Below are positions 1-64,000 of a stretch of 64,000 bases of DNA, in pieces. Where the stretch lies: positions 5,793-69,792 of the forward strand of contig DATDEX010000279.1 in assembly GCA_036522895.1 (NCBI GenBank). Direction: 5' to 3'. The DNA comes from Candidatus Eiseniibacteriota bacterium (GTDB lineage Bacteria > Eisenbacteria > RBG-16-71-46). Position 1 is the first letter of the stretch. Each line of letters opens with the position of its first letter. The translations under genes were made by a program, and so were the position numbers. The notes under the pieces were generated by a model. That model ran no database searches, was not told the DNA's origin, and was given only the letters and a program-made list of their open reading frames with translations.

Positions 1-121
1 GCGCAGAAAAGTTCGACGCCCGTGTCGAAACGCCGCCCCCTCGTTCGACGCCCTCAGTGAAGGGTCGGAGCGGCCCGACGAAATCGTCCGGCGGCCCGGC
101 CCGCAGACTGAGGAGGCAGCT

Positions 122-559
122 ATGAACGCCAACCGCATCAAGGCCATCGCGTACTGGTCCACGACCGGCATCCTCGCGCTCGAGTTCGCCATGGGGGGCA
201 TCTTCAGCGTCCTCCGCCCACCCGTCGTGGTCGCCGGCCTCACGCACCTCGGCTACCCGGCCTATCTCCCCGTCCTCCTCGGCACCTGGAAGCTGCTGGG
301 TGTTCTGGCGCTCCTCGCCCCCCGATTCCCGCGGCTCAAGGAGTGGGCGTACGCCGGTATCATGTTCGACCTGACGGGCGCCGCGTTCTCGCACGCCTCG
401 AGCGGGGACGGGGCCGGCGACATCGCCGCGCCGCTCGTGTTCCTGGTGCTCGCGATCGTCTCGTGGCTGCTGCGTCCGCAGAGCCGCACGCTGGGCGCGA
501 TCCTGCCCGCACGAGCCGAGCGCGTGCGTGTCGAGCGCGAGGCGCCACAGGCCGCGTAG
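122..559 (+). CDS. DoxX-family integral membrane protein
   Basis: 145-aa ORF with 4 hydrophobic helices. The AIAYWSTTGILALEF...GYPAYLPVLLGTWKLLGVLALL pattern is typical of the DoxX/DoxD fold. Confidence 0.55.
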   Translation: MNANRIKAIAYWSTTGILALEFAMGGIFSVLRPPVVVAGLTHLGYPAYLPVLLGTWKLLGVLALLAPRFPRLKEWAYAGIMFDLTGAAFSHASSGDGAGDIAAPLVFLVLAIVSWLLRPQSRTLGAILPARAERVRVEREAPQAA

Positions 560-670
560 CGCTCGCGGGAGCAGTGCCCGCCCGCGCACGCCGACTGGAA
601 GGCACAGGCGAGGGCGGCGGCGGGAGAGTGAATCGATCGAGAGCTACCGCAACCACGAAAGGAGAGCACC

Positions 671-1021
671 ATGCGATTCCTCTGCATCTTCAAAGCCGTC
701 GAGGGCGCGCCGCCCAGCGAGAAGGAGATGACCGAGATGGGCGCGCTGATCGGCGAGATGGCGAGCGCGGGTGTGCTGCTCGCGACCGAGGGATGCCTGC
801 CGAGCGCCAGGGGCGCACGTGTGCGGCGCGCGAAGGGGACGGTCACGGTGACCGACGGTCCGTTCACCGAGAGCAAGGAGGTCATCGGCGGCTTCGCGTT
901 GATCGAGACCCCGTCGATGCAGGAGGCCATCGAGTGGACCAAGCGCTTCATCGACGTGGCGGGCGACGGGGAGTCGGAGATTCGGGAGCTCTATCCGACC
1001 CCGGCGTTCGTGCGGGGGTGA
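671..1021 (+). CDS. YciI-like / DGPF-domain protein
   Basis: 116-aa ORF containing the VTDGPFTE motif characteristic of YCII-related/DGPF domain proteins. A GGAGAG SD-like sequence lies upstream. Confidence 0.55.
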   Translation: MRFLCIFKAVEGAPPSEKEMTEMGALIGEMASAGVLLATEGCLPSARGARVRRAKGTVTVTDGPFTESKEVIGGFALIETPSMQEAIEWTKRFIDVAGDGESEIRELYPTPAFVRG

Positions 1022-1110
1022 GGGCTCGCGCATGCGTCCGGCATGGCCGTGGCTGGGAAGACAGGGTAACCTGGCGACGTAGGGCACCACTCGATGTCGA
1101 GGTGTGACGC

Positions 1111-1317
1111 ATGCGATGCCATGTGACGCTCCGGCGAGAGGGCGCGTCGTTCGTCGCCCGCTGCGCGGAGTACCCCGGCTGCGTGGGCCGGGCGGCGACG
1201 CGCGACGAGGCGCTCGAGCGTCTGCGGAGCGAAGTGTTGTTCTGGCTCGAGGCTTGCCCGTGCGACACCACGGCGGATGCCGGGTTGGTGTTCGAAGTGG
1301 TGGGAGAAGCGGGCTGA
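1111..1317 (+). CDS. HicB-like (UPF0150) antitoxin-fold small protein, orphan
   Basis: 68 aa. 'CHVTLRREGASFVARCAEYPGCVGRAATRDEALERLRSEV' matches the HicB/UPF0150 N-terminal fold. No HicA partner is adjacent. Confidence 0.35.
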   Translation: MRCHVTLRREGASFVARCAEYPGCVGRAATRDEALERLRSEVLFWLEACPCDTTADAGLVFEVVGEAG

Positions 1318-1436
1318 GCGCGCCGTGACGCCATGGATCCTGCTCCGCCGGGTCTGTCCTCGCATGTATAGCCCAACCGAATCATCATAGTTGACGCGTT
1401 GATTCGCTACGCCCAACACTCCTGCCCGGTGCTCGA

Positions 1437-2423
1437 GTGCGAGGAGGCGCGGTGTCCCGGGCGAATGCGGCGAAATGGCTGTTGCTGATCCACCAGATTC
1501 CGGCGAAGCCGGACTACCTGCGCGTCAAGTTCCGGCGCCGGCTGGCTCTCCTGGGCGCGGTCGCGCTCAAGAACTCGGTGTACGTGCTGCCGGCGGAGCC
1601 TGAAGCCCGGGCCGGGCTCGGTGCCCTGGCGCGCGACATCCTCCGGCAGGGCGGTGAGGCGGTGCTCTGCGAAGCCGGTCTGGTCGAAGGACTGGCGGAC
1701 GGCGCGATCGAGGACCTGCTGCGAGGCGCCCGCGCGGCGGAGTACGCGGTGGTCAGCCGGGAGGCGAAGCGCCTGGCCTCGGAGCTGCGCGGTGCCAGGG
1801 GTCGCGACGAATCCCGTCGCCGGCGCGTCGGCCAGGCGCTCGAGCGACTGCGGGCGCGGTTCGCTCAGACCGTCGCGCGTGACACGTTCGCTGCCCCCGG
1901 ACGCGAGGCAGCCGCCGGGCTGCTCTCGCTCGTCGAGGATCTCGTTCAAGGGGTCGAGGAGAACGCCCAGCGTCGGATCCAGACCCCCGAGCCGCCGAAG
2001 GGCGCCACGTGGGTGACACGCACCGGAGTCATGGTGGATCGCATCTCCAGCGCCTGGCTCATCCGCCGGTTCATCGACCCCACCGCACGTTTCAAGTTCG
2101 TGCCCGGGCGCGGCTATCGCCCGCGCGAGGGCGAGATCCGGTTCGACATGGCCGCGGCCGAGTTCACCCACCACGAGGGCCGTTGCACGTTCGAGGTGCT
2201 GGTCGAGCGCTTTGGGCTCCGCGATTCGGCGCTCAGGCCCATCGCGGAGATCGTCCACGACCTGGACCTCGAAGATGGTCGCTACAACCGCCCCGAGGCC
2301 GCGGGGGTGGACCGCATGATCGTCGGCCTCGCGATCGCCCGCCAGCCCGACGAGACGCGCATCGCCCAGGGCTCGACCTTGTTCGAAAACCTCTACGAGT
2401 CGTTTCGCCGGCGAGCCCGATAG
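1437..2423 (+). CDS. chrB: ChrB-like chromate-resistance regulatory protein (N- and C-terminal ChrB domains)
   Basis: 328 aa. The C-terminal block 'WVTRTGVMVDRISSAWLIRRFIDPTARFKFV...HHEGRCTFEVL' is the ChrB C-terminal domain signature. The N-terminal half is ChrB_N-like. Confidence 0.6.
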   Translation: MRGGAVSRANAAKWLLLIHQIPAKPDYLRVKFRRRLALLGAVALKNSVYVLPAEPEARAGLGALARDILRQGGEAVLCEAGLVEGLADGAIEDLLRGARAAEYAVVSREAKRLASELRGARGRDESRRRRVGQALERLRARFAQTVARDTFAAPGREAAAGLLSLVEDLVQGVEENAQRRIQTPEPPKGATWVTRTGVMVDRISSAWLIRRFIDPTARFKFVPGRGYRPREGEIRFDMAAAEFTHHEGRCTFEVLVERFGLRDSALRPIAEIVHDLDLEDGRYNRPEAAGVDRMIVGLAIARQPDETRIAQGSTLFENLYESFRRRAR

Positions 2424-2500
2424 ATGCTGCCCCCGGGTCGTGACTTCGCATGTCCGTCACCCACGGCGCCCTCACCCGGCGCCAGAAAAGGAGAACCCAG

Positions 2501-2962
2501 ATGAAATGGATCACGCGTGAAAACGTGCACGTCGATCGCGTCGCCTGCCCCTGGCTCATTCGCAGGTTCGTCGATCCGAAGGCCGAGTTCCTGTTCGTGC
2601 CCGCCGACCAGGTCATGGCGGTGGCGGAGCGGGAGGGGGCGACGCCGTTCGACGTGAAGGGCGTCGAGCTCGGGCACCATGGCAAGGAGTGCTCGTTCGA
2701 CGCGATCGTCAAGAAGCACGGCCTCACCTCGGATCCCGCGCTCGTGCTGCTCGCCCGGATCGTGAACGGCGCGGACACGGACAACTCGCTCTGGAACCAG
2801 CCGGAATCGGCGGGACTCAAGGCCGTGGCCGAGGGCTTTCGCGGGCTCGGCTACAAGAACGACCACGAGCTGAACGCCGCCGAGTGGATCGTTTACGACG
2901 CGCTCTACGCCTACTGCAAGCAGATGGTGCAGGCGGGAAAGACCGAGGGTGCGATCCGGTGA
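2501..2962 (+). CDS. stand-alone ChrB C-terminal-domain protein (ChrB paralog)
   Basis: 153 aa from ATG 2501, 8 nt downstream of an AAGGAG SD. 'WITRENVHVDRVACPWLIRRFVDPKAEFLFVP...HHGKECSFDAI' parallels the C-domain of the upstream gene. Confidence 0.6.
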   Translation: MKWITRENVHVDRVACPWLIRRFVDPKAEFLFVPADQVMAVAEREGATPFDVKGVELGHHGKECSFDAIVKKHGLTSDPALVLLARIVNGADTDNSLWNQPESAGLKAVAEGFRGLGYKNDHELNAAEWIVYDALYAYCKQMVQAGKTEGAIR

Positions 2963-3062
2963 GACTGCGTGAGGTCGTGAGGGAACGGCGTGGGTCGGTG
3001 GCGCGCCTCGGTCGGGCTCGGCGCGTGAGGGAAACGAGCGCTGGCGGGGTTCAGGGGCCTGC

Positions 3063-3986
3063 ATGAGCCTCGAGCATCTCGCCTTCATCGACCTGCCCGT
3101 GCACATCGGCAGGGGCGGTTTCGACCATGCCGCGGTCGATCGCCGCAGTGGCCTCCTCTACGTGGCCCACACGGCCAACGACGCGGTGGACGTCATCGAT
3201 ACGCGCCTGGGCAAGCACGTCCGCTCGATCCAGAACCTCGAGGGCGTCGCGGGGGCGCTCGTCCACGAGGAATCGGGGCTCGTCTTCACCTCGAACCGTG
3301 GCGAGAACTCCGTGGGGCTCTTCACCCCGGGCTCACCGGAGGTCGTGAAGATCGCGGTCGGCGTGCGACCGAATGGCCTGGCCTACGACCCCGGTCGCGG
3401 CATCCTGCTCTGCGCGAACGTGGGGGATCCGAACGTGCCGGGCTCGCCGAGCGTCACGATGGTCGGGGTGGCCGAGAGAGCCGTGCTCGCCACCGTCGGG
3501 ATGCCGGGACGGACGCGGTGGGCGGTGTTCGACCCGGAGCGGCAGGTGTTCTTCGTCAACATCGCGGACCCGTTCGAGATCGTCGTCGTCGACCCGCAGC
3601 GGCCGGACCGGATCGCGAGCACTTTCGAGATACCTGCCCGTGGACCGCACGGGCTCGAGCTGGATGAAGCCCGCGGAAGACTCTACTGCGCCTGTGATGC
3701 GGGCACGCTGGTCGCCCTCGATTCCCGCTCGGGCCGCACGATCGACACGCTCGGGTTGAGCGGCGGGCCCGATGTGATCTTCCTCGATCCCGAGCGCGGG
3801 CATCTCCACCTGGCGATCGGCGAGCCCGGCGTGATCGACGTCATCGACGTCGCGGCGTGGAAGCGCGTGGAAGTCGTGGCCACCGAGCGCGGCGCGCACA
3901 CGATCGCGCTCGACGCGACCGCGCATCACGTCTACGCGTTCCTGCCGGACACTCACCGGGCGATGGTATTTCACGATGTGGCGTAG
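3063..3986 (+). CDS. YVTN-family beta-propeller repeat protein
   Basis: 307 aa with repeated ~40-aa units of the YVTN beta-propeller type (LYVAHTANDAVDVID; LLCANVGDPN; FFVNIADPFEIVVVD; LYCACDAGTLVALD; HLHLAIGEPGVIDVIDV). Confidence 0.5.
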   Translation: MSLEHLAFIDLPVHIGRGGFDHAAVDRRSGLLYVAHTANDAVDVIDTRLGKHVRSIQNLEGVAGALVHEESGLVFTSNRGENSVGLFTPGSPEVVKIAVGVRPNGLAYDPGRGILLCANVGDPNVPGSPSVTMVGVAERAVLATVGMPGRTRWAVFDPERQVFFVNIADPFEIVVVDPQRPDRIASTFEIPARGPHGLELDEARGRLYCACDAGTLVALDSRSGRTIDTLGLSGGPDVIFLDPERGHLHLAIGEPGVIDVIDVAAWKRVEVVATERGAHTIALDATAHHVYAFLPDTHRAMVFHDVA

Positions 3987-4019
3987 CTCGAGAGCGCGAA
4001 CGACCGTGGAGCAGGTTCG

Positions 4020-5246
4020 GTGATGGCTCAAACCCGCGACACGAGGCTCCTCTTTACGGCACGCTCCATCCGGCTCTTTGCTTACGGGTTCCTTTCCATC
4101 ATCTTCGTGCTCTACCTCGTGCGCATCGGAATGGGCGGGCCCGCGATCGGACTGCTGCTCGCGTTGACACTGCTCGGGGACGCCGGCATCTCGCTGTGGA
4201 TCACGACGCGGGCCGATCGCATGGGGCGCCGCCGCATGCTGCTGCTGGGCGCGGCGCTGATGGCGGCGGGAGGCATCGCCTTCCTGCTCACCCGCCGGCC
4301 GGAGCTGCTCATGCTCGCCGCCATCGTCGGCGTGATCAGCCCGAGCGGCCACGAGATCGGACCGTTCCTCTCGATCGAGCAGGCCGCGCTCTCGCAGCTC
4401 GTCTCGGATCGGGAGCGCACGCGGGTGTTCGCCTGGTACAACCTCGCCGGCTCGGTCGCCACGGCACTAGGCGCGCTCGCCGGCGGCTGGCTCACGCACT
4501 TCGCGCAGCAGCGCGGGGTGAGCGATCTCGACTCGTACCGGGTGCTCCTCGCCTGCTACGCCGCGGTCGGCGTGATGCTCGCCGCGCTCTTTACCCTGCT
4601 GTCGCCGGCGGTCGAGATCCCGCCCGCGGAGCCGCGCCCCGCGCGCAGCTCGCGCCTGGGGCTCCATCGCTCGGGGGGCGTGGTGGCGCGCCTCGGCGCG
4701 CTGTTCGCGCTCGATGCGTTCGCGGGCGGCTTCGTGCTGCAGAGCGTGATGGCGTACTGGTTTCACGTCCGCTTCGGCGCGAGCACGGCCGCCGTGGGAA
4801 GCCTGTTCTTCGGCGCGAACCTGCTGGCCGCGGTCTCGGCGCTGCTGGCGCATCGAATCGCGGCCCGCATCGGCCTCGTAAACACGATGGTCGCCACGCA
4901 CCTGCCTTCCAACGTCATGCTGGTGCTCGTGCCGTTGATGCCCAGCATGGCCAGCGCGATGGGGCTCCTCCTGGCCCGCTACGCGATCTCGCAGATGGAC
5001 GTGCCGACGCGGCAGTCCTACACCATGGCCGTCGTGGCGCCCGACGAGCGCGCGGCGGCGGCGGGGGTGACCGCGATCGCGAGATCGCTCGGCGCGGGCG
5101 TCGCGCCGGTGATCGGCGGCGCGTTCCTGCTCACGGGGAGCGGCGCGCCGTTTTTCGTGGCGGGCGGACTCAAGATCCTCTACGACCTGCTCCTCTACCG
5201 CGCGTTCCGGCGGATGCCGGCCCCGACGGATCCCGATCCGTCCTGA
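4020..5246 (+). CDS. MFS transporter
   Basis: 408 aa with 12 predicted TM helices. The 'TRADRMGRRRMLLLG' loop 2-3 motif is typical of major facilitator proteins. Confidence 0.7.
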   Translation: MMAQTRDTRLLFTARSIRLFAYGFLSIIFVLYLVRIGMGGPAIGLLLALTLLGDAGISLWITTRADRMGRRRMLLLGAALMAAGGIAFLLTRRPELLMLAAIVGVISPSGHEIGPFLSIEQAALSQLVSDRERTRVFAWYNLAGSVATALGALAGGWLTHFAQQRGVSDLDSYRVLLACYAAVGVMLAALFTLLSPAVEIPPAEPRPARSSRLGLHRSGGVVARLGALFALDAFAGGFVLQSVMAYWFHVRFGASTAAVGSLFFGANLLAAVSALLAHRIAARIGLVNTMVATHLPSNVMLVLVPLMPSMASAMGLLLARYAISQMDVPTRQSYTMAVVAPDERAAAAGVTAIARSLGAGVAPVIGGAFLLTGSGAPFFVAGGLKILYDLLLYRAFRRMPAPTDPDPS

Positions 5247-5516
5247 CGCGCGGGCGAGCGGCGCGCGCAGCGCCGTAGCGAGGATCCCGGGCAGCTCGCA
5301 TGATCCGGCGCGCCTCGATTCTCTCCCCGGTTGGGCGAACTCCCCCGCGAGGGGCGCGGTTTCCCCCAACGAGCCTCGAAACCGCTCCCGACTCCCGAGC
5401 CGACGCCGACGGAAGGAACCGTCCCATCTCGTTGCGGCGAACCCCCGACCCGCAGCCCGGGACGCTCGGGCACGAGGGATGCAGTAGAGAGACTGTGAAG
5501 CACATCGTCCAACAAA

Positions 5517-8500
5517 ATGCAAGGGGGAAAGATGCGAAATGAGTTCTTCTTCGCCACCGCAGCGGTCGTGCTCCTCACCAGCGGGCCGATGACCGCAGCT
5601 GCATCGACCACCACGACCCCGGCTTCGGGCGGGACCAACGTTTCGGCGGATGTGGCGCAGAACGGGGTCACGCCGGCCTTCACGACCCTGGGTAGCATGG
5701 TGATCACGGAGGCCAGCAACAACGACTTCCGGACGACTGGCACCCTCATCCTGACCGCTCCGAGTGGCTGGCAGTTCAATCCGGCGGCCGCGATCACCGC
5801 GACCCCCGGCAAGGTGGGAGGGGGCTCGACCGCGAACGACATTTCCGCCTCGGTCGGCGCGGTCAGCGCGACCGAGATCACCGTGAACCTCACCGTGAGC
5901 GCCACGGCCCGGCTCGACAACCTCACGCTCAGCGGCATCCAGGTCCAGGCCGTCGAAGGCGGGGCTCTGCCGGTGGCCGGGAACATCCTGCGCAGCTCGG
6001 CGAACCCGGGCACGGCGACCATCGTCGGCGTGACCAACGACGCCACCAACTTCGGGTCGCTCTCCCAGGCGGCCGGCGCGCTCCGGCTCTTCGTCGTGCT
6101 GCCGGGCCAGTCGTTCACCGACGGCAGCACCGTCGCCGCGAGCGGCGTGAGCGGCGCTGCCCCGAACCAGGCGGCGGGCGTTGCGTTCAACCTGAGCGAG
6201 CTCGTCGCCGCCGACCGGGAGTTCAACGTCGCGGCCACGTACAGCGGCGCCAAGACGATCGCCTACGCCGGCGCCGGCGGCAGCCCGAGCTTCACCACCA
6301 ACGTCAGCTTTACCGGCGGCCACTCCACCACGGCACTCGCGACCACGTTGCGCAAGGCCGAGACCGTCGCGCTGTCGGCGACCTCCGCCACCGCACCGGC
6401 GATCGCGACCGCGCTGCCCAGCGCGAGCTTCAGCGTCGCTCCCGGCCCGGTGAGCAAGCTTCAGCTCCTGCTTCCCGGCGAGACCGCCGCCCCCGGCACG
6501 GCCACCGGCAAGACCGGCACGCCCGTGGCCCAGACCGCCGGCGCCGCGATGCTCAACAACGTGCGCGTCAACGCGGTCGATGCGGATTGGAACGTGATCG
6601 CCAGCGCGTCACCCGACGTGGCGATCGGCAGCTCGGACGCCGCGGCCGCGATCGCCGACGACAACGGCGCCACCGGCGGCAACCTCTCGCTCGTCGCCGG
6701 CTCCGGCACGCTGTCGAGCTTCACGTTCTGGACCGGCGGCGCTCCCCAGACGCTCTCCGCCACGGATGCCGCCGCCGCGCTCAGCGCCGGCACGAGCGCG
6801 AGCGTAACGGTGAACAAGGCGCCTTCCGCCACGGGCGTGACCTCCTCGCAGAATCCCGCGACGTTCGGGCAGTCGGTCACGTTCACGGCGACGGTCACGG
6901 GTGGCATGGGCACGCCTTCCGGCACGGTCAACTTCAAGGACGGCTCGACGGTGATCGGGAACGCCATCGCGCTCGACGGCTCCGGGGTCGCGAGCTTCAC
7001 CCCCGCCTCCCTGACCGCGGCCACCCACACGATCACCGCCGTCTACAGTGGCAACGCGCTCTACAACACCAGCACCTCGGCCAATCTCGCGCAGGTCGTC
7101 AACAAGGCGAGCACGGCGACCGCGCTCGTCTCCTCGCTCAATCCCACCTGCGCCGGCCAGCCGGTGACGCTCACCGCCACGGTCAGCGTGGTCGCTCCGG
7201 GAGCGGGCGTTCCCGCCGGCACCGTCAACTTCAAGGACGGCTCGACCGTGATCGGGAGCAACATCGCGCTCAACGGGTCGGCGGTGGCGACGTTCACCAC
7301 GTCGGCGCTGTCGTCGGCCAATCACAACCTGACCGCCGTCTACAACGGCAACAGCAGCTTCAACACCAGCACCTCCTCGCCCGCCCTGGTCGAGACCGTG
7401 CATGCCAAGCCGACCGCCAGCGTCTCCGGGAGCACCTCGATCTGCACCGGCGGCTCCGCCGCGATTCAGGCCGCGCTCGGTGGCACCAGCCCCTGGACCG
7501 TGACCTGGTCCGACGGCCTCGTCCAGAGTGGCGTCACCACGAGCCCCGCGAGCCGTTCGGTGAGTCCCGCCGCGACGACCACGTTCAGCGTCACCAGCGT
7601 CGTCGATGCCTTCTGCTCGAACACCGGCTCGGGGAGCGCCACCGTGACGGTGAACGCGCTGCCCGCCATCTCGGCCCAGCCCGCCCCCAAGAACGTGTGC
7701 GCGGGCAGCACCGCGACGTTCACGGTCACGGCCTCCGGCGCCGGCCTCACGTACCGGTGGCGTAAGGACGGCGTCAACCTGGTGAACGGCGGCCACGTCG
7801 CCGGCGCCACCAGCGCCCTGCTCACGATCAGCTCCGCGGCCGCCGCCGATGCCGGCTCGTACGATGTCGTGGTGAGCGGCACCTGCCCGCCGGCCCTGAC
7901 CTCGAACGCCGCGAGCCTCACCGTCAACCCGATCCCCAACGCGACCATCACGGCGGCCTCGCTCCTGTGCGCCGGCTCGCCCGGGAACGCGGCGTCGGTC
8001 CCCGACGCCGGCGCGGGCGCCAGCTACGCTTGGACCATCAGCAACGGCAGCATCACCGGCGGAGCGGCGACGCCCATCGTCAGCTACACGGCGGGCGCGA
8101 GCGGGAATTCGATGACGCTCAACGTCACGGTCACGAGCCCCAACGGCTGCGGCGCCTCGAGCAGCAAGGTCGTCAGCCTCTCGACCGGCGGCGTCGCGAT
8201 CGAGGACTGGAAGAATATCCCGGCCGGCACCGAGAGCTGGCAGAGCGCGACGCTCCAGACCAAGGACATGACGTATCCCGAGGGCGGCACGATCCCGTAT
8301 CGCCTGACGCTGCCGCAGCCGTGCGTCGGCAGCACGTGGAGCATCACGCTCCAGTACGACTTCGTCGACGTGTCGAGCGGCGCCCACTTCTGTGACTTCC
8401 TCACCTCGTACAACGCGTACGAGGGCTCCGTGAACGGACAGGCGTGCGCGGGCCGCACGTGCACCGGGGAGTCGACGTTCCCGATCCCGGCCGACGGGGA

Positions 8501-10178
8501 CCTGTCGTACCAGATGCCCGGCGTGTTTACGGTCGAGAACGGCACGATCACCGGCACCAGCGCCTACACGACCACCCTGGCCGGTGGCTCGCTTTCGAAG
8601 CAGGTGACGCTCACCGGCACCGCGACGTCGGGGGCCGACGTCATGATCCTCTTCGGGGCCCACCTAGCGCGCGACTACGAGTGGGGCGCCGACCGGGGCG
8701 CCCACGAGTGGCCCACGGGCACGGGGAGCCTCGGCTTCCTCGACTACAGCGGCGGCGCGGGCAGCAGCACCGCCGGGCACACGAACGTGAAGGTCAGCGA
8801 CAATATCCTGGACAACCCGTCGCAGTCCGACCTCGCGGTGGTGGCGACGGATACGCCCGACCCGGTGAACGCCGGGCAGAACCTCACCTTCAGCATCCTC
8901 GTGAGCAACAGCGGTCCGCTGTCGTCCACCGCCGATACGCTCACCGATGCGGTTCCCGCCGGGACCACGTTCGTGTCCGCGACGGCCCCCTCCGGCTGGA
9001 GCATGACGACGCCGGCCGTGGGCGGGACCGGGACCGTGAGATGGATTCTGCCCACCAGCTTCAACGCCGGCGCGAACGCCACGTTCGGGATGGTGGTCGC
9101 GGTGAACGTTGGCGCCGTCGGTACGGTCGAGAACACCGCCACGCTCACGAGCGGCAACGTGGATGCGTACCTCTTCAACAACAGCTCCCATACCAGCACG
9201 ACCATCTTCGGGACGTGCACCATGCCGTCGGTCGCGGCCGATCCGGCCAACGTCACCGTGGAGGAGGGCGCTGACGCGAGCTTCAGCGTCGCGGCGACCG
9301 GCGCCCCGGCGCCCGCGATCCAGTGGCAGGTGATGCCCAGTGGCGGGAGCAGCTTCAGCGACGTGCCCGGGGCTACCGGCGCGTCGCTGAGCTTCACGGC
9401 CGCGCTGGCCCAGAACGGCAACCAGTACCGGGTGCGATTCAGCAACCCGTGCGGGAGCCAGTTCTCCGCCGCCGCGACGCTGACCGTGAACGAACCCGAG
9501 ACGGTGAACGAACCCAATCCGACCGAGACGCCCCGGCTGGCGCACAACGCGCCGGGCGTCAGCATCACCGGCCTGACGCTCGGCACGACGTTCGTCGTCG
9601 GTCAGCCGGTGACGTTCACCGGCAGCTTCACCGGCACCGCCGGAAACTCGTACACCGCCCGGTGGACCATCGGCGGCGCCAGCGTCCCCGGCATCGTGAA
9701 CAACGCGACGGGGTCCGTCGAGGCCAGCTACACGTTCGACACGCCGGGAACCTATTCCATCAAGCTCACCGTGACCGACCAGGCCGGGGTGCGTGGCAGC
9801 ACCAGCCAGGCGGGCGGCACCGAGGCCAAGGCGATCGTCTACGGCGCCGGCAGCACGCCGGCGGTCGACCTCGGCCGGACGCTCGAGTTCCGGCTGGCGC
9901 AGAACACGCCGAACCCGTTCCGCAACGGCACCGAGATCCGCTTCAGCCTGCCGTCACAGAGCCGGGTGAAGCTCGGCGTGTTCGACCTCGCGGGCCGCCA
10001 GGTGGCCACGTTGTCGGACCAGGTCTGGGAGCCGGGCAACCACTCGCTCAACTGGTCGGGGCGGCTCGACGGCGGCGCGCTCGCCCGGGGCGGTGTCTAC
10101 ATCGTCCAGATGGTCGCCTACTCGACCACCGACGGTGGGCATTACAGCTCGCAGAAGAAGATGATCCGGATCGACTGA
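5517..10178 (+). CDS. giant secreted Ig-like/DUF11 repeat surface protein with C-terminal T9SS/FlgD-Ig-like sorting domain
   Basis: 1553 aa with a signal peptide (MRNEFFFATAAVVLLTSGPMTAAAS). It carries many Ser/Thr/Gly/Ala-rich Ig-like repeats: 'ATFGQSVTFTATV...GTVNFKDGSTVIGNAIALDGSGVA' occurs twice, and several HYR/Ig-like units carry Cys pairs. The C-terminus 'NPFRNGTEIRFSLPSQSRVKLGVFDLAGRQVATL...GVYIVQM' resembles the Por/T9SS (FlgD-Ig-like) C-terminal domain. Confidence 0.6.
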   Translation: MQGGKMRNEFFFATAAVVLLTSGPMTAAASTTTTPASGGTNVSADVAQNGVTPAFTTLGSMVITEASNNDFRTTGTLILTAPSGWQFNPAAAITATPGKVGGGSTANDISASVGAVSATEITVNLTVSATARLDNLTLSGIQVQAVEGGALPVAGNILRSSANPGTATIVGVTNDATNFGSLSQAAGALRLFVVLPGQSFTDGSTVAASGVSGAAPNQAAGVAFNLSELVAADREFNVAATYSGAKTIAYAGAGGSPSFTTNVSFTGGHSTTALATTLRKAETVALSATSATAPAIATALPSASFSVAPGPVSKLQLLLPGETAAPGTATGKTGTPVAQTAGAAMLNNVRVNAVDADWNVIASASPDVAIGSSDAAAAIADDNGATGGNLSLVAGSGTLSSFTFWTGGAPQTLSATDAAAALSAGTSASVTVNKAPSATGVTSSQNPATFGQSVTFTATVTGGMGTPSGTVNFKDGSTVIGNAIALDGSGVASFTPASLTAATHTITAVYSGNALYNTSTSANLAQVVNKASTATALVSSLNPTCAGQPVTLTATVSVVAPGAGVPAGTVNFKDGSTVIGSNIALNGSAVATFTTSALSSANHNLTAVYNGNSSFNTSTSSPALVETVHAKPTASVSGSTSICTGGSAAIQAALGGTSPWTVTWSDGLVQSGVTTSPASRSVSPAATTTFSVTSVVDAFCSNTGSGSATVTVNALPAISAQPAPKNVCAGSTATFTVTASGAGLTYRWRKDGVNLVNGGHVAGATSALLTISSAAAADAGSYDVVVSGTCPPALTSNAASLTVNPIPNATITAASLLCAGSPGNAASVPDAGAGASYAWTISNGSITGGAATPIVSYTAGASGNSMTLNVTVTSPNGCGASSSKVVSLSTGGVAIEDWKNIPAGTESWQSATLQTKDMTYPEGGTIPYRLTLPQPCVGSTWSITLQYDFVDVSSGAHFCDFLTSYNAYEGSVNGQACAGRTCTGESTFPIPADGDLSYQMPGVFTVENGTITGTSAYTTTLAGGSLSKQVTLTGTATSGADVMILFGAHLARDYEWGADRGAHEWPTGTGSLGFLDYSGGAGSSTAGHTNVKVSDNILDNPSQSDLAVVATDTPDPVNAGQNLTFSILVSNSGPLSSTADTLTDAVPAGTTFVSATAPSGWSMTTPAVGGTGTVRWILPTSFNAGANATFGMVVAVNVGAVGTVENTATLTSGNVDAYLFNNSSHTSTTIFGTCTMPSVAADPANVTVEEGADASFSVAATGAPAPAIQWQVMPSGGSSFSDVPGATGASLSFTAALAQNGNQYRVRFSNPCGSQFSAAATLTVNEPETVNEPNPTETPRLAHNAPGVSITGLTLGTTFVVGQPVTFTGSFTGTAGNSYTARWTIGGASVPGIVNNATGSVEASYTFDTPGTYSIKLTVTDQAGVRGSTSQAGGTEAKAIVYGAGSTPAVDLGRTLEFRLAQNTPNPFRNGTEIRFSLPSQSRVKLGVFDLAGRQVATLSDQVWEPGNHSLNWSGRLDGGALARGGVYIVQMVAYSTTDGGHYSSQKKMIRID

Positions 10179-10245
10179 TCGCGGGTGGGCGTGTGTCGGG
10201 GAGGCCGAGCGGCCTCCCCGACACTGTTGCAGCCGGTCGCTCGAT

Positions 10246-11511
10246 CTAGCGGTAGTGCGCCTTGACCGAGCCCCACGTCGAGCGCGTCGTCCCGATGGGC
10301 TGGCCCGGCGATTCCGTCACGACGATGTCGGCGTTGGGAGTGTTCGGCTCGCCGACGAGATTCAGGGTGCCGTCGCCATCGGTGTCCTTGAGCCAGGCAA
10401 ACTGCGGCGGTCCCCCGGTGCCCTTCGTGTCGCTCGTCTGATCCCGGTCGGACGAGTGGACGATGAACGGCTGGCCGAGAATCGTGCCTGCGCACAGCAC
10501 CTGGACCCAGTGGCCGCCGCCCGGTGGCCTGGGGTTCGTGTAGCCGAGCTCGACGTCCTCACCCTTGCAGATCTCGCTGAAGATGAACGCGGCCGTAGGG
10601 TTGCCCGGGTGCCGCGTCGCGACGCGACCCGCGGCGGTGAAGTTGCCCGCGGGCGGGTCGCCGTCGAGCGTGGCCATGAAATCCGCGGTGAGGCCGAGGT
10701 TGCTGTTCGAAAGGTAGGTGAGCTTGCCCTTGAGGAACGATGCGTCCGTGACCGGGCTCCCGCTCCGGCGATTCGTGAATGCGCGCGTCATCGTTCCGTC
10801 GAGCTTGCCCACGACCGTGCCGTCGTTTCCGAGCCCCATGCCGCAATTGTCGGGCAGGACGATGCCGCCGTACGTCGCCTTGAGCCAGCAGAGACTGTTG
10901 GAACACGCCGCCGGCCCGCACTGGTTGTCGGCGGCTTCGATGTTCGGATGCCCCGGCTCGCAGCACAGGCTGAATCCCCCGCCGGCGACGAACTGGATCA
11001 CGGCCACGGGCGGCGGAGCCGGCGGCCCCACGAGCGGCACACCGGTGTCCTTACCCTGTCCGCTGAACGTCGTCGGACCCACCGGATAGCTGGTACTCGG
11101 GGGCCCGGAGAAGAACGTCACCGGTGCGGGGGAGTAATCGACGAACAGGCCGATCGAGGAGATCGGTCCCGGGGCGCCGAGGTCGAACACGATTGACGTG
11201 CCGGGGTAGGGCGAGCCCGCGAAGATCGGAAGATTCTGGACGACCCACCCGGAAGCGCTCGCGACATTGATGTAGCCGGAGGACAGGCCGGTCGCGGCGA
11301 AAAGCGTGGCCTGATCCGCCTCGATCACGCCGGTCTGGGAGTCGGGGAACGGATTCGTCGGCCAATCGAAACTGACCTGGGAGACGTTCACGCCCTGACC
11401 GGGAAGCACCGTGACAGCGGAGGCGAGGCGGGGAACGACGAGACCCGTGACCAGGACCGCCACGACACGGGCGAACGACGTGAACTCACTTAGTAGCCGA
11501 CGAGTCGTCAT
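10246..11511 (-). CDS. secreted Cys-rich hypothetical protein
   Basis: 421 aa with an N-terminal signal/TM (RVVAVLVTGLVVPRLASA). It has a Cys-rich core (CCEPGHPNIEAADNQCGPAACSNSLC) and ends in WGSVKAHYR. No recognisable catalytic motif. Confidence 0.45.
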   Translation of the reverse strand: MTTRRLLSEFTSFARVVAVLVTGLVVPRLASAVTVLPGQGVNVSQVSFDWPTNPFPDSQTGVIEADQATLFAATGLSSGYINVASASGWVVQNLPIFAGSPYPGTSIVFDLGAPGPISSIGLFVDYSPAPVTFFSGPPSTSYPVGPTTFSGQGKDTGVPLVGPPAPPPVAVIQFVAGGGFSLCCEPGHPNIEAADNQCGPAACSNSLCWLKATYGGIVLPDNCGMGLGNDGTVVGKLDGTMTRAFTNRRSGSPVTDASFLKGKLTYLSNSNLGLTADFMATLDGDPPAGNFTAAGRVATRHPGNPTAAFIFSEICKGEDVELGYTNPRPPGGGHWVQVLCAGTILGQPFIVHSSDRDQTSDTKGTGGPPQFAWLKDTDGDGTLNLVGEPNTPNADIVVTESPGQPIGTTRSTWGSVKAHYR

Positions 11512-11837
11512 GGTTTCGCTCTCCTGTACGCATCGAACGCGGATGTAGTTCTTGGAGACGAGTTGACCCCGCGTGCGGCTAGCGACGCGGCGATGGAAGG
11601 GTAGGAGCGTGGGTTAGGCGAAGCAATGGCGGAATGCTGCGTTGTTCGTCTGCCCGCCGCTCGGGTTCGTGACGGGCAGCCCGGGTCGTCCACATTCGAG
11701 CGTCGGCGTGGAGACGGCTTGTGAGTTCCAACTCGGAGTGTCGCTCACAGACTCACGTGGCGGACGAGAACCTGGACCGCTACCGCGCCCGGTCGTTGCC
11801 CTACTGACTCGCTCACCCTGAGTTGATGCAACGTCAG

Positions 11838-12968
11838 TCAGCTTCCTCCACGTGTCGCCCCCGCGAGCAGCATCGCCCCCGCCATCCCGCCCGCGGCGCA
11901 GATGCTGATGAGCCCGTGGCGGGCCCGGCGCCGCGCCATCTCGTTGGCGAGCGTGGTCACGATCCGCCCGCCGGTCGCCGCCCACGGGTGCCCGATCGCC
12001 ACCGAGCTGCCGTTCACGTTGATCCGAGCCCAGTCGACCGCGCCCGTCGCCTCACCCTTCCAGCCCCGCTCCCAGGCAGCGACGTTCGCCAGCACCTGGG
12101 CCGCGAACGCTTCGTGAACCTCGATCAGATCCACGTCGGACAGCGGGAGCCCCGCGCGCTTAAGGAGTCGCGGCACGGCGATCGCCGGCGCCATGAGCAG
12201 GCCCTCCGCGGGATCGATCGCGGCGTACTCGATGCCTTCGATCCAGGCCAGCGGCTCGCGCCCCTCCGCGCGGACGCGGCGTTCGGACATGAGCAGCACG
12301 GCCGAGGCGCCATCGGTGACCGGCGAGGCGTTGCCGGCGGTGATGGTTCCGTCCGTGGCGAACGCTGGCTTGAGCGCCGCGAGCTGCTCGAGCGTCGTGG
12401 TGGGACGCGGCCCGGTGTCCTGGGTGATGCCTTCGAGCGGCACGATCTCGTGCGCGAGCTTCTCGCGCGCGGCCACGGCGTTGCGATGGCTCGCGAGCGC
12501 CACCTCGTCCTGCCGCTCGCGCGGGATCTGCCACTCGCGGCGGGTGAGCTCCATGTGCTCGCCCATCGAGAGGCCCGTGGTGGGCTCGCGGAACGTCGCG
12601 GGATCCGCGCCGGAGAGCCATTCGACCCCGCCCGCGATCCCGCACTCGATGCGCTCGCCGGCGATCGCATCCGCGATGACCGTGACGGCGCGGAGCCCGC
12701 TGATACAGTAGGAGGAGATCGTCTGCCCCTCGATGTGCGCGGGGAGCCCGGACTCGAGCACGATCTCACGCGCCAGGTTGGGTTTGCCCGGCTCGGGCAC
12801 CACCGTTCCCATGGCGATCGCCTCGACGCCCGCCGCGTTCACGTTGTGCCGCTCGAGCAGCCCGCGGACCGCGTGCTTCGCGAGCGCAAGCGGGCCGAGG
12901 GATGCGAACGCCTTGCCGGCTTTGACGAACGGCGTTCGGGCGCCGGCGACGATGGCGACGCGTTGCAT
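11838..12968 (-). CDS. acetyl-CoA C-acetyltransferase (thiolase II family)
   Basis: 376 aa. It starts MQRVAIVAGARTPF with an active-site Cys region, and its C-terminal 'NVNGSSVAIGHPWAATGGRIV' and 'ICAAGGMAGAMLL' blocks are typical thiolase signatures. Confidence 0.85.
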   Translation of the reverse strand: MQRVAIVAGARTPFVKAGKAFASLGPLALAKHAVRGLLERHNVNAAGVEAIAMGTVVPEPGKPNLAREIVLESGLPAHIEGQTISSYCISGLRAVTVIADAIAGERIECGIAGGVEWLSGADPATFREPTTGLSMGEHMELTRREWQIPRERQDEVALASHRNAVAAREKLAHEIVPLEGITQDTGPRPTTTLEQLAALKPAFATDGTITAGNASPVTDGASAVLLMSERRVRAEGREPLAWIEGIEYAAIDPAEGLLMAPAIAVPRLLKRAGLPLSDVDLIEVHEAFAAQVLANVAAWERGWKGEATGAVDWARINVNGSSVAIGHPWAATGGRIVTTLANEMARRRARHGLISICAAGGMAGAMLLAGATRGGS

Positions 12969-13213
12969 CCAATCCTCCTTGCATGTTCGGCGAAGATGTT
13001 CGGAAACGATCTGGGGACAATCCAGTCGGAGTGACGCTCTCTAACAATCGGCGGCGCAGATTGAGATGCGCGCTCGTGCGGCCGGGGTGCAGGGCCGCGC
13101 GCCGGCTCGTCGCCCCGGGAGAGGGCCCGAGCATGCTTACCGTGTACGCCGCGACAGATTATCATCCGCATCCGAGCATTCCGGCGCACTCAAACCTCAC
13201 CACGGCGAGACCC

Positions 13214-14581
13214 ATGCCCTCCCCAACCTCTTACCTCTCCGACCACCAGCCCCGCTTCCTCGCCGAGCTTCTCGATTTCCTCCGCATCCCGAGCATCTCC
13301 GCGATCTCGGCGCACGCCGCCGACGTTCGCCGCGCCGCCGACTGGGTGGCCGCGCGCGTCACCGCCGCGGGCATGGAGCACGTGCAGATCCTGCCCACCG
13401 GTGGCCACCCGGTCGTCTACGCCGACTGGCTCCACGCGCCGGGCAAGCCCACGATTCTGATCTACGGACACTTCGACGTTCAGCCCGTCGACCCGCTCGA
13501 CCTGTGGACGAGCCCGCCGTTCGTGCCCGTGGTGCGCGACGACAAGGTGTTCGCCCGCGGCGCCACCGACGACAAGGGCAACATGCTGGTACCCATCCTC
13601 GCGGTCGAGGCGCTGCTCAACTCCACGCACGCGTTGCCGGTCAATCTCAAGTTCTTCTTCGAGGGCCAGGAGGAGATCGGGAGCCCGCAGCTCGGCGAGT
13701 TCGTTCCAGAACACAAGCGCCTCCTCGCCTGCGACATGGTGGTGAGCTCCGACGGCGTCCAGTGGAGCCCGACGCAGCCGCTCATCCTGGTGGGCCTGCG
13801 CGGTGGCTGCGGCATCGAGCTCACGGTCAAGGCCGCCCGCGCCGACCTCCACTCCGGCCTCTACGGCGGCACGGTGCAGAACCCGATTCACGCGCTGAGC
13901 ACACTCATCGCCTCGATGCACGACGCCGAGGGCCGCGTGAGCGTCCCCGGCTTCTACGACGACGTGCTGCCGCTGAGCGCGCTCCAGCGCGAGCGCATCG
14001 CGAAGGTGCCCTACGACGAATCCGCCGAGATCGCGAGCCTCGGCGTGCCCGGGCTCTTCGGCGAGGCCGGCTACACCCCGCGCGAACGCGTCTGGGCCCG
14101 GCCGACGCTCGAGGTGAACGGCATCTGGGGCGGCTTCCAGGGCGAGGGCATCAAGACCGTGCTGCCGAGCGAAGCGCACGCCAAGATCACCTGCCGCCTC
14201 GTCGCCAACCAGGATCCCTCGCGCGTGGTCGAGCGCCTGCTCGCACATGTCACAAGCCACACGCCGCCGGGCGTCACCGCTACGGCCACACCTCTCGCGT
14301 TCCGGGCCCACCCGTACCTGGTGCCCGAGGACGAGCCCAGCTTCGCCGCGGTGCGCGAGGTACTGGTCGAAATCTACGGAAAGGAGCCGTATTACGTGCG
14401 CACCGGCGGATCGATTCCCGTGTGCAGCCTGTTCCAGCGCCATCTCGGTGCCTACACGGCCAGCTTCGCGTTCGGCCTCGAAGACGAGGGTGCCCACTCG
14501 CCCGACGAGTTCCTGCGGCTCGAGAGCTTCCGCAAGGGGCAGGACGCGTACTGTAGGCTGCTGAACAGGCTGGGAAGGTAG
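13214..14581 (+). CDS. M20-family dipeptidase (peptidase M20/DapE-like)
   Basis: Start chosen at MPSPTSY (ATG 13214) inside the longer ORF. 'ILIYGHFDVQPVDP...ARGATDDKGNM...FFFEGQEEIGSP' are metal-binding motifs of M20 dipeptidases. Confidence 0.8.
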   Translation: MPSPTSYLSDHQPRFLAELLDFLRIPSISAISAHAADVRRAADWVAARVTAAGMEHVQILPTGGHPVVYADWLHAPGKPTILIYGHFDVQPVDPLDLWTSPPFVPVVRDDKVFARGATDDKGNMLVPILAVEALLNSTHALPVNLKFFFEGQEEIGSPQLGEFVPEHKRLLACDMVVSSDGVQWSPTQPLILVGLRGGCGIELTVKAARADLHSGLYGGTVQNPIHALSTLIASMHDAEGRVSVPGFYDDVLPLSALQRERIAKVPYDESAEIASLGVPGLFGEAGYTPRERVWARPTLEVNGIWGGFQGEGIKTVLPSEAHAKITCRLVANQDPSRVVERLLAHVTSHTPPGVTATATPLAFRAHPYLVPEDEPSFAAVREVLVEIYGKEPYYVRTGGSIPVCSLFQRHLGAYTASFAFGLEDEGAHSPDEFLRLESFRKGQDAYCRLLNRLGR

Positions 14582-14703
14582 TTCAACCGCCCGGGCCATC
14601 GCGGCAACCTGCTGCCGCACTTGCCATTTCCGCTAATAAGCGTAGACTAGAGATCGCTTAATAAGCTGCCGCCTTCCGAAGGAACGCTGAATAGGGGGCC
14701 GGG

Positions 14704-15867
14704 GTGAAGCGATCGACGACCGGGGAGTACGTGACGACGGCGGTGGCGGGCGAGAGCATTCGCTCGTTCATCCCCAGTCCGCTGCCGCCCTCCCCGCCGC
14801 TCGACCTGCCGGGAGAGCTTGGTCATCGCCTCGACCGAGCGCACATCGCCCTCGGGCGTTTGGACGGTGTCTCCGGAACTCTGCCCGACCCGCACTTGTT
14901 CCTCTACGCCTACGTGCGCAAGGAAGCCGTGCTGTCGTCGCAGATCGAGGGCACGCAGTCCTCGCTCTCGGACCTTCTGCTCTTCGAACTGGACGAGGTG
15001 CCGGGCGTGCCGTTCGACGACGTGGTCGAGGTCTCGAACTACGTCGCCGCGCTCGAGTACGGGCTCGGGCGCATCCGCGCGGGGTTTCCGCTCTCGAACC
15101 GACTGATCTGCGAGGTGCATGCCAAGCTCCTCTCGAGAGGCCGCGGGCAGAACAAGTCCCCGGGCGAGTTCCGGCGCTCTCAGAACTGGATCGGTGGTTT
15201 CCGGCCCGGCGACGCCAACTTCGTGCCCCCGCCACCCCAGCGCGTGGACGAGTCGATGGCTGCGCTGGAGCGTTTCCTCCACGACGATCCGGTGAAGACC
15301 CCGACGCTGCTCAAGGCCGCTCTCGCGCATGTGCAGTTCGAGACCATCCATCCGTTCCTGGACGGCAACGGCCGCGTGGGGAGGCTGCTGATCCCGATGC
15401 TCCTCTGCATCGAGGGCGTGCTGCGCGAGCCGCTGCTCTACCTGAGCCTCTACCTCAAGCAGAACCGGGCTCGCTACTACGAGCTGCTCGATCGCGTGCG
15501 CGCCGAAGGTGACTGGGAGGAGTGGGTCGAGTTCTTCGCCATCGGCGTCGAGGAGACGGCGAACGGAGCCGTGGCCACGGCGCAACGGATGAACGACATG
15601 GCTCAGAAGGATCGCGCCGCGATCCAGGGAATTGGGCGTGTCGCGGGCTCCACGCTGCAGGTGCATCATGCGCTCCTGGCCCGGCCCATCAACACGATCG
15701 CCCGGATCTCCACGGATGCGAAGCTCTCGGTGCCCGCGGTGACGAGTGCGATCGCGGCCCTGCGGGAGCTCGGCCTCGTGCGAGAGATCACGGGGCGCAA
15801 ACGCGGGCGGGTGTTCGCATACGGGCCTTACCTCGAGGTGCTCCAGCAGGGCACGGAGCGCGCATGA
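14704..15867 (+). CDS. Fic-family protein (AMPylation fold) with N-terminal inhibitory helix and C-terminal winged helix
   Basis: 387 aa. It carries the Fic motif HPFLDGNGRVGRLL and the upstream inhibitory motif S-S-Q-I-E-G, i.e. (S/T)xxxE(G/N). Confidence 0.85.
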   Translation: MKRSTTGEYVTTAVAGESIRSFIPSPLPPSPPLDLPGELGHRLDRAHIALGRLDGVSGTLPDPHLFLYAYVRKEAVLSSQIEGTQSSLSDLLLFELDEVPGVPFDDVVEVSNYVAALEYGLGRIRAGFPLSNRLICEVHAKLLSRGRGQNKSPGEFRRSQNWIGGFRPGDANFVPPPPQRVDESMAALERFLHDDPVKTPTLLKAALAHVQFETIHPFLDGNGRVGRLLIPMLLCIEGVLREPLLYLSLYLKQNRARYYELLDRVRAEGDWEEWVEFFAIGVEETANGAVATAQRMNDMAQKDRAAIQGIGRVAGSTLQVHHALLARPINTIARISTDAKLSVPAVTSAIAALRELGLVREITGRKRGRVFAYGPYLEVLQQGTERA

Positions 15868-15901
15868 GGGCGAGGCGGGAAGACTCCATTGGAGGACAAC
15901 C

Positions 15902-16921
15902 ATGAAGCAACTGCCCGGCCGTCTGCTGTTCCTCGTCATGCCCGCCGCGCTGGCGGTGATGTGTGGTTGTGAGAGCGAAGCCACCAGGACCGCCAAGACC
16001 GCCGCCGCCCCCGGCGTGTACGACATCCACGAGAAGTACGTCGACGCGAACGGCGAGCTGATCTACGTCAAGTCGTTCGGGCGGGGCGAGCCGCTGGTCG
16101 TGGTGCACGGCGGCCCGGGCGCGTCGCACGATTACCTGCTGCCCTACTTGGTTCCGCTCGCGCGCAAGAACCGGCTCGTGTTCATCGACGAGCGCGGCTC
16201 GGGCAAGTCGCAGAAGCTCGAGGACCCCAAGGGTTACACGGTCGAGAACATGGTCGAGGACGTCGAGGCCGTGCGCCGCTCGCTCGACCTGGGCAAGATC
16301 AACCTGCTCGGCCACTCCTACGGCGGCGTGCTGGCGCAGGCCTACGCGTTCAAGTACCCGGTCAACCTGCGCCACCTGGTGCTCTGCAGCACGTTCCACA
16401 GCACGAAGGCGCTCAATGCGCTGTTCGTGCAGATGAAGTCGCGCATGCCGGCCGACCTGCGCGCGCGCATCGACAAAGCGGAGAAGTCCGGCCTCTACGG
16501 GCAGGGCCACGAGTGGGAGAAGGGCCGCTACCCGACGAGCTACATGAACGACGCGTGGGGCGGCGGCTACTTCCAATACCTCTACCAGAACCATCCTGAC
16601 GCCAACTTCGACCCGGTCGCCAACGGCATCATGTCGTGGGACCTCTATCGCGAAATGTGGGGCTCGCACGGCGAGTTCGTGATTGACGGCAACCTCACGA
16701 GCGTCGAGTACGCGGACCGGTTGAAGTCGCTCGAGATACCCACGCTCATCACCGCCGGCGATCACGACGAGTGCGACCCCTCGATCGCGCACGCAATGAA
16801 CTCGCTCATCCCGGGCTCCAAGCTCGTCGTGTTCCCGCACAGCGGCCACATGACGTTCGTGGACCAGCCGGGGCTGTTCGTGAGCGCGGTGAACGACTTC
16901 CTGCACCCCGCGACCGAGTAG
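15902..16921 (+). CDS. alpha/beta-hydrolase, prolyl aminopeptidase (S33)-like lipoprotein
   Basis: Start at MKQLPGR (ATG 15902). It has a lipobox-like LAVMCGC, 'VVVHGGPGASHDY', a GHSYGG nucleophile elbow and a C-terminal HSGHMTF His. Confidence 0.7.
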   Translation: MKQLPGRLLFLVMPAALAVMCGCESEATRTAKTAAAPGVYDIHEKYVDANGELIYVKSFGRGEPLVVVHGGPGASHDYLLPYLVPLARKNRLVFIDERGSGKSQKLEDPKGYTVENMVEDVEAVRRSLDLGKINLLGHSYGGVLAQAYAFKYPVNLRHLVLCSTFHSTKALNALFVQMKSRMPADLRARIDKAEKSGLYGQGHEWEKGRYPTSYMNDAWGGGYFQYLYQNHPDANFDPVANGIMSWDLYREMWGSHGEFVIDGNLTSVEYADRLKSLEIPTLITAGDHDECDPSIAHAMNSLIPGSKLVVFPHSGHMTFVDQPGLFVSAVNDFLHPATE

Positions 16922-16934
16922 GGCGATCGGAACG

Positions 16935-17702
16935 ATGCTGATCCGCTTCGACGGCCGCACGGCCATCGTCACCGGCGCCGCGCACGGCCTCGGCCGCGCG
17001 ATCGCGCTGGCGCTGGCCGAGCGGGGCGCCCACGTGGTCGGCTGCGACGTGCTCGCCGATGAGTTGGCGGCCACCGCGAAGCTCGCCGCGGCGGAGGGCG
17101 GCTCGCTCGAGGCCCGTCCGCTCGACGTGACCGATCGCGCCGCCGTGCACGCCATGGCGAGCGAAACGTTCGCCGCACGCGGCCGGATCGACGTGCTGGT
17201 GAACGATGCCGGTGGCGTCGCGGGGCAGGTGGGCCGGCCGCTCGAACAAGTGACGGAGGCCGACTGGCGCGCGATCGTGGGCGTGAACCTCGACGGCGCG
17301 TTCCATTGCAGCCAGGCCGTGGCGCCGGCCATGAAGGCGGCGCACTGGGGGCGGATCGTGAACATCTCGAGTGGCGCGGGCCTCGGCGTGAGCCTGACCG
17401 GCATCCAGGCCTACGCCGCGGCCAAGGCCGCGCAGATCGGGCTCACGCGGCAGCTCGCGCACGAGCTGGGGCCGTGGGGCATCACCGTGAACGCCGTGGC
17501 GCCGGGATTCGTGCGCAGCAATCCGACCACCGAGCGGCAGTGGCTCGCGCTCGGCGAAGAGGGCCAGCAGCGGCTGGTCGAGGGCATCGCGACGCGACGC
17601 CTGGGCACGCCCGAAGACATCGTGCACGGCGTGCTCTACTTCGCGAGCGAGCAGGCGAGCTGGGTCACGGGGCAGACGCTGGCGATCGACGGGGGGAAGT
17701 GA
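16935..17702 (+). CDS. SDR-family oxidoreductase (FabG-like)
   Basis: 255 aa with TGAAHGLGRAIA Rossmann motif, an NISSGAG block and the YAAAKAA (YxxxK) catalytic motif. Confidence 0.8.
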   Translation: MLIRFDGRTAIVTGAAHGLGRAIALALAERGAHVVGCDVLADELAATAKLAAAEGGSLEARPLDVTDRAAVHAMASETFAARGRIDVLVNDAGGVAGQVGRPLEQVTEADWRAIVGVNLDGAFHCSQAVAPAMKAAHWGRIVNISSGAGLGVSLTGIQAYAAAKAAQIGLTRQLAHELGPWGITVNAVAPGFVRSNPTTERQWLALGEEGQQRLVEGIATRRLGTPEDIVHGVLYFASEQASWVTGQTLAIDGGK

Positions 17703-17751
17703 CCGCTATCCAGCAATCGTTTCCCGCGGGCCGTCCGCACTCCACGACCCG

Positions 17752-20700
17752 CTACGACCCCGACTCGATCGGCTTCATCCCCGCCCCCGTCAGCTTCGCA
17801 TTGAGCGCCGGCAGCTCCGTGGCGACGAACTTCTCCCACGCGGCAATCGCCGCGTCCACCATCGGCAGCAGTTTTGCGACGCCTTCGCGCGCGTCCGGTG
17901 ACGGGGCGACGTCGGCGCCCTCGACCGCCTCACGCAGGTTGCCGAGCGCGCCCGCGAGCCAGCGCAGGCTCTCGAGGTGTTTGGGCGGAAACGCGAACGC
18001 GTTCGCCGGGTTCGTGCTCGGCTCGCTTCCCGAGAGCGCGGTGAGCCGCGCCTGGAACGCATCGAGCACGGCAACGATCGGGGCCTGCGCCCCGCCGCGG
18101 CGGGCGGTGAGCTCCTTCTGGAGCTTGCCGGCGGCGTCCGCGGCCTTGGCGAGCCGCACCGAGCCCAGCTCGATCTGGCGCGCCAGATCGAACTGCTCCC
18201 GGTACGCGGCGGGCTCGAGTTTCACGCGCGGATCCGGCGCCAGCGTCAGCGGGCGCGTGAGCGCCTGGCCCGCCACGGTCAGCGTTACCGTGTAGTCGCC
18301 CGGCGGCGCCCACGCGCCGTCGGTCCCGCGCCCGGGGCGCCCTCCGACCGCGCCCTGCGGCGCGTAGTGGAGCGACCACACGAAGCGATGCATGCCGGCG
18401 GTTGCGGCGAGTCGGCGCGCCGGCGTGATCCACTGCGGCGCGGTGGGCATGTGGGCCGGGTCCGGCGGCGCGGTCGAGTCGGCGCTCGACCAGTGCTGGA
18501 CGAGCTGTCCCGCGGCGTCGTGAATCTCGAGCGTCACCGGCTGCGTCGCGCCGGCGCCCAGCACGTAATCGATCCATGCGCCCGCGGGCGGGTTGGGGGC
18601 CATGGGCTCGTCCTTGGGCATCGGCGTGCCGGTGAAGTGGGCGGGCCGCTCGCGAAACGTCTTCGCGGGCGCGTAGAGCCAGGCCGCGGCGGCGGCCACC
18701 TTGGCCTCCACCTGGCGCAGCGGCGCAACCCCGTCCAGCACCCAGATGCCGCGGCCGTGCGTCGCGATCACCAGGTCGTCCTCGTGGACGACGAGGTCGC
18801 GCACCGAGGTGACCGGCAGGCCGAGCTGCAACGACTGCCAGTGGTCGCCGTCGTCGAACGAGACGTACACGCCCTCCTCGGTCGCCGCGTAGAGGAGCCC
18901 TCGGCGCAAGGGATCCTCGCGCACGGCATTGACGAAGTGGTCGGCGGGGATGCCGCTCGCCACCCACTGCCAGCTCCTCCCGCCGTCACGCGTGCGGTAG
19001 ATGTAGGGCTTGCGATCGTCCAGCCGGTGCCGGTCCACGGCTAGGTAGGCGGCCTCGGCGTCGAAGTGCGAGGCCTCGATGATCCCGACCTTCGACCAGG
19101 GCGTGAGCGCGCCGGGCGTCACGTTCGCCCAGTGCGCCCCGTCGTCGCGCGTGCGCCACACGAGGCCGTCGTCGGTGCCCGCCCAGAGGTCGTGGTCGGC
19201 GAGCGCCGAGGGCGCGAGCGCGTACACCACCCCGCGCCGCGGCCCGAGGCCCAGGTCGTGCGCGGCGCTCACCCGGTCGAGGTTGGCGGGGGCACCTGGA
19301 GCCTCGCGGGTCAGGTCGGGGCTGATCACGGTCCAGTGCTCGCCGCGATCTTCCGTGCGGAACACTTTCTGGCGCGCGAAGTAGAGCACGTGCGGGTCGC
19401 GGCGCGAGAAGGCGAGTGGCAGCGTCCAGGTGGTCCGCCACTGGTCGGGCAGCGGGAGCGTCGGGTCGATCGAGTGCACCTGGTCCGTGCGCGAGTCGTA
19501 GCGGTCCACCGTGCCCCCGTAGAGCACCTCGGGATCGAGCGGGTCGGGCACGAGGTACTGCGATTCGCCGCCCGGGGTGAGCTCGCGGAACTGCTCGAGC
19601 GTGACGCCGTCCACCGTGCTCGTGCGGCTCGGCAGGCCGACCGCGCCCGCGTCCTGCTGCGCGCCGTAGACCCAGTAGGGGAACCGGTTGTCGGCGGAAA
19701 CGTGGTAGATCTGCGCCGTCGGCTGGTTGTACCAGGAGCTCCAGCTCCGGCCGCCGTCGGTGCTCACGATCGTGCCCTGGTCCGTGCCCAGCACGCGGCT
19801 CTCCGGGTTCGTCGGATCGATCCACAGCGTGTGGAAGTCGTCGCCCGTGGCGTCGCCTTCGATGGGCGCGAAGGACGAACCGCCGTCCGTCGAGCGGAGG
19901 AGGAGCGTGTTGCACACGTAGACCACGTCGGCGTTCTCCGGCTCCACGGTGACGCCGCTGAAATACCAGCCGCGCTGCCAGATCCGCGTGTCGGAGCTGG
20001 TCCGCCTCCAGTGTGCGCCGCGATCGTCGGAGCGGTAGAGCCCGCCCGAGTCGGCGTCGACCACCGCGTACAGGCGCGCGGGCTCGCTCGGCGCCACCGC
20101 GAGGCCGATGCGACCGGGCGACGCGGCAAAGCCGTTGCCGGCGAGCTTCGCCCAGTGCTCGCCGCCGTCGGTCGACTTGTAGAGCCCCGAGCCGGGGCCG
20201 CTCGAGGGGGGATAGATGTTCCACGGCGTCCGCCGCGCCTGCCAGAGCGCCGCGTAGAGAACGCGCGGATCGTCGGGGGCGAGCACCACGTCGATCGCGC
20301 CCGTGTTCGCGTCGGGACCGAGCACCTTGGTCCAGTGCGCGCCGCCGTCGCGCGTGCGGAACACGCCGCGCTCGGCGTTGGGGCCATAGGGGTGGCCGAG
20401 GGCGGCGACCCACGCGACGTTCGCGTCGTGCGGGTCCACCTGGATGCGTCCGATCTGCTGGCTGTCGCCCAGGCCGTCGAAGCGCCACGTCGCGCCGCCG
20501 TCGTCCGAGCGGTAGACGCCTTTGCCCTGTGAGATGTCGGAGCGCATATCGGCTTCGCCGGTGCCGGCGTAGATCACGCGCGGATTCGAGGGCGCAATGG
20601 CGAGCGCGCCGATCGAGCCCACGGGCGCCGTGCCGAAGATCGGCCGCCACGTGCGCCCGGCGTTCGTGCTCTCCCACACGCCGCCGTTGACCGCGCCGAA

Positions 20701-20871
20701 GTAGAAGTGGCGCGGCTCGCCCGGAACGCCCGACACCGCGAGCACGCGCCCGCCGCGGAACGGGCCCACGAGCCGCCAGTGGAGGTCCTGGAACAGGACC
20801 GGGTTCACGGGCGCCGCGAGAGCGGAGCTGGCGACGAGCAGGCAGGACGCGACGAGGCGGAGCATGGACAT
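17752..20871 (-). CDS. BNR/Asp-box repeat protein (glycosyl-hydrolase-like, sortilin/Vps10-type beta-propellers), secreted
   Basis: 1039 aa with a signal peptide and at least 10 Asp-box motifs (STNAGRTW, SDDGGATW, TRDGGAHW, STDGGEHW, SDDRGAHW, STDGGRSW, TEDRGEHW, TRDDGAHW, TRDGGRSW, FDDGDHW). Confidence 0.7.
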   Translation of the reverse strand: MSMLRLVASCLLVASSALAAPVNPVLFQDLHWRLVGPFRGGRVLAVSGVPGEPRHFYFGAVNGGVWESTNAGRTWRPIFGTAPVGSIGALAIAPSNPRVIYAGTGEADMRSDISQGKGVYRSDDGGATWRFDGLGDSQQIGRIQVDPHDANVAWVAALGHPYGPNAERGVFRTRDGGAHWTKVLGPDANTGAIDVVLAPDDPRVLYAALWQARRTPWNIYPPSSGPGSGLYKSTDGGEHWAKLAGNGFAASPGRIGLAVAPSEPARLYAVVDADSGGLYRSDDRGAHWRRTSSDTRIWQRGWYFSGVTVEPENADVVYVCNTLLLRSTDGGSSFAPIEGDATGDDFHTLWIDPTNPESRVLGTDQGTIVSTDGGRSWSSWYNQPTAQIYHVSADNRFPYWVYGAQQDAGAVGLPSRTSTVDGVTLEQFRELTPGGESQYLVPDPLDPEVLYGGTVDRYDSRTDQVHSIDPTLPLPDQWRTTWTLPLAFSRRDPHVLYFARQKVFRTEDRGEHWTVISPDLTREAPGAPANLDRVSAAHDLGLGPRRGVVYALAPSALADHDLWAGTDDGLVWRTRDDGAHWANVTPGALTPWSKVGIIEASHFDAEAAYLAVDRHRLDDRKPYIYRTRDGGRSWQWVASGIPADHFVNAVREDPLRRGLLYAATEEGVYVSFDDGDHWQSLQLGLPVTSVRDLVVHEDDLVIATHGRGIWVLDGVAPLRQVEAKVAAAAAWLYAPAKTFRERPAHFTGTPMPKDEPMAPNPPAGAWIDYVLGAGATQPVTLEIHDAAGQLVQHWSSADSTAPPDPAHMPTAPQWITPARRLAATAGMHRFVWSLHYAPQGAVGGRPGRGTDGAWAPPGDYTVTLTVAGQALTRPLTLAPDPRVKLEPAAYREQFDLARQIELGSVRLAKAADAAGKLQKELTARRGGAQAPIVAVLDAFQARLTALSGSEPSTNPANAFAFPPKHLESLRWLAGALGNLREAVEGADVAPSPDAREGVAKLLPMVDAAIAAWEKFVATELPALNAKLTGAGMKPIESGS

Positions 20872-21002
20872 CGTGATCTCCCGGGGGGCGGACGGACGAA
20901 CGGCGTTGAGCGCGCGCCATTCTAGGGCGAGGGGACGGGCGCGCGCAGCGGGGGGCGGGCGGGCGTCGGGGGCGCCCCAGTCGCGGGCGCGCCACTCTCT
21001 CC

Positions 21003-21057
21003 TTGACAGCTTAGGAGAGCAGTTCCTAGACTCCTGAGCATCTTAGGAGGGCGCATG
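21003..21057 (+). promoter_or_regulatory. candidate sigma70-like promoter and PadR operator repeats upstream of padR
   Basis: TTGACA at 21003-21008 with a weak -10 (TAGACT) about 17-18 bp downstream. The motif CTTAGGAG occurs twice and its near-complement CTCCTGAG once, overlapping the GGAGG SD and the ATG at 21055. Confidence 0.3.
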
Positions 21058-21423
21058 GGAGACGCGAAAAACACGGGACCGACGGGCGAACCCGCGCAGC
21101 TGCTGCAGGGCACGTTGGATCTCCTCATCCTGAAGGCCGTCTCGCTCGGCCGGCTCCACGGCTACGGCATCCTGGTTCGCATCGGCCAGATCTCGGGCCG
21201 CGCGCTGCTCGTGGAGCAGGGTGCCCTCTACCCGGCGCTCTTCCGGCTCGTGCGGCAGGGGCTCCTCAAGGGCACGTGGGGCACGTCGGACAACAATCGG
21301 CGCGCCAAGTTCTACGAGCTCACGGCGACGGGCCGCGCGCGGCTCCGCGAGGAGACCGCGGGCTGGAACCGCCTCGCCGCCGCCATCAACAGCGTGCTCG
21401 CCACGCAGCCGGGTGAAGTGTGA
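21055..21423 (+). CDS. PadR-family transcriptional regulator
   Basis: 122 aa. 'LLQGTLDLLILKAVSLGRLHGYGI...GALYPALFRLVRQGLL' is the PadR winged-helix signature. Its stop overlaps the next gene's start (GTGA). Confidence 0.8.
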   Translation: MGDAKNTGPTGEPAQLLQGTLDLLILKAVSLGRLHGYGILVRIGQISGRALLVEQGALYPALFRLVRQGLLKGTWGTSDNNRRAKFYELTATGRARLREETAGWNRLAAAINSVLATQPGEV

Positions 21424-24074
21424 GCGTCGTGGCCACGCTGCGCGCCTGGTACCAGCGCTTCTTCCGCCGGGCCGAGCTCGAGCGCGAGCTGGGCGACGAG
21501 CTCTCTTCGCACGTCCAGCTCCGCGCCGACGACCTCGAGCGCTCGGGGCTCGTCCGCGCCGAGGCGGAGCGGCGGGCCCGCATCGAGCTGGGCGGGGAGC
21601 TCCGGACGCGCGAAGAGATCCACGACGCCATCGGCGGCACGTTCCTCGACACGCTCGGGCAGGACATCCGCTATGGCTGGCGGGTGCTGTGGCGCACGCC
21701 GGCGTTCACGCTGGTCGCCGTGCTCACGCTGGCGCTCTGCATCGGCGCCAACTCGGTGGTGTTCGGCGCGCTCGATGCGCTGGTCCTGCGCCCGCTCGAC
21801 GTGCCGCGCGCGCAGAGCCTGTTTTCCGTGCACCGGGTGAAGGGTTCCTCGTCCTATCAGTCGTACCCCGACTACCTCGACTACCGCGACCGCAATCGCA
21901 GCATGGAGGACCTGGCGGCCTACGGCATCGTGCGCGCCGGCTTCGACAGCGGCGACACGCCGCTCCCGAGCTGGGGATACATCGCGAGCGGCAACTTCTT
22001 CGACGTGATGGGCGTGCGTCCCTACCGGGGGCGGTTCTTCCACGCGTCGGACGAGCGCGGGCCGGGGAGCGCGCCGCTCGTCGTGCTGTCGTTCGCCTGC
22101 TGGCACCGGCAGTTCCACGACGACCCCGGGGTCGTCGGTCGCACGGTGCGGTTGAACGCCGGCCGCTACACGGTGATCGGCGTCGCCGGGCCCGGCTTCA
22201 ACGGGCCGCTCCTCATGGGCGCCCCCGACTTCTTCGTGCCGCTGGTCGAGCAGCCGCAACTCGACGGCGAAAACAGGCTCGAGACGCGCTCGAACCGCTG
22301 GCTGTTCATGGTGCTCGGGCACCTGAAGGCCGGCGTCACCCGCGAGCAGGCCGCGGCCGACTTCACCGCCTTGAGCGCCGCGTTCGAGCGCGCGCACCCG
22401 AAGGACGTGGCGAAGGCGACGTACGTGCTGTGGCGTCCGAACCTCTACGGCGAGTTCCTCGGCGGCCCGGTGCGGGGATTCCTGAGCGCGCTCATGCTGC
22501 TGGCCGGCCTCATCCTCGTGGCCGCGTGCGTGAACCTGGGCGGGTTGTTCGCGGCGCGCTCCGCCGACCGCGCGCGCGAGATCGCGGTGCGGCTGGCGCT
22601 CGGCGCCGGCCGCGGGCGCATCCTGCGCCAGCTCGTCACCGAGGCGCTGCTCATCTCGTTCCTCGGCGGTGTGCTCGGGCTGGTGGGGAGCGTCGCGCTG
22701 CTCCGCGCCCTGCTCGACTGGAACCCGTTCCCGCAGTTCCCGCTGCGAATCCCGGTGACGCCGGACGCGAGCATCGTGGTGCTGGCGTTGCTCATGTCGA
22801 TCGCGACCGGGTTCGCGTTCGGCGCCATTCCCGTGCGGCAGGTCTTCCGCACCGAGCCTTACGAGGTGATCAAGACGGGTGGGCTCTCCGGTGTGCTCCA
22901 GCGGACGCGGCTCCGCGACCTGCTGCTCGTGGCGCAGATCGCCATCTGCGCGCTGCTCGTGACGTCGTCGTTCGTGGCCGTGCGCGGGCTCGCGCGCTCG
23001 CTGCACGGTGACTTCGGGTTCGAGCCCAGGGGCACGCTGATCGCGCAGACCGGCCTCGGCATGGCCGGCTACCACGGCGACGCCGTGCTGCCGATGCAGA
23101 AGCGACTGCTCGAGAGCCTCGCGTCGCTGCCGGGCGTAACCGCGGTCGCCTCGACGGACTGGGCGCCGCTCACCACCGGCGACGCCAACGGCGAGCGCAT
23201 CTACAAGGAGTCCGAGACCGACCTGCGCCCGGGCGGCGGCACGCCGGTACTGGTGATGAAAGTGTCGCCCGGCTATCTCGCCGCCGCGCGCACGCACCTC
23301 GTGGCGGGCCGCGACCTCGACTGGCACGACGACACCACCGCGACGCGCGTCGCGCTCGTCAACCGCACGTTCGCCCGCGAGCAATTCGGCTCCGAGGCCT
23401 CGGCACTCGGCCGGTCGTTCCGCCGGCGCGACGCGAGCCTGGTGCAGGTGGTGGGCATCGTCGAGGACGGGAAGTACGAAAACCTGTCCGAGGCGCCGCA
23501 GCCCACGATGTTCCTGCCGCTCGCGCAGGCCGGTACGGGCGAAATGGACATTCTCGTCCGCGGCACCGGCGACCCGCAGGCACTCGCCGAGGCGGTCCGC
23601 GTCCGCATGCGGACCGTTGACCCGGCACTGCCGTGCTTCCTGCAGTCGTACGACTCGGCGCTCAATCTTGCCTTGTTCCCCGCGCGCGTCGCGGGCGTGG
23701 CGCTCGGCATCCTGGGCGTGATCGCGGCCGTGCTGTCGATCACCGGCATCTTCGGACTGGCGGCCTACGCGGTGAGCCGTCGCATGCGCGAGTTCGGCAT
23801 TCGCATCGCGCTCGGGGCGGAGCCGCGCGACGTGCTGCGGGCGGCGCTCGCGCGCCCGTTCCGCCTGCTCGGCTATGGATCCCTCGCCGGCGTGGTGCTC
23901 GGGCTCCTCGCGAGCCGGGTGCTGGGGTCGATCGTGTACCAGGCGAACCCGCGCGATCCCGTGGTGCTCGCGGGCGCGGTGCTGGTCATGTTCCTGCTCG
24001 GCCTCCTCGCGACGTGGATCCCGGCGAAGCGGGCGCTCTCCGTGAACCCACTCGTGTTGCTGCGGGAGGAGTGA
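21420..24074 (+). CDS. ADOP-family (FtsX/MacB-like duplicated) ABC permease
   Basis: 884 aa. The N-terminus 'DIRYGWRVLWRTPAFTLVAVLTLALCIGANSVVF' and two FtsX-like 4-TM modules are typical of the PadR-associated ADOP permeases of Acidobacteria/Gemmatimonadetes. Confidence 0.8.
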   Translation: MSVVATLRAWYQRFFRRAELERELGDELSSHVQLRADDLERSGLVRAEAERRARIELGGELRTREEIHDAIGGTFLDTLGQDIRYGWRVLWRTPAFTLVAVLTLALCIGANSVVFGALDALVLRPLDVPRAQSLFSVHRVKGSSSYQSYPDYLDYRDRNRSMEDLAAYGIVRAGFDSGDTPLPSWGYIASGNFFDVMGVRPYRGRFFHASDERGPGSAPLVVLSFACWHRQFHDDPGVVGRTVRLNAGRYTVIGVAGPGFNGPLLMGAPDFFVPLVEQPQLDGENRLETRSNRWLFMVLGHLKAGVTREQAAADFTALSAAFERAHPKDVAKATYVLWRPNLYGEFLGGPVRGFLSALMLLAGLILVAACVNLGGLFAARSADRAREIAVRLALGAGRGRILRQLVTEALLISFLGGVLGLVGSVALLRALLDWNPFPQFPLRIPVTPDASIVVLALLMSIATGFAFGAIPVRQVFRTEPYEVIKTGGLSGVLQRTRLRDLLLVAQIAICALLVTSSFVAVRGLARSLHGDFGFEPRGTLIAQTGLGMAGYHGDAVLPMQKRLLESLASLPGVTAVASTDWAPLTTGDANGERIYKESETDLRPGGGTPVLVMKVSPGYLAAARTHLVAGRDLDWHDDTTATRVALVNRTFAREQFGSEASALGRSFRRRDASLVQVVGIVEDGKYENLSEAPQPTMFLPLAQAGTGEMDILVRGTGDPQALAEAVRVRMRTVDPALPCFLQSYDSALNLALFPARVAGVALGILGVIAAVLSITGIFGLAAYAVSRRMREFGIRIALGAEPRDVLRAALARPFRLLGYGSLAGVVLGLLASRVLGSIVYQANPRDPVVLAGAVLVMFLLGLLATWIPAKRALSVNPLVLLREE

Positions 24075-25109
24075 GGGGCGGGGGGAGCTGGAGCTCGACA
24101 CTGTAGGCACTGCTCGAGCCCGTTCGCCATGGGCTGCCTGAACGGTCGCTCGCTTCCCGGCGAGAGCACGGTGAGCGGCATCACGACGGCGAGGGTCGCG
24201 CTCGGCAGCGGGCAGCATGTGGAGGGATCGTGCTCGCGAGCATCCGGGTCGCGTCGGCGCTGGGTCCGCGAGCTTGACCGGGTCTCGTGGACACTATGGA
24301 AAGCGCGCTCGTGGGCGGGCTATTGCTGGGGCGGTGGATCGTAAGGGTCCAGGTGATCCCGCGAGGCGGAGATGCAGCCCATCTAACCACCCCAGTCGAG
24401 TGCCGGGGCACCCACTGTCCAGATTCCAGATCCTGGACGGACAGTGCGGTCTTGGCCGCAATTAGCAAGCATCTCAACCGAACTTGGCGGAATCAATTGC
24501 CGGCGACCGGTGGAAGCTTGAGTCGACGCTCCAGATATCGCGAGGAGTCGATTCCCGATCGCGCCCTTTTGTCTTGACTAACTGGGAATGCGAGACCACA
24601 TTTCGGACCTGCACAAAGGAAGCCGAGGCGAACGCCAGCGTGCCCCCGAACTCCTGGCGCCAATCCACCTCATCTCCGCTCGGCAGCTTGTTCTACGATT
24701 GCCAAGGGCGGACGCCCAACCTCACAATGAGTAATGCGTCGTATATCGTGGCAGGGGAAAGAGACCCGGTACCAGGGGGGCGAGCGTGCTGGGCGACGAA
24801 AGATCGAGATGTGCTCCTCGCGCTGAGCGCGAGTCGAGCTCGCGGGGCAACCAGGTTTCTCGTGCGACTGAACTGCGGTGGCAGAGGAGCGGCCCTCCCG
24901 ATTACGCCGGAGACGCCGCCCCGCCCAATGGTCCGAGAAACGGGCACCCTTCAGGAGTGGCTCAACCGAATCTCCTAAGAATGCGGCAGTTCGCCGACGT
25001 TGATTGCAGAAGGGATTCGGCGACAAGACTGGGACCGGCCGTGGAACCAGTTCAGTCCCGCGCACCAGCACCTGTGCGGTCTAGTAGAGCGCCCAGGCCG
25101 ATTCAGACA

Positions 25110-26123
25110 TTGTGCATCGCCCTTACGGCGACGCTTGGGCTCTCGGGATGCGCCTGGTTAAGAGTATCCGTGCCTCATGGCCCTGAATCCATAGCCGCTG
25201 TACCCACGAGCAGGTACTTTGGCGCGGACTGGGTAATCCTTCAGGCGCCTCTAGACACTGCCACGATACACCCCGGAGATTCCCGTGACCTCACTGGCAC
25301 GCAGAATTACACTCAATGCTACATTGTGGGCGCAACATCCAGCGTGCCCGCAAAGTCGTGGTCTGATGTCTATTTTGGGTGGAATCGTCCACAGGGGGAC
25401 ACGCTAAACCTCCGATTGGCACGAGTGTTGGACCTCGGCGCAGGATTTAGCAACACCGATGAGGGAGCAATAATCCTTAGAAACGTGCGCATCCTTGAAG
25501 CGCGGGACTTGGCCCCCCGATCCTGTCGGCTCCTTGCCTCGAATGGACTTCCCCTCTTGCCATCGGTCGCAGCATTGTTCGGAGCAGACTCCTTCAAGTT
25601 CGTCTCGCGCTCGGTCGCAGCAAGAAAGCTCAAGGCGCAGGCATTCGGGCGAGGTTATCTCCACGTGGATGCGATTATGGACTCCACCTATTTCGCCTTC
25701 GATGGCATGCGCTGGATTGGGGCGAAGTATGTCGGATTTGAGGTTGCCGACGACGAAGCGCGCGACATACACTCGGTTCCTTTTAATGTGTGGGTGAGCC
25801 TGCCAAACAACTTCCAAATTAATTGCTTCCCCACGAACCAAAAGGCCGAAAATGGCAGCTATCGCTATGGCGTGGTGTGGTCCCGTACCGCGGCCGGACC
25901 GGGTCAGGAGGGGAAGGGGACCTGCTACCTCGGGCTTGGCGAGTGGGTGCCGATCGGTGCAGACAGCTCTGGGGTAGTCAGCGGCAGCTTCGGGGAGGTC
26001 ATGGTTGAAGCGGAGCCGGCCAGCACATTGCACATTTCATTCAAAGGACATCACTTGGCCACGCGCATATTCGCTTCAGATCGGGAACGTGAGGGTTTGG
26101 AAACGTGGATCCAAAGACATTGA
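25110..26123 (+). CDS. hypothetical lipoprotein (low-GC islet)
   Basis: Start tentatively at in-frame TTG 25110 giving LCIALTATLGLSGC (lipobox). The longer ORF begins 24786 but lacks signal-peptide logic. No known domain recognised. Confidence 0.3.
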   Translation: MCIALTATLGLSGCAWLRVSVPHGPESIAAVPTSRYFGADWVILQAPLDTATIHPGDSRDLTGTQNYTQCYIVGATSSVPAKSWSDVYFGWNRPQGDTLNLRLARVLDLGAGFSNTDEGAIILRNVRILEARDLAPRSCRLLASNGLPLLPSVAALFGADSFKFVSRSVAARKLKAQAFGRGYLHVDAIMDSTYFAFDGMRWIGAKYVGFEVADDEARDIHSVPFNVWVSLPNNFQINCFPTNQKAENGSYRYGVVWSRTAAGPGQEGKGTCYLGLGEWVPIGADSSGVVSGSFGEVMVEAEPASTLHISFKGHHLATRIFASDREREGLETWIQRH

Positions 26124-26146
26124 CAAGAATACCCTACATAGGAACG

Positions 26147-26986
26147 ATGTCTCTTATTGCGGCGCTGCTGTTAACCGCAACCGATTATCAGGGGCCACTT
26201 GTTGGAGGACGTCACAGTGGTCAATATATGTTTCGCTATGCGTCGACTTGGGATTCCGCTGCGAAGATAGTGAACAACGCAATCATCAATGAATCCAAGG
26301 GGGACCGGCTCTCGATCGATTGGGCAGGGGGATTCATTAACCGTAGCGACTTGCGCGGGGGGCGGCCGCTGGACCCATTGGAGGTGGATAGTACGTGGTT
26401 CTCGTGCGGCGCTCCGAATGAGAAGGCTGGAGCTCTAGTATTGTTTGGAAGCCCCGAGGACACTTTGCCAGCGCCTGTATACGATGTGGGAGCTGGATCT
26501 ATTGTGAGGTCGAATGATGCCCCCCAGCGGCGCAATGAGCATGGGGTCGCGATTGGTGCGGCGATTCTGCGGTCGGGCATGTTGTTCGGCACAGGTAAGG
26601 ATCGACAACGGATCGAGCTTGAATCGCGGTACGAGAAGGGATTGATCACCTACGAAGTGACCGAGGATCGAGAGACCGGTTTGGCATTGCCACTTGATAG
26701 AGGATTGCGGAACGCGTTCCAGACTTCCGGTTGGAGGATAAGTAGTGAAGCTGCATTGACGAACAGGGTCGAATTGGTCAGGGGTGCGTTCGGTTACCCA
26801 TGGACTGGTGTCGGTTACACTGCGGTGTGGCCACCTGGCGTTCATGTGTCGGTACGGCTCAGTGCAAAACGCTACATCGTCAAACTCGTGCCGATGTTCG
26901 TCTTTGATCGTGAAGGTCGCGTTTGCAGTACAGGTCCGGCGGTACTGCACTTTCCGATTGGCGAGATCGCTGGGGAGGATCAGTGA
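26147..26986 (+). CDS. hypothetical secreted/membrane-anchored protein (low-GC islet)
   Basis: ORF 26105..26986. MSLIAALLLTATDYQ is an N-terminal hydrophobic segment. It overlaps the upstream gene's stop (operon). No known domain recognised. Confidence 0.3.
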   Translation: MSLIAALLLTATDYQGPLVGGRHSGQYMFRYASTWDSAAKIVNNAIINESKGDRLSIDWAGGFINRSDLRGGRPLDPLEVDSTWFSCGAPNEKAGALVLFGSPEDTLPAPVYDVGAGSIVRSNDAPQRRNEHGVAIGAAILRSGMLFGTGKDRQRIELESRYEKGLITYEVTEDRETGLALPLDRGLRNAFQTSGWRISSEAALTNRVELVRGAFGYPWTGVGYTAVWPPGVHVSVRLSAKRYIVKLVPMFVFDREGRVCSTGPAVLHFPIGEIAGEDQ

Positions 26987-27591
26987 CTTGCCCCTCATCG
27001 GGAAAGGCGCCGACAGACCGATTGATCGGGTAGCACGACACGGGTCGGTGGCGCGCACGTGGTTACACGTAGCTTGTGCGGCTGGTCGTGAGCCGGCGAC
27101 GACGACCAGGAGCATAAAGGCCCGGGGCCGACGACGACGCGATAGCGAGATCTTGGAGACGTGATCGTCGTGAACTCATTTCAGCGGGGGATCACGCGGG
27201 AGCGCTCTTTGCGCCGCCCAGATGGACCATCGCATCACATCCGAGCCTTGGAGGACGTTGAGGTTCGTGGAAGAGCGATCCTGCGAGTCGGGCGGTGGTG
27301 AGGGGCGACGACTCATGATGAACAAGCTATCCACATTGCCTCGTGCGGCGCACGCGTGCGGCGAAGGGGTTGGCACGGGCCAAGCGAGCCGTCAACGACT
27401 CTCTCGGCGGTGCCGTTCTCACTTTCGTACGCAATCTGCCCGCGCTTGTGCTCGCTTGTTGACCTGACTCCGAGCGAAGTCGCCAACCAATGGCAGGGCG
27501 AACCCACCGCCGAGAGCGCCATCTGCTCCAGCCAATGCCGTCTTGAAATCGGGCCAACGCCAATGCAGCCGGGGGGCCCAGCTTCGAGTGT

Positions 27592-29379
27592 CTAGCGGGC
27601 GGAGAGGTTTGCGGACGAGAGTCGCATCGCCGATCCGACGAGCCCGGCCATGCTGTACGTCTGGACGAAGTTTCCCCACGGCTCGCGCGTGCGCGGGTCG
27701 ACGTGCTCGGCGAGGAGCCCGTGACGGTTGCGGCAGGCGAGCACGTTCTCGAACAGCGCTCGCGCCTCCTCGTGCCGGCCGAGCGCGGCCAGCGCATCGA
27801 CGTACCACAGCGTGCAGACGAGGAACGCGTTCTCCGGCGCGCCGAAGTCGTCCGCCTCGACGTAGCGGAAGATGAAGTCGCCCCGCCGGAGCTCGCGCTC
27901 GATCGCGCCGACGGTGCCCGCGAACCGGGGGTCGTCCGCGGCAATGAAGCCGAGACCCGGAAGCAGCAGCAGGCTCGCGTCGAGCGCGTCGCCGCCGCCC
28001 ATCGTGGCCACGAAGCTCGCCCGCCGCGGGTTCCACGCCCGCTCGGAGATGACCCGGTGCATGTGCTCCGCGCGCACGCCCCACGCGGCTGCGCGATCGG
28101 CCAGTCCGAGATGCGCGGCGCACTTCGCCGGGCGGTCGCAGGCGGCCCAGCACATGACGCTCGAGAACGTGTGCACGCGCGCGGCGCCGCGAAGCTCCCA
28201 GAGTCCGGCGTCGGGGCGGTCGAACAACGTGGCGGCGCGCTCGCCCAGTGGCTCCAGGCGCCGGAACAGCTCCGTGTCGCCGGGGCCGGGTTTGCGTCCC
28301 AGCAATACCCGCGCTACGGCCAAAACCACCCAGCCGTACACGTCGTGCTGCGTCTGGTGCGCGGCCTGGTTGCCCACGCGCACGGGCCCCATGCCGCGGT
28401 AGCCGGGGAGCGTATCGATCACCCGCTCCTCGGGCACGGACTCGCCCGAGATCGCGTACACGGGCTGGAGCGGCGCTCCGCCGGCCCCGGCGAGCACGCC
28501 GAGAAGGTAGTCGACGTATCGCTCCAGCGCTCGCGTGGCGCCGAGTCGGTAGAGGGCGTCACCCACGAAGTACGCGTCGCGCGGCCAGCAGTAGCGATAG
28601 TCCCAGTTGCGCGCGCTGCCGGCCGCCTCGGGGATCGACGTGGTCATCGCGGCGATGATCGCGCCCGTCTCTTCGCATGCGTTCAGCTCGAGCGTGATGG
28701 CGGCGCGAATTGCGGCGTCCTGCCACTCGGACGGGAGGGCGAGCGAGCGAACCCATTCTCGCCAGTGGTCGCGCGTGGCTTCGAAATAGGCGCGACCCAG
28801 GTCGGCGGCGGCGCCGGCCAGGGGCTCGTCGGGTCCCAGGACGAGCGTCGCCTCGCGCTCGAGGAGGAGTGGGTACTCCTCCGCCACGCCGGCGATCGGC
28901 AGGTCCGTCGAGAGCCGCAGCGCGACCTCGCCGCCCGAGTAGCGGAGGTGATCCGGGCCACGAGCGACCTCCGCGCGGCGCCGGCCGTAGTCGCACGCGG
29001 GCCGCACGCGAACCCGGATGCGGGGCTGGCCGGCGAGCGGGCGGATGCGGCGGATCAGCAGCCTTGGGGCTTCGAGCCGGCCGTCCCTGCGAGAGCGCGG
29101 AAGGAAGTCGGTGATCTCGACCGATCCGCCGTGGCGATCGTGGAGGCGGGTGACGAGCATCGGGGTCTCCGCGACGTACTCCTGTTCGTCGCTCACGAAA
29201 TCGAGCAGCTCGATGGCGAAGAACCCGTAATCGTCCTCGCGCTGGCGCTCCCGGAGGAGCGTGCAGAACACGGGATCGCCGTCGAAACGCGGGAAGCACG
29301 CCCAGGCGATCTCGCCCCGGGGCGCGATCAGCGCGGCGAGGGCGCCGTTGCCGACGAGTGCGAGGTCGAGCGACGTCAC
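27592..29379 (-). CDS. glycoside hydrolase family 15 (glucoamylase/glucodextranase/trehalase-like)
   Basis: 595 aa. The N-terminus 'LALVGNGALAALIAPRGEIAWACFPRFDGDPVFCTLL' matches the GH15 N-domain. 'NWDYRYCWPRDAYF' and 'LLAEHVDP...GNFVQTYSMAGLV' match the (alpha/alpha)6 catalytic-domain blocks. Confidence 0.8.
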   Translation of the reverse strand: MTSLDLALVGNGALAALIAPRGEIAWACFPRFDGDPVFCTLLRERQREDDYGFFAIELLDFVSDEQEYVAETPMLVTRLHDRHGGSVEITDFLPRSRRDGRLEAPRLLIRRIRPLAGQPRIRVRVRPACDYGRRRAEVARGPDHLRYSGGEVALRLSTDLPIAGVAEEYPLLLEREATLVLGPDEPLAGAAADLGRAYFEATRDHWREWVRSLALPSEWQDAAIRAAITLELNACEETGAIIAAMTTSIPEAAGSARNWDYRYCWPRDAYFVGDALYRLGATRALERYVDYLLGVLAGAGGAPLQPVYAISGESVPEERVIDTLPGYRGMGPVRVGNQAAHQTQHDVYGWVVLAVARVLLGRKPGPGDTELFRRLEPLGERAATLFDRPDAGLWELRGAARVHTFSSVMCWAACDRPAKCAAHLGLADRAAAWGVRAEHMHRVISERAWNPRRASFVATMGGGDALDASLLLLPGLGFIAADDPRFAGTVGAIERELRRGDFIFRYVEADDFGAPENAFLVCTLWYVDALAALGRHEEARALFENVLACRNRHGLLAEHVDPRTREPWGNFVQTYSMAGLVGSAMRLSSANLSAR

Positions 29380-29392
29380 GCGCGCAGCCGGT

Positions 29393-31009
29393 TCAACGGA
29401 ACGTGAGCCACAGGGTCACGAGGATCGCGACCAACACGACGGAAAGCGCCATGTCCCTGCGGCGCGTCGCGGACGCCGACGCGCGCTCCGCCCCGGCTCG
29501 CCCGAACGTGAGATCGCGGATCCGCTCCGGATCGGGTGCCGGGGTCACCAGGCTCACGCCGACCAGCACGACGGTGCACACCGCGAACAGCAGCACCGCG
29601 TAGTGGAGGAAGTTGATCCCCGCGATCCACGCCCCGAACGAGCCCGCCGGGAGCCCGTCGTGGGCGGGGCCGTTCGCAAGCTCGAGCAGCAGCCGCGCGG
29701 CGCCGAGCACGAACCCGGTGAGGAGCGACGCCACCGCGCCGGCGCCGTTCAGGCGCGGCAGGAACAAGCCGAGCAGGAAGCACCCGGCGATCGGCGGCGC
29801 GATGTAGGCCTGAACGCTCTGGAGATAGAGGTAGAGCTGCGAGGAGATGTAGCGCATGAACGGGATCCACAGGAGCCCGAGCACGACGAGCACCGCGGTC
29901 GCCCCGCGGCCCACCAGCACGAGCCGGCGCTCGCTCGCCTGCGGGCGGAGCTTCCGATAGATGTCCCAGGTGACGAGCGTCGAGCACGAGTTGAAGACCG
30001 ATGCGAGCGAGCTCATGAGCGCCGCGAGCATGGCGGCCATGACGATGCCCCGCATGCCCAGCGGCAAGAGCCGGGTGACGAGCACTGGATAGGCCTGGTC
30101 GGCCGCGGGGCCGCGGATCTCGGGGTAGAGCACGCGGGCGATGATGCCGGGCAATATGAAGATGAACGGGGGGAGGAGCTTCAAGAACCCCGCGCTGATG
30201 GTGCCGAGGCGCGCCTCGCTCCGGCCCTTCGCGGCCAGGACCCGTTGGACCATGTATTGATCCGTGCACCAGTACCAGACGCCGAGGATCGGGGCGCCGA
30301 ACACGATGCCCGTCCAGGGGAAGTCGGGATGCGACGCCGGCTTCCAGATGCTGAAGAAGTCCGGGGGCACGTGCGCCACGAGAGCGCTCCAGCCGCCCAC
30401 CGCGTGCAGGCCGAGCAGGGTGAGCATGCCCGAGCCGGCGATCAGCACGAACGTCTGCATGACCTCGGTGTAGATCACCGCCCGCAGCCCGCCGGCGATC
30501 GTGTAGAGCCCGGTGGCGATCACGATCACCACCGCGCTCGTCCACAGGTCCCATCCGGTGAGCGCCCGGATGATCACGCCGCCGGCATAGAGCGTCACGC
30601 TGATCTTGGTGAGCACGTAGCCGATGATCGAGACGATGGTGAGGTACCAGCGCGCCGCCGCGTTGTAGCGGCGCTCCAGGAACTCGGGCATGGTGAACAC
30701 GCCGCTCTTTATATAGAACGGCGCGAACAGCCAGCCCAGGAGCAGCAGCATGAGGCAGGCGAGCCACTCGAACTGCCCCACGGCGAGTCCGCTCGCCGCC
30801 CCCGTCCCGGCGAGGCCCACCAGGTGCTCGCTGCCGATGTTGGTGGAAAACAGGCTCGCGCCGATCGCGAGCCAGCCCACGTCGCGCCCGGCCAAAAAAT
30901 AGTCCGCGCTCGCGCCCCGGTTGCGGCGGAGCGCCCAGTAGCCGATCCCCAGGCTGGCGGCGAAGTAGAGCCCGATGTCGAGCAGGTCGAGCACCGCGAG
31001 CCGGGTCAC
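29393..31009 (-). CDS. sodium:solute symporter (SSS/SGLT family)
   Basis: Start set at GTG (about 31009) giving 'VTRLAVLDLLDIGLYFAASLGIGYWALRRN...DYFLAGR', the SSS N-terminal signature. It has 13-14 TM helices. It overlaps the upstream stop by 4 nt (GTGA). Confidence 0.75.
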   Translation of the reverse strand: MTRLAVLDLLDIGLYFAASLGIGYWALRRNRGASADYFLAGRDVGWLAIGASLFSTNIGSEHLVGLAGTGAASGLAVGQFEWLACLMLLLLGWLFAPFYIKSGVFTMPEFLERRYNAAARWYLTIVSIIGYVLTKISVTLYAGGVIIRALTGWDLWTSAVVIVIATGLYTIAGGLRAVIYTEVMQTFVLIAGSGMLTLLGLHAVGGWSALVAHVPPDFFSIWKPASHPDFPWTGIVFGAPILGVWYWCTDQYMVQRVLAAKGRSEARLGTISAGFLKLLPPFIFILPGIIARVLYPEIRGPAADQAYPVLVTRLLPLGMRGIVMAAMLAALMSSLASVFNSCSTLVTWDIYRKLRPQASERRLVLVGRGATAVLVVLGLLWIPFMRYISSQLYLYLQSVQAYIAPPIAGCFLLGLFLPRLNGAGAVASLLTGFVLGAARLLLELANGPAHDGLPAGSFGAWIAGINFLHYAVLLFAVCTVVLVGVSLVTPAPDPERIRDLTFGRAGAERASASATRRRDMALSVVLVAILVTLWLTFR

Positions 31010-33411
31010 GGGGCGCCCCCGCCGGAATCGAGCGCGTACTGGACGGCGAGGTCGGTGAGGCTCCAGAGCTGGACGTCGGAGCTGGCCCCGAAGCGCGCGG
31101 GCCGGAGCGCGCCGCGCTCGATTCGATAGCTCCACAGCTCCGAGTACTCGAGGCCGGAGGCCTCCGCCGCGGCGCGCACGCGCTCGAGCGCCTGCCGGAG
31201 CTCGGCCGCCCGCCCCGCGGTCGCGTCGCCCGTTCGATGCATCGACCGCGCGAGCCCCAGCAGCAGCAGGTTCACCTCGCGCCCCCAGACCACGCAGGGC
31301 GAGTGGTACGGATCGGCGCGGAACGCGTCCCACACGTCGCGCGTGGCGTACGCGTCGTTGGCCACGAGCACGCCGAGGTCGGGAACGAAGAGCCCCACGG
31401 GGAAGGGCCGCAGCAGCGGCTCGGTCCAGGCCGCCGCGGCTTCCGCGTCCTGCGCCGCGACGAACACGAGGCTCGCCGGGTCGGTGTTCATCACCGGGAT
31501 CGGCTGCCCGGCCTTATCGAGCGACAGCGCGAGGAAGCGGAGCGTGTCGGGGACCGTCACGGTGTCGGCGACCGCGCGCCAGTACGCGCGCTCGTCCTCC
31601 GGCAGCCACGCGAGCCACGCCGCGATGCGTTCGCGCACCTCACGCGCGCCGAGCGAGACCTCGAACCAGCGCCGCGCCCCGCTCCAGCGCTCCCGCGCGC
31701 TCTTGAGAGCCGCCGGGTCTCGCACGTATTGCGCGAACGCGCCGCCACCGGCCCGCGGGGCGAGCGCGAGCAGCGTGTCGGCAGAGAACCCGAGCGAGCC
31801 GAGCGCTTCGAGCGCGGCCTCGATCGCGCGCAGGGCCTCCGGGGCCCAGACGACGTTCACGTCCATCGCGAACCGGCCGCCCGCGTAGCCCGCGCCGCTG
31901 TCCCGCCAGCTGCCGGAGACGAAGCCGCCCGCCGGATCGTCGTGGAATGCCACGAGGTTCGTGGGCTCGGGCGCGCGGGCGTAGGGCGCCGTGATCTCCG
32001 CGACGAAGGCGAAGTTGCGGAGCAGGGCCTCGAGCCTCGTCGTCGCCGCATCGCCGAGTGCCGGGCTCAAGAGAAACGTCCGCTTGGCGCCCGCCGGCAC
32101 GTCCGCCGACGCGAGGTAGCGCCCGGCGACCACGGCGAGCTCGAGGCTCTCGTCCACCATCCGGTAGTTCTCGCGCACCTGTGCAAGGTGCGCGAGCACG
32201 TCGCGGGCGCGGGAAAGAAGCGAGTCGCGGCTCGCGGGCGCCGCACGCTCGGCGGCGGCGAGCAGGGCCACGTAGTCCCCGGCGTTCTCGCGAATCGCCT
32301 GCCCGCCCAGCGCCTCCTCGTGGCTGGCCTCGCCCGCGGGGGAGAGTTTTCGGAGCGCGCTCGCGATGACGTGCTCGAGCATCGCCGGGCGCCAGATGTC
32401 CTCCATCATGAGCGCGGTCATGAGCATGTCGCGGGCGAAGTAGGTCGCGAAGTTGGGGAGCCCGGCCATCAGCTTCTCCTCGTCGCTCACGAGCTCCATG
32501 CCGCGCAGCTCGCGCTCGAGCCGGCGCGCCCGCACCGACGCGGGCCCCTGCCGCCGCACCCGCTCGCAGAACGCGAGGAAGCCGGGCGTGAAGATCCCGT
32601 CGCGGGCGAGCGGCGTGAGCGGCGCGGCGTCGGTCGTGACCGTGACGGCGAGCGTGAACGGTTTCGCGGCGCGCGGCCGGATCACCAGCGCGCTCCGGCC
32701 CGGCTCGACCGAGCTGGTCCTGCTGCTGCCGCGCACCTCGAGCACGAGCGTGTCCTTCGCGTCGAACGAGGGTTGCACCAGCCGGACGGTCCACGCACTG
32801 TCGCCCCGTACGAGCCGCGCGGCGGGGCGAAGCCGCGAGCGCAGGCCCGCGAGGCTCGAATCGCCGAGGAGCCGCACGTGGCGCGCGCGCTCGGCGTTGT
32901 CGAGCCGGCCGAGCCCCTGGAGGAGCGCCACCAGCTCGGGCATGGGCGGCAGCGTCGAATCGAACGGGGCCAGGTGGCGGCGCTGGTACTGGAGGTCGCG
33001 CTCCCAGCGCATCGTGCCGAGTGCGAAGTGCCCGAGCGTTACCGGCTCGCCGGGAAAGCGCAGGCGATACGACACGCTCCGGCGCCCGCCCGACTCGGCG
33101 ACTTCGGCGCCGGGCGCGCCCCACGCCAGCGCGATCGGGCCGCCCGACTCGTCACGCGCGGTCAACGCCGCGCTCTCGTCCGCGGCGTCGGCCCACACGA
33201 GCACGGCGCGCCCGCTCTTTTGCTCCAGGTAGACCTGCACGGCGTTGCCGCGCGAGTCCCGGAAGAACCGCGTGCGATAGCCCTGATACGCCGCGGTGTC
33301 GTCGAGGCCCGGCTCGGGCAGCTCCAGCACCGGCCGCACCGCGGCGGCGTGGAGCAGCACGAGCAACGGCCCCAGCGCGATCATCCGGGCCTCCCAGACC
33401 GACCCGGCCAC
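31006..33411 (-). CDS. uncharacterised secreted protein, possible (alpha/alpha)6-barrel glycoside hydrolase (GDE_C/GH63-like)
   Basis: 801 aa with a signal peptide (MIALGPLLVLLHAAAV). The C-terminal region 'DVWDAFRADPYHSPCVVWGREVNLLLLGLAR' resembles the aromatic-rich catalytic blocks of amylo-alpha-1,6-glucosidase-like barrels. Its position between a TonB-dependent receptor and a symporter in a glycan locus is supporting context. Confidence 0.4.
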   Translation of the reverse strand: MAGSVWEARMIALGPLLVLLHAAAVRPVLELPEPGLDDTAAYQGYRTRFFRDSRGNAVQVYLEQKSGRAVLVWADAADESAALTARDESGGPIALAWGAPGAEVAESGGRRSVSYRLRFPGEPVTLGHFALGTMRWERDLQYQRRHLAPFDSTLPPMPELVALLQGLGRLDNAERARHVRLLGDSSLAGLRSRLRPAARLVRGDSAWTVRLVQPSFDAKDTLVLEVRGSSRTSSVEPGRSALVIRPRAAKPFTLAVTVTTDAAPLTPLARDGIFTPGFLAFCERVRRQGPASVRARRLERELRGMELVSDEEKLMAGLPNFATYFARDMLMTALMMEDIWRPAMLEHVIASALRKLSPAGEASHEEALGGQAIRENAGDYVALLAAAERAAPASRDSLLSRARDVLAHLAQVRENYRMVDESLELAVVAGRYLASADVPAGAKRTFLLSPALGDAATTRLEALLRNFAFVAEITAPYARAPEPTNLVAFHDDPAGGFVSGSWRDSGAGYAGGRFAMDVNVVWAPEALRAIEAALEALGSLGFSADTLLALAPRAGGGAFAQYVRDPAALKSARERWSGARRWFEVSLGAREVRERIAAWLAWLPEDERAYWRAVADTVTVPDTLRFLALSLDKAGQPIPVMNTDPASLVFVAAQDAEAAAAWTEPLLRPFPVGLFVPDLGVLVANDAYATRDVWDAFRADPYHSPCVVWGREVNLLLLGLARSMHRTGDATAGRAAELRQALERVRAAAEASGLEYSELWSYRIERGALRPARFGASSDVQLWSLTDLAVQYALDSGGGAP

Positions 33412-33472
33412 GCGACGAGCCCGCGAGCCCTGGACTCGCGCGCACGTGACCCGGCCGGGTCGGAGTGCGTGA

Positions 33473-36163
33473 TCAGAAGGTGTGCTGCAACGCGACCGTG
33501 AGCCGTCGCGGCAGCAGCGGGCGCGCGAAGAACACGGGTCGCGCCCCCGTGAGCCGCGGGTTTCCCTCCTCGAGACCCTTCGACTGGGTGGCGTTCAGGA
33601 GGTCCACCGACACCAGGGTCGGCGTCTTCTGGAACCGGTAGGAGACCCCGAAGTTAGTGTACGCGTAGGCGGGAAGCCGGGTGCCAACCGACACGTCCGA
33701 GAACCGGCGCCCGACGTAGTGCAGGTCGCCGAGCAGCGTGACGCCCGCGGTCGTGTACGTGGCCGACGCGTTGCCGATCACCGGCGGGACGCCGTTCAAC
33801 CAGCTCCCGATGTCGGCACCGGCGCCGGCGCCCAGCTCGGCCTTGAGGATCGTCGCGCTGGCGAGCAGCCGCAGCGCCTTGGTGGCCTGGGCCTGCGCTT
33901 CGATCTCGGCGCCGTAGGAGTTGTTCTCCGGGCTCGTGCGCACCTGCCAGATGACGCGACCCGTCGCGGTGTCCACCACGGCGCCCTGGCCGCTGATGTT
34001 CTTCAACCTGCCGTAGAAGCCGTTCACCGCGAGGCCGTAGCGGTCCGTGAAGTACTTGATGCCGGCCTCGCCCATGAGCGTGCGGCGCGGCGCGAACAGA
34101 TCGACCTGCTGCTCCGCGGCGGCGACCAGGAACTCGTCGAGCGCCGGCATCTTGTAGCCGCGCGAGCCCTGGGCGTAGGCGGCGAGGTGGTCGCTCAGCT
34201 TGTAGTTCAACCCGAGCGATCCCGCCCAGTCGTCCAGGGAGCGGGCGAAGTGCCGGAACGTGCCGTCGCCCCATGGCTCGACGTCGTAGGGTGTCCGGGG
34301 ACTGCCGTCCAGGTCGCGGTTGGCCGTGTTCTCCGCGCTCTGGACGTAGTCGTTGTACTCCCAGCGCACGCCGGCGTCGGCGCGGAGCTTCGGCATCATT
34401 TGCAGCTCGCCCCCGAGCACGCCGGAGACGATGGTCGACTGCCCGGCCCCGTTGACGTAGTTGGAGAGGAAGTTCCGGAACCCGTCCTTGGTCACGTGGA
34501 TCGTGTCGGTCCCGTCGTACACCACGAGGTCCACGAACCGCGGATTGTCGCGAACGTCGGTCAGGATGTCGGTGAAGAACCAGCGGTTCTCCTGGGTGTA
34601 GTTCGCGAAGTAGACGCCGAGCCCGAGGTTGCCGCGAGACGACGACTTCTTGAGCTGGAGCTGGTCCTGGAACGCGCTCAGCGGCTTTTCCACGTGCCAC
34701 TCGCCGCCGGGGGAGACGAGGCCGTTCGGCGTGTCGAACGCGGCCGGCTTGCCGAACTCGTCGAAGTGGTTGGTGTAGAAGTAGCGGTAGGTGGCCGTGT
34801 TCGGGTTCACGAGACCGGCGGCGGCGAGCCGCTGGATCTGCTGCGTCGCGAAATCGGCGGTCGTCATGGCGTCGAACGGCAGGATCGCGTTCCAGGACTG
34901 GTCGTCCTGCATGAGCTGCGCGGCGTTCTCGAACTTCCAGCCGTTCTCGAAGTCGAGACCGAGGTCGGCGGTGAGCCACGAGCCCTTGGTCCGCAGCCCG
35001 TCGTCGAGCGGCAGCTCCAACTCGCCGGTGGGGATCGGGACCCGGAGGTCGAGCCCCTCGTTCGTGTTCATGGCGCCGTAGTCCGTGAACCCGGACACGT
35101 ACCGGGGATCGCTCGGGTTGACGAACGGCAGCGGCAGGATGAACTGGTTCCGGTCGTCGATGATCTTGCCCGTCAGCCGCAGGAAGCCCTTGTCGAGCAC
35201 CCGGGTGAGGCTGCCCTTGAACTGCCCGCCGCGGATGCCGGGGTAGCCCGGGTAGCGCACGCCGCGGTCGTAGCGGTAGAACCCGCCCAGGTTGAAGCGC
35301 CACTGGTCGCTCAGCGGGCCGCTCACGTTCAGATCGTTGCGCGCGAGCCCGCCGGTTCCCCCGGTCAGCTTGGCCACGCCCGCGAGCTCGCTGCCGCCGG
35401 TCTTGTCGATCAGGTTCACGATCGCGCCGGGCGTGTTGGAGCCGAACAGCGCCGAGCTCCCGCCCCGCACGACCTCGATCCGCTCCAGGTTTTCGTCCGG
35501 CCGGATCAGGTTGTCGGCGTTCATGAAGAACGTGTGCATGGTGGGAAACACCGGCAGGCCGTCCTCCATGAACATCACGTACTCGACGCCGAGGATGCCG
35601 CGCATGGTGATGTTCTGGTTGACCTCGCCGCCGGAGCTCTCGACCCGCGTGAAGCCGGGCACGTAGCGGAGCATCTCGGTGGTGCTGCGCGGCGCGGCCT
35701 GGGCGACGTCCTTCGGCGTGAGCGTGGTGACCGCGACCGTCGACTCGAGCTTGACCCTCGGCGTTTGCGTTCCGGTGACCACGACGCCTTCCATCTCGAG
35801 CGGATCGGCCTCGAGCGCGAAGTTCATGCTCGCGTGCTCGCCGGCGGCGACGGTGATCGGCTTCCGGTTCGACCGATACCCGAGCAGCCGGACCTCGAGC
35901 GTGTAGCTCCCGGGCGGCACGGCGGGGATCGTGTACTCGCCGTTCAGCTGGCTCACGGCGCCGCGGCGAATCTCGACGAGCGTGAGGTTGGCGCCGCCCA
36001 GGGGCGCGCCCTGCGCGTCGGTGATGCGCCCGGCGAGCGAACCGCTTTGGTCATCAGCGCGCGAGGGGGCGACCAACCCCGCGGTGAGGAGCACTGCAAG
36101 GACGACGGCCGTTACGCGGCCGGCGGCGCCGAGGGAGAACCAGCACCTATGCATGACCGCCAC
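33473..36163 (-). CDS. TonB-dependent receptor with N-terminal CarboxypepD_reg domain
   Basis: 896 aa with a signal peptide. 'GSLAGRITDAQGAPLGGANLTL...GEYTIPAVPPGSYTLEV' is the CarboxypepD_reg domain. A plug domain follows (TTEMLRYVPG...GGSSALFGSNTPGAIVNLI) and the protein ends in a C-terminal Phe (QHTF). Confidence 0.8.
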   Translation of the reverse strand: MAVMHRCWFSLGAAGRVTAVVLAVLLTAGLVAPSRADDQSGSLAGRITDAQGAPLGGANLTLVEIRRGAVSQLNGEYTIPAVPPGSYTLEVRLLGYRSNRKPITVAAGEHASMNFALEADPLEMEGVVVTGTQTPRVKLESTVAVTTLTPKDVAQAAPRSTTEMLRYVPGFTRVESSGGEVNQNITMRGILGVEYVMFMEDGLPVFPTMHTFFMNADNLIRPDENLERIEVVRGGSSALFGSNTPGAIVNLIDKTGGSELAGVAKLTGGTGGLARNDLNVSGPLSDQWRFNLGGFYRYDRGVRYPGYPGIRGGQFKGSLTRVLDKGFLRLTGKIIDDRNQFILPLPFVNPSDPRYVSGFTDYGAMNTNEGLDLRVPIPTGELELPLDDGLRTKGSWLTADLGLDFENGWKFENAAQLMQDDQSWNAILPFDAMTTADFATQQIQRLAAAGLVNPNTATYRYFYTNHFDEFGKPAAFDTPNGLVSPGGEWHVEKPLSAFQDQLQLKKSSSRGNLGLGVYFANYTQENRWFFTDILTDVRDNPRFVDLVVYDGTDTIHVTKDGFRNFLSNYVNGAGQSTIVSGVLGGELQMMPKLRADAGVRWEYNDYVQSAENTANRDLDGSPRTPYDVEPWGDGTFRHFARSLDDWAGSLGLNYKLSDHLAAYAQGSRGYKMPALDEFLVAAAEQQVDLFAPRRTLMGEAGIKYFTDRYGLAVNGFYGRLKNISGQGAVVDTATGRVIWQVRTSPENNSYGAEIEAQAQATKALRLLASATILKAELGAGAGADIGSWLNGVPPVIGNASATYTTAGVTLLGDLHYVGRRFSDVSVGTRLPAYAYTNFGVSYRFQKTPTLVSVDLLNATQSKGLEEGNPRLTGARPVFFARPLLPRRLTVALQHTF

Positions 36164-36270
36164 CTCCCGAGTCGAGGAGTGTCGCGGCCGGCAGCGCCGC
36201 CGGCCTGAAATGGCCGTCTGGCACGGCGCTGACTAGGTCATTAGCTTCGCACCGAGGCCCGGTATGTCAA

Positions 36271-37350
36271 TTACGGTAATACCCCTATATGGCCGTCGCC
36301 GCCGAGCCGGGCGCCGGTCGCGGCGTCGAACCAGCCCAGTCGCCCGGGGGGCCAGCGGAGCCAGAGCGCCTCCGGCCAGTCCGCCGGCTCGGCGAGGACC
36401 CGCGCCTGCTCTTCGCCCACCCGAACCGTGACGAGCACCCGCGAACCGAGCGGCTCCACGACCACCCGCCGGGCCGGCCAGCCCCCCTCGAGCGGGGCCG
36501 GCGAGAGCTCCGCCTCCTCCGGCCGGATGCCCACGCACAGCTCGCCCCCGGAGGGGAGCCCCGGCGGGAGCGGGACCGCGACGCCGCGACAGGCGAGCCG
36601 GTCGCCGTCGCGCCGCCCCTGCCAGATCGTCATTCGCGGGCTTCCGACGAACGTGGCCACGAACAGGTCCGCCGGCCGGCGGAACACCTCGAGCGGCGGC
36701 CCGGACTGTAGTATTCGCCCCGAGCGCATGACGACCAGGTCGTCCGAGAGGCTCATCGCCTCGGTCTGGTCGTGCGTCACGTAGATCACCGTGGCGCCGA
36801 GGCGGGCGAACAACGTCTTCAACTCCGCGCGCATCGCCTCCCGCAGCAGCGCGTCGAGATTGGATAGCGGCTCGTCGAGGAGGCAGATGCTCGGGCGGCG
36901 CACCAGCGCGCGCCCGAGTGCCACGCGCTGCTGCTGGCCGCCGGAGAGCTCGGCGGGACGCTTGTCGAGGAGCTCGAGGATCTCGAGGCTGCCCGCGATC
37001 TCTCGCACGCGCGCCCGCACCTCCTCGCGCGGAACCCGCTGCGTCTCGAGCGCGAGCGAGAGGTTGCCCTCGACCGTGAGGTGCGGGTAGAGCGCGTAGT
37101 TCTGGAACACGAAGCCCACGCCGCGCCGGCCCGCGGGCACGTCGTCGAGGCGCGCGCCGTCCAGGAGCAGGCTCCCCGAGGTGTGCTCTTCGAGTCCGGC
37201 CACGATCCGGAGCAACGTCGACTTGCCGCAGCCGGAGGGCCCGAGCAGCGTGAGCACGCGCCCGGGATGGGCGACGAGCGAGACGTCGTCGAGCGCCCGC
37301 GTGCCGTCGGCGTAGATCTTCGTCAACCCGGTCACCTCGAGCTTGCCCAT
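36271..37350 (-). CDS. sugar ABC transporter ATP-binding protein (MalK/UgpC-like)
   Basis: 359 aa with Walker A GPSGCGKST, signature LSGGQQQRVALGRAL and Walker B ICLLDEPLSNLD. A C-terminal TOBE-like regulatory domain is present. Confidence 0.9.
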   Translation of the reverse strand: MGKLEVTGLTKIYADGTRALDDVSLVAHPGRVLTLLGPSGCGKSTLLRIVAGLEEHTSGSLLLDGARLDDVPAGRRGVGFVFQNYALYPHLTVEGNLSLALETQRVPREEVRARVREIAGSLEILELLDKRPAELSGGQQQRVALGRALVRRPSICLLDEPLSNLDALLREAMRAELKTLFARLGATVIYVTHDQTEAMSLSDDLVVMRSGRILQSGPPLEVFRRPADLFVATFVGSPRMTIWQGRRDGDRLACRGVAVPLPPGLPSGGELCVGIRPEEAELSPAPLEGGWPARRVVVEPLGSRVLVTVRVGEEQARVLAEPADWPEALWLRWPPGRLGWFDAATGARLGGDGHIGVLP

Positions 37351-37353
37351 CCG

Positions 37354-38202
37354 CTACCCCTTGATCGCGCCGCGGGTGAGCCCCGAGACGATCCGGCGCT
37401 CGAACAGGAGCACCAGCGCGACGAGCGGCGCGGTGGCGATGACCACCGCCGCCGAGAGCTGTCCCCACGGGATCTCGTAGATCGACGCGCCGCCGACGCT
37501 CGCGATGCCGGCGGTGACGGTCTTGCTGGCGTCGCGGGTCATGAACGTGAGCGCCAGCATGAACTCGTTCCAGCAGAAGATGAACACGAGAATCCCGGCG
37601 GTCGCGAGCGACGGCGCGACCAAGGGCAGGTGAATGCGCAGGAGCCGCGCCGGGGCCGCGAGCCCGTCCATGCGCGCGGCCTCGTCGAGCTCGCGGGGCA
37701 GCGCCCGGAGCGCGCTCTCCAGCACCCAGATCGCGAGCGGCAGATTGAGTGCCGCGTACGGCAGCACCAACGCCAGCGGCTGGTTGATCCAGCCGAGCGC
37801 GCGCACGCCCTCGTAGAGCGGGAACAAGAGCATGATTGGCGGGAAGAGCGACAGGACGAGGAGCGCCAGCAGCAGCCCGTCGCGTCGGCGGCCCGGCAGC
37901 CAGGCGAGCGCCGCCGCGGCGAGCGCCGCGAGCGCCACGCAGAGCGCCGTGGCCCAGGCCGAGATCCACGCGCTGTTGGCGAGGTAGCGGCCGAACGGCT
38001 TGCGGAGCCACAGCGCGGCGACGTGTTCGCCGGTCAAGGGATGCGGCAGGTAGACGGTGGGCGTGTGCGTGATCTGCGCGTCGGGCTTGAACGCGGTCAG
38101 CGCCTGCCACGCCGCCGGCGCCAGGCTCCACGCCACCACGACGCCGACGGCGAGCGCGAGTACGAACGCGGACACGGGCGAGCGCCCCGCGCGCCGGCTC
38201 AT
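37354..38202 (-). CDS. carbohydrate ABC transporter permease (MalG-like)
   Basis: Start at MSRRAGRS (ATG complement at 38200-38202). It has the EAA-loop 'ELDEAARMDGLAAPARLLRIHLPLVAP'. A 4-nt ATGA overlap joins it to the upstream permease. Confidence 0.85.
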   Translation of the reverse strand: MSRRAGRSPVSAFVLALAVGVVVAWSLAPAAWQALTAFKPDAQITHTPTVYLPHPLTGEHVAALWLRKPFGRYLANSAWISAWATALCVALAALAAAALAWLPGRRRDGLLLALLVLSLFPPIMLLFPLYEGVRALGWINQPLALVLPYAALNLPLAIWVLESALRALPRELDEAARMDGLAAPARLLRIHLPLVAPSLATAGILVFIFCWNEFMLALTFMTRDASKTVTAGIASVGGASIYEIPWGQLSAAVVIATAPLVALVLLFERRIVSGLTRGAIKG

Positions 38203-39095
38203 CGGCGCCCCCCGCCGCGCGCGCCCAGGAGCCGCAGCAGGCCCATCGCGAGAAGTGCCGCGAGCACGATGCCCTGCACGGCGATCGCCGAGCCGTAGCC
38301 GAAGTCGAGGTAGCGGAAGTCGCTCTGGTACGCGTAGAGCGACACCGTCTCGGTGGCGCCGCCCGGCCCGCCGCCGGTCATCACGTAGGGCAGGTCGAAT
38401 GCGGCGAACGACTGGATGGTGCGGAACGTGAGCGCCACGAGGAGCGAGGGCGCGAGCAGCGGCAGCACGACGCGCCGGAGCCGCTGTGCGGAGGAGAGCC
38501 CGTCCACCCGGGCCGCCTCGAGCACCGACTCGGGGATGCCCTGGAGGCCTGCGAGCACAATGAGCGCGACGAACGGCGTCGTCTTCCACACGTCGGCGAC
38601 GACCAGCGCGACCATCGCGGTCGCCGGAGCGCCGAGCCAGGCGATGGGTGCGGAGAGGAGGCCCAAGCGGCGCAGCACATCGTTCAACACGCCGAAGGAG
38701 TCGTTGAAGATCCACGCCCAGGCGAGCGCCATGACCGCGGTGGGGAGCGCCCACGGCAGCATGACCAGCGCGCGCACGACTCCCCGGCCGCGGAATCGCG
38801 CGTGGAGGAGCAGCGCGATGCCGACGCCGAGCACCCCCTCGATGGCGACCGACGACGCGGTGAAGATCGCGGTGTTCCGGAGCGCGCTCCACCAGCGGCC
38901 GTCCTGCCAGAGCCGCGCGTACTGCGCGAGCCCCGCCCAGTGGAGCGCGATGCCGCGGTGGAGCGTGACGCGGCAGAGGCTCAACTGAACGACCCGGAGC
39001 GCGGGTGCGCCCACGACGACCGTGAGGAGCAGAGCGGCAGGGAAGAGGAGGAGCAGGGACTCGCGGGTCCAGCGACGGGACGGCGTCGGGTTCAT
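38199..39095 (-). CDS. carbohydrate ABC transporter permease (MalF-like)
   Basis: Start at MNPTPSRRW (ATG complement 39093-39095). It has the EAA-loop 'LEAARVDGLSSAQRLRRVVLPLLAP'. An ATGA overlap joins it to the substrate-binding protein. Confidence 0.85.
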   Translation of the reverse strand: MNPTPSRRWTRESLLLLFPAALLLTVVVGAPALRVVQLSLCRVTLHRGIALHWAGLAQYARLWQDGRWWSALRNTAIFTASSVAIEGVLGVGIALLLHARFRGRGVVRALVMLPWALPTAVMALAWAWIFNDSFGVLNDVLRRLGLLSAPIAWLGAPATAMVALVVADVWKTTPFVALIVLAGLQGIPESVLEAARVDGLSSAQRLRRVVLPLLAPSLLVALTFRTIQSFAAFDLPYVMTGGGPGGATETVSLYAYQSDFRYLDFGYGSAIAVQGIVLAALLAMGLLRLLGARGGGRR

Positions 39096-40465
39096 CGCGT
39101 ACTCGCGGTGGCGCGGGCGCCGGCCAGCATGGCGCGGGTCTCGGCCGCGGCGGCGCGGAGCGCGCTCGCGGGGCGCTCGGAGCCCGCGAGCACGGCGCTC
39201 AGGTGACGCTGGAGGATGTCCGACGCGAGCGCGTAGCGGGGGATCGGCGGCCGCAGCACGGCGTTCTCGTGCAGGCGCTCGAGCTCGGCGAGGAAGGCGT
39301 TCGCGCCCAGGAGCTCGGGATCCGCGTACGCGGCCTTCAGTGCCGGGGCATAACCCGTCGGCGCGCACAGCGCGCGCTGGCCCGCAGGGGACGTGATGGC
39401 GCGAATGAACTCCATGGCGAGCGAGCGGTGGCGGCTGTACGTGGAGACGCCCAGTCCCCAGCCGCCGAGCGTGCCCGCGGAGCGACCCTCGACCGCGTGC
39501 ACCATCGGCAGCACGCCCACCCGGCCGCGCACCGGCGAGCCCGGCATTTGCGCGAGCTGCCAGGCGTACGGCCAGCTGCGCAGGAACACGGCGCGGCCGT
39601 CCTGGAACAGCCGGCGGCTCTCCTCTTCTTCATACGTTGCGACGCCCGGCGGGCTCACCGGGTGGTCGCGCACGCAGGCGAGCATGAACGAGAGCGCCGC
39701 CAGCGCCTCCGGCCGGTCGAGCCCCACGTCGAGGAACGCCGGATCCACCCAGTAGCCGCCGCAGCCGCTCAACACCTCGAGGAAGTTACAGACCAGTCCC
39801 TCGTACTGCTTCCCCTGCCACACGAATCCCCACAGGCCCGGCGGAGATTGCAGCCGGCGCGCCGCGCTCAGGAGCTCGTCGAACGTGTGCGGCGGCGCGA
39901 GCCCGGCCGCGGCGAGCAGGTCGCGCCGGTAATAGAGCAGCCCGACGTCGGTGCGCACCGGCATGCGATAGAGCACGCCCTCGTATTCGCCCGCAGCGAT
40001 CGCGGAGGGCAGGAACTCGAGCCGCTCCGCCGGGGAGACGAACTCGTCGAGCGGCACGAGCCAGCCCGCGGCGGCGAACTTCGCGGTCCAGGTCACGTCC
40101 ATGTAGACGAGATCGAACGTGGGATCCTTCGCGAGCAGCGAGGCCGTGTAGATGTTCTCGCGGAGATCGGTGGACTGGGGCCCTTCGACGAGATCGACTT
40201 TCACGCCCGGGTGCTCGCGCTCGAACCGGCTTGCGATCGGCTGCCAGAACGGGCGCTCGCTTCCGGGGAGCAGCACGGTGAGCGAGGTTGCGGCGTCGCG
40301 GGTCGTGCTCGCGGGCGCGCTGGCGAGGAGCGCGCACGTGATCGCGATCAGTGCGAACGCGATTGCTGCGGCCAGTGGCTTTCGTCGTGTCGCGACACGA
40401 AAGCGCCGGGTCCCCTCCTGGAACGAGGCGTGATCCGTGCGGCGGCGCCGCGATTTCTCGACCAT
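39092..40465 (-). CDS. extracellular solute-binding protein family 1 (sugar ABC substrate-binding protein)
   Basis: Start tentatively at MVEKSRRR. The export signal is AAAIAFALIAITCALLASA. 'LTVLLPGSERPFWQPIA...VDLVEGPQS...FDLVYMDVTW' is a family-1 substrate-binding-protein pattern. Confidence 0.7.
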   Translation of the reverse strand: MVEKSRRRRTDHASFQEGTRRFRVATRRKPLAAAIAFALIAITCALLASAPASTTRDAATSLTVLLPGSERPFWQPIASRFEREHPGVKVDLVEGPQSTDLRENIYTASLLAKDPTFDLVYMDVTWTAKFAAAGWLVPLDEFVSPAERLEFLPSAIAAGEYEGVLYRMPVRTDVGLLYYRRDLLAAAGLAPPHTFDELLSAARRLQSPPGLWGFVWQGKQYEGLVCNFLEVLSGCGGYWVDPAFLDVGLDRPEALAALSFMLACVRDHPVSPPGVATYEEEESRRLFQDGRAVFLRSWPYAWQLAQMPGSPVRGRVGVLPMVHAVEGRSAGTLGGWGLGVSTYSRHRSLAMEFIRAITSPAGQRALCAPTGYAPALKAAYADPELLGANAFLAELERLHENAVLRPPIPRYALASDILQRHLSAVLAGSERPASALRAAAAETRAMLAGARATASTR

Positions 40466-40567
40466 CGGGCGTGGGGTCGAGCGGGCCGGTGTCGCAACGA
40501 CACGGCGCACGCGAGCGTCCGCGCCGCGCGGACGCCGGGCCCGACCTTGCCTCCAACCACGAGCATG

Positions 40568-41272
40568 CTACACCTCGGTCAACGAGGCGGAGAAGCTTTC
40601 GACGCCGCGGAAGCTCCTCCGCAGGCGTACGCGCCAGAGCCAGTAGAGGAGCGCGGCGAGCACCACCAGCGGCAGGCCGTTGAGCAGCGGCCTGCGGATC
40701 AGCTTCGGGATCACGGCCCTGACATGGCCGATCGAGAGCGAGGCGACGAGAAGCGCGACGCACATGCGCCAGAGGTGCCGGGTGATTCTCGGCACGCCGC
40801 GAATCGCTTTCGCGCCGCCCGCCCGGATCCACCTTAGATCGCCGATGCCGGCGAGCAGCGCGAGGGATCCGATGATGAAGAATGGCGCCGCCGGCATTCC
40901 GAGCAGCATGCCCCCGGGACTCGCGGCCGCGACGAACCCGCCGGCAAACAGGGCGAGCCCGAGTACAAACGCCAGCGCCATGAGCCCGAGCGAAAAGCCC
41001 CGTGCGCCGGACGCCGGCGGACGCACCGTGGTGAGCCCGGTCGTCACGAGGTAGGCGGTCAGCAACCCGACGGGAATGTTCGACGCCGGCTGCTTGCCCC
41101 ACACGGCCGCCATGAGCGAGCCCATGAGCCCCATCGTGAGCATCGCGTAGACGAACCACCTGCCGCTCCCGCGATGCACGCGGCCGCCCTTGGTCACGAA
41201 GAGCGCCAGCAGGCCGGTGATGAGCCCGAGGCTTCCCGCGAGAATGTGTACGGCCCGCGCCGTTTCGTGCAT
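40568..41272 (-). CDS. hypothetical polytopic membrane protein
   Basis: 234 aa with about 6 TM helices. No recognisable motif. Confidence 0.4.
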   Translation of the reverse strand: MHETARAVHILAGSLGLITGLLALFVTKGGRVHRGSGRWFVYAMLTMGLMGSLMAAVWGKQPASNIPVGLLTAYLVTTGLTTVRPPASGARGFSLGLMALAFVLGLALFAGGFVAAASPGGMLLGMPAAPFFIIGSLALLAGIGDLRWIRAGGAKAIRGVPRITRHLWRMCVALLVASLSIGHVRAVIPKLIRRPLLNGLPLVVLAALLYWLWRVRLRRSFRGVESFSASLTEV

Positions 41273-41545
41273 GGACGACCCCCTGTTGCCTCGTGGCGTT
41301 CACTGGTGCTACGTGGCCCGGCCGCGGGATGTTGCCTCGCGCCCGGCGAACACCGCGAATCCCGCGCCGCTGCCGGCGGGCACGAGGAAGCCCCGCCTCG
41401 CGATCGCCTTCGATACCGTATGCTCGATCGCGGCAGCGTGGCTGCCGCTCGCGATCGCCGTGTTCGTCACGGTCATGCGGATCTACTGGGTGGCCTACGC
41501 GATGCGCGCGCCCAGCGAGCCCGATTCGACCCGGGGGGACTTGCC

Positions 41546-41923
41546 ATGCGCAGCAGCAAGGTCGCACTGACCGCCACTACGCTGATGGGCGTCTTTGGGC
41601 TCGGATGGTTTTTCATGCCCGACGCGCTGGCGAAGTACTGGAAGCTGGCACCCGGCGCGGACCTCGACTACATGGGCCACCGCTATGGCGCCCTGCTCAT
41701 CGGCCTGGGTGTCACCGTGTGGCTGGGGCGCAATGCGCTCAACACGGAGGCACGCCGCGCGCTGATGGCCGGCGCATTGGTCTCGCTGGTGCTGACCACC
41801 GCGCTCAGCCTCTACGGCGCGCTCGCGCTGAGCCTCAACGCCTGGCCTGCATTCGGTGTGGAACTTGTGCTGACGTTGGGGATGGCGTGGGCGATGTTCG
41901 TGAGACCGGAGCCGGCCGCGTAG
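41546..41923 (+). CDS. small hypothetical membrane protein
   Basis: 125 aa from ATG 41546 with 4 hydrophobic helices. It sits inside a longer ORF with a non-coding-looking N-terminal extension. Confidence 0.35.
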   Translation: MRSSKVALTATTLMGVFGLGWFFMPDALAKYWKLAPGADLDYMGHRYGALLIGLGVTVWLGRNALNTEARRALMAGALVSLVLTTALSLYGALALSLNAWPAFGVELVLTLGMAWAMFVRPEPAA

Positions 41924-42188
41924 GGGAGACCAACACCCCCTGGCATCGACGGCACCGTGCGCGCCCGCCGTGGGCTTGCGTTGCTCGCGCTCATGCGGGA
42001 GGCGCCGTGGAATGGCCGCGATACGCGTCGAGCCGATAGGCTTCGAGCGAAAGCGCGGCGGGATCGAACCGTCCGAGGATCGTCCCGAGGCATGCCTCGA
42101 CATCGGAGTCGTGGAGCGGCGGATGGTCCGGGCGCTTCACCCAGGTCGGGATCCCGGGGACGGACACCCAATATCGAGTAGCTTCTCG

Positions 42189-44252
42189 CTAGTGCTTGAC
42201 GCCTCGGCCCTGAGTGCGCATCACATCGAGCGCGCGCTTGGCGTTCGCATCTCCCTGCTGAGCCGCTTTGCGGTACCAGAGAACGGCTGTGGCGTCGTCC
42301 TTCGCCACGCCCGAGCCATGTTCGTACGCCAGGCCGAGGTTGTACTGGGCACTCGCGTATCCCTGTTCGGCCGCCTTTCGCCACCAGAGCACGGCTGTGG
42401 CGTCATCCTCCACGACGCCATTGCCATTGGCGTACATCGCGCCGAGGTTGTTCTGGGCCCTCGCGACTCCCTGCTCGGCCGCCTTGCGGAACCAGAGAAC
42501 GGCCGTGCCGTCGTCTTTCGCCACGCCACTGCCATTCGCGTACATCGAGCCGAGATTGGCCTGGGCGTCCGCGTCTCCTTGTTCAGCCGCCTTGCGGTAC
42601 CAGAGAACGGCTGTGGAGTCATCCTTCGCCACGCCCTTGCCATTGGCGTACATCACGCCGAGGTTGTGCTGGGCGTCCGCGTCCCCCTGTTCAGCCGCTT
42701 TGCGGAACCAGAGAACGGCTGTGGCGTCATTCTTCGCCACGCCACTGCCATTCGCGTACATCGAGCCGAGGTTGCACTGGGCGCCCGCCTCTCCTTGTTC
42801 AGCCGCCTTGCGGTACCAGAGAACGGCTGTGGAGTCGTCCTTCCGCGTGCCACTGCCATCTTCGTACATCATGCCGAGGCTCTACTGGGCGCTCGCGAAT
42901 CCCTGTTCAGCCGCCTTTCGGTACCAGAGAACGGCTTTGGCGTCATCCTTCGCCACGCCCCTGCCATTGACGTACATCAAGCCGAGGTTGCACTGGGCGC
43001 TCGCGTCTCCTTGTTCAGCCGCCTTTCGATACCAGAGAACGGCTGTGGAGTCATCTTCCGCCACGCCCTTGCCATTCGAGTACATCGAGCCGAGGTTGTC
43101 CTGGGCGTCCGCGGCCCCCTGTTCAGCCGCCTTGCGGTACCAGAGGACGGCTGTGGCGTCATCCTTGTCCACGCCCCTGCCAGTGGCGTACATCAGCCCG
43201 AGGTTGTACTGGGCGTCCGCGTCTCCCTGTTCAGCCGCCTTTCGCAACCAGAGAACGCCTGTGGCGTCATCCTTAGCCACGCCCCTGCCGTCCTGATACA
43301 TCAATCCGAGGTTGACTTGCGCGCCCGTAAATCCCTGTTCGGCCGCCTTTCGGAACCAGAGAGCGGCTGTGGCGTCATCCCTAGCCACGCCCATGCCATG
43401 TTCGTACATCACGCCGAGGTTGTGCTGGGCGCTCGCGAATCCCTGTTCAGCAGCCTTTCGGTACCAGAGAACGGCTGTGGCGTCATCCCTCGCAACGCCC
43501 CTGCCATGGGCGTAGATCACGCCGAGGTTGTACTGGGCCCTCGCGTCTCCCTGCTCGGCCGCCTTGCGGTACCAGAGAACGGCTGTGGCGTCATCCTTCG
43601 CCACACCCCTGCCATCGGCGTACATCACGCCGAGGTTGTACTGGGCGTCCGCGGCTCCCTGTTCAGCCGCCTTGCGGTACCAGAGAACGGCTGTGGCGTC
43701 ATCTTTCTCCACGCCCCTGCCATTGGCGTACATCAAGCCGAGGTTGTCCTGGGCAAGCGCAAGTCCCTGTTCGGTCGCCTTTCGGTACCAGAGAACGGCT
43801 GTGGCGTCATCCCTCGCCACGCCTCTGCCGTTGGCATACATCAAGCCGAGGTTGGACTGGGCGAGCGCAAATCCCTGTTCGGCCGCCTTTCGGTACCAGA
43901 GAACGGCAGTCGAGTCATCCTTCGCCACGCCCCTGCCATGGGCGTACATGATGCCCAGGTTGTACTGGGCCCTCGCGTCTCCCTGCTCGGCCGCCTTTCG
44001 CAACCAGACAGCGGCTGTGGCGTCATCTTTCTCCACGCCCCTGCCATCGCCGTACATCACGCCGAGGTTGTACTGGGCCTGCGCGTCCCCATGCTCGGCC
44101 AATGGGCGCAATAGCCGGAGTGCCGTAGAGTAGTCACCACGGTTCGCAGCGGCGACGCCGTCTTCCAGCGGTCCAGCGTTCGCGTTTCCGGATGTCAGCA
44201 AGAACAACAGAATGAAGGCGAGCAGACGCCTCATGCGGCCGAATGCAGGCAT
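42189..44252 (-). pseudogene. Sel1-like repeat (SLR) protein gene interrupted by a single in-frame TAG
   Basis: Two minus-strand ORFs (42882..44372 and 42189..42872) are in the same frame and are separated only by a TAG where every other repeat has TAC (Tyr of AQYNLG). Intact, it would encode about 19 Sel1 repeats (GxxYxxGxGVxKDxxxAxxWYRKAAEQG) after a signal peptide (MRRLLAFILLFLLTSGNANA). Confidence 0.6.
42192..44120 (-). repeat. tandem array of about 19 near-identical 108-bp coding repeats (Sel1 units)
   Basis: A 108-nt unit recurs ('...ggtaccagagaacggctgtggcgtcatccttcgccacgcc...ggcgtacatc...gccgaggttgtactgggc...'). Copies differ at only a few positions. Confidence 0.8.
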
Positions 44253-44671
44253 CGACGTTCCTCCTTGCTTAGGCCTCGTCTCTCTTTGCGGTGGCGCGAG
44301 CCGCCGAACCCTGACATTGTCGCATGAGAACATTGGCAGTGTCCCGTGACCTGCTCCCCAACTCGGAAACAAACGCAGTCAGCATCCTGTCGAGTTGAGT
44401 GCGAAGTGCGTTCCTGATGAGAGCGGCCCGGGATCGGCTTCGCAAGATGCGCGTGCAGCCCAGATCTCGTGCGACCGCGACTCCTAGGTCAAGGTTCCGG
44501 AGTGTGCCGCTCCTTCGATGGCGGCCTCACCCGGACGGCGGCCCCGAGGCAGCCAGCGGACCCTTACATCCCGGCCCTCACCGCCAGCGACACGCCACTG
44601 TTGGCCGGGACCAATGACGGCGGGGTGTTCCGTTCAAGCGATGGCGGCCTCAGATCGCCTGACCTCAGCGC

Positions 44672-46210
44672 TCAGAAGCGAAGGGTGCGGAGATGACCGG
44701 AGCGCCGAGGGGGCCGTTGGAATCCTTCTTGTGCGATCCCCAGCTTATCTGCCAAGCGACTCTTGTAGACCACACTCAATTCTTCCTCAATCTGTTCAAC
44801 TTCGGGGATCAGCGCCGATGCCGGCTTGGAAGGCCGGACGTTCATCTCCGCGGAGGCGAGTCTGTCCATCCGCGGTCCTAGTGCATCCAAGCGCGCAGCT
44901 AAGGGCGGGTGCGAATCCGTGGGATGCGCGAGTTGTGTGTCGGCAATCCCCTTCAACCAATCTCTTGCGGGCAGCTCGGCGACGAGGAGCGCAAAACTCT
45001 TACTGACGTTGACCAAGCCGGTGCCATCGCCCTCGCGCAAGACGCTCGCAACACTGTCCTCAAGCTCTCCCCGGCGAGCCGAGAACGCGTGGACCTTCGC
45101 GAGGGCCGAAGCCATGCATAAGTTGTTCGTGACGCTCGCCCCCGCCGCATCAGCGGCCAGTTCGCGATCACGGCTAAGCCGACGCTCCGCGACTGCAAAA
45201 CATTCAAGGTAGTAGCTCAGGATGCCGAGCGCGGGCAGGAGCGGCAGGAGCATGGCCCCGCTGCCCGCGCTGCTCTGTATCGCGGCAATCGATGATGTGG
45301 TACCTCGATATATCGGATAGAAACGTTGGCTGAACTTGGTGTCGTTTCCTTTAAAGTGACCCAGTTCGTGGCCAAGGATTGCTGCGAACTCGTCAACGTC
45401 CAGAATTCTGCACAGCGGAAGGGAACAGTACAGCGTACGTCCACCGAGCGATTCTCCAATGCAATGGACGTCGGCCTCAGTCACGAAGAAGTTTCCGTCT
45501 AGCCCCGCGACGAGGTGGTCAGGGACACACGCGCCCAGGGTCTTGGCGACAGCCTCCACGCGTGCCCACAGGGCCGGCGCAGTATTTCTACCAATGCTCC
45601 TCCCTAGAACCTCATGTTCTGCCCTCTTCACCACCGCCCACATCACGCCCGCGATCTTGAAGGCCCCCAGCCCCGCTCCAACTGCTATTGCCGCGATGAC
45701 TCCGGTAAGCACGCTGCCGAAGAACACGACACCACCATAGTAGATGGCCACCACGGCAATGCTCGCATGGACGAGGACCAACACGACCACGCATATCGCC
45801 GTCCCGTACATCCCAGGCAAGAACACTTCGACCAGAAGGTCGCGACTGCCCTTTGCGAGGACCCCTGCCAATCCAATCCCGCAGATGAGCGCGATTCCCG
45901 CGAGGGCAGCGGCCACAGAGGTGCCAAACATGAGCTTCAAGATCAAATTGGTACGGCAGACGCCTCTTGTAGCTCTGCTCGAGGTCTTGCAGAGGTGATC
46001 GAGCGTGGCGTCGGCAAGTTCTTCCTGAGAGGTTTCGGGACGCGCTTCGAGCGTCGCCTTCCGTACTTGAGCGTCATACCGGAGCCGAACACGCGCCGCG
46101 ACACCAGCGCCCAGAATCGGAACCGCGAGAAGCATTACGAGGAGCCATCGTCGCTTAATCAATACGACTCCAAGGCTTGCTGTCTGCAGCGGGGAGGAGC
46201 TCGACGGCAC
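44672..46210 (-). CDS. M48-family zinc metallopeptidase (HtpX-like), membrane-bound
   Basis: 512 aa with several TM helices followed by the HEXXH motif 'AILGHELGHF'. Confidence 0.7.
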   Translation of the reverse strand: MPSSSSPLQTASLGVVLIKRRWLLVMLLAVPILGAGVAARVRLRYDAQVRKATLEARPETSQEELADATLDHLCKTSSRATRGVCRTNLILKLMFGTSVAAALAGIALICGIGLAGVLAKGSRDLLVEVFLPGMYGTAICVVVLVLVHASIAVVAIYYGGVVFFGSVLTGVIAAIAVGAGLGAFKIAGVMWAVVKRAEHEVLGRSIGRNTAPALWARVEAVAKTLGACVPDHLVAGLDGNFFVTEADVHCIGESLGGRTLYCSLPLCRILDVDEFAAILGHELGHFKGNDTKFSQRFYPIYRGTTSSIAAIQSSAGSGAMLLPLLPALGILSYYLECFAVAERRLSRDRELAADAAGASVTNNLCMASALAKVHAFSARRGELEDSVASVLREGDGTGLVNVSKSFALLVAELPARDWLKGIADTQLAHPTDSHPPLAARLDALGPRMDRLASAEMNVRPSKPASALIPEVEQIEEELSVVYKSRLADKLGIAQEGFQRPPRRSGHLRTLRF

Positions 46211-46388
46211 GAGACAGATCTACTGGCACGCTGAACCCGGGAGCGCGAGTGTCGGGTCCACGGAACCCTACCATGATCCGTGGGCTCAGAATCGGGGAGT
46301 GGAGTTCCCGGAGTTCAGTGGACGGTTGCTGGCATGCCAGCAGCCCGGGAGGGCAATGCCGATGTCCACGAAGCCGCGGCCCCGCTCC

Positions 46389-48896
46389 CTACTCCGCCCG
46401 CAGCCCCCGCAGTGCGTCCGCGCGCACCGCGCCTACCGCCGGCACCCCACTCGCGACCATCGCCGTCACGAGCAGCCCCGCGCTGACGAGCGCAAGCAGC
46501 GCGGGGCTCCCCGGCGACACGCCGAACATCAGGCGCGACATGAAGCCACTCGCGAGCCAGGCCCCGAACGCGCCCGCGGCGGTGCCGATGCCGGCGAGGC
46601 GGATCGTGCGCGCGAAGATCAGGCCGACGATGCTGCGAGGCGAGGCTCCCAACGCCATGCGGATGCCGATCTCGTGTCGTCGCTGCTCCACCGTGTAGGC
46701 GGCGATCCCGTACACGCCCAGCGCCGTGAGCAGGAGGGAGATGAGCGTGAACGTCACGAGCAGGCCCACGCTGAAGCGTCGCGGGGCGATCGTGGTGTCG
46801 ACGTACGCCCGCAAATCGGTGAGCGTCCCCGTCGCCACCGCCGGATCCACCTCGTGCAGAATCCTGAGGAAGGTGGGCCCGAACGCGGCCGGCTCGCTCC
46901 GCACGCGAACGGCCCAGAACTGGGTGGCCGTGACGAGCGAGGTCGCGTCCGGGTGCACTTGCCGCATGGAGATGAAGACTTCGGGGGCCGCCGGTCCGTC
47001 GAGGTCGGTCTCGCGCAGGTCGTCCACGACCCCCACGATCGTCACGGGTCGGGGCCCGGTGTCGTTGTCGTCGATCAGCAGCTGTCGATCGACCGCACCG
47101 GTCTTCGCGAAGAATCGCTCGGCCAATGCCCGATTGACGACCGCGACGGTAGGCGCCGCGCCGTCGTCATGCTCGCTGATCAGCCGCCCCGCCCTCCTGT
47201 GTGCCCCGATCGCCTCCAGGTAACCCGCCGACACGGCGCGATAGGTGGCGTTGGGCCAGTCGCTCCTTAGCGCTGGCGGATCCTGCGCCGGCGCGACCGG
47301 TACCGACGCCAGCACCCCGCTGAGCGGCGCATTCGATGTTCCACCCGCCGCCACCACTCCCGGCGCGCCCGCGAGTGCAGCCGACATCGAGAGGGAGAAG
47401 GGCGACAGGTCCGCGGGCGTCGGGTAGCGCTTGGGCGGCAGCGACAGCCGTGCCACGAACACCGAATCGGGGCGGTAGCCCAACTCCACTCGCTCGAGGC
47501 CGATGAGGCTCTGCACCAGCGCCGCCGTCGCCGAGGTGACGATCAGGGCCAGCGCGACCTCGACGACGATGAACGACGAGCGCAGTCGTGCCTGGGTGCG
47601 TGTCGTGCCGCCCGCGCGCCCGACGCCCCGAAGGACGGTCTCGAGCGAGGCGCTCCGCGCGATGAGAATCGGGGCGAGACTGAACAGCAGCACGGCAATG
47701 GCGCAGACCGCGAACACCAAGCCCAAGACCGTGGGGCTTAGTCGTGCCTCCTCGATCCGTGGCGCGATCGCCCCGAGATGCGACGCGGCGTACGAGATCG
47801 CCAGGTAGGCCAGCCCCGAGCCGATCAGGCCGGCCGTCGCCACGAGCAGGGCGCCCTCGATGAGGAACCGGAGCGCGAGTCGTGCATGCGATGCGCCCAG
47901 GGCCAGACAGACCGCGGTCTCGCCCTGCCGGCGAACCGCGCGCGCGAGGAGCAGGTTGAGCACGTTGACGAGCGCGATCACCACCATGAGCGAGACGCAC
48001 GCCAGGAGCACGATCAGCGTCGGCCGGAGCGTCGTCGCGAGGTAATCCTGGAGCGGCGTGGCCCGCACGCCGAGCTTCCTGGCGTAGTCCACGGGGAACT
48101 GGGCGCGCAGGCGCGCGGCCACGAGGTTCAGTTCCCGATCGGCGCCGGCCGCCGTCGCGGATGGCTCCAGGCGCCCGAACATGCGAATGAAGTTGACTGA
48201 GCCACGCGCGTTTCGCCGAGGATCGCGCTCGGGATCGAGCGGCACCACGAGATCCACGTCGCGCACCGGGAGCGGGAAGAAGCGTGGCAGCACGCCGACG
48301 ACCGTGTAGCTCTCGCCATTCAGCCGCAGCGAGCGCCCGATGATTCCCTGATCGCCGGCGAACGCGCGGCGCCAATAGCCGTGGCCCAGCATCACGACGC
48401 GAGGCGCATCGGGCGCATCGTCGGCGCCGGTGAGCAGACGGCCGACGCTGGCCCTGGCGCCGAGGAGCGCGAGCCCGTCCGCCGACACGCGAAGGCCCTG
48501 CACCCACTGGGCGCCCGAACGCCCCTCGAAGATGGCACTCCAGTTCGCGTAGCCCCCGAGCCGCACCGACGTGGCCTGCGCGCGATAGTCGAGCAGCTCG
48601 GGCAGCGTGAACGGCGCATCGGGGCGGTCGCGGCGCACCGAGGAAACCCAGATCAGTCGCTCGGGGTGGTCGAACGGAAGGCTGTGGATGAGCACGACGT
48701 CGGCGACCGAGTAGACCGTCGCCACGGCGCCGATGCAGATCGCCAGCGTGGCCACGATGAAGCCGGACGCCAGCGGCGAATGCCGAAGCGAGCGGGCGGC
48801 GAAGCGGAGTTCGTGGCCAACGGACGGCATCAGGGCCCTCGCAAACGGGAACGTGGGGTGCACTGCGTCCCGCACACGAGACACCGTAGGCGTCAT
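46389..48896 (-). CDS. ADOP-family (FtsX/MacB-like) ABC permease, second copy
   Basis: 835 aa. The N-terminus 'ELRFAARSLRHSPLASGFIVATLAICIGAVATVYS' and two FtsX-like modules match the first permease. The true start may be MPSVG (about 48830). Confidence 0.75.
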   Translation of the reverse strand: MTPTVSRVRDAVHPTFPFARALMPSVGHELRFAARSLRHSPLASGFIVATLAICIGAVATVYSVADVVLIHSLPFDHPERLIWVSSVRRDRPDAPFTLPELLDYRAQATSVRLGGYANWSAIFEGRSGAQWVQGLRVSADGLALLGARASVGRLLTGADDAPDAPRVVMLGHGYWRRAFAGDQGIIGRSLRLNGESYTVVGVLPRFFPLPVRDVDLVVPLDPERDPRRNARGSVNFIRMFGRLEPSATAAGADRELNLVAARLRAQFPVDYARKLGVRATPLQDYLATTLRPTLIVLLACVSLMVVIALVNVLNLLLARAVRRQGETAVCLALGASHARLALRFLIEGALLVATAGLIGSGLAYLAISYAASHLGAIAPRIEEARLSPTVLGLVFAVCAIAVLLFSLAPILIARSASLETVLRGVGRAGGTTRTQARLRSSFIVVEVALALIVTSATAALVQSLIGLERVELGYRPDSVFVARLSLPPKRYPTPADLSPFSLSMSAALAGAPGVVAAGGTSNAPLSGVLASVPVAPAQDPPALRSDWPNATYRAVSAGYLEAIGAHRRAGRLISEHDDGAAPTVAVVNRALAERFFAKTGAVDRQLLIDDNDTGPRPVTIVGVVDDLRETDLDGPAAPEVFISMRQVHPDATSLVTATQFWAVRVRSEPAAFGPTFLRILHEVDPAVATGTLTDLRAYVDTTIAPRRFSVGLLVTFTLISLLLTALGVYGIAAYTVEQRRHEIGIRMALGASPRSIVGLIFARTIRLAGIGTAAGAFGAWLASGFMSRLMFGVSPGSPALLALVSAGLLVTAMVASGVPAVGAVRADALRGLRAE

Positions 48897-48940
48897 TGGT
48901 CTTGCCCGGAAGGGCCACTTATCCGATTCTCAGTGGACCA

Positions 48941-50440
48941 ATGTCCAGGGCCACGAATCCATTTCCGTTCGCGTTGCCGCCGCGCCCACGGGGAGCGTCC
49001 GCCACGCGATGGCTCTACGAGTCGCTGCGTGCGGCGATCCTCGGGGGTCGCCTCGGAGTGGGCTCGCGGCTGCCCACGACGCGCGAGCTGGCGAAGCATT
49101 ACGGCCTCGCGCGCGGCACCGTGGTGACGGCGTTCGAGAACCTCAAAGCCGAGGGTTACGTGAGCGCCACGGTCGGCTCGGGCACCTACGTGGCCTGCGT
49201 GCTCCCCGAGAGCCTGCTCGTGGCGCCGCGCGCGGCGAGATCGCATGGCGCAGGGCCCCACGAGGCGAGGCGGCCCCGGCGACGACTCGCGGCACTTGCG
49301 CGCCGAACGAGCTTCCTGCCCGTTTACGACAAGGGGCCCACGCGCGCCTTTCGTATTGCCCAGCCAGCGCTCGACCTGTTCCCCACGACCCTCTGGGCGC
49401 GCGTGGCGTCCCGTCGGCTGCGGCTGGCGTCGGCCAAGCTGCTGCTCGGATGCGAGCCGCTGGGGTACGAGCCGTTGCGCGCGGCGATCGCCGAGTACCT
49501 CGTAGCCTCGCGCGGGGTGATGTGCTCGCCCGAGCAAGTGGCCATCGTTTCGGGAACGCTCCAGGCGATGAGCATCGTCGCGCGCTTGTTGATCGATCCG
49601 GGGGATCGCGCGGTGGTGGAGAGCCCGGGCTACATCGGCATGTGGCGCGCGCTCGAGGCCTCGGGCGCCACGATCGTGCCCGTGCCAGTGGACGACGAGG
49701 GGCTCGTCGTGGACGTGAGGCGCATGAAGCACGCGCGGCTCGTGTACGTGACGCCGGCGCATCAGCACCCGATGGGCGTGAGCATGAGCGTGACGCGCCG
49801 CCTGGCCTTGCTCGACTGGGCGGGCCGATCGGGCGCGACCATTTTCGAGGACGACTACGACAGCGAATATCGCTACAGCGGCCCGCCGATGCCGGCGCTG
49901 CAGGGGCTCGACCGGCACGGACGGGTGATCTTCGCCGGGAGCTTCAGCAAGGTGCTGTTCCCTTCGCTCCGGCTGGGCTACGTCGCACTGCCACCCGATC
50001 TCGTGGACCCGTTCGCATCGGTCGTGTCGGTGACCATGCGCCACGCGCCGCTACCCGATCAGGCCATCCTCGCCGAGTTCATCACGGGCGGGCACTTCGG
50101 CCGGCACATCCGCCGCATGCGCGAGGTGTACGCCGAGCGGCATGCCGCGCTCGTTTCGAGTGCCAAGGAAGAGCTTTCGGGCCTGCTCGACGTGTGCCCG
50201 ATCGAGGCGGGGCTACAGACCGTCGGGTGGCTGCCGGCAGGCGTCGACAGCAAGCGGGTGGCGGCGCTGGCCGCGGAGCGTGCCGTGGAGGTCAGGGTGA
50301 TCGATCCGGGGAAGGGCGGGCGCGCGGTGCGGCACGCGCTGCAGCTTGGGTTCGCGGCCGTGGATGCGGCGGAGATTCGGCGAGGGGTCCGGGTGCTGCG
50401 GGAGGTGGTGGGTGGCGTGGTGGCGAAGGGCGAACGATAG
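48941..50440 (+). CDS. MocR-like (GntR-HTH + PLP aminotransferase-fold) transcriptional regulator
   Basis: Start at MSRATNPF. 'LYESLRAAILGGRLGVGSRLPTTRELAKHYGLARGTVVTAFENLKAEGYV' is the GntR HTH. The C-terminal domain is class-I aminotransferase-like (YVTPAHQHPMGVSMS, FAGSFSK). Confidence 0.8.
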   Translation: MSRATNPFPFALPPRPRGASATRWLYESLRAAILGGRLGVGSRLPTTRELAKHYGLARGTVVTAFENLKAEGYVSATVGSGTYVACVLPESLLVAPRAARSHGAGPHEARRPRRRLAALARRTSFLPVYDKGPTRAFRIAQPALDLFPTTLWARVASRRLRLASAKLLLGCEPLGYEPLRAAIAEYLVASRGVMCSPEQVAIVSGTLQAMSIVARLLIDPGDRAVVESPGYIGMWRALEASGATIVPVPVDDEGLVVDVRRMKHARLVYVTPAHQHPMGVSMSVTRRLALLDWAGRSGATIFEDDYDSEYRYSGPPMPALQGLDRHGRVIFAGSFSKVLFPSLRLGYVALPPDLVDPFASVVSVTMRHAPLPDQAILAEFITGGHFGRHIRRMREVYAERHAALVSSAKEELSGLLDVCPIEAGLQTVGWLPAGVDSKRVAALAAERAVEVRVIDPGKGGRAVRHALQLGFAAVDAAEIRRGVRVLREVVGGVVAKGER

Positions 50441-50699
50441 GGCGGGTTCGAATGGGCTGACGAATTCCGAGGCGGGGGGCCCGCGGCTCGGGGACAGTGT
50501 GCGGACCAATGCCGGAGACGCTCTCATAACCGATGGGCCGAGATCTGGGACACTCCTTGGCGACTACGCCAATTGGCGGTCCTATTACCCATTAAGTGGG
50601 CAGCAGATAGCCCTTCCAATGGCGCGGGAGGACTGGCGCAGCCCAGAGCCTCTATAGTGGCATCACGACACCGTATTCAGACGCTGAATCCAACGGAGA

Positions 50700-51773
50700 T
50701 TGCCGATGCCTTCACCCGCACCCTCGACGTTCAAGCCGGTTTGGCTCATCCGAGCAGGGCTCCATGGCGAGGACGAGCACGACTCCTTGGCCTCGGGTCT
50801 AGGAATCATCGGGTTTCACAGCGTGCCCTCGCTCGAGGGCGTGAAAGGTGCGGACGAGGTACTGGCCAAGGTCGAACGGCAGAGCCCCGGGGACAAGGTC
50901 GCTCGCACACGGAACCGCGCCGCTCAACTTACCGCCTTCGTGCTCAAGATGGAGGTCGGTGACACCGTGGTCATGCCGCTCAAGTCCTCACGCTCCCAAA
51001 TCGCCTTTGGACGCATCGCGGGCCCGTACGCATACAAGAAGGTCGGTGATGCCCTCCGCCACGTTCGTCCGATTGAATGGGTGCGTCCCGACGTCCCTCG
51101 TTCCACATTGGCACAAGATCTTCTCTACTCGCTGGGCGCGTTCATGACGGTCTGCCAGGTCACCCGCAATGGCGCCGAGCGCCGGCTTGCCGCCGTGCTC
51201 CGGGGCGGCGTAGACCCGGGGCTGGGCGAGGGGCCCGACGCACACCGGTCTGAGCCGGTCGAGGAGGTCGGGGACGATCCCGCGTTGCTCAACGTCGCAG
51301 AGGCGGCAGAAGACCAAATCGTCTCGCGCATCCAAGCCAAGTTCCGTGAGCACGACCTTGCACGTCTGGTCGACGCCATTCTTCGAGCAGAGGACTACGA
51401 GACGGCCGTATCGCCTCCCGGGCCTGATGGTGGTGTCGATATCCTCGCCGGGCGTGGCGCCCTGGGTCTCGAGGGACAGCATCTCTGCGTGCAGGTGAAG
51501 TCTTCGATGGATCCTTCGGACGTGAAGGTTTTCCGTGAGCTGAAAGGAACCATGGATTCCTTCAAGGCGGACGTGGGCTTGCTCGTGTCGTGGGGCGGGT
51601 TCACTAGGGCGCTTCGACAGGAAGCGCGGCAGAGTTACTTCAAAGTGCGGCTGTGGGGGGCAGGCGAGCTATTGCAGGCGGTCTACCGGAACTACGACCG
51701 CTTGTCGGAGGAGATTCAAGCAGAGCTGCCGCTCAAGCGCGTGTGGGCACTGGTCGGGGAGGAGTTGGAGTAG
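50700..51773 (+). CDS. mrr: Mrr-like restriction endonuclease (Mrr_N + Mrr_cat, PD-(D/E)xK)
   Basis: 357 aa. The C-terminal block 'PGPDGGVDILAGRGALGLEGQHLCVQVKSS' is the Mrr catalytic-core signature (D...QxK). It lies first in the lower-GC island. Confidence 0.65.
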   Translation: MPMPSPAPSTFKPVWLIRAGLHGEDEHDSLASGLGIIGFHSVPSLEGVKGADEVLAKVERQSPGDKVARTRNRAAQLTAFVLKMEVGDTVVMPLKSSRSQIAFGRIAGPYAYKKVGDALRHVRPIEWVRPDVPRSTLAQDLLYSLGAFMTVCQVTRNGAERRLAAVLRGGVDPGLGEGPDAHRSEPVEEVGDDPALLNVAEAAEDQIVSRIQAKFREHDLARLVDAILRAEDYETAVSPPGPDGGVDILAGRGALGLEGQHLCVQVKSSMDPSDVKVFRELKGTMDSFKADVGLLVSWGGFTRALRQEARQSYFKVRLWGAGELLQAVYRNYDRLSEEIQAELPLKRVWALVGEELE

Positions 51774-51774
51774 C

Positions 51775-51921
51775 AAGGGCACGCCACGCGGCGGATGAGC
51801 GGTTGCTGGAGCCGAGCGGCGCGTTTGAGGCGCTGCAATAGATGCTCGGTCAGTCGTCCATCGTGAAGACTCAGCTCCACGCTTGGATCAGCGACGTCAT
51901 GGTGTGGCGAGAGGTGGAGTG
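51775..51921 (+). pseudogene. tyrosine-integrase 3' remnant
   Basis: '...GAFEALQ*MLGQSSIVKTQLHAWISDVMVWREVE' aligns to the intact integrase C-terminus 'AALQQMLGHSSIVTTQRCARISDDMVRRDVE'. It has an internal TAG and the catalytic position is lost. Confidence 0.4.
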
Positions 51922-52317
51922 ATTGGAGATGGGGGCGAGCTAGTTCCAGTCCGTTGCATGGGATCGGGGGGGCGTGGACTTCAAGATGGAGGGGGGACTC
52001 GTTCGGTGGCTGCTATGCCGAATCAATGTCACCGACGCGGGATCAGCTGGGCCCCGAGAAGCGGGTTCTGAGCTTCATGTTCTCGTTCGAGGAGCCGCTG
52101 AAACTCAAGACCTCGATTGATGACGCGGCGCTCGGGCTCGATCGCGTGAACGGGACTGGGGCAGGAGGGAAGCAGGCCGCCGTCAGGTTCAACATCCGTC
52201 TCGAGGACTTCCGGTTCCACTCCATGCAGGGGAAGCTGCTGGGCGGTACTGCCGGCAATCGCAGGAAGCCTCCCGAACCCGAAGAGGGTGAGTAAGGACC
52301 GCCAATCTGCAGCCAGC

Positions 52318-52416
52318 GTTGTAGCCAGTGCCCTCCGTCGAGCTTGCCCCCCCCGCAACTTCGTGTAAACACGCCGACGGAGAGGTGCGAGAGCGGGTGA
52401 ATCGGGCGGTCTCGAA
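52318..52416 (+). repeat. conserved ~100-bp module, copy 1 (downstream of integrase remnant)
   Basis: 'gttgtagccagtgccctccgtcg...cttcgtgtaaacacg...cGGAGAGGTGCGAGAGCGGGTGAATCGGGCGGTCTCGAA'. It is followed by hairpin 52488-52520 (gagccccatgggg/ccccgtggggctc). Confidence 0.6.
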
Positions 52417-52732
52417 GCGGGTCGCTAGCAGAAAACAATACCTTCGCAGCAGACCGTCGAAGGCATTGCGCACCAATAGAATCTCGAGAGCCCCATGGGG
52501 TTGCGACCCCGTGGGGCTCCCTGGCTTTCGGGCATGTACGGGCCGTGGCGGGCGGATTCGGGCGCTGAAACGGTAGCAATCCTGTAGCGGCAACCGGCCA
52601 AGGAATCAGCCGGTCTTGAAGCTGCCGGAGCCTATGGTCGACGAGCCACGTGCGCGGCGTCTGGGAGGATGCCGTTCGGGCCCAGCCATAAATACCTTGC
52701 AAGTACGGCGTAGGTACGCTATCTTTTGCGGC

Positions 52733-53287
52733 ATGACTAAGAAGCCAGTAGCTACGCAACGCGCCCTCCCGGCGAGGCTTGAGGAGCTTCGGGCGTGGGC
52801 TGGGGGAACTGAGCAGGAAATCAGCGAGCTGGTCGGCTCAATGGCGCCCCTTCAGGAACGACTCGAGGCGGCGCGTGAGCGGCTGGACCTCATCAGACGC
52901 CTGATCGGCTTGGCGGAACGAGATGCCTCAGGGCGCGCAGGGGAACAGCACCAGGTCGAGGGGCGCCGCCGAGACGCGAATCAGCCTGAAGTGGTCCTGT
53001 CGACGCCGCGGGCGGGGGGTGATGTGGAAGATCATATCGAGGGGATCCTCGAAGCCGCCGGCGAGCCGGTTCACATCCGCGATATCCGCCAAGCCCTGAT
53101 CGAGCGGGGGGTTCCACTGCCGGGGCGAGGCGACGAGGCAAATCTCATCGTACGCCTGCGCCGAGACGCAGGTCGCTTCACCCGCACAGGAAGAGGCAAG
53201 TACGCATTGTCAAAATGGGGATTGGCGGCTGTCGAACCGTCGAAGACACGAAGGGTAGTACGCAAGAAGAGCGGAGTCTCGAGATGA
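52733..53287 (+). CDS. HARE-HTH (winged-helix) domain protein with N-terminal coiled coil
   Basis: Start ATG 52733 (MTKKPVAT). The C-terminal block 'IEGILEAAGEPVHIRDIRQALIERGVPLPGRGDEANLIVRLRRDAGRFTRTGRGKYALSKWG' fits the HARE-HTH pattern found in restriction-system and RpoE-delta proteins. It is first in a 3-gene operon. Confidence 0.45.
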   Translation: MTKKPVATQRALPARLEELRAWAGGTEQEISELVGSMAPLQERLEAARERLDLIRRLIGLAERDASGRAGEQHQVEGRRRDANQPEVVLSTPRAGGDVEDHIEGILEAAGEPVHIRDIRQALIERGVPLPGRGDEANLIVRLRRDAGRFTRTGRGKYALSKWGLAAVEPSKTRRVVRKKSGVSR

Positions 53288-53886
53288 CGCCAGCTGAAGA
53301 GATCGCGAACTGGGAAATATTTCTATGGGTGCTACAAAGACTCGGGGGTTCGACTGGTCTGGTCGACGTCGAGACCGTATTTTACGACTGTTTCCAAGTG
53401 GCCCCGCAGCGATTCTCCTGGCGAACTCGAGCAGACCTGCCGGACTACAAGAAGTGCTCAAAGGCTCTCCGGGATGCAGAAGCCCGCAAGCCCAGGCTCC
53501 TCGTCAAGACTGGGGACAGTTTCAAGCGCCAGCTGACAGTGGAAGGGCAACAGTGGGTCGAGGCGAATCAGGGTCGCCTTCAGAGGCTGTTGGAGAGCGG
53601 TCGCGTCATTCAGGAGCCCAAGCATCGCCCGAGGGCACGCCACCTCGCTGAAGTGGAACGGAGCGCCGAGTTTCTGCAGTGGCAAACAGCGGGGGTCTTG
53701 CCGGATGAAAAATGGCGGGTCGCCGAGCTCCTTCTGTGTTCGCCCGACAGTGACCCAAGAATCTGGAGAGATCGCCTCGACGTGCTAAGGAGCGGCGCGT
53801 ATGCCGGCGGAAAGAGCGATGTCTTGAGGTTTCTCGAAGAGTTGGTCGAGGCACATCACACCTGGTTCGAGGGAGTTCGGGAATGA
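53284..53886 (+). CDS. hypothetical protein (operon partner, no recognisable domain)
   Basis: 200 aa from ATG 53284. It overlaps the upstream stop by 4 nt (ATGA) and the downstream start by 4 nt (ATGA). Confidence 0.4.
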   Translation: MTPAEEIANWEIFLWVLQRLGGSTGLVDVETVFYDCFQVAPQRFSWRTRADLPDYKKCSKALRDAEARKPRLLVKTGDSFKRQLTVEGQQWVEANQGRLQRLLESGRVIQEPKHRPRARHLAEVERSAEFLQWQTAGVLPDEKWRVAELLLCSPDSDPRIWRDRLDVLRSGAYAGGKSDVLRFLEELVEAHHTWFEGVRE

Positions 53887-56072
53887 AAGAGAAACGTGGC
53901 CAAGTCCACTATGGAGGGCGTGCATTTCACCAGGACGCCACCGAAGCCATGCGTGGCGACATCATCCGGGCCCTCATTGAAACAATAACGAACTCCGACG
54001 ATGCCTACGCAGACGCACACGGAAAGATTCGGGTTGAAGTCGAGCACCGGCGCGGCCCGTGGAGAGTTATCACGCGAGATCGCGCAAAGGGTATGCGCAG
54101 CGCCCGGATGGAGGAGGCGTTCGTTCATCTCGGCGGACGTACCTCTGGCTTTGAACGCGGCGAAAACGTGCGAGGCAATCTTGGCCGAGGGGCGAAGGAT
54201 CTCGCGGCTTTCGGAAACGTGGTCTTCGAGAGCATCTGTGAGAACAGGTATTCCAAGATGACGCTCGAGACCACTGGAGCCTACTGCCTAAGTCCAGAGA
54301 GAAGTGCGGTGGAAACGGATCGAGTTGGGCTCGGCATACCGAAGGGCAGCGGAACGGTCGTCACGATGAACGTGAGCCCTAACATTCGCTGCCCGCAGCA
54401 CGCCCGTCTCACAGAGAAGCTGAAGAAGCATTTTCAGCTTCGCGACATCCTCGCTGATTCGAGAAGAGAGGTTCAGCTTGTCGACTTAAATGACGACTCC
54501 TCTGTGACGCTTCATTCAGCGCACTCGGCCCTGCCCATCGTGTATTCGGACAAGCTCACAATCAAGGAATACCCCGAGGCTAGCGCCGTTGTCACAATCT
54601 GCCGCAATCCTGAGCGCTTTGACGAGCCCGCCTCTGATCCGTACCGACCAGGAGGGCTCTTGATCAAAGGACGCAGGGCGATTTACCAAAACACGTACTT
54701 TCGCTTCGAAAACAATCCGCATGCGGGCTGGTTCTCAGGCCGAGTCGAGTGTGTCTACATTGACAAGCTGGCAAGCGAATATGATGAGCGGCTGGAGTAT
54801 GGCTTGTCCCAAGATGAACGGAACCCAATACCGATTATCACAAGAAGGCGTGATGGGCTCCAAGAGACTCACCCATTCTTCAAATCGCTCGCAGCCGCGG
54901 TCGAGGGGCCCCTGGGAACGCTGATCGCTGAGGAAGAGCGCAAGTCTCGGGAGTCGGCGTCGCACGAAGGCACAAGAATGCGCCGAATGCTTGACACTCT
55001 GGGAAGGGACCTGGCGCGGCTCGTCGATGAGGATCTAAGGGAAATCGAGGAGGATGGCCTTGGCGGGGGACGAGATGGGGATGAGGGAGTTCCGGCAATC
55101 AGGTTGATTCCTGAACAAGCCGTGCTCTACATGGGCGAGAACAAGACGCTGACTGTCCAGGTTCGCGCGGACGTGGGGGCAGCGCGGGTAACGGCAGAGG
55201 TGGAACCCGGCGGGGTGGTGGAGCTCGTCGATGCTGAGGAGATACCACTATCCCCACACAGGCGAAGGCCGGGCGTTCTGAGCGGACAGGTGCATGTCCA
55301 GCCGCTATTGGAAGATGCTGAGACCCTTCTGACCGTCAAAGCGGCTGGTGTCTCCGCTGTCGCCTTGATTGAGGTGAGGCCGGAGAGGGAGGTGGTTGAG
55401 GTTCCGGTGGTGCCGCCCAAGTCCCTCCAGTTCGAGCGGGACAGTTGTCGCGTGACATGGACAAAGAAGAAGAGACTGCGCCTGATTGCGCCCGCAGAGG
55501 TTGTGGCAAGCGAGGGCAAAGAGGTGCAGGTCACGTCGTCCGATCCGGGTGTTGTAGTCATCAGACAACGCACGAGGCTTGAGCTCGATGAAGCAGTCGA
55601 GTACTACTGTGCCGAAGTAGCCGTGGAGGGGAGAACGCTCGGGGCGAAGGCGACCCTTCGAGCGGTCCTCAATGAGCTCGAGGCAACATGCAACGTTCTT
55701 GTCGCACGAGACGATGAGGGTCCCAACTTGATGATAAAGGTGGTCGACGAAGAGGCTGGCAACAATCGAGCAATCGTCGAGACCGATGGAAAAAGAACCG
55801 CAATCAAGATCATGGGCCGTCATCCAGCCCTGAAGCGGTACCGTGGCCCCGCACCCGACTTTCCTGGCGATGACCTCATCGCCACACAGTGCATGACCGC
55901 AGAGATAGTTGCCGGGGAGGCCGCGCGCATCGTTATGGAGCGCAAGTTCCCATTCGGGGCGGGTGCGGAGAATCTGGACGCGGCGCGGCTATACGTCGAG
56001 CATCACCGATACCTCACCAAATACCTTGCGCGGTGTCATCGAGCCCTGGTGCCCGACGCAAGCCTGAAGTAG
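53883..56072 (+). CDS. GHKL-superfamily ATPase (MORC/HSP90-like Bergerat fold) with long C-terminal extension
   Basis: 729 aa. The N-box 'IIRALIETITNSDDAYADA' matches E(L/I)IxN(A/S)xDA of MORC/HSP90/MutL. The G-box-like 'NLGRGAKDLAAFG' follows at the expected ~60-aa spacing. The C-terminal ~450 aa is unassigned (possible Ig-like beta domains). Confidence 0.5.
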   Translation: MKEKRGQVHYGGRAFHQDATEAMRGDIIRALIETITNSDDAYADAHGKIRVEVEHRRGPWRVITRDRAKGMRSARMEEAFVHLGGRTSGFERGENVRGNLGRGAKDLAAFGNVVFESICENRYSKMTLETTGAYCLSPERSAVETDRVGLGIPKGSGTVVTMNVSPNIRCPQHARLTEKLKKHFQLRDILADSRREVQLVDLNDDSSVTLHSAHSALPIVYSDKLTIKEYPEASAVVTICRNPERFDEPASDPYRPGGLLIKGRRAIYQNTYFRFENNPHAGWFSGRVECVYIDKLASEYDERLEYGLSQDERNPIPIITRRRDGLQETHPFFKSLAAAVEGPLGTLIAEEERKSRESASHEGTRMRRMLDTLGRDLARLVDEDLREIEEDGLGGGRDGDEGVPAIRLIPEQAVLYMGENKTLTVQVRADVGAARVTAEVEPGGVVELVDAEEIPLSPHRRRPGVLSGQVHVQPLLEDAETLLTVKAAGVSAVALIEVRPEREVVEVPVVPPKSLQFERDSCRVTWTKKKRLRLIAPAEVVASEGKEVQVTSSDPGVVVIRQRTRLELDEAVEYYCAEVAVEGRTLGAKATLRAVLNELEATCNVLVARDDEGPNLMIKVVDEEAGNNRAIVETDGKRTAIKIMGRHPALKRYRGPAPDFPGDDLIATQCMTAEIVAGEAARIVMERKFPFGAGAENLDAARLYVEHHRYLTKYLARCHRALVPDASLK

Positions 56073-56119
56073 TGCAACGTTCGCGGGTTATCGCAGCGGC
56101 CCCGAGAATGAGGCCACAT

Positions 56120-56252
56120 CGTGGCAAAACCAGTCATTGGTGTTAGCCCCCGGGTGCTCGTGTGGGCCCGCGAGAGATTCGGCGTCTCAATAGCCGACGT
56201 CGCCGAGACTGTGAAGACCGACCCGAGAGTTGTCTCGGATTGGGTGCTCTGA
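56120..56252 (+). pseudogene. 5' fragment of an HTH (ImmA/IrrE- or XRE-partner-like) gene truncated by IS insertion
   Basis: 'VAKPVIGVSPRVLVWARERFGVSIADVAETVKTDPRVVSDWV' resembles N-terminal HTH segments of ImmA/IrrE-family regulators. The reading frame ends at the IS3 left end. Confidence 0.25.
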
Positions 56253-57511
56253 CCCCTATTTCGTGAGACACCCGCTGACCGTTTCTGACGTCTGTTCGCG
56301 CCGGTATTCGAGCGGGCTCCGGTAGCCCAGCGCCGAGTGCGGCGCGTGTTGGTTGTAGTCCGTGATCCAGCCCGGGATCCGCTCCAGCACCCCCGCCGCC
56401 GAACTCCAGTCGGCCCCATCCGGGTGGTCCCGGCGCAGGGTGTTTTCGAGCGCCTCCGACATCACATTCGACTCTGGGCTCGCAACTGGAGTCGTGATCG
56501 GCGTCAGGCTCAGCTTCTCCGCCGCGATCACCGTTTCGAGCGAGGCGTAGATCCCTTCGTTGTCACCGAGGCATCGCACTGGCTCCGTCGGCTTCTCGTT
56601 CCCGAAGCGCGAGAACTCGGGCTGCCGTATCAGCCGGCGGTTGTCGGCGCCGTCGATCGGTCGGGCCTCCGCGACCACCGCGATCGCCTCCCGATCGCAA
56701 CAGTCGAGCGCGAACGCCAACTCGACGATCTCCCCGTTCCAGCACGCGATCGTCATCTTGTCGCTGCACCAGGCTGGTTCGAGCCCGGCATCGTCACCAC
56801 GCCACGATGCGGACGACCGTTCCGACGTCGCCGCCGCACGGCTAGGGCGAGCCCGGTCAGCCGCATCAGCCGCTGGATGCGCTTGCGGTTGTAGCCCGCC
56901 CCATATGCCCGATTGACCAGCACCGTGGCCCGCCGGTACCCGTAACTGCCCCGATCGCGCAGCACCGCCTTCAACTGGGCGTAGACTACGGCATCGTCAC
57001 GCCGATGGTAGCGTCGGGCGCGCGGTCCGCGCTCCCGCTACGCCGTCGCCCGGGCAATCCCGAGCACCCGGCTGATCCGTGCCAACGGCCGGCCGGTCAC
57101 CGCGCGGACACCCCGCAGAAGCGTGATATTTTTCTACCTCGTCACGCGCCGCGCGCAGGATCTCCGGGTCCACGGCCTTTTTCCCGATCAGACGCTCGAG
57201 CTCGCGGATCTTCTGCTGCGCCGCCCGCAGTTCGCTCGCCGGCACCACGTCCTCGTTGGCCGCGACCACGGTCTCGCCGCCCTGGGCGATATCAGGTGCT
57301 TCCGCCGCTGCAACAAGCTGCGCGAAATGCCAAGCTCCCGGCTCAACTCCGAGATCGTGACCTCGCCCCGCGCCAACCGGGCGACCTGCTCACGCTTGAA
57401 CTCCGGCGAGAACAACCGCCGCCCGTCCGAACCCCGTGGAACGCTCTCCATGACACCCTCCTCGGTACCCGGATGGTACCTCGTGAAGATGTCTCGCCGA
57501 ATCGGGGGTCA
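56252..57511 (-). mobile_element. IS3-family insertion sequence, degenerate (orfA/orfB fragmented)
   Basis: OrfA pieces 57451..57188 (RRLFSPEFKREQVARLARGEVTISELSRELGISRSLLQ) and 57269..56997 (ELRAAQQKIRELERLIGKKAVDPEIL). OrfB pieces 56974..56753 and 56756..56256 (rve core ...YNQHAPHSALGYRSPLEY). Imperfect terminal inverted repeats: left 'tgacccctatttcgtgagacaccc', right '...tgtctcgccgaatcgggggtca'. There are extra frameshifts beyond the programmed one. Confidence 0.6.
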
Positions 57512-57523
57512 GGGCAGGGTGTC

Positions 57524-57647
57524 GCTCTGGGCGTTGCAGCAGCTGCTCGGGCACTCCACCGGGGTCATGACGCAGCGCTACTCCCGACTCGGTGACGACG
57601 CAGTCCGCCTCGAGGCCGGGAGGGCCGTTTCAAGGGGCAGGTTGTAG
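57524..57647 (+). pseudogene. tyrosine-integrase 3' fragment (abuts IS3 right end)
   Basis: 'VSLWALQQLLGHSTGVMTQRYSRLGDDAVRLEAGR' matches an integrase C-terminus including the catalytic Tyr context (TQRY). The 5' portion is absent. Confidence 0.5.
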
Positions 57648-57754
57648 CAGAAGTTGTAGCAGCGCCCTCCGCGCGCGTTTGCGTGAACCCCATAAGTTCG
57701 TGTAAGAGCACGCGTGGAGAGGTGCGAGAGCGGTTGAATCGGGCGGTCTCGCAA
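57641..57754 (+). repeat. conserved ~100-bp module, copy 2
   Basis: 'gttgtagcagaagttgtagcagcgccctccgcgcg...gttcgtgtaagagcacg...tGGAGAGGTGCGAGAGCGGTTGAATCGGGCGGTCTCGCAA'. It is followed by hairpin 57824-57857. Confidence 0.6.
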
Positions 57755-57946
57755 TCACGAACGAATACAAACGATACAATTCCGATCTGCTACTAGATGG
57801 GGCGTCGCCAAGCGCTAAATGCAAGGGCCAGAGGGGGCTACAAACCCTTTCGGCCCTTTGCTATGGTGGGCGGTGGGAATCGCTGGGAGCAGGTTGGAGT
57901 GCGGATGCTGTAGCCGGATCTGTAGCCAACAAGGGTTTAGGCACGC

Positions 57947-59113
57947 TTGAACGGCGATGCACAGATGAACTCGTGGAGACATGCAATGGGTACGGTTTTC
58001 GGTCCGACGGTGTACATCCTTGGTGCCGGTGCTTCGGTGCACTCGGGCGCACCACTGCTGGGTGACTTCTTGGCGGCGTCAAGACATGTCTATCACTCCG
58101 GTACGCCAGAGACAGTTGCGCACTATCACGAGATGGCGGAGTTCTTCGGGCATCTCGACGGGATGCGGAGCGTCGCCTACTACGTCGATTCCGATTTTGA
58201 CAATCTGGAAGAGGTCTTCTCACTCTTGGAGATGGGGAAGCAACTGGGCGACAATCAGAGCGTCGATCAGATCGCGCGACTCAGGTGGTCAATCTACGAG
58301 ACCCTCGACGCGACGACGCGCGTCAGAATGAAAGAAGGCAAGCAGATTCCGGATTCCGTCTACATGGAGTTCGTAAACCAGTTCAAGAAGCTCAATGAAG
58401 AGCGTCGGACGCGGGCACGGACGCCAAGTTTGGGAACTGTCAGTGATACGATTGTGACCTTCAACTACGACGTCTTGCTCGACCACGCGCTTGAGGCGGG
58501 ACAGGTTCCGGTAACCTATGGACTATTGCCAGATCGGGAAGACGGCGTGCAACTGCTTAAGCTTCATGGGTCGCTGAACTGGGGTGTCTGCACGGACTGC
58601 AATGGGGCCCCTCAGATTGTGTCACCGAGTAGTGATGCGTGGATCGGGACGCCGAGACTCGACCCGTTACCCGGAGCGAACATTGAACTGCGGCTTGCAA
58701 CAAAGATCCTGCCCGGCACAAAGTGTCGGCAATGCGGGAGGACCGACAGGCTGGAGCCCGTCATGGTGCCTCCGACCTGGTCGAAGCTGATTGCCGGGTC
58801 GCCGTTGGTGCCGGTCTGGACGCACGCGGTGGAAGCTCTCAAGACGGCATATCAAGTCATTATTGTAGGTTACTCGATGCCGACGACGGATACGTTCCTT
58901 CGATATCTTTTTGCTCTAGGGCTCCGGGCGAATCCTTGGTTTAGCCGCGTTGTTGTCGTCAACCCTGACAAGTCGGCCGGCTTTCGCTCACGGTACGAGG
59001 CGGTCTTCGGCAGAGCGCTTGGCTCTCGCGGAAAGCTCATATTCGTGGATCAGGTGAACTTCGAGGACTTCGTTTCGAAGGGCGAAATGGGCAGGATAGG
59101 TCGAAACATGTAA
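57947..59113 (+). CDS. stand-alone SIR2-like (SIR2_2 family) domain protein with Zn-ribbon
   Basis: 388 aa with the motifs 'VYILGAGASV', 'TFNYDVLLDHAL' (catalytic Asn context), 'LKLHGSLNW' (catalytic His context) and 'VIIVGYSMPTTD'. A CxxC..CxxC pair (CTDCNG...CRQCG) is inserted in the domain. Confidence 0.65.
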   Translation: MNGDAQMNSWRHAMGTVFGPTVYILGAGASVHSGAPLLGDFLAASRHVYHSGTPETVAHYHEMAEFFGHLDGMRSVAYYVDSDFDNLEEVFSLLEMGKQLGDNQSVDQIARLRWSIYETLDATTRVRMKEGKQIPDSVYMEFVNQFKKLNEERRTRARTPSLGTVSDTIVTFNYDVLLDHALEAGQVPVTYGLLPDREDGVQLLKLHGSLNWGVCTDCNGAPQIVSPSSDAWIGTPRLDPLPGANIELRLATKILPGTKCRQCGRTDRLEPVMVPPTWSKLIAGSPLVPVWTHAVEALKTAYQVIIVGYSMPTTDTFLRYLFALGLRANPWFSRVVVVNPDKSAGFRSRYEAVFGRALGSRGKLIFVDQVNFEDFVSKGEMGRIGRNM

Positions 59114-59157
59114 GCCGCACGCCTGCTCTCCCTTCCGACTTCGCAACATTTGCTGGG

Positions 59158-59649
59158 CTAGGCCGACTTCCTCGAGTAAAGAACGCGTCCGTGTTTCGCG
59201 ACGAATGCTAGTGGAATCTTGGGGTTGTTGATGTCCTTCGCCCCGTCGCTGTGCCACTTCATCTCCCACTTGGTGTAGAAGGGTTCTAACTGTTCGGGGG
59301 AGACATGATAGACCGCCTCGAGCTCGATGCCATCGTAGACTGCGAAAACCCATGGCACCCGACGATACTTGGCTATGATCGTCGGGTTCATGTGGTGGTG
59401 CGTTGAGAAGCTGCGGGTCAGGTTGATGTTCACTGACTTCAGCTCGTACTCGACTCCGTCAGCATCCCGGGCGTCGTTGCCCTCGCGGCCGGGAATGCCA
59501 ACTAGCCCGGTGAGCAGAAGTACCTGAAGGATCTTGCCCCCGTTGTCCTGGAATACGTCTCCGATGCCATGCTTCGACGCAAGGGACTGAAAAGCCTGCA
59601 CGTAAGGCCAAAGGCGCTCTAGTTCCTTGAAGTCTGGATGCGGCTTCAA
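59158..59649 (-). CDS. type II restriction endonuclease, PvuII-like (PD-(D/E)xK)
   Basis: 163 aa. '[17 protein letters not shown]...[22 protein letters not shown]...STHHHMNP' corresponds closely, from memory of R.PvuII, to its catalytic D58/E68/K70 region and HHH motif. It lies next to a C protein and divergent from a beta-class methyltransferase, as in the pvuII operon. Confidence 0.7.
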
Positions 59650-59882
59650 CGCCCTGCACCCTCAAGCAACTCCCTTAGCGAGACGCGTAAGGCCCGGGCC
59701 AGACGCTCCATGTTGTCGATCGACACGTTTCGCTCAGCCCGTTCGACCGACCCCACGTAGGTGCGGTGGAGGCCCGCAAGCGCCGCTAAGTCCTCCTGGG
59801 AAAGCAAGCGGTCGTGGCGGATGCGCCGGAGGTTTGCTGCAAAGATTTCGCGTGCGCGGTGAGCGCGATCGTGGGCTACCAT
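59646..59882 (-). CDS. R-M controller (C) protein, XRE-family HTH (C.PvuII-like)
   Basis: 78 aa. '[48 protein letters not shown]' is a classic C-protein HTH. Its stop overlaps the endonuclease start (ATGA). Confidence 0.75.
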
Positions 59883-59914
59883 GGCGGCGACAATGTGACG
59901 TTGACGACTCTTGG

Positions 59915-59942
59915 TCTACAGACTATAAGTAGCGTTCCCTGA
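59915..59942 (-). promoter_or_regulatory. C-box-like operator palindromes upstream of the C gene
   Basis: GTCTACAGAC and GACTATAAGT(A) (GACT..AGTC-type half-sites) sit 35-60 bp upstream of the C gene start, in the divergent C/M intergenic region. Confidence 0.4.
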
Positions 59943-59953
59943 GGAGGAGCCCA

Positions 59954-60970
59954 TTGGCCATGCGCAGCAAGGAACGTGAGCGGAGGCGGCGAGAGCCCGC
60001 GTACTTCACCGAGCTAGGGCAGGCGTATAGCGGTGATTCAATCGAGTTGCTTACCGAGCTCCCTGACGACTCGGTCAATCTCGTACTTACGAGTCCGCCC
60101 TTTGCGCTGCAAAGAAAGAAGGCGTACGGAAACAAGGACCAGTCCGAGTACATCGACTGGTTGGTTGAGTTTGCCCGGGTTGTGCATACAAAGCTTCGCC
60201 CCGATGGGAGTTTTGTTCTGGATCTCGGTGGGGCATACCAGAAGGGAGTTCCAGCAAGAAGCCTTTACAACTTTCGGGTGCCAATTCGCTTGTGCGATGA
60301 GTTGGGCTTCTTTTTGGCCGAGGACTTCTATTGGTTCAACCCGTCAAAGCTCCCCAGCCCCATTGAGTGGGTGAACAAGCGGAAGATCCGCGCGAAGGAT
60401 TCAGTCAATAACGTGTGGTGGTTTGGGAAGACAGAGTGGCCTAAGGCGGACGTGTCTAGGGTGCTCACAGAGTACAGCGATCGGATGAAGAAGCTGATCG
60501 CCGATCCGTCAGGATTCTACACGCCAAAGAAGCGCCCCTCTGGGCACGACATCAGTGGCCAGTTTGGACGCGACAACGGCGGAGCAATCCCGTCCAATCT
60601 CTTGTCAATCCCTAACTCGGAGTCGAATGGGCGCTACTTGGAAGGTTGCCGTGTAATGTCAATCGCTGGGCACCCGGCGAGATTCCCGGCGAAGCTGCCG
60701 GAGTTCTTCATCAAGTTCTTGACGGATCCGAACGACCTGGTTGTCGACATCTTCGCTGGGTCGAACACAACTGGAGCAGTTGCGGAGGCGCTGGGCCGAA
60801 GGTGGATTAGCTACGACCTTTCCCTTGAGTATCTGGCGGCGTCGACCTTCAGGTTTGCGAGCTCTGGGACTTCTGTGGAGCAGATGCAAGTAGTCCACGA
60901 TCGTGTGCTCAAGGGGAAGTCCGTGAACCTCGATGTGCTCGATCACGCCCCCCGGCTCTCCCTGGGGTAG
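59954..60970 (+). CDS. beta-class N4/N6 amino DNA methyltransferase (M.PvuII-like)
   Basis: 338 aa. Motif IV SPPF (aa about 47) precedes motif I 'DIFAGSNTTG' near the C-terminus (beta permutation). Its size and divergent arrangement match pvuIIM. The called start is TTG at 59954, with an alternative ATG at 59960 and a GAGGAGG SD upstream. Confidence 0.8.
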   Translation: MAMRSKERERRRREPAYFTELGQAYSGDSIELLTELPDDSVNLVLTSPPFALQRKKAYGNKDQSEYIDWLVEFARVVHTKLRPDGSFVLDLGGAYQKGVPARSLYNFRVPIRLCDELGFFLAEDFYWFNPSKLPSPIEWVNKRKIRAKDSVNNVWWFGKTEWPKADVSRVLTEYSDRMKKLIADPSGFYTPKKRPSGHDISGQFGRDNGGAIPSNLLSIPNSESNGRYLEGCRVMSIAGHPARFPAKLPEFFIKFLTDPNDLVVDIFAGSNTTGAVAEALGRRWISYDLSLEYLAASTFRFASSGTSVEQMQVVHDRVLKGKSVNLDVLDHAPRLSLG

Positions 60971-61100
60971 TCAGCTCTGGGGAACAGCCTCAGGCCTCTC
61001 TTGGCCATAGTCCGCAAAGCTGAAACCGAGGGAATCGGCGGGAGTTCCTGAGAGTCCGCTTCAAACAGTCATTGCCGCGAGCCGTATCGCGACAAATACT

Positions 61101-61144
61101 GCGGGTGCCGTCGATATGCCGACGGCACCCGTTTCGTTGTTCGG
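61101..61144 (+). terminator. rho-independent terminator-like hairpin (alternatively a Rep origin hairpin)
   Basis: A perfect 11-bp stem gggtgccgtcg/cgacggcaccc with a 6-nt loop, followed by gtttcgttgtt. It lies 130 bp after the methyltransferase gene and 45 bp before the Rep gene. Confidence 0.45.
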
Positions 61145-61186
61145 CAAGGGCATCCGGAGTGGCATGGCCAGGGAAGGGCATCGAGG

Positions 61187-62215
61187 ATGGGAAGCCAGGC
61201 CTACGGGATGCGGCTGTATCGGTACGGGATTGAGCTCAGGGGCGACGGGAGGAGAAGGGAACGGCTACCAGGCGGGCACGTCGTGATCGTTCGGCAAGAG
61301 GGCAAGTCGTCGTTCCGTGGGAAGATTCGGGCGTGGTCAGAGGCGAGCGCGAAGCGGCTCGCCCTCATTGCGGCCAACGCGGAACTGTTCTTCGGCTCTC
61401 ATGTCACGCTGACCTACCGCGCCGCCCAGGAGTCGTGGGAGACCGCAGGCGATCGGAATCGCCGATTCGTCCGGCGGTGCAAGGCGGACCTGCATAGGTT
61501 CCTGAGGGCCCTGCGAGCTGAGCTCGGGGAATATCTGTGGGTCCGGGAGTTCCAGGAGCGGGGAGTGGTCCACTACCACGTGCTGGCCCAGCATGAGGTA
61601 CCCGAAGCGAGGGCTGCGGAGGCCTGGGCGCGTGCGTCGGGGCAGTTCGGCGACGAGGCAGTATTGCGGCACGGCGTGAAGGTCGACGCGATCCAAAGTC
61701 AAAGGGGGGCGAGGCACTACCTGGGGAAGTACATCGGGAAGGAAAAGCAGAAGGGGTTGCCCGCGGGCGTTGATGGTGCGGGGCGCTGGTGGGGTCGGTC
61801 GCGAGGCCTTCGGTTGGCGCTGCTGGAAGACATCGTGTGGCTCGATCGAGGCGACATGTTCAGGCGTCCGGCCCAACTTCGAATCGTTCGGGGCCTGCGC
61901 GGATACATACAGCGTCGGTTCCGACGACGGTACCGAGGCGCCGCGTTCCTCGATTTCGGCGGCGCGCTGTCAGCGAAGTTGGTTGAGCTGGCGGCGCGGT
62001 TGCGCGAGTTCTACGGATGGAGTCCCAGCTTGGTCGAGCGACTGGAGAGGAGCGGTTGGGAAGTGATTCAGGAAGGGACTGAGGATGGACATGCAGCGGC
62101 TAGTGTCGAGGATCAAGCAGCATCAGTTGGAGAAGAGGCAGAAGGAGTTGGAGCGGAGACAGGAAGCGATGGCAGAGGCGCTCAGCAAGCGAAGCTCTGG
62201 CCCGCGACCCGATAA
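61187..62215 (+). CDS. HUH-superfamily replication initiator (Rep, AICE/pSAM2 RepSA-like)
   Basis: 342 aa with HUH motif 'GVVHYHVLAQ' and catalytic Tyr motif 'RHYLGKYIGK'. Confidence 0.6.
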   Translation: MGSQAYGMRLYRYGIELRGDGRRRERLPGGHVVIVRQEGKSSFRGKIRAWSEASAKRLALIAANAELFFGSHVTLTYRAAQESWETAGDRNRRFVRRCKADLHRFLRALRAELGEYLWVREFQERGVVHYHVLAQHEVPEARAAEAWARASGQFGDEAVLRHGVKVDAIQSQRGARHYLGKYIGKEKQKGLPAGVDGAGRWWGRSRGLRLALLEDIVWLDRGDMFRRPAQLRIVRGLRGYIQRRFRRRYRGAAFLDFGGALSAKLVELAARLREFYGWSPSLVERLERSGWEVIQEGTEDGHAAASVEDQAASVGEEAEGVGAETGSDGRGAQQAKLWPATR

Positions 62216-62219
62216 TCGA

Positions 62220-62375
62220 ATGACGACGAAAGAAGCCGCGGAAATGCTGCGGGTCCACCCAAAGTCCGTGGGCCTGTGGCGCAAGCGCCGGAATCTACCT
62301 TCCAAGAAGAATGGTCGAAGCGTAGTGTTCATCCGTGGCGACGTCCTTCAGTGGCAGGCTCTGCAGGAGAGCTGA
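62220..62375 (+). CDS. excisionase/MerR-like small HTH DNA-binding protein (Xis)
   Basis: 51 aa (MTTKEAAEMLRVHPKSVGLWRKRRNLPSKKNGRSVVFIRGDVLQW). It lies between Rep and the integrase, and its stop overlaps the integrase start (TGATG). Confidence 0.5.
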   Translation: MTTKEAAEMLRVHPKSVGLWRKRRNLPSKKNGRSVVFIRGDVLQWQALQES

Positions 62376-63357
62376 TGCCGAAACTGCCGAGGGGGATGTT
62401 TCTGAGGAAGGGGCGCGGGTACTACACGCGCCGCTGGACGGACGGGAATGATCGCTGGCTCGCGTTGGGCCCGGACTTCGACGAGGCGTGCCGCAAGCTT
62501 CGGAATGCCGAGCGAAGCGAGGTGCCGGTGGTCCGGCTCACCCTGAAAGAGGCGGCTGCCAAGTGGCTCGAAACCTACGTGGCCAAGAATCGGGCGCCTA
62601 AACAACGGGTGAAGGCCGCTCAACGGGTGCGTGACTACTTCGAGCCGTTCATGGGTTACAAGCTGCTCTCGCGGGTCGACAAAGAAGACCTGCGGGCGAT
62701 GCGCCTATGGTTGAAGAGGCAAGAGAAGAAGCCGCTTTCGGTGCGCCACATCCTGGCCGACGTGAAGTGCTTCTTCCGATGGTGCGAGGACGCGAGCTGG
62801 CTGGACCGGGCCCCGATCCAACACCGGTTGCTTCCCAAGTCGCAGGAGCGCCCGCCGGATCGTCTGGACGATGCCGATGTGGAGCGCCTGTTGTCGGTGC
62901 CGGAGCCTTACGCATTCATCGTGCGGCTGGCATTGGGAACCGGACTTCGCTGGGGCGAGCTCGCGAGGCTCAACAGCAACGACCTGGAAGTGGCGCGTTC
63001 CGAGGGGGAAGTACGCAGGGCATCCTCGTGGTGCGTCACACCAAGTCGTGGCGAGTTCGCAGGATTCCGTTGCAACGAGCGCTCTACGATGAACTGCGGA
63101 TGCGGGTCGGTCGGTTTCTGCCGATCATCAATCCGTTGGGCTTCGCTCGCATGGTGCGACGGTATTCAGGCGTCGCGACGTTCCACGCGCATCAGCTACG
63201 GCACACATTCGCGTGCCGCTGGCTGGAACGCGGCGGCGGCCTCGCGGCGCTGCAACAAATGCTCGGCCACTCGTCCATCGTGACGACGCAGCGCTGTGCG
63301 CGAATCAGCGACGACATGGTGCGGCGGGACGTGGAGAGGTTGGAGGCGGTGAGGTGA
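62375..63357 (+). pseudogene. tyrosine recombinase/integrase, frameshifted and with catalytic Tyr replaced by Cys
   Basis: The N-terminal frame (ORF 62276..63283 from MPKLPRG) carries the core-binding domain. The frame switches at a GGGGG run about 63004-63011 to ORF 62707..63357, which carries 'HQLRHTFACRWLERGGGLAALQQMLGHSSIVTTQRCARISDD'. The HxxR is present, but the expected catalytic Y reads C. Confidence 0.65.
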
Positions 63358-63617
63358 AATCCGAAGGGGCGCGTCCAAGCCGGATCCGTACGGTCCTGGT
63401 CATTGCAGGCCGGGTCCTGCTGGTATGGGCGTCGCTGTATATTGCCGGGTTCGGATGCACCTCATTGGTGTTCTCTAGCGGACAGCAGTGGCAGGTGTAC
63501 GTACCGTCGCTCGTGTTGGCCGTGGTCACCATGTGGCTGGCGACTCGTGGGCTTCCTCTGCGTCGGGCGAAAGCAGTAGGGGCGCCACCGGAGGCCAATC
63601 TGAAGCCGGATCTGTAG
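63354..63617 (+). CDS. small hypothetical membrane protein (GTG start overlapping integrase stop)
   Basis: ORF 63213..63617. From GTG about 63354 it gives 'VKSEGARPSRIRTVLVIAGRVLLVWASLYIAGFG...' with 2 TM helices. Its stop TAG lies inside the 'ctgtagcca' motif of repeat copy 3. Confidence 0.2.
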   Translation: MKSEGARPSRIRTVLVIAGRVLLVWASLYIAGFGCTSLVFSSGQQWQVYVPSLVLAVVTMWLATRGLPLRRAKAVGAPPEANLKPDL

Positions 63618-63710
63618 CCAGTGACCCTCCGCCGGGTTGCGCGACGCCGCTAACTCGTGTAACTACACCGGCGGAGAGGTGCGAGAGTGGTTGAATCGGG
63701 CGGTCTCGAA
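63611..63710 (+). repeat. conserved ~100-bp module, copy 3 (downstream of integrase)
   Basis: 'tctgtagccagtgaccctccgccg...ctcgtgtaactacacc...gcGGAGAGGTGCGAGAGTGGTTGAATCGGGCGGTCTCGAA'. Confidence 0.6.
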
Positions 63711-63773
63711 ACGGGAAGCGCCCATATTGCTAACGAACTCACGAAGACGTGTCGCCACTTGATATTACGCGAC

Positions 63774-63815
63774 GGCCCAAGAGATTGTAGCCTCTTGGGC
63801 CTCGTCGTTTTCGTG
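63774..63815 (+). terminator. rho-independent terminator-like hairpin
   Basis: ggcccaagag / ctcttgggcc 10-bp stem with a 7-8-nt loop, followed by tcgtcgttttcg. Confidence 0.5.
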
Positions 63816-64000
63816 GACATGGATGGACACAAATGGACAATAAACCACGGCATTCCAGTAGCAGATCAGTAGCAGGGCAGATTCGATGCAGACGAGGTCC
63901 CCTGCCAAAGGCGGCTGCGGCTGCGCGCCCCCTCGATGGATATCAGGCCGAATGGGCCTAGGGCGTTACGCGATGTCATCGAGTTCGCCCTATCGGTGTC

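Follow-up and report, generated by a model that had tools for sequence, protein, structure and literature searches.

The DNA from 50.5 to 64 kb of the window, which is the whole 64,000-nt stretch of Candidatus Eisenbacteria chromosome analyzed here, is very probably a fossil array of three small integrative elements in tandem (E1, E2 and E3), all from one integrase family. Proteins encoded just right of the window had 100% identical counterparts to which NCBI gives the name Candidatus Eisenbacteria. The elements are arranged head-to-tail and are decayed small mobile elements with anti-phage genes. The array is an ordinary fossil of stacked islands with one exception, the insertion of its integrase family on the unusual upstream side of the tRNA target. 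Sequence comparisons indicated that this family inserts at tRNA genes on their rarely used 5' side, where the promoter and the 5' half of the gene would come from the element. The GC content from about 50.5 kb to the end of the window was 56–66%, compared with about 70% across most other parts. The lower GC of the last ~13.5 kb was thus as described in the original prediction, and further low-GC patches were present at 24–27 kb and 42–46 kb.

The junctions were recognized by a 36-nt core, GGAGAGGTGCGAGAGYGGKTGAATCGGGCGGTCTCG, which occurred three times in the window, always on the + strand, with copies 34–36/36 identical; the number expected from shuffles was 0. A search of 81.8 kb with a profile built on the full ~120-nt module found these three copies only. 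The core was identical to nucleotides 1–36 of tRNA-Ser(CGA), with the break in the anticodon loop and the 3' half absent. Copy 1 was located at 52379–52414 (+) between E1 and E2, copy 2 at 57716–57751 (+) between E2 and E3, and copy 3 at 63673–63708 (+) where E3 meets the rightward DNA. The core had at least 120 matches, one per genome among those listed, in Acidobacteriota, Chlorobiota, Ignavibacteria, Eisenbacteria and others. In 12/12 loci checked with ARAGORN, an intact tRNA-Ser(cga) began with it, and nearly all the other matches listed ran on into an intact tRNA-Ser(cga) by sequence. The window copies followed the intact gene as far as ...CTCG(A)A(A), and neither ARAGORN nor Rfam detected a tRNA in the window. 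The att module of the original prediction was therefore real; it had been left unnamed, and it corresponds to the promoter region and 5' half of tRNA-Ser(CGA). This meant that the target was a tRNA gene entered from the unusual 5' side. Outside the core the copies differed by 21–35%, which fits separate element lineages and not a recent duplication. The symmetry of the core was weak. Because the 3' strand of the anticodon stem was absent from the P' side of the junctions, the core was not obviously a symmetric Int-binding site.

Relatives in metagenomes gave the intact architecture. The locus L131 shows the live form of the element family, a single element of 8.4 kb (cargo-rep-xis-int) with a broken 5' half (attL) at one end and an intact tRNA-Ser(CGA) (attR) at the other. 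The attL core was at 2985–3020, and the P' arm there was 86% identical to the arm after window copy 2; copy 2 together with its P' arm matched L131 attL with 86% identity over 244 nt. Past attL the order was cargo, rep, xis and an intact int (9977–10984), and then an intact tRNA-Ser(cga) (11357–11446), tRNA-Ser(gga) and tRNA-Ala. attL and attR were the same over tRNA nucleotides 1–39, with the P repeat pair only in attR and the P' pair only in attL. For copy 3, window positions 63655–63805, running into the P' arm, were 80% identical over 153 nt to the matching stretch of another locus (L013). The tRNA side was counted in 55 metagenome loci where 200 nt or more followed int, and an intact tRNA lay within 1.3 kb in 36 of them. 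In 36/36, int was directly upstream of the tRNA on the same strand. The targets were Ser(cga) in 19 loci, Arg(cct) in 12, Cys(gca) in 3 and Ser(tga) in 2. Elements bounded by 5'-half repeats were also found at tRNA-Cys (L159) and tRNA-Arg (L181), and one locus (L180) was a two-unit array. In an Eisenbacteria genome locus (L061), an intact integrase and the intact tRNA-Ser(cga) downstream of it were 33 nt apart.

In the window, each core copy followed an integrase 3' end, as the original prediction had it, with about 450 nt (E1), 69 nt (E2) and 316 nt (E3) from the integrase end to the core. The E1 integrase was cut down by deletion to a C-terminal remnant of the last ~49 residues with in-frame stops (51782–51928, +), which was 61% identical to residues 284–332 of the L131 integrase by tblastn. 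The E2 integrase was truncated beside an IS3 fragment, and its last ~40 residues retained the catalytic Tyr (57522–57647, +). The E3 integrase was a near full-length pseudogene (62375–63357, +), confirmed as Phage_integrase by Pfam; its identity to the intact L131 integrase was 87% at the protein level and 90% at the DNA level. It had a frameshift at about 63004–63007 and a Tyr-to-Cys change at the catalytic position, reading TTQRCARI where intact relatives read TTQRY. The identical array sequence (100%) was found in contigs of at least 8 soil metagenome assemblies, so the frameshift was not a read error of a single assembly. Since all recovered contigs were 100% identical, no presence/absence polymorphism was found among them. 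These sequences indicate that all three integrases are dead, in agreement with the original prediction, and the array would therefore be past excision by its own integrases.

Paired GTAGC repeats were found around every copy, at about −72/−60 and about +190/+205, and each copy is therefore a P-core-P' junction between neighboring elements. The E1 P arm had a putative arm-type pair, CTGCAGCCAG / TTGTAGCCAG, with a spacing of 12 nt (52307–52327, +), and the E2 P' arm had GGTAGCAA / TGTAGCGG (52571–52590, +). At the second junction the pairs were TTGTAGCAGA / TTGTAGCAGC in the E2 P arm (57642–57662, +) and CTGTAGCCGGATCTGTAGCCA in the E3 P' arm (57908–57928, +), the latter being the same pair as in the P' arm of L131 attL. 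The E3 P arm had CTGAAGCCGGATCTGTAGCCA (63600–63620, +). It was followed beyond copy 3 by what reads as the P' arm of a next element (63814–63875, +), with three TGGACA repeats in a 10-nt period (63814–63839) and then the pair CAGTAGCAGA / CAGTAGCAGG (63856–63875). Both arms of a unit had the same repeat variant, GTAGCC in E3 and GTAGCA/G in E2. With the divergence between the E2 and E3 integrases and the unlike cargo, this suggested that E1–E3 were independent elements. E3 also occurs elsewhere as a discrete element, with homology to the window bounded by the module cores (L131, L133 and L143). The successive integrations at one att site that had been proposed were thus supported, and the elements presumably arrived one after another.

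Two further parts accompanied the core. A promoter-like block preceded each copy, at 52344–52378 (+; TTGCCC ... TTCGTGTAAACA), 57679–57715 (+) and 63637–63672 (+; TTGCGC ... TCGTGTAACTA). The sigma-70 consensus scan did not detect it; all copies retained it, it also preceded the intact tRNA-Ser(cga) genes of L089, L061 and L131, and it is a putative promoter. Each P' arm had a terminator-like hairpin: at 52488–52519 (+) in E2 (−33.3 kcal/mol, z = −4.36), at 57824–57857 (+) in E3 (−23.5 kcal/mol, z = −2.1) and at 63774–63801 (+), followed by a T-run, in the next element (−25.7 kcal/mol, z = −4.4). The L131 equivalent of the E3 hairpin was a perfect stem of −29.2 kcal/mol. The strong hairpins of the original prediction were confirmed, but the predicted loops were 4–8 nt and not uniformly 7 nt. 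The hairpin may act as a terminator-like insulator of the P' arm.

A live member of the family would be a circle-forming unit of 5–8 kb with the order P' arm, cargo, rep, xis, int and P arm. Its attP would consist of an arm-type Int site pair, the promoter-like block, tRNA-Ser(CGA) nucleotides 1–39, the terminator hairpin, and short phased repeats with a second arm-site pair. Int would recombine attP with the chromosomal tRNA-Ser(CGA) gene, probably with the crossover at or near the anticodon loop, and the integrated element would end upstream of the tRNA. The working tRNA at attR, beside int, would then have the promoter and 5' half of the element and the 3' half of the host. At attL, the far end, the displaced host promoter and 5' half would point at the terminator of the element. 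Repeated integration at the occupied site would stack elements and leave P-core-P' junctions between neighbors, which would be the three modules.

Neither end of the array was canonical. On the left, E1 was a stump without a left att site; this qualifies the otherwise supported [cargo]-[rep/xis/int]-[att] unit structure. The left flank consisted of ordinary host genes, and the module profile found no host-side attL left of the Mrr gene within the 81.8 kb. On the right, the array passed into a mosaic island spanning at least 35 kb. In the 35.6 kb right of copy 3, no intact tRNA, tRNA-Ser(cga) included, no 3' half and no additional int/rep of the family was found. Because no intact target was present there, we infer integration at the native tRNA locus of this genome from the relatives. 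It is possible, though doubtful, that the array arose at a tRNA-Ser(CGA) gene elsewhere and is now detached, having been carried in or cut off by mobile DNA or having lost attL and the 3' half by deletion. The candidates for such mobile DNA are IS3, a large serine-recombinase element and an ICE-like region. Besides the missing ends, this history is favored by low GC and mobile-element genes up to merged coordinate 99 kb (IS3, a 530-aa serine recombinase, ParB_N, RadC, DUF932 and a methylase) and by contig breaks ~290 nt past copy 3 in two independent assemblies. However, tRNA-gene arrays and ICEs can exceed 50 kb, and the intact tRNA may lie farther right. The P' arm behind copy 3 was also intact and family-like, which suggests that another family element formerly started there. 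Detachment would change the later history of the array alone, with the same identity of the module.

We considered it very unlikely that the modules are functional small-RNA genes, with promoter, tRNA-like 5' domain, variable region and terminator, rather than inert att scars. Such RNAs could serve as a regulator, an anticodon-nuclease decoy or a recombinase-associated RNA. The defense-island setting would suit them, as would a promoter-like block, a 34–36/36 core and a strong terminator ~75–100 nt downstream, all kept despite dead integrases. However, the core was exactly tRNA-Ser(cga) nucleotides 1–36, and relatives had a complete tRNA at the equivalent position after int. From core to hairpin, conservation was seen only among related elements and was about as high as in the int gene, and Rfam gave no match. 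The attP design, with a working promoter and 5' half and a terminator against read-through, accounts for the full architecture. A generic dispersed repeat (REP/MITE-like) or a local segmental duplication unconnected with site-specific integration, which three similar ~120-nt copies with hairpins inside 11.3 kb might suggest, was refuted by the copy counts (3 in 99 kb, each directly behind an integrase end) and is extremely improbable given the tRNA-half core, the 21–35% divergence and the lack of cargo common to the units between copies.

Att-site stacking at a tRNA gene can be compared with known systems. In pSAM2, the gene order is rep-xis-int-attP, with attP right behind int. The units described here resembled pSAM2-type AICEs in this order, in the tRNA gene target and in a Rep with weak RepSA similarity. 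They differed in that searches turned up no FtsK-like transfer gene in either E3 or the L131 element, the host is Candidatus Eisenbacteria and not an actinomycete, and the opposite end of the tRNA was targeted. The term AICE-like in the original prediction therefore held for gene order only. Integration regenerates the att core at both ends, and later elements can enter either end and form arrays of unlike neighbors (PMC7192596). The three att copies, an integrase or remnant per unit, unlike cargo and internal integrase decay were as in such tandem tRNA-gene arrays (Islander/TIGER, PMC7192596). In contrast, the 5' half and promoter were repeated here, whereas the usual piece is the 3' end, and both ends of the window array were missing or not yet found. 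Recombination at the 5'-distal side of tRNA genes is "considerably less frequent" than at the 3'-distal side (PMC6563490). The cases cited there also have the element upstream of the tRNA and the 5' part duplicated. However, they are mostly archaeal viruses and plasmids, whereas a whole bacterial integrase clade with four tRNA targets and a rep-xis-int backbone was found here.

The cargo slots would have imported defense genes, and the gene calls of the original prediction largely stood in Pfam and PADLOC searches. E1 carried an Mrr-type restriction endonuclease (50700–51773, +; Mrr_cat, Pfam E = 4.5e-19; PADLOC PDC-S02, E = 2.4e-126). PDC-S02 is a PADLOC candidate system. E2 carried three co-oriented genes (52616–56072, +; Pfam and metagenome gene calls), which encode a HARE-HTH protein, a 200-aa ORF and a 729-aa GHKL ATPase. 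The HARE-HTH call was weak, with a below-threshold Pfam match (E = 0.0065). An IS3-family transposase fragment with rve_3 and HTH_21 (56256–56974, −) truncated the E2 backbone. The E3 cargo was a SIR2-like protein (57986–59113, +; SIR2_2, 25.0 bits against a Pfam cut-off of 24.5; PADLOC SIR2 weak) and a PvuII-type restriction-modification system (59158–60970, mixed strands). The latter consisted of the PvuII endonuclease (59158–59649, −; Endonuc-PvuII, E = 5.7e-65), a controller HTH (59646–59882, −; HTH_3/HTH_31 gene call) and an N4/N6 methylase (59960–60970, +; N6_N4_Mtase, E = 1.2e-40). Next came a rolling-circle-type replication initiator (61187–62215, +; REP_ORF2-G2P, E = 2.2e-12) and an excisionase-like HTH_17 protein (62169–62375, +). 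The E3 Rep was 72% identical to the L131 Rep, whose weak RepSA matches (Pfam E = 2e-4, NCBIfam E = 4.6e-4) were far under the family cut-offs. The Mrr/PDC-S02 nuclease, the PvuII system with its controller and the SIR2-like protein were as in defense islands carried by integrative elements. Nothing notable differed, and the GHKL/HARE-HTH operon had no match in PADLOC or NCBIfam searches. Just right of the array were a PD-T4-6-like kinase and an OLD/GajA-like nuclease.

We located the 36-nt core of the repeated module, GGAGAGGTGCGAGAGYGGKTGAATCGGGCGGTCTCG, at 52379-52414, 57716-57751 and 63673-63708, all on the + strand. No further match with up to three mismatches was found in the window, and shuffled sequences gave an expectation of zero. 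A profile of the ~120-nt module was searched with nhmmer over 81.8 kb and matched these three copies only. The integrases ended 69-450 nt ahead of their cores in all three units (E1, E2 and E3, from left to right). The core scan, the profile and the integrase ends confirmed the original prediction of three integrase 3' ends, each followed by the same module. Outside the core, the three copies were 65-79% identical to each other.

The identity of the module was obtained solely through a genome-wide pattern scan. When 185,579 species genomes were scanned for the core, at least 120 matches were obtained in many phyla, with one per genome among the matches listed. ARAGORN was run on 12 of these loci and in each of them placed the core at nt 1-36 of an intact tRNA-Ser(cga). 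Nearly all of the remaining listed matches ran on, by sequence, into an intact tRNA-Ser(cga) gene, and such genes were present in more than 100 genomes among the matches listed. Past the core, the intact gene continued as ...CTCGAAAACCGTT..., and the window copies parted from it directly after CTCG(A)A(A), within the anticodon loop, with no 3' half downstream. Because of this break, ARAGORN and Rfam detected no tRNA and no known family in the module copies of the window. Judged from sequence, the module is a promoter-like block joined to the 5' half of tRNA-Ser(CGA).

The promoter-like block, TTGCGC ... TTCGTGTAAACA, was located upstream of the core and was conserved in the element-borne and host-side copies examined. 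It also preceded the intact tRNA-Ser(cga) in the Eisenbacteria genomes L089 and L061, and the host-side copies in L013 and in L131, a metagenome locus with an intact related element. A sigma-70 consensus scan made no call on this block. GTAGC repeat pairs with 12-nt spacing were found at about -72/-60 and +190/+205 from tRNA nt 1 in all three copies. The strong hairpin predicted after each module was present ~75-100 nt past each core. Short phased repeats lay between the hairpin and the downstream GTAGC pair; in copy 3, these were three TGGACA repeats with a period of 10 nt (63814-63839). The copies shared the layout P arm, promoter, core, terminator and P' arm. This layout indicates that the window junctions are P-O-P' (P-core-P'), that is, attP-like junctions of two adjacent integrated elements.

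Two other features near such sites were recorded. Small ORFs between int and the module (51954-52295 and 63354-63617) were treated as spurious because they were conserved neither with each other nor with loci L131-L135. The Candidatus Eisenbacteria genome L089 (JANYBS010000067.1, 2790-3090) carried an intact tRNA-Ser(cga) with a HEPN gene nearby, and no family integrase was found within 2.8 kb upstream of this tRNA. Arm-like repeats of another variant, GTACCC, were present on both sides of it. These may be the scar of earlier elements or the native source sequence of the arms.

A live form of the element was found among 80 metagenome loci from a scan with the integrase alignment. This locus, L131, encoded an intact integrase that shared 87% identity with the repaired window integrase. 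The element began with a broken 5' half (2985-3020) and a P' arm that was 86% identical over 244 nt to that after window copy 2. Two Kelch-repeat secreted proteins, rep, xis and int (9977-10984) followed. At the right end were a P arm and promoter block, the intact tRNA-Ser(cga) (11357-11446), tRNA-Ser(gga) and tRNA-Ala(cgc). The two ends were identical across tRNA nt 1-39 and diverged at once beyond. The P pair was present only at the int-proximal end and the P' pair only at the distal end. L131 was a singly occupied tRNA-Ser(cga) site, and its ends are read as attL (B-O-P') and attR (P-O-B'), with the element upstream of the tRNA. The homology between L131 and the window was bounded by the cores of copies 2 and 3. 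This meant that E3 was a discrete unit with a differing cargo slot, which held SIR2 and PvuII restriction-modification genes in E3 and the Kelch proteins in L131.

The same geometry was observed across the family. Sequence of 200 nt or more after int was available in 55 loci. In 36 of these, an intact tRNA was present within 1.3 kb past int, on the int strand in every case (36/36). The targets were Ser(cga) in 19 loci, Arg(cct) in 12, Cys(gca) in three and Ser(tga) in two. In all 36, int was upstream of the tRNA, co-oriented with it and beside its 5' end, and L061 and L131 were alike in this. At L061, a genome locus, the intact family integrase ended 33 nt ahead of an intact tRNA-Ser(cga) and was accompanied by Replic_Relax and TraG-like genes. 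Repeats of the 5' half also delimited elements at tRNA-Cys (L159) and tRNA-Arg (L181). A two-unit tandem array was found at tRNA-Arg in L180, with 5' halves at 552 and 4742 and the intact gene at 11570. Integrase C-terminal stumps beside att sites were seen repeatedly among the relatives. These comparisons indicate that the att core is a tRNA 5' half, and that family elements lie on the 5' side of the target tRNA, whose 5' part they duplicate. The main addition to the original prediction is the identity of the module, the promoter plus 5' half of tRNA-Ser(CGA), together with the use of the reverse side of the tRNA by the integrase family.

Integration at the 5'-distal side of tRNA genes is documented but "considerably less frequent" (PMC6563490); for it, the relevant passage of that paper cites Zhao & Williams 2002 and archaeal cases. 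The present family resembles such elements in the position of int and in the direct repeat of the 5' part. It represents a clade of bacterial tyrosine integrases that insert 5' of tRNA genes, with at least 36 loci and four tRNA targets. Since insertion is on the 5' side, a promoter and a 5' half must be supplied by the elements themselves. Programs for island detection may overlook such elements, or place their borders wrongly, where they presume a 3' tRNA fragment and the order tRNA, then int. The family could be a source of integrases with a different target geometry as well.

Several side observations concern the choice of target. The integrase clade (loci L131-L210) changed its target among at least four tRNA genes (Ser-CGA, Ser-TGA, Arg-CCT and Cys-GCA), and the int layout remained constant. 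Genes for tRNA-Arg(cct) with a family element on the 5' side also had a 3'-half repeat downstream in L181 (9589), L183 (2244) and L210 (1874), so that an element of conventional orientation may hold the other side of the same gene. Among 14 viral relatives of the integrase, two more distant ones in the IMG/VR loci L217 and L219 were ~52-54% identical and showed the conventional 3'-end layout, with a tRNA-Met after the integrase on the opposite strand (10936-11012, -, and 10946-11022, -, respectively). Integration on the 5' side may therefore be a derived trait of one sub-clade.

Every unit of the array had an integrase gene or remnant adjoining its att site, and all three integrases were inactive, as had been predicted. 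The E1 remnant (51782-51928) comprised ~49 residues with in-frame stops. The E2 fragment (57522-57647) comprised the last ~40 residues and kept the catalytic Tyr. The E3 integrase (62375-63357) was nearly full length with a frameshift at ~63004-63007, and it read TTQRCARI where intact relatives have TTQRY, so that the catalytic Tyr was lost. Decay ran from left to right as a stump, a fragment cut by IS3 and a frameshifted gene, a gradient that would fit an array growing in the direction of the tRNA. With no working integrase left among the three, the array is unable to excise on its own. All contigs of the window lineage were 100% identical, including those that carried the array in several soil metagenome assemblies, which is consistent with a fixed array.

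The units differed in their cargo, and int2 and int3 (the integrases of E2 and E3) had diverged. The arm-repeat variant was shared within a unit, with GTAGCC in both arms of E3 and GTAGCA/G in both arms of E2. These features indicate that the three units are different, independent elements and not duplicates. Integrative elements are well known to form tandem arrays at tRNA genes, by a process that has been described (PMC7192596). The window was like such arrays in having at least two core repeats, an integrase per unit and independent units. The independence of the units and the bounds set by L131 supported the proposal of successive integration at one att site by [cargo]-[rep/xis/int]-[att] units.

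The GC content was 56-66% from 50.5 kb onward and ~70% elsewhere in the window, in agreement with the lower value anticipated for this part. Domain and PADLOC matches upheld the gene calls. Mrr matched PADLOC PDC-S02 (E=2.4e-126), and the other genes were a GHKL ATPase operon, an IS3 fragment, SIR2 (weak) and PvuII restriction-modification with its controller protein. The E3 backbone consisted of a HUH-type Rep, an HTH_17 excisionase-like protein and Int. NCBI names identical proteins Candidatus Eisenbacteria. Together with a PD-T4-6-like kinase and a GajA/Old-like nuclease, PDC-S02, the PvuII system and SIR2 (weak) formed a defence island. Its defence genes came in as cargo of small rep-xis-int elements. 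At 52616-56072, a three-gene operon encoded a weakly matching HARE-HTH protein, an ORF of 200 aa and a GHKL ATPase of 729 aa. This operon was without a match among the PADLOC and NCBIfam models, although it lay in a defence-cargo slot, and it is therefore a candidate uncharacterised defence system.

The right unit had been described as AICE-like. Elements of the pSAM2-type AICE group have the order rep-xis-int-att, and this part of the description stood: such a module was present at window 61187-63708 and at L131 8744-11395. However, no FtsK/SpoIIIE-type translocase domain was found in the ORFs tested of E2, E3 and the L131 element. The window Rep matched REP_ORF2-G2P only and not RepSA. The L131 Rep, 72% identical to it, scored 21 bits for RepSA against a Pfam threshold of 34, and 19 against an NCBIfam threshold of 700. 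The host was Candidatus Eisenbacteria and not an actinomycete, and the opposite end of the tRNA was targeted. On four counts (transfer gene, RepSA score, host and targeted end) the unit does not qualify as an AICE.

We propose a mechanism in which strand exchange would take place at or close to the anticodon loop, where the block of identity ends on its 3' side. The rebuilt tRNA would then be transcribed from the putative promoter block of the element. The hairpin may block read-through into the element, whether this starts at the displaced host promoter or, in the free circle, at attP. The GTAGC pairs are putative sites of the arm-binding domain of Int, and the phased repeats are putative excisionase-binding sites. 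Later elements would have entered the occupied site and produced the array.

The ends of the array were less regular. At the left border, the Mrr gene began 240 nt past a MocR-type regulator of the host, and an att copy was absent there. No host-side attL was found left of 50700, and a degenerate fourth module was absent in the nhmmer profile search. To the right, the stretch running from copy 3 into the following P' arm was 80% identical over 153 nt to L013, and this arm was family-like. A rightward walk in three steps reached merged coordinate 99,323. In the 35.6 kb right of copy 3, no tRNA, tRNA 3' half, family int or family rep was found. The window therefore differed from known tRNA-targeting arrays in lacking, within the stretch reached, the canonical ends, with an intact target at one end and a host att at the other. 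Searched with tblastx against Eisenbacteria tRNA-Ser(cga) loci, the window flanks gave only noise outside the module and integrase, with no flanking synteny. The true right end of the array may lie beyond the stretch reached. That the array was instead cut off from its tRNA is a tentative reading, which we hold to be the less probable of the two. The right flank had low GC throughout its 35.6 kb and contained IS3, a large serine recombinase and a truncated tyrosine recombinase, as well as a PD-T4-6-like kinase, an OLD/GajA-like nuclease, FG-GAP, two RuvC, ParB_N, RadC, DUF932 and methylase genes.

Another reading is that the stranded cassettes, each with a promoter, the tRNA-Ser 5' half, a ~75-100 nt leader and a terminator, give rise to transcripts that serve the cell or the island. 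Possible roles would be those of 5' tRNA-half regulators of translation or of neighbouring defence genes, or of anticodon-nuclease decoys. Such use would explain the nearly intact 36-nt core and hairpins beside decayed integrases; we consider it very improbable. A related and weaker reading is that the clade, by replacing the promoters of Ser-CGA, Ser-TGA, Arg-CCT and Cys-GCA tRNA genes, systematically rewires their transcription in uncultured soil bacteria. A split tRNA, with halves encoded apart and joined in trans, was rejected, since no 3' half was present in 99 kb and the halves arise by integration in the relatives. A dispersed REP/MITE repeat, which would place the module at many integrase-free sites, was rejected because only three copies were present in 99 kb, all directly after integrase ends. 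In the preferred reading as successive integrations, the previously unexplained ~100-bp repeat can be read fully, with its att site, arms, promoter block, terminator and unit borders located. It reveals no new kind of system; it is a fossil array within a defence island from an uncultured phylum, and its one uncommon feature has precedents.

Further observations were made around the array. Directly past copy 3, L127 2917-7771 (merged ~63990-68844, - strand) extended the defence island with a 943-aa Ser/Thr kinase (PADLOC PD-T4-6 / mad6-like, E ~1e-66 to 4e-66) and a 567-aa OLD/GajA-like ATPase-TOPRIM nuclease (E=1.7e-52). Contigs L004 and L006, from two independent assemblies, stopped one base past the window end (merged 64001), ~290 nt past copy 3 and at the 3' end of the kinase gene; this may point to a junction that varies between strains or to a branch in the assembly graph. 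The minus-strand integrase at merged ~68.9-69.5 kb was rejected as a family member and assigned to a different recombinase because it was 30% identical and lacked the N-terminus. In a low-GC region, L211 18138-19313 (merged ~88.1-89.3 kb) contained two adjacent RuvC paralogues of 173 and 181 aa. They adjoined ParB_N, PDDEXK, RadC, DUF932 and C5-methylase genes, and the region looks like a larger ICE- or phage-like element. Inside the rep gene (61338-61374), a single-copy, sub-threshold Rfam match to CRISPR-DR20 scored 26.7 bits against a gathering score of 42 and is most likely due to chance. Low-GC patches were also present elsewhere in the window, at 24000-27000 (55-64%) and at 42000-46000 (60-65%), the latter containing a Sel1-repeat protein and an M48 peptidase.

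Follow-up and report, generated by a model that had tools for sequence, protein, structure and literature searches.

The window, by which we mean the whole 64,000-nucleotide stretch of DNA that was analysed, contains a mobile element of approximately 6 kb that is integrated in tRNA-Ser(CGA), and the first cargo gene of this element is the SIR2 gene considered here. Between the tRNA-Ser att cores lie the SIR2 gene, a complete PvuII-type C/R/M system, and genes for Rep, Xis, and Int. The left att core (57716..57751, + strand) repeats the 5' half of tRNA-Ser(CGA) and aligns to positions 1-38 of Escherichia coli serU. The right att core (63673..63708, +), recognised as a copy of the same 5' half by the repeat and by its serU alignment, closes the element and is not part of an intact tRNA here. 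There are three copies of the core in the window, compared with zero expected by chance, and the same core opens intact tRNA-Ser(CGA) genes beside related elements (ARAGORN). These three repeats were also considered as a new non-coding RNA, a candidate that was replaced by the att-site reading on the basis of the serU alignment and the ARAGORN matches in related loci. In addition, a direct repeat, CTGTAGCC-N4-CTGTAGCC, is located 20 nt before the listed start of the SIR2 gene (57908..57927, +). Copies are also found at 52307 and 63600, each adjoining an att core, and the repeat is a candidate integrase arm-type site or operator.

The first-pass annotation had placed the SIR2 gene next to an R-M system, and this was borne out: the system is complete, with its endonuclease gene convergent, and sits on the mobile island. 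The PvuII-type restriction endonuclease (59158..59649, -; Pfam Endonuc-PvuII 5.7e-65; PADLOC REase_II 4.9e-68) converges with the SIR2 gene across a 44-nt gap. It is followed by the C (controller) HTH protein (59646..59882, -; PADLOC Control_protein 8.8e-26; Pfam HTH_3) and an N4/N6 DNA methyltransferase (59954..60970, +; PADLOC MTase_II PDLC03323 4.2e-171; Pfam N6_N4_Mtase 1.2e-40). The GC content of the SIR2 and R-M genes is 57-59%, against approximately 70% for the host, and PDC-S02 and R-M genes belong to the same tandem island as the SIR2 gene.

The backbone of the element comprises a Rep protein (61187..62215, +; Pfam REP_ORF2-G2P 2.2e-12) with homologues at 65-85% identity in five related elements, an excisionase-type HTH protein (62223..62375, +; Pfam HTH_17 3.2e-10) that is kept in related elements, and a tyrosine integrase (62276..63357, +; Phage_integrase). 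The integrase is split over two reading frames: ORF 62276-63283 matches the N-terminal portion of Phage_integrase, and ORF 62707-63357 its C-terminal portion. In related elements it is one intact ORF of 335-361 aa; judged by its reading frames, the split copy in the window is probably inactive. Related elements share this backbone and use the same att site, with other cargo in the slot occupied here by SIR2. This slot can also hold non-defence genes, such as those for Kelch-repeat proteins, which we count against a defence reading. An Rfam search of the window returned nothing at gathering score; a weak CRISPR-DR20 match (E 0.057) inside the Rep gene was dismissed as chance. A promoter and terminator scan around the SIR2 gene was uninformative for this high-GC genome.

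The SIR2 protein, its class, and its zinc module

The SIR2 ORF was confirmed at 57947..59113 (+) and encodes 388 aa as listed, from a TTG start. Pfam SIR2_2, the family alignment, the AF2 model, and Foldseek all identify the product as a SIR2_2-type single-domain protein. We judge the listed TTG to be too early, since homologues begin near residue 14 and a GGAGA motif is found 6 nt upstream of ATG 57986. This ATG (codon 14) is probably the true start, giving a product of 375 aa; it and the Shine-Dalgarno-like GGAGA occupy 57975..57988 (+). Please note that the public gene call, P0001, is 326 aa long and starts past the invariant GAGAS motif, and hence is N-terminally incomplete.

Every motif quoted in the first-pass annotation is present in the 388-aa translation: VYILGAGASV at residues 22-31, TFNYDVLLDHAL at 171-182, LKLHGSLNW at 204-212, VIIVGYSMPTTD at 304-315, and CTDCNG (C215, C218) together with CRQCG (C260, C263), which account for all four cysteines of the protein. 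Conservation was counted over 238 relatives. In the GAGAS NAD-binding loop (residues 26-30; 58022..58036, +), G26, A27, G28, and S30 are each kept in 233-234/238. TFNYD (residues 171-175; 58457..58471, +) holds the predicted catalytic Asn and Asp, with N173 in 237/238, Y174 in 238/238, and D175 in 237/238; it is the counterpart of the sirtuin TQN(I/V)D and aligns with T-NYD of antiphage SIR2 structures. KLHGSLNW (residues 205-212; 58559..58582, +), with the predicted catalytic His207, keeps K205, H207, and G208 in all 238 and aligns with KLHGSINW of 8w9l and LHGS of archaeal Sir2 4twi. PPTWSK (residues 275-280; 58769..58786, +) forms the strand/loop after the zinc module (P276 238/238, W278 231/238, K280 237/238). 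Finally, GYSMPTTD (residues 308-315; 58868..58891, +; S310 and D315 in 238/238) is equivalent to the adenosine-ribose motif G(T/S)S of sirtuins, and aligns with IGTS of CobB and AGTS of 4twi. The motif match goes beyond chance, given the SIR2_2 score, the 2,567 homologues found by a word-indexed search, the near-invariant residues, and a confident AF2 model.

The assignment to SIR2_2 rather than to CobB-type sirtuins, as the first-pass annotation had proposed, also held. Against Pfam SIR2_2 (PF13289), the query scores 25.0 bits (gathering threshold 24.5) in an alignment confined to residues 168-211; all 28 of the 28 aligned relatives match this family (best 2.7e-7). Against Pfam SIR2 (PF02146), the query reaches 11.7 bits, below the threshold of 24, and no sirtuin model was matched in the NCBIfam search; together these results exclude the CobB type. 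The AF2 model (pLDDT 87.4, pTM 0.88) matches SIR2 folds, and all 388 aa fold as one SIR2 domain. This model and the lengths of relatives agree with the earlier description of a single-domain protein, with no SLOG, TIR, HerA, pAgo, or long tail. DSSP on the model gives seven candidate core strands (21-25, 168-171, 201-205, 269-273, 303-307, 334-339, and 364-368), and, when compared with canonical sirtuins, there is a helical insert of approximately 125 aa and an extra C-terminal strand. At the family level, no defence model of PADLOC or NCBIfam was matched, and this we count against a defence reading; the best PADLOC SIR2 match was partial (26 bits), and NCBIfam SIR2_antiphage, at 15 bits, remained far below its cutoff of 500.

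The zinc module, C215-x2-C218 ... C260-x2-C263 (58589..58735, +), has its four cysteines in sirtuin register. In the first knuckle this is the sirtuin H-x7-CxxC, and HMMER aligns KLHGSlNWarCkeC with LHGSLRVVRCTSC of 4twi. The second knuckle has the pattern CxxC-x4-LxP in the query and is collinear with CobB; hhalign against CobB aligned both knuckles, LxP, and GxS, though at a probability of only 4%. On this alignment evidence, the Cys4 element is the zinc module of sirtuins in its canonical position and not a novel insertion site. The "inserted Zn-ribbon" of the first-pass annotation thus stands as far as the Cys pairs are concerned, and falls as an insertion, since the register is the canonical one of sirtuins.

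Within the family, this is the most variable segment (mean information content 0.89 bits; length 37-66 aa). C215, C218, C260, and C263 are found at frequencies of 84%, 89%, 47%, and 86%, respectively; four Cys/His ligands are present in 46% of the 238 sequences, three Cys in 36%, and all four are lost in 8%. It had been suggested that the Cys4 element be checked as a nucleic-acid-binding ribbon. Nothing points to one, because the module keeps the sirtuin register, is less conserved than any other part of the family, and shows no basic bias (median net charge +1). The Zn-binding Cys tetrad has been described as absent from SIR2_2 or "sirim" proteins (bioRxiv 10.1101/2024.09.18.613514; PMC12700824). 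This absence is a stated criterion for the group, and it is contradicted by the query, in which C215, C218, C260, and C263 are all present.

The family and its genomic contexts

The rarity implied by the earlier wording of a "minimal or new variant" was not upheld, as the family has thousands of members, which form 2,097 or more clusters at 50% identity. The best 150 cluster representatives are 295-414 aa long with a single match region each. Among 185,579 species genomes there were 342 confirmed matches, which is a lower bound, and the distribution is patchy, taking in many bacterial phyla and archaea.

An all-versus-all BLASTP comparison of the ORFs within 5 kb at 86 loci gave no cluster present in more than four loci, and therefore no conserved partner. 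Similarly, when the 148 nearest neighbours were scanned with Pfam and PADLOC, no family was found beside more than 2-4 members. Searches of the flanks by blastn and tblastx revealed no conserved leader, riboswitch, small ORF, or non-coding element; the matches seen were coding starts, synteny between close genomes, and high-GC noise only. Homologues are therefore neither obligatorily fused nor obligatorily paired, the reverse of one of the outcomes that the first-pass annotation had named as counting against its reading. Across the best 150 clusters and the 86 loci, this is a large, uncharacterised, and always stand-alone family.

The contexts of homologues give the earlier link to defence islands a mixed result: it stands for a minority of loci, namely those embedded in Hma operons or linked to integrases, and does not extend to the rest, where housekeeping genes (polA, alaS, recA, Hsp70, and gltB among them) make up most of the neighbours. 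Two divergent homologues are embedded in Hma (DUF499/DUF1156) defence operons. One lies between HmaA (8e-194) and HmaB (4e-133), where the ORFs abut or overlap (locus L109), and the other between HmaC/DUF499 and HmaB (L079). Two further homologues (L108 and L031) are near integrases, and another (L060) is followed by a DrmD/SNF2 fragment. An adjacency to NOV_C/DUF3883 seemed recurrent, but was limited to L109 and a degraded relative, L110.

It is important to state what counts against a defence role. In addition to the housekeeping neighbours, only a small number of the 148 nearest neighbours resemble R-M genes, only 6 of 72,556 plasmid records carry a family member, and no sequenced phage record does. 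IMG/VR gave 15 weak matches. A phage or plasmid origin of the family was considered and set aside on these three counts.

A candidate stand-alone defence enzyme and its rivals

Bacterial immunity relies on SIR2-domain NADases as central effectors, and these have human relatives in FAM118A/B. Our best explanation, to which we give about an even chance, is that the SIR2 gene encodes a self-contained NAD+-depleting defence enzyme that is independent of the R-M system. The protein would bind NAD+ and cleave the nicotinamide-ribosyl bond, with the GAGAS loop, N173/D175, H207, and the GYS motif as the predicted residues for binding and cleavage. As an abortive-infection or second-line defence gene product, it would be held inactive until switched on by an infection-linked cue, after which depletion of NAD+ would cause the infected cell to stop growing. 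By analogy with characterised SIR2_2 proteins, activation would probably occur via homo-oligomerisation, and the hypervariable zinc module or the helical insert may provide the sensor surface. To our knowledge, every characterised SIR2-domain NADase depends on a sensor domain or a partner. A SIR2-domain-only family of several thousand members raises the question of how a lethal NADase is held off and then switched on, and its proteins are small enough for easy study.

An alternative that we regard as unlikely is that the protein modifies other proteins in the manner of a sirtuin, as a lysine deacylase or a protein ADP-ribosyltransferase; it would then have a regulatory or stress role in place of an immune one, and the zinc module would help to hold its protein substrate, as it does in canonical sirtuins. 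Many homologues are indeed single genes amid housekeeping neighbours, but the family is patchily distributed and uncommon, without broad conservation, and it has members on mobile elements and inside Hma operons. Although PF02146 is weakly matched by 20 of the 28 members across the His-Zn-GxS region, sequence and structure are nearer to antiphage SIR2_2 proteins than to sirtuins, and seven candidate core strands are predicted instead of six. The zinc module can be read either way. It is canonical on both knuckles, with L-x-P-x-(I/V)-V after it, an arrangement also seen in CobB and in archaeal Sir2, and in the published view the module is tied to deacetylation, its retention being a hallmark of protein-deacylating sirtuins (PMC12700824). 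It is also the least conserved part of the protein, and the loss of one Cys in 36% of sequences and of all four in 8% is odd for a substrate-binding part under purifying selection. Were the protein a deacylase, it would represent a new class of sirtuin spreading on mobile elements.

The first-pass annotation also raised co-operation with the neighbouring R-M system. No conservation of such a partnership is seen: the SIR2 gene converges with its R-M neighbour, neither SIR2 nor R-M genes are present in related elements, and most homologues have no R-M gene beside them. A wider version, in which the protein is an add-on of methylation-based restriction (PvuII-type here, Hma elsewhere) and acts as an NADase suicide back-up triggered by restriction activity or failure, is in our judgement quite improbable. 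The SIR2 gene does directly adjoin a complete C/R/M system of the same low GC on the same element, but it converges with the endonuclease gene, and the two are not co-transcribed. Elsewhere, a few methyltransferase and type IIG neighbours among the 148 scanned, the homologue preceding the DrmD/SNF2 fragment, and the two operon-like Hma insertions favour such a link; against it, the partners differ in kind (type IIP vs Hma), and R-M neighbours are missing from the great majority of the 86 loci. Approximately 66.5% of hma loci carry inserted genes, and the identified inserts in Halomonas are other defence systems (PMC11232893). Because Hma loci accept such unrelated defence genes, embedding there does not imply co-function.

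R-M systems themselves act as addiction modules, and the SIR2 gene adjoins one in the first cargo position beside attL of a small Rep-Xis-Int element, but an addiction or stabilisation toxin, or selfish cargo serving the integrative element and not the host, is very improbable given that there is no conserved antitoxin-like partner, that the majority of homologues lie outside recognisable mobile elements, and that the SIR2 ORF is intact though the integrase in the window is broken.

Returning to the self-contained defence enzyme, we can extend this reading, doubtfully, to a self-sufficient immune SIR2 in which the zinc module would be the infection sensor, and which would form a bridge between the SIR2_2 NADases and the zinc-bearing sirtuins. 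It would be a SIR2_2-clade enzyme with a canonical Cys4 module, which contradicts both the published absence of the module from this clade and its proposed origin with protein deacetylation. The retained module is thus relevant to how sirtuins arose. One of two papers (bioRxiv 10.1101/2024.09.18.613514; PMC12700824) suggests that the module is a later invention linked to deacetylation. If the family does branch within SIR2_2, this late-invention scenario needs revising.

Comparison with known systems

The SIR2 protein of SIR2-HerA (GAO_19/Nezha) is the best match in both fold (8sub, 8w9l, and 8j4u; Foldseek E 1e-10, TM ~0.53) and sequence (family profile against 8w9l, 2.3e-7). The two have the NxEE, T-NYD, and KLHGSxNW motifs in common and are of similar size (~380-415 aa), and the chemistry of NAD+ cleavage is predicted to be alike. 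However, they are distant, at 16-18% identity, and the corresponding PADLOC SIR2 models gave a weak and partial match (26 bits) that fell short of full length. There is no HerA gene among the scanned genes of the window, nor is one a recurrent neighbour in the 86 loci. The query family has a Cys4 module of approximately 50 aa after the catalytic His; in the SIR2-HerA protein this position is taken by a short segment free of Cys.

Canonical Zn-sirtuins (CobB, Sir2-Af1 4twi/1ici, and Sir2Tm) have landmarks collinear with those of the query, namely GAGxS, TxNxD, LHGS-x5-CxxC, CxxC-x(3-6)-LxP-x-(I/V)V, and G(Y/T)S, with the Cys tetrad in the same register. Overall similarity is nevertheless lower (PDB profile E ~0.2; query-normalised TM 0.36-0.42), and these sirtuins are broadly conserved, whereas the query family is patchy.

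ThsA, DSR1/DSR2, Avs5, SPARSA SIR2, KomC, and human FAM118B belong, like the query, to the SIR2_2 Pfam family. These sirim NADases and the query have in common the catalytic Asn and His (predicted in the query), and the seven candidate core strands of the query may correspond to the Rossmann sheet of the group, which has at least seven strands against six in sirtuins. NAD+ processing by the sirim NADases is under the control of oligomerisation (PMC12700824). The sirim NADases carry sensor domains or need partners and are described as having no zinc module; the query has neither sensor nor partner, and its family has the module. The SLOG domain of Thoeris ThsA, the long C-terminal sensor of DSR1-2, the STAND NTPase of Avs5, and the APAZ/pAgo of SPARSA are neither fused to nor paired with the query; Aga_SIR2 models matched weakly, and no pAgo is near.

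AbiH, a lactococcal single-gene abortive infection protein, has been classed as SIRim-type (bioRxiv 10.1101/2024.09.18.613514). Its Pfam family (PF14253) gave no match to the query at E<=1 and weak matches to 6 of 28 relatives (best 9.4e-4), and AbiH in PADLOC gave no match. In its organisation, AbiH resembles the query: both are single genes whose product, about 350 aa long, has a SIR2-like fold and no dedicated partner.

The SIR2 protein and its zinc module

The ORF at 57947-59113 (+), of 388 aa, is present as first described, and all the motif strings quoted for it are found in its translation, in which C215, C218, C260, and C263 are the only cysteines. Translation probably begins downstream of the listed TTG, as homologues align from about residue 14 and a GGAGA lies 6 nt before the ATG at 57986. 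In public data, the identical protein is called as a truncated 326-aa product (P0001) whose start lies beyond the invariant GAGAS loop. Pfam and PADLOC also agree with the first description of the neighbours: a convergent PvuII-type endonuclease (59158-59649, -; Pfam Endonuc-PvuII, 5.7e-65), a controller HTH protein (59646-59882, -), and an N4/N6 methyltransferase (59954-60970, +; PADLOC MTase_II, 4.2e-171).

Pfam SIR2_2 matches the protein at 25.0 bits (threshold 24.5), over residues 168-211 only. The PADLOC SIR2 and Aga_SIR2 models give weak, partial matches (best 26 bits), and NCBIfam SIR2_antiphage reaches 15 bits where its cutoff is 500. In the aligned relatives, SIR2_2 is found in all 28, canonical SIR2 weakly in 20, and AbiH weakly in six. 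The protein is therefore an SIR2_2-type enzyme that no curated defence SIR2 family includes. A confident AlphaFold2 model built from a 28-sequence alignment (pLDDT 87.4, pTM 0.88) presents the entire chain as one domain, a Rossmann core of seven candidate strands with a ~125-aa helical insert at residues 38-165 and an additional module between strands 3 and 4. The top Foldseek match of this model in the PDB is the SIR2 subunit of SIR2-HerA/Nezha (8sub, 8w9l, 8j4u; E 1e-10, TM ~0.53, 16-18% identity), and canonical sirtuins rank after it (query-normalised TM 0.36-0.42). Similarly, a profile of the SIR2 family, that is, of the stand-alone homologues, retrieves 8w9l from PDB sequences at 2.3e-7 and archaeal Sir2 at E ~0.2 only. 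The SIR2_2 match and both rankings place the protein nearer antiphage SIR2, and the first-pass annotation was right to set it apart from CobB-type sirtuins.

The cysteines had been read as an inserted Zn-ribbon, possibly one that binds nucleic acid, and here that annotation has to be revised. The family's weak sirtuin similarity is concentrated at the cysteine region, where HMMER aligns its KLHGSlNWarCkeC with LHGSLRVVRCTSC of Sir2-Af1 (4twi) and sets the catalytic His and first CxxC of both in the same register, H-x7-C-x2-C. Against E. coli CobB, hhalign gives a probability of 4%, a low value that reflects the single-sequence template; at that probability, HG, the first knuckle, the second CxxC, L-x-P-x-(I/V)-V, and G(Y/T)S fall in the same order. 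At the level of sequence, register and landmark order together identify the supposed ribbon as the sirtuin zinc module. In a set of 238 relatives, the four module positions are Cys in 84% (plus 7% His), 89%, 47%, and 86%; 46% have four Cys/His ligands, 36% three Cys, and 8% none. The module is 37 to 66 aa long and, with a median net charge of +1 and the lowest conservation of any segment in the family (0.89 bits per column vs ~3 bits in the catalytic strands), it lends no support to a nucleic-acid-binding ribbon.

Spread and neighbourhoods of the family

When 1.84 billion cluster representatives were scanned in full with the family profile, 14,232 matched at E<=1e-3, of which 2,097 reached E<=1e-30. 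The best 150 are all 295-414 aa long, with a single matched stretch each. The family is rare and patchy, with at least 342 confirmed loci among 185,579 species (one genome per species). It ranges over Nitrospirota, Omnitrophota, Chloroflexota, Acidobacteriota, Gemmatimonadota, Myxococcota, Proteobacteria, Leptospira, Planctomycetota, Bacillota, CPR lineages, and several archaeal lineages. Six of 72,556 plasmid records carry it, none of the sequenced phages searched does, and IMG/VR holds 15 weak matches.

Contexts were drawn mostly from metagenome bins. Within 5 kb of 86 non-redundant loci, no ORF family appears in more than four. Among the 148 nearest neighbours at 37 loci, any one Pfam family is seen twice at most, and the majority of these neighbours are housekeeping genes (polA, alaS, recA, Hsp70, gltB). 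PADLOC matches among them are limited to a few methyltransferases, one type IIG enzyme, and some mad2/mad8 hits. A search for a conserved flanking small ORF or non-coding element found none. Homologues are single-stretch proteins without a recurrent neighbour, and the concern that they might always be fused or paired can be set aside.

Two family genes lie close together in L014 (4621-5751 and 10547-11572) and L057 (5059-6162 and 7983-9200), and in tandem, 84 nt apart, in L012 (1931-4348); all three cases recall the pairing of FAM118A/B. ADP-ribose-related genes lie directly upstream of a homologue at two loci, a pattern not conserved across the others: a NUDIX hydrolase on a Cohnella herbarum plasmid (L106, 7379-9083), with RelE/ParE toxin genes downstream, and a LigT/2H phosphoesterase in L007 (5765-8212).

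On two unrelated metagenome contigs, a family gene is inserted inside the operon of the defence system Hma. In L109 (4511-12021), a homologue 42% identical sits between HmaA (SNF2 helicase-nuclease, 8e-194) and HmaB (DUF1156 adenine methylase, 4e-133), separated from one neighbour by 1 nt and overlapping the other by 8 nt; L110 keeps only a C-terminal fragment of the L109-type helicase. In L079 (4455-16567), the order is HmaC/DUF499, SIR2 (24% identical), a 331-aa ORF, HmaB, and a PLD-SNF2 helicase. The 331-aa ORF has a weak RT_III-A match. Elsewhere, a DrmD/SNF2 fragment follows the family gene at a contig end (L060), an HTH_17-integrase pair lies ~7 kb downstream (L108), and an integrase lies 28 nt upstream (L031). 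According to the study that characterised Hma, inserted genes occur in ~66.5% of hma loci, those identified in Halomonas are other defence systems (Septu, PARIS, Ppl), and the region is called a defence hotspot (PMC11232893). We would read the Hma embedding as guilt by association for a defence role, which does not imply co-function with Hma.

The tRNA-Ser element and its array

From ~50.5 kb of the window, GC drops from ~70% to 56-65%. A 36-nt core occurs at 52379-52414, 57716-57751, and 63673-63708 (0 expected by chance), each copy preceded by an integrase gene or remnant. It matches positions 1-38 of E. coli tRNA-Ser(CGA), the similarity stopping in the anticodon loop. The repeat CTGTAGCC-N4-CTGTAGCC accompanies all three cores, a short way upstream of those at 52379 and 63673 and ~150 nt downstream of the one at 57716. 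Cores, integrases, and repeats thus mark 57.7-63.7 kb as one ~6-kb integrative element, in the order SIR2; R, C, M; Rep (REP_ORF2-G2P); Xis (HTH_17); Int. Its tyrosine integrase (62276-63357, +) is split over two reading frames and has Cys for the expected catalytic Tyr (TTQRCARI; the fragment at 57123-57647 has MTQRYSRL); the element is probably immobilised. An Rfam CRISPR-DR20 match inside the Rep gene (61338-61374, +; 26.7 bits vs gathering 42, E 0.057) was held to be chance, as there is no repeat array.

At least three units stand in tandem and the window holds no intact tRNA, so the array probably extends past 64000. The same island includes an Mrr_cat-domain protein of the PDC-S02 candidate system (50700-51773, +; PADLOC 2.4e-126, almost full-length); after it comes an integrase remnant (51800-51928) that shares 77% identity with 63217-63345. 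The neighbouring unit contains an overlapping three-gene operon (52616-56072, +) encoding a protein with a weak HARE-HTH match (52616-53287), one of 223 aa that gave no matches (53215-53886), and a 729-aa GHKL/HATPase_c_3 protein (53883-56072). PADLOC matched none of the three, and the operon may be an undescribed defence candidate. IS3-family transposase remnants (56256-57269, -; rve_3, 5e-11) between it and the integrase fragment indicate that this middle unit is decaying. GC is also low at 24000-27000 (down to 55%) and 42000-46000 (down to 60%) against the ~70% background, and these may be further horizontally acquired islands.

Scanning metagenomes with the Rep protein turned up five related elements, in which Rep is 65-85% identical; most have Xis and Int homologues, with intact integrase ORFs of 335-361 aa. 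The core is on every one of their contigs and flanks the element on both sides in L114 and L117; in L116 and L117, an intact tRNA-Ser(CGA) gene begins with the integrase-proximal copy (site positions L116 3479-3568; L117 2242 and 10614-10703). As judged from these sequences, these are small elements of one Rep-Xis-Int family integrating in tRNA-Ser(CGA), with crossover in the anticodon loop, and they carry the tRNA 5' half rather than the usual 3' half. SIR2 and the R-M genes are absent from all five; in their place, the cargo slot has DUF3251 and unknown proteins in L114, Kelch-repeat proteins in L117, and a 1,336-aa nuclease-TPR-PIN protein in L118 (186-4196). SIR2 and R-M are therefore exchangeable cargo. 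The L118 protein has an N-terminal PD-(D/E)xK nuclease domain resembling CBASS effectors (1.9e-32), as well as TPR repeats and a PIN domain of TPR-GreAB-C-PIN type.

Function and relation to known systems

The best-supported reading, to which we give an even chance, is that the protein would act as a self-contained NAD+-consuming defence enzyme. The invariant NAD pocket and Asn/Asp/His triad argue for it, as do nearest relatives that are antiphage NADases by both fold and sequence, a gene that is rare, patchy, and horizontally mobile, and its presence inside defence hotspots and among the cargo of mobile elements. Characterised SIR2_2 proteins suggest by analogy that homo-oligomerisation would control the enzyme, and the surface reading the cue would be either the helical insert or the variable zinc module.

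The zinc module and the many housekeeping neighbourhoods would also suit a sirtuin-like protein deacylase or ADP-ribosyltransferase with a non-immune role, but the protein's closer affinity to antiphage SIR2_2 proteins and the patchy, mobile family make this unlikely. We are more doubtful still of an effector coupled to methylation-based restriction, suggested by the PvuII-type R-M in the window and Hma at other loci, since the gene is convergent with the endonuclease gene, partners differ in kind, and most loci are without R-M. Addiction-type selfish cargo, which would fit a gene standing first in the cargo of a small element, is very improbable given that there is no antitoxin-like partner.

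Membership of SIR2-HerA, Thoeris, DSR, Avs5, SPARSA, and AbiH was rejected, as the defining features of each were looked for and not found. Our searches of curated models, solved structures, and the literature found no description of the family, and what is new here is a stand-alone SIR2_2-type family bearing a sirtuin-register zinc module. NAD chemistry is to be expected; the module in an SIR2_2 background, and the absence of a sensor or partner, are not. With the SIR2 of SIR2-HerA (8w9l) the family has the NxEE, T-NYD, and KLHGSxNW motifs in common. The zinc site and Cys tetrad are stated to be absent from "sirims", the SIR2_2 proteins (bioRxiv 10.1101/2024.09.18.613514; PMC12700824), and one of these two sources proposes that the module originated later, with a shift to deacetylation. 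The zinc module of the present family matters because it conflicts with that published absence.
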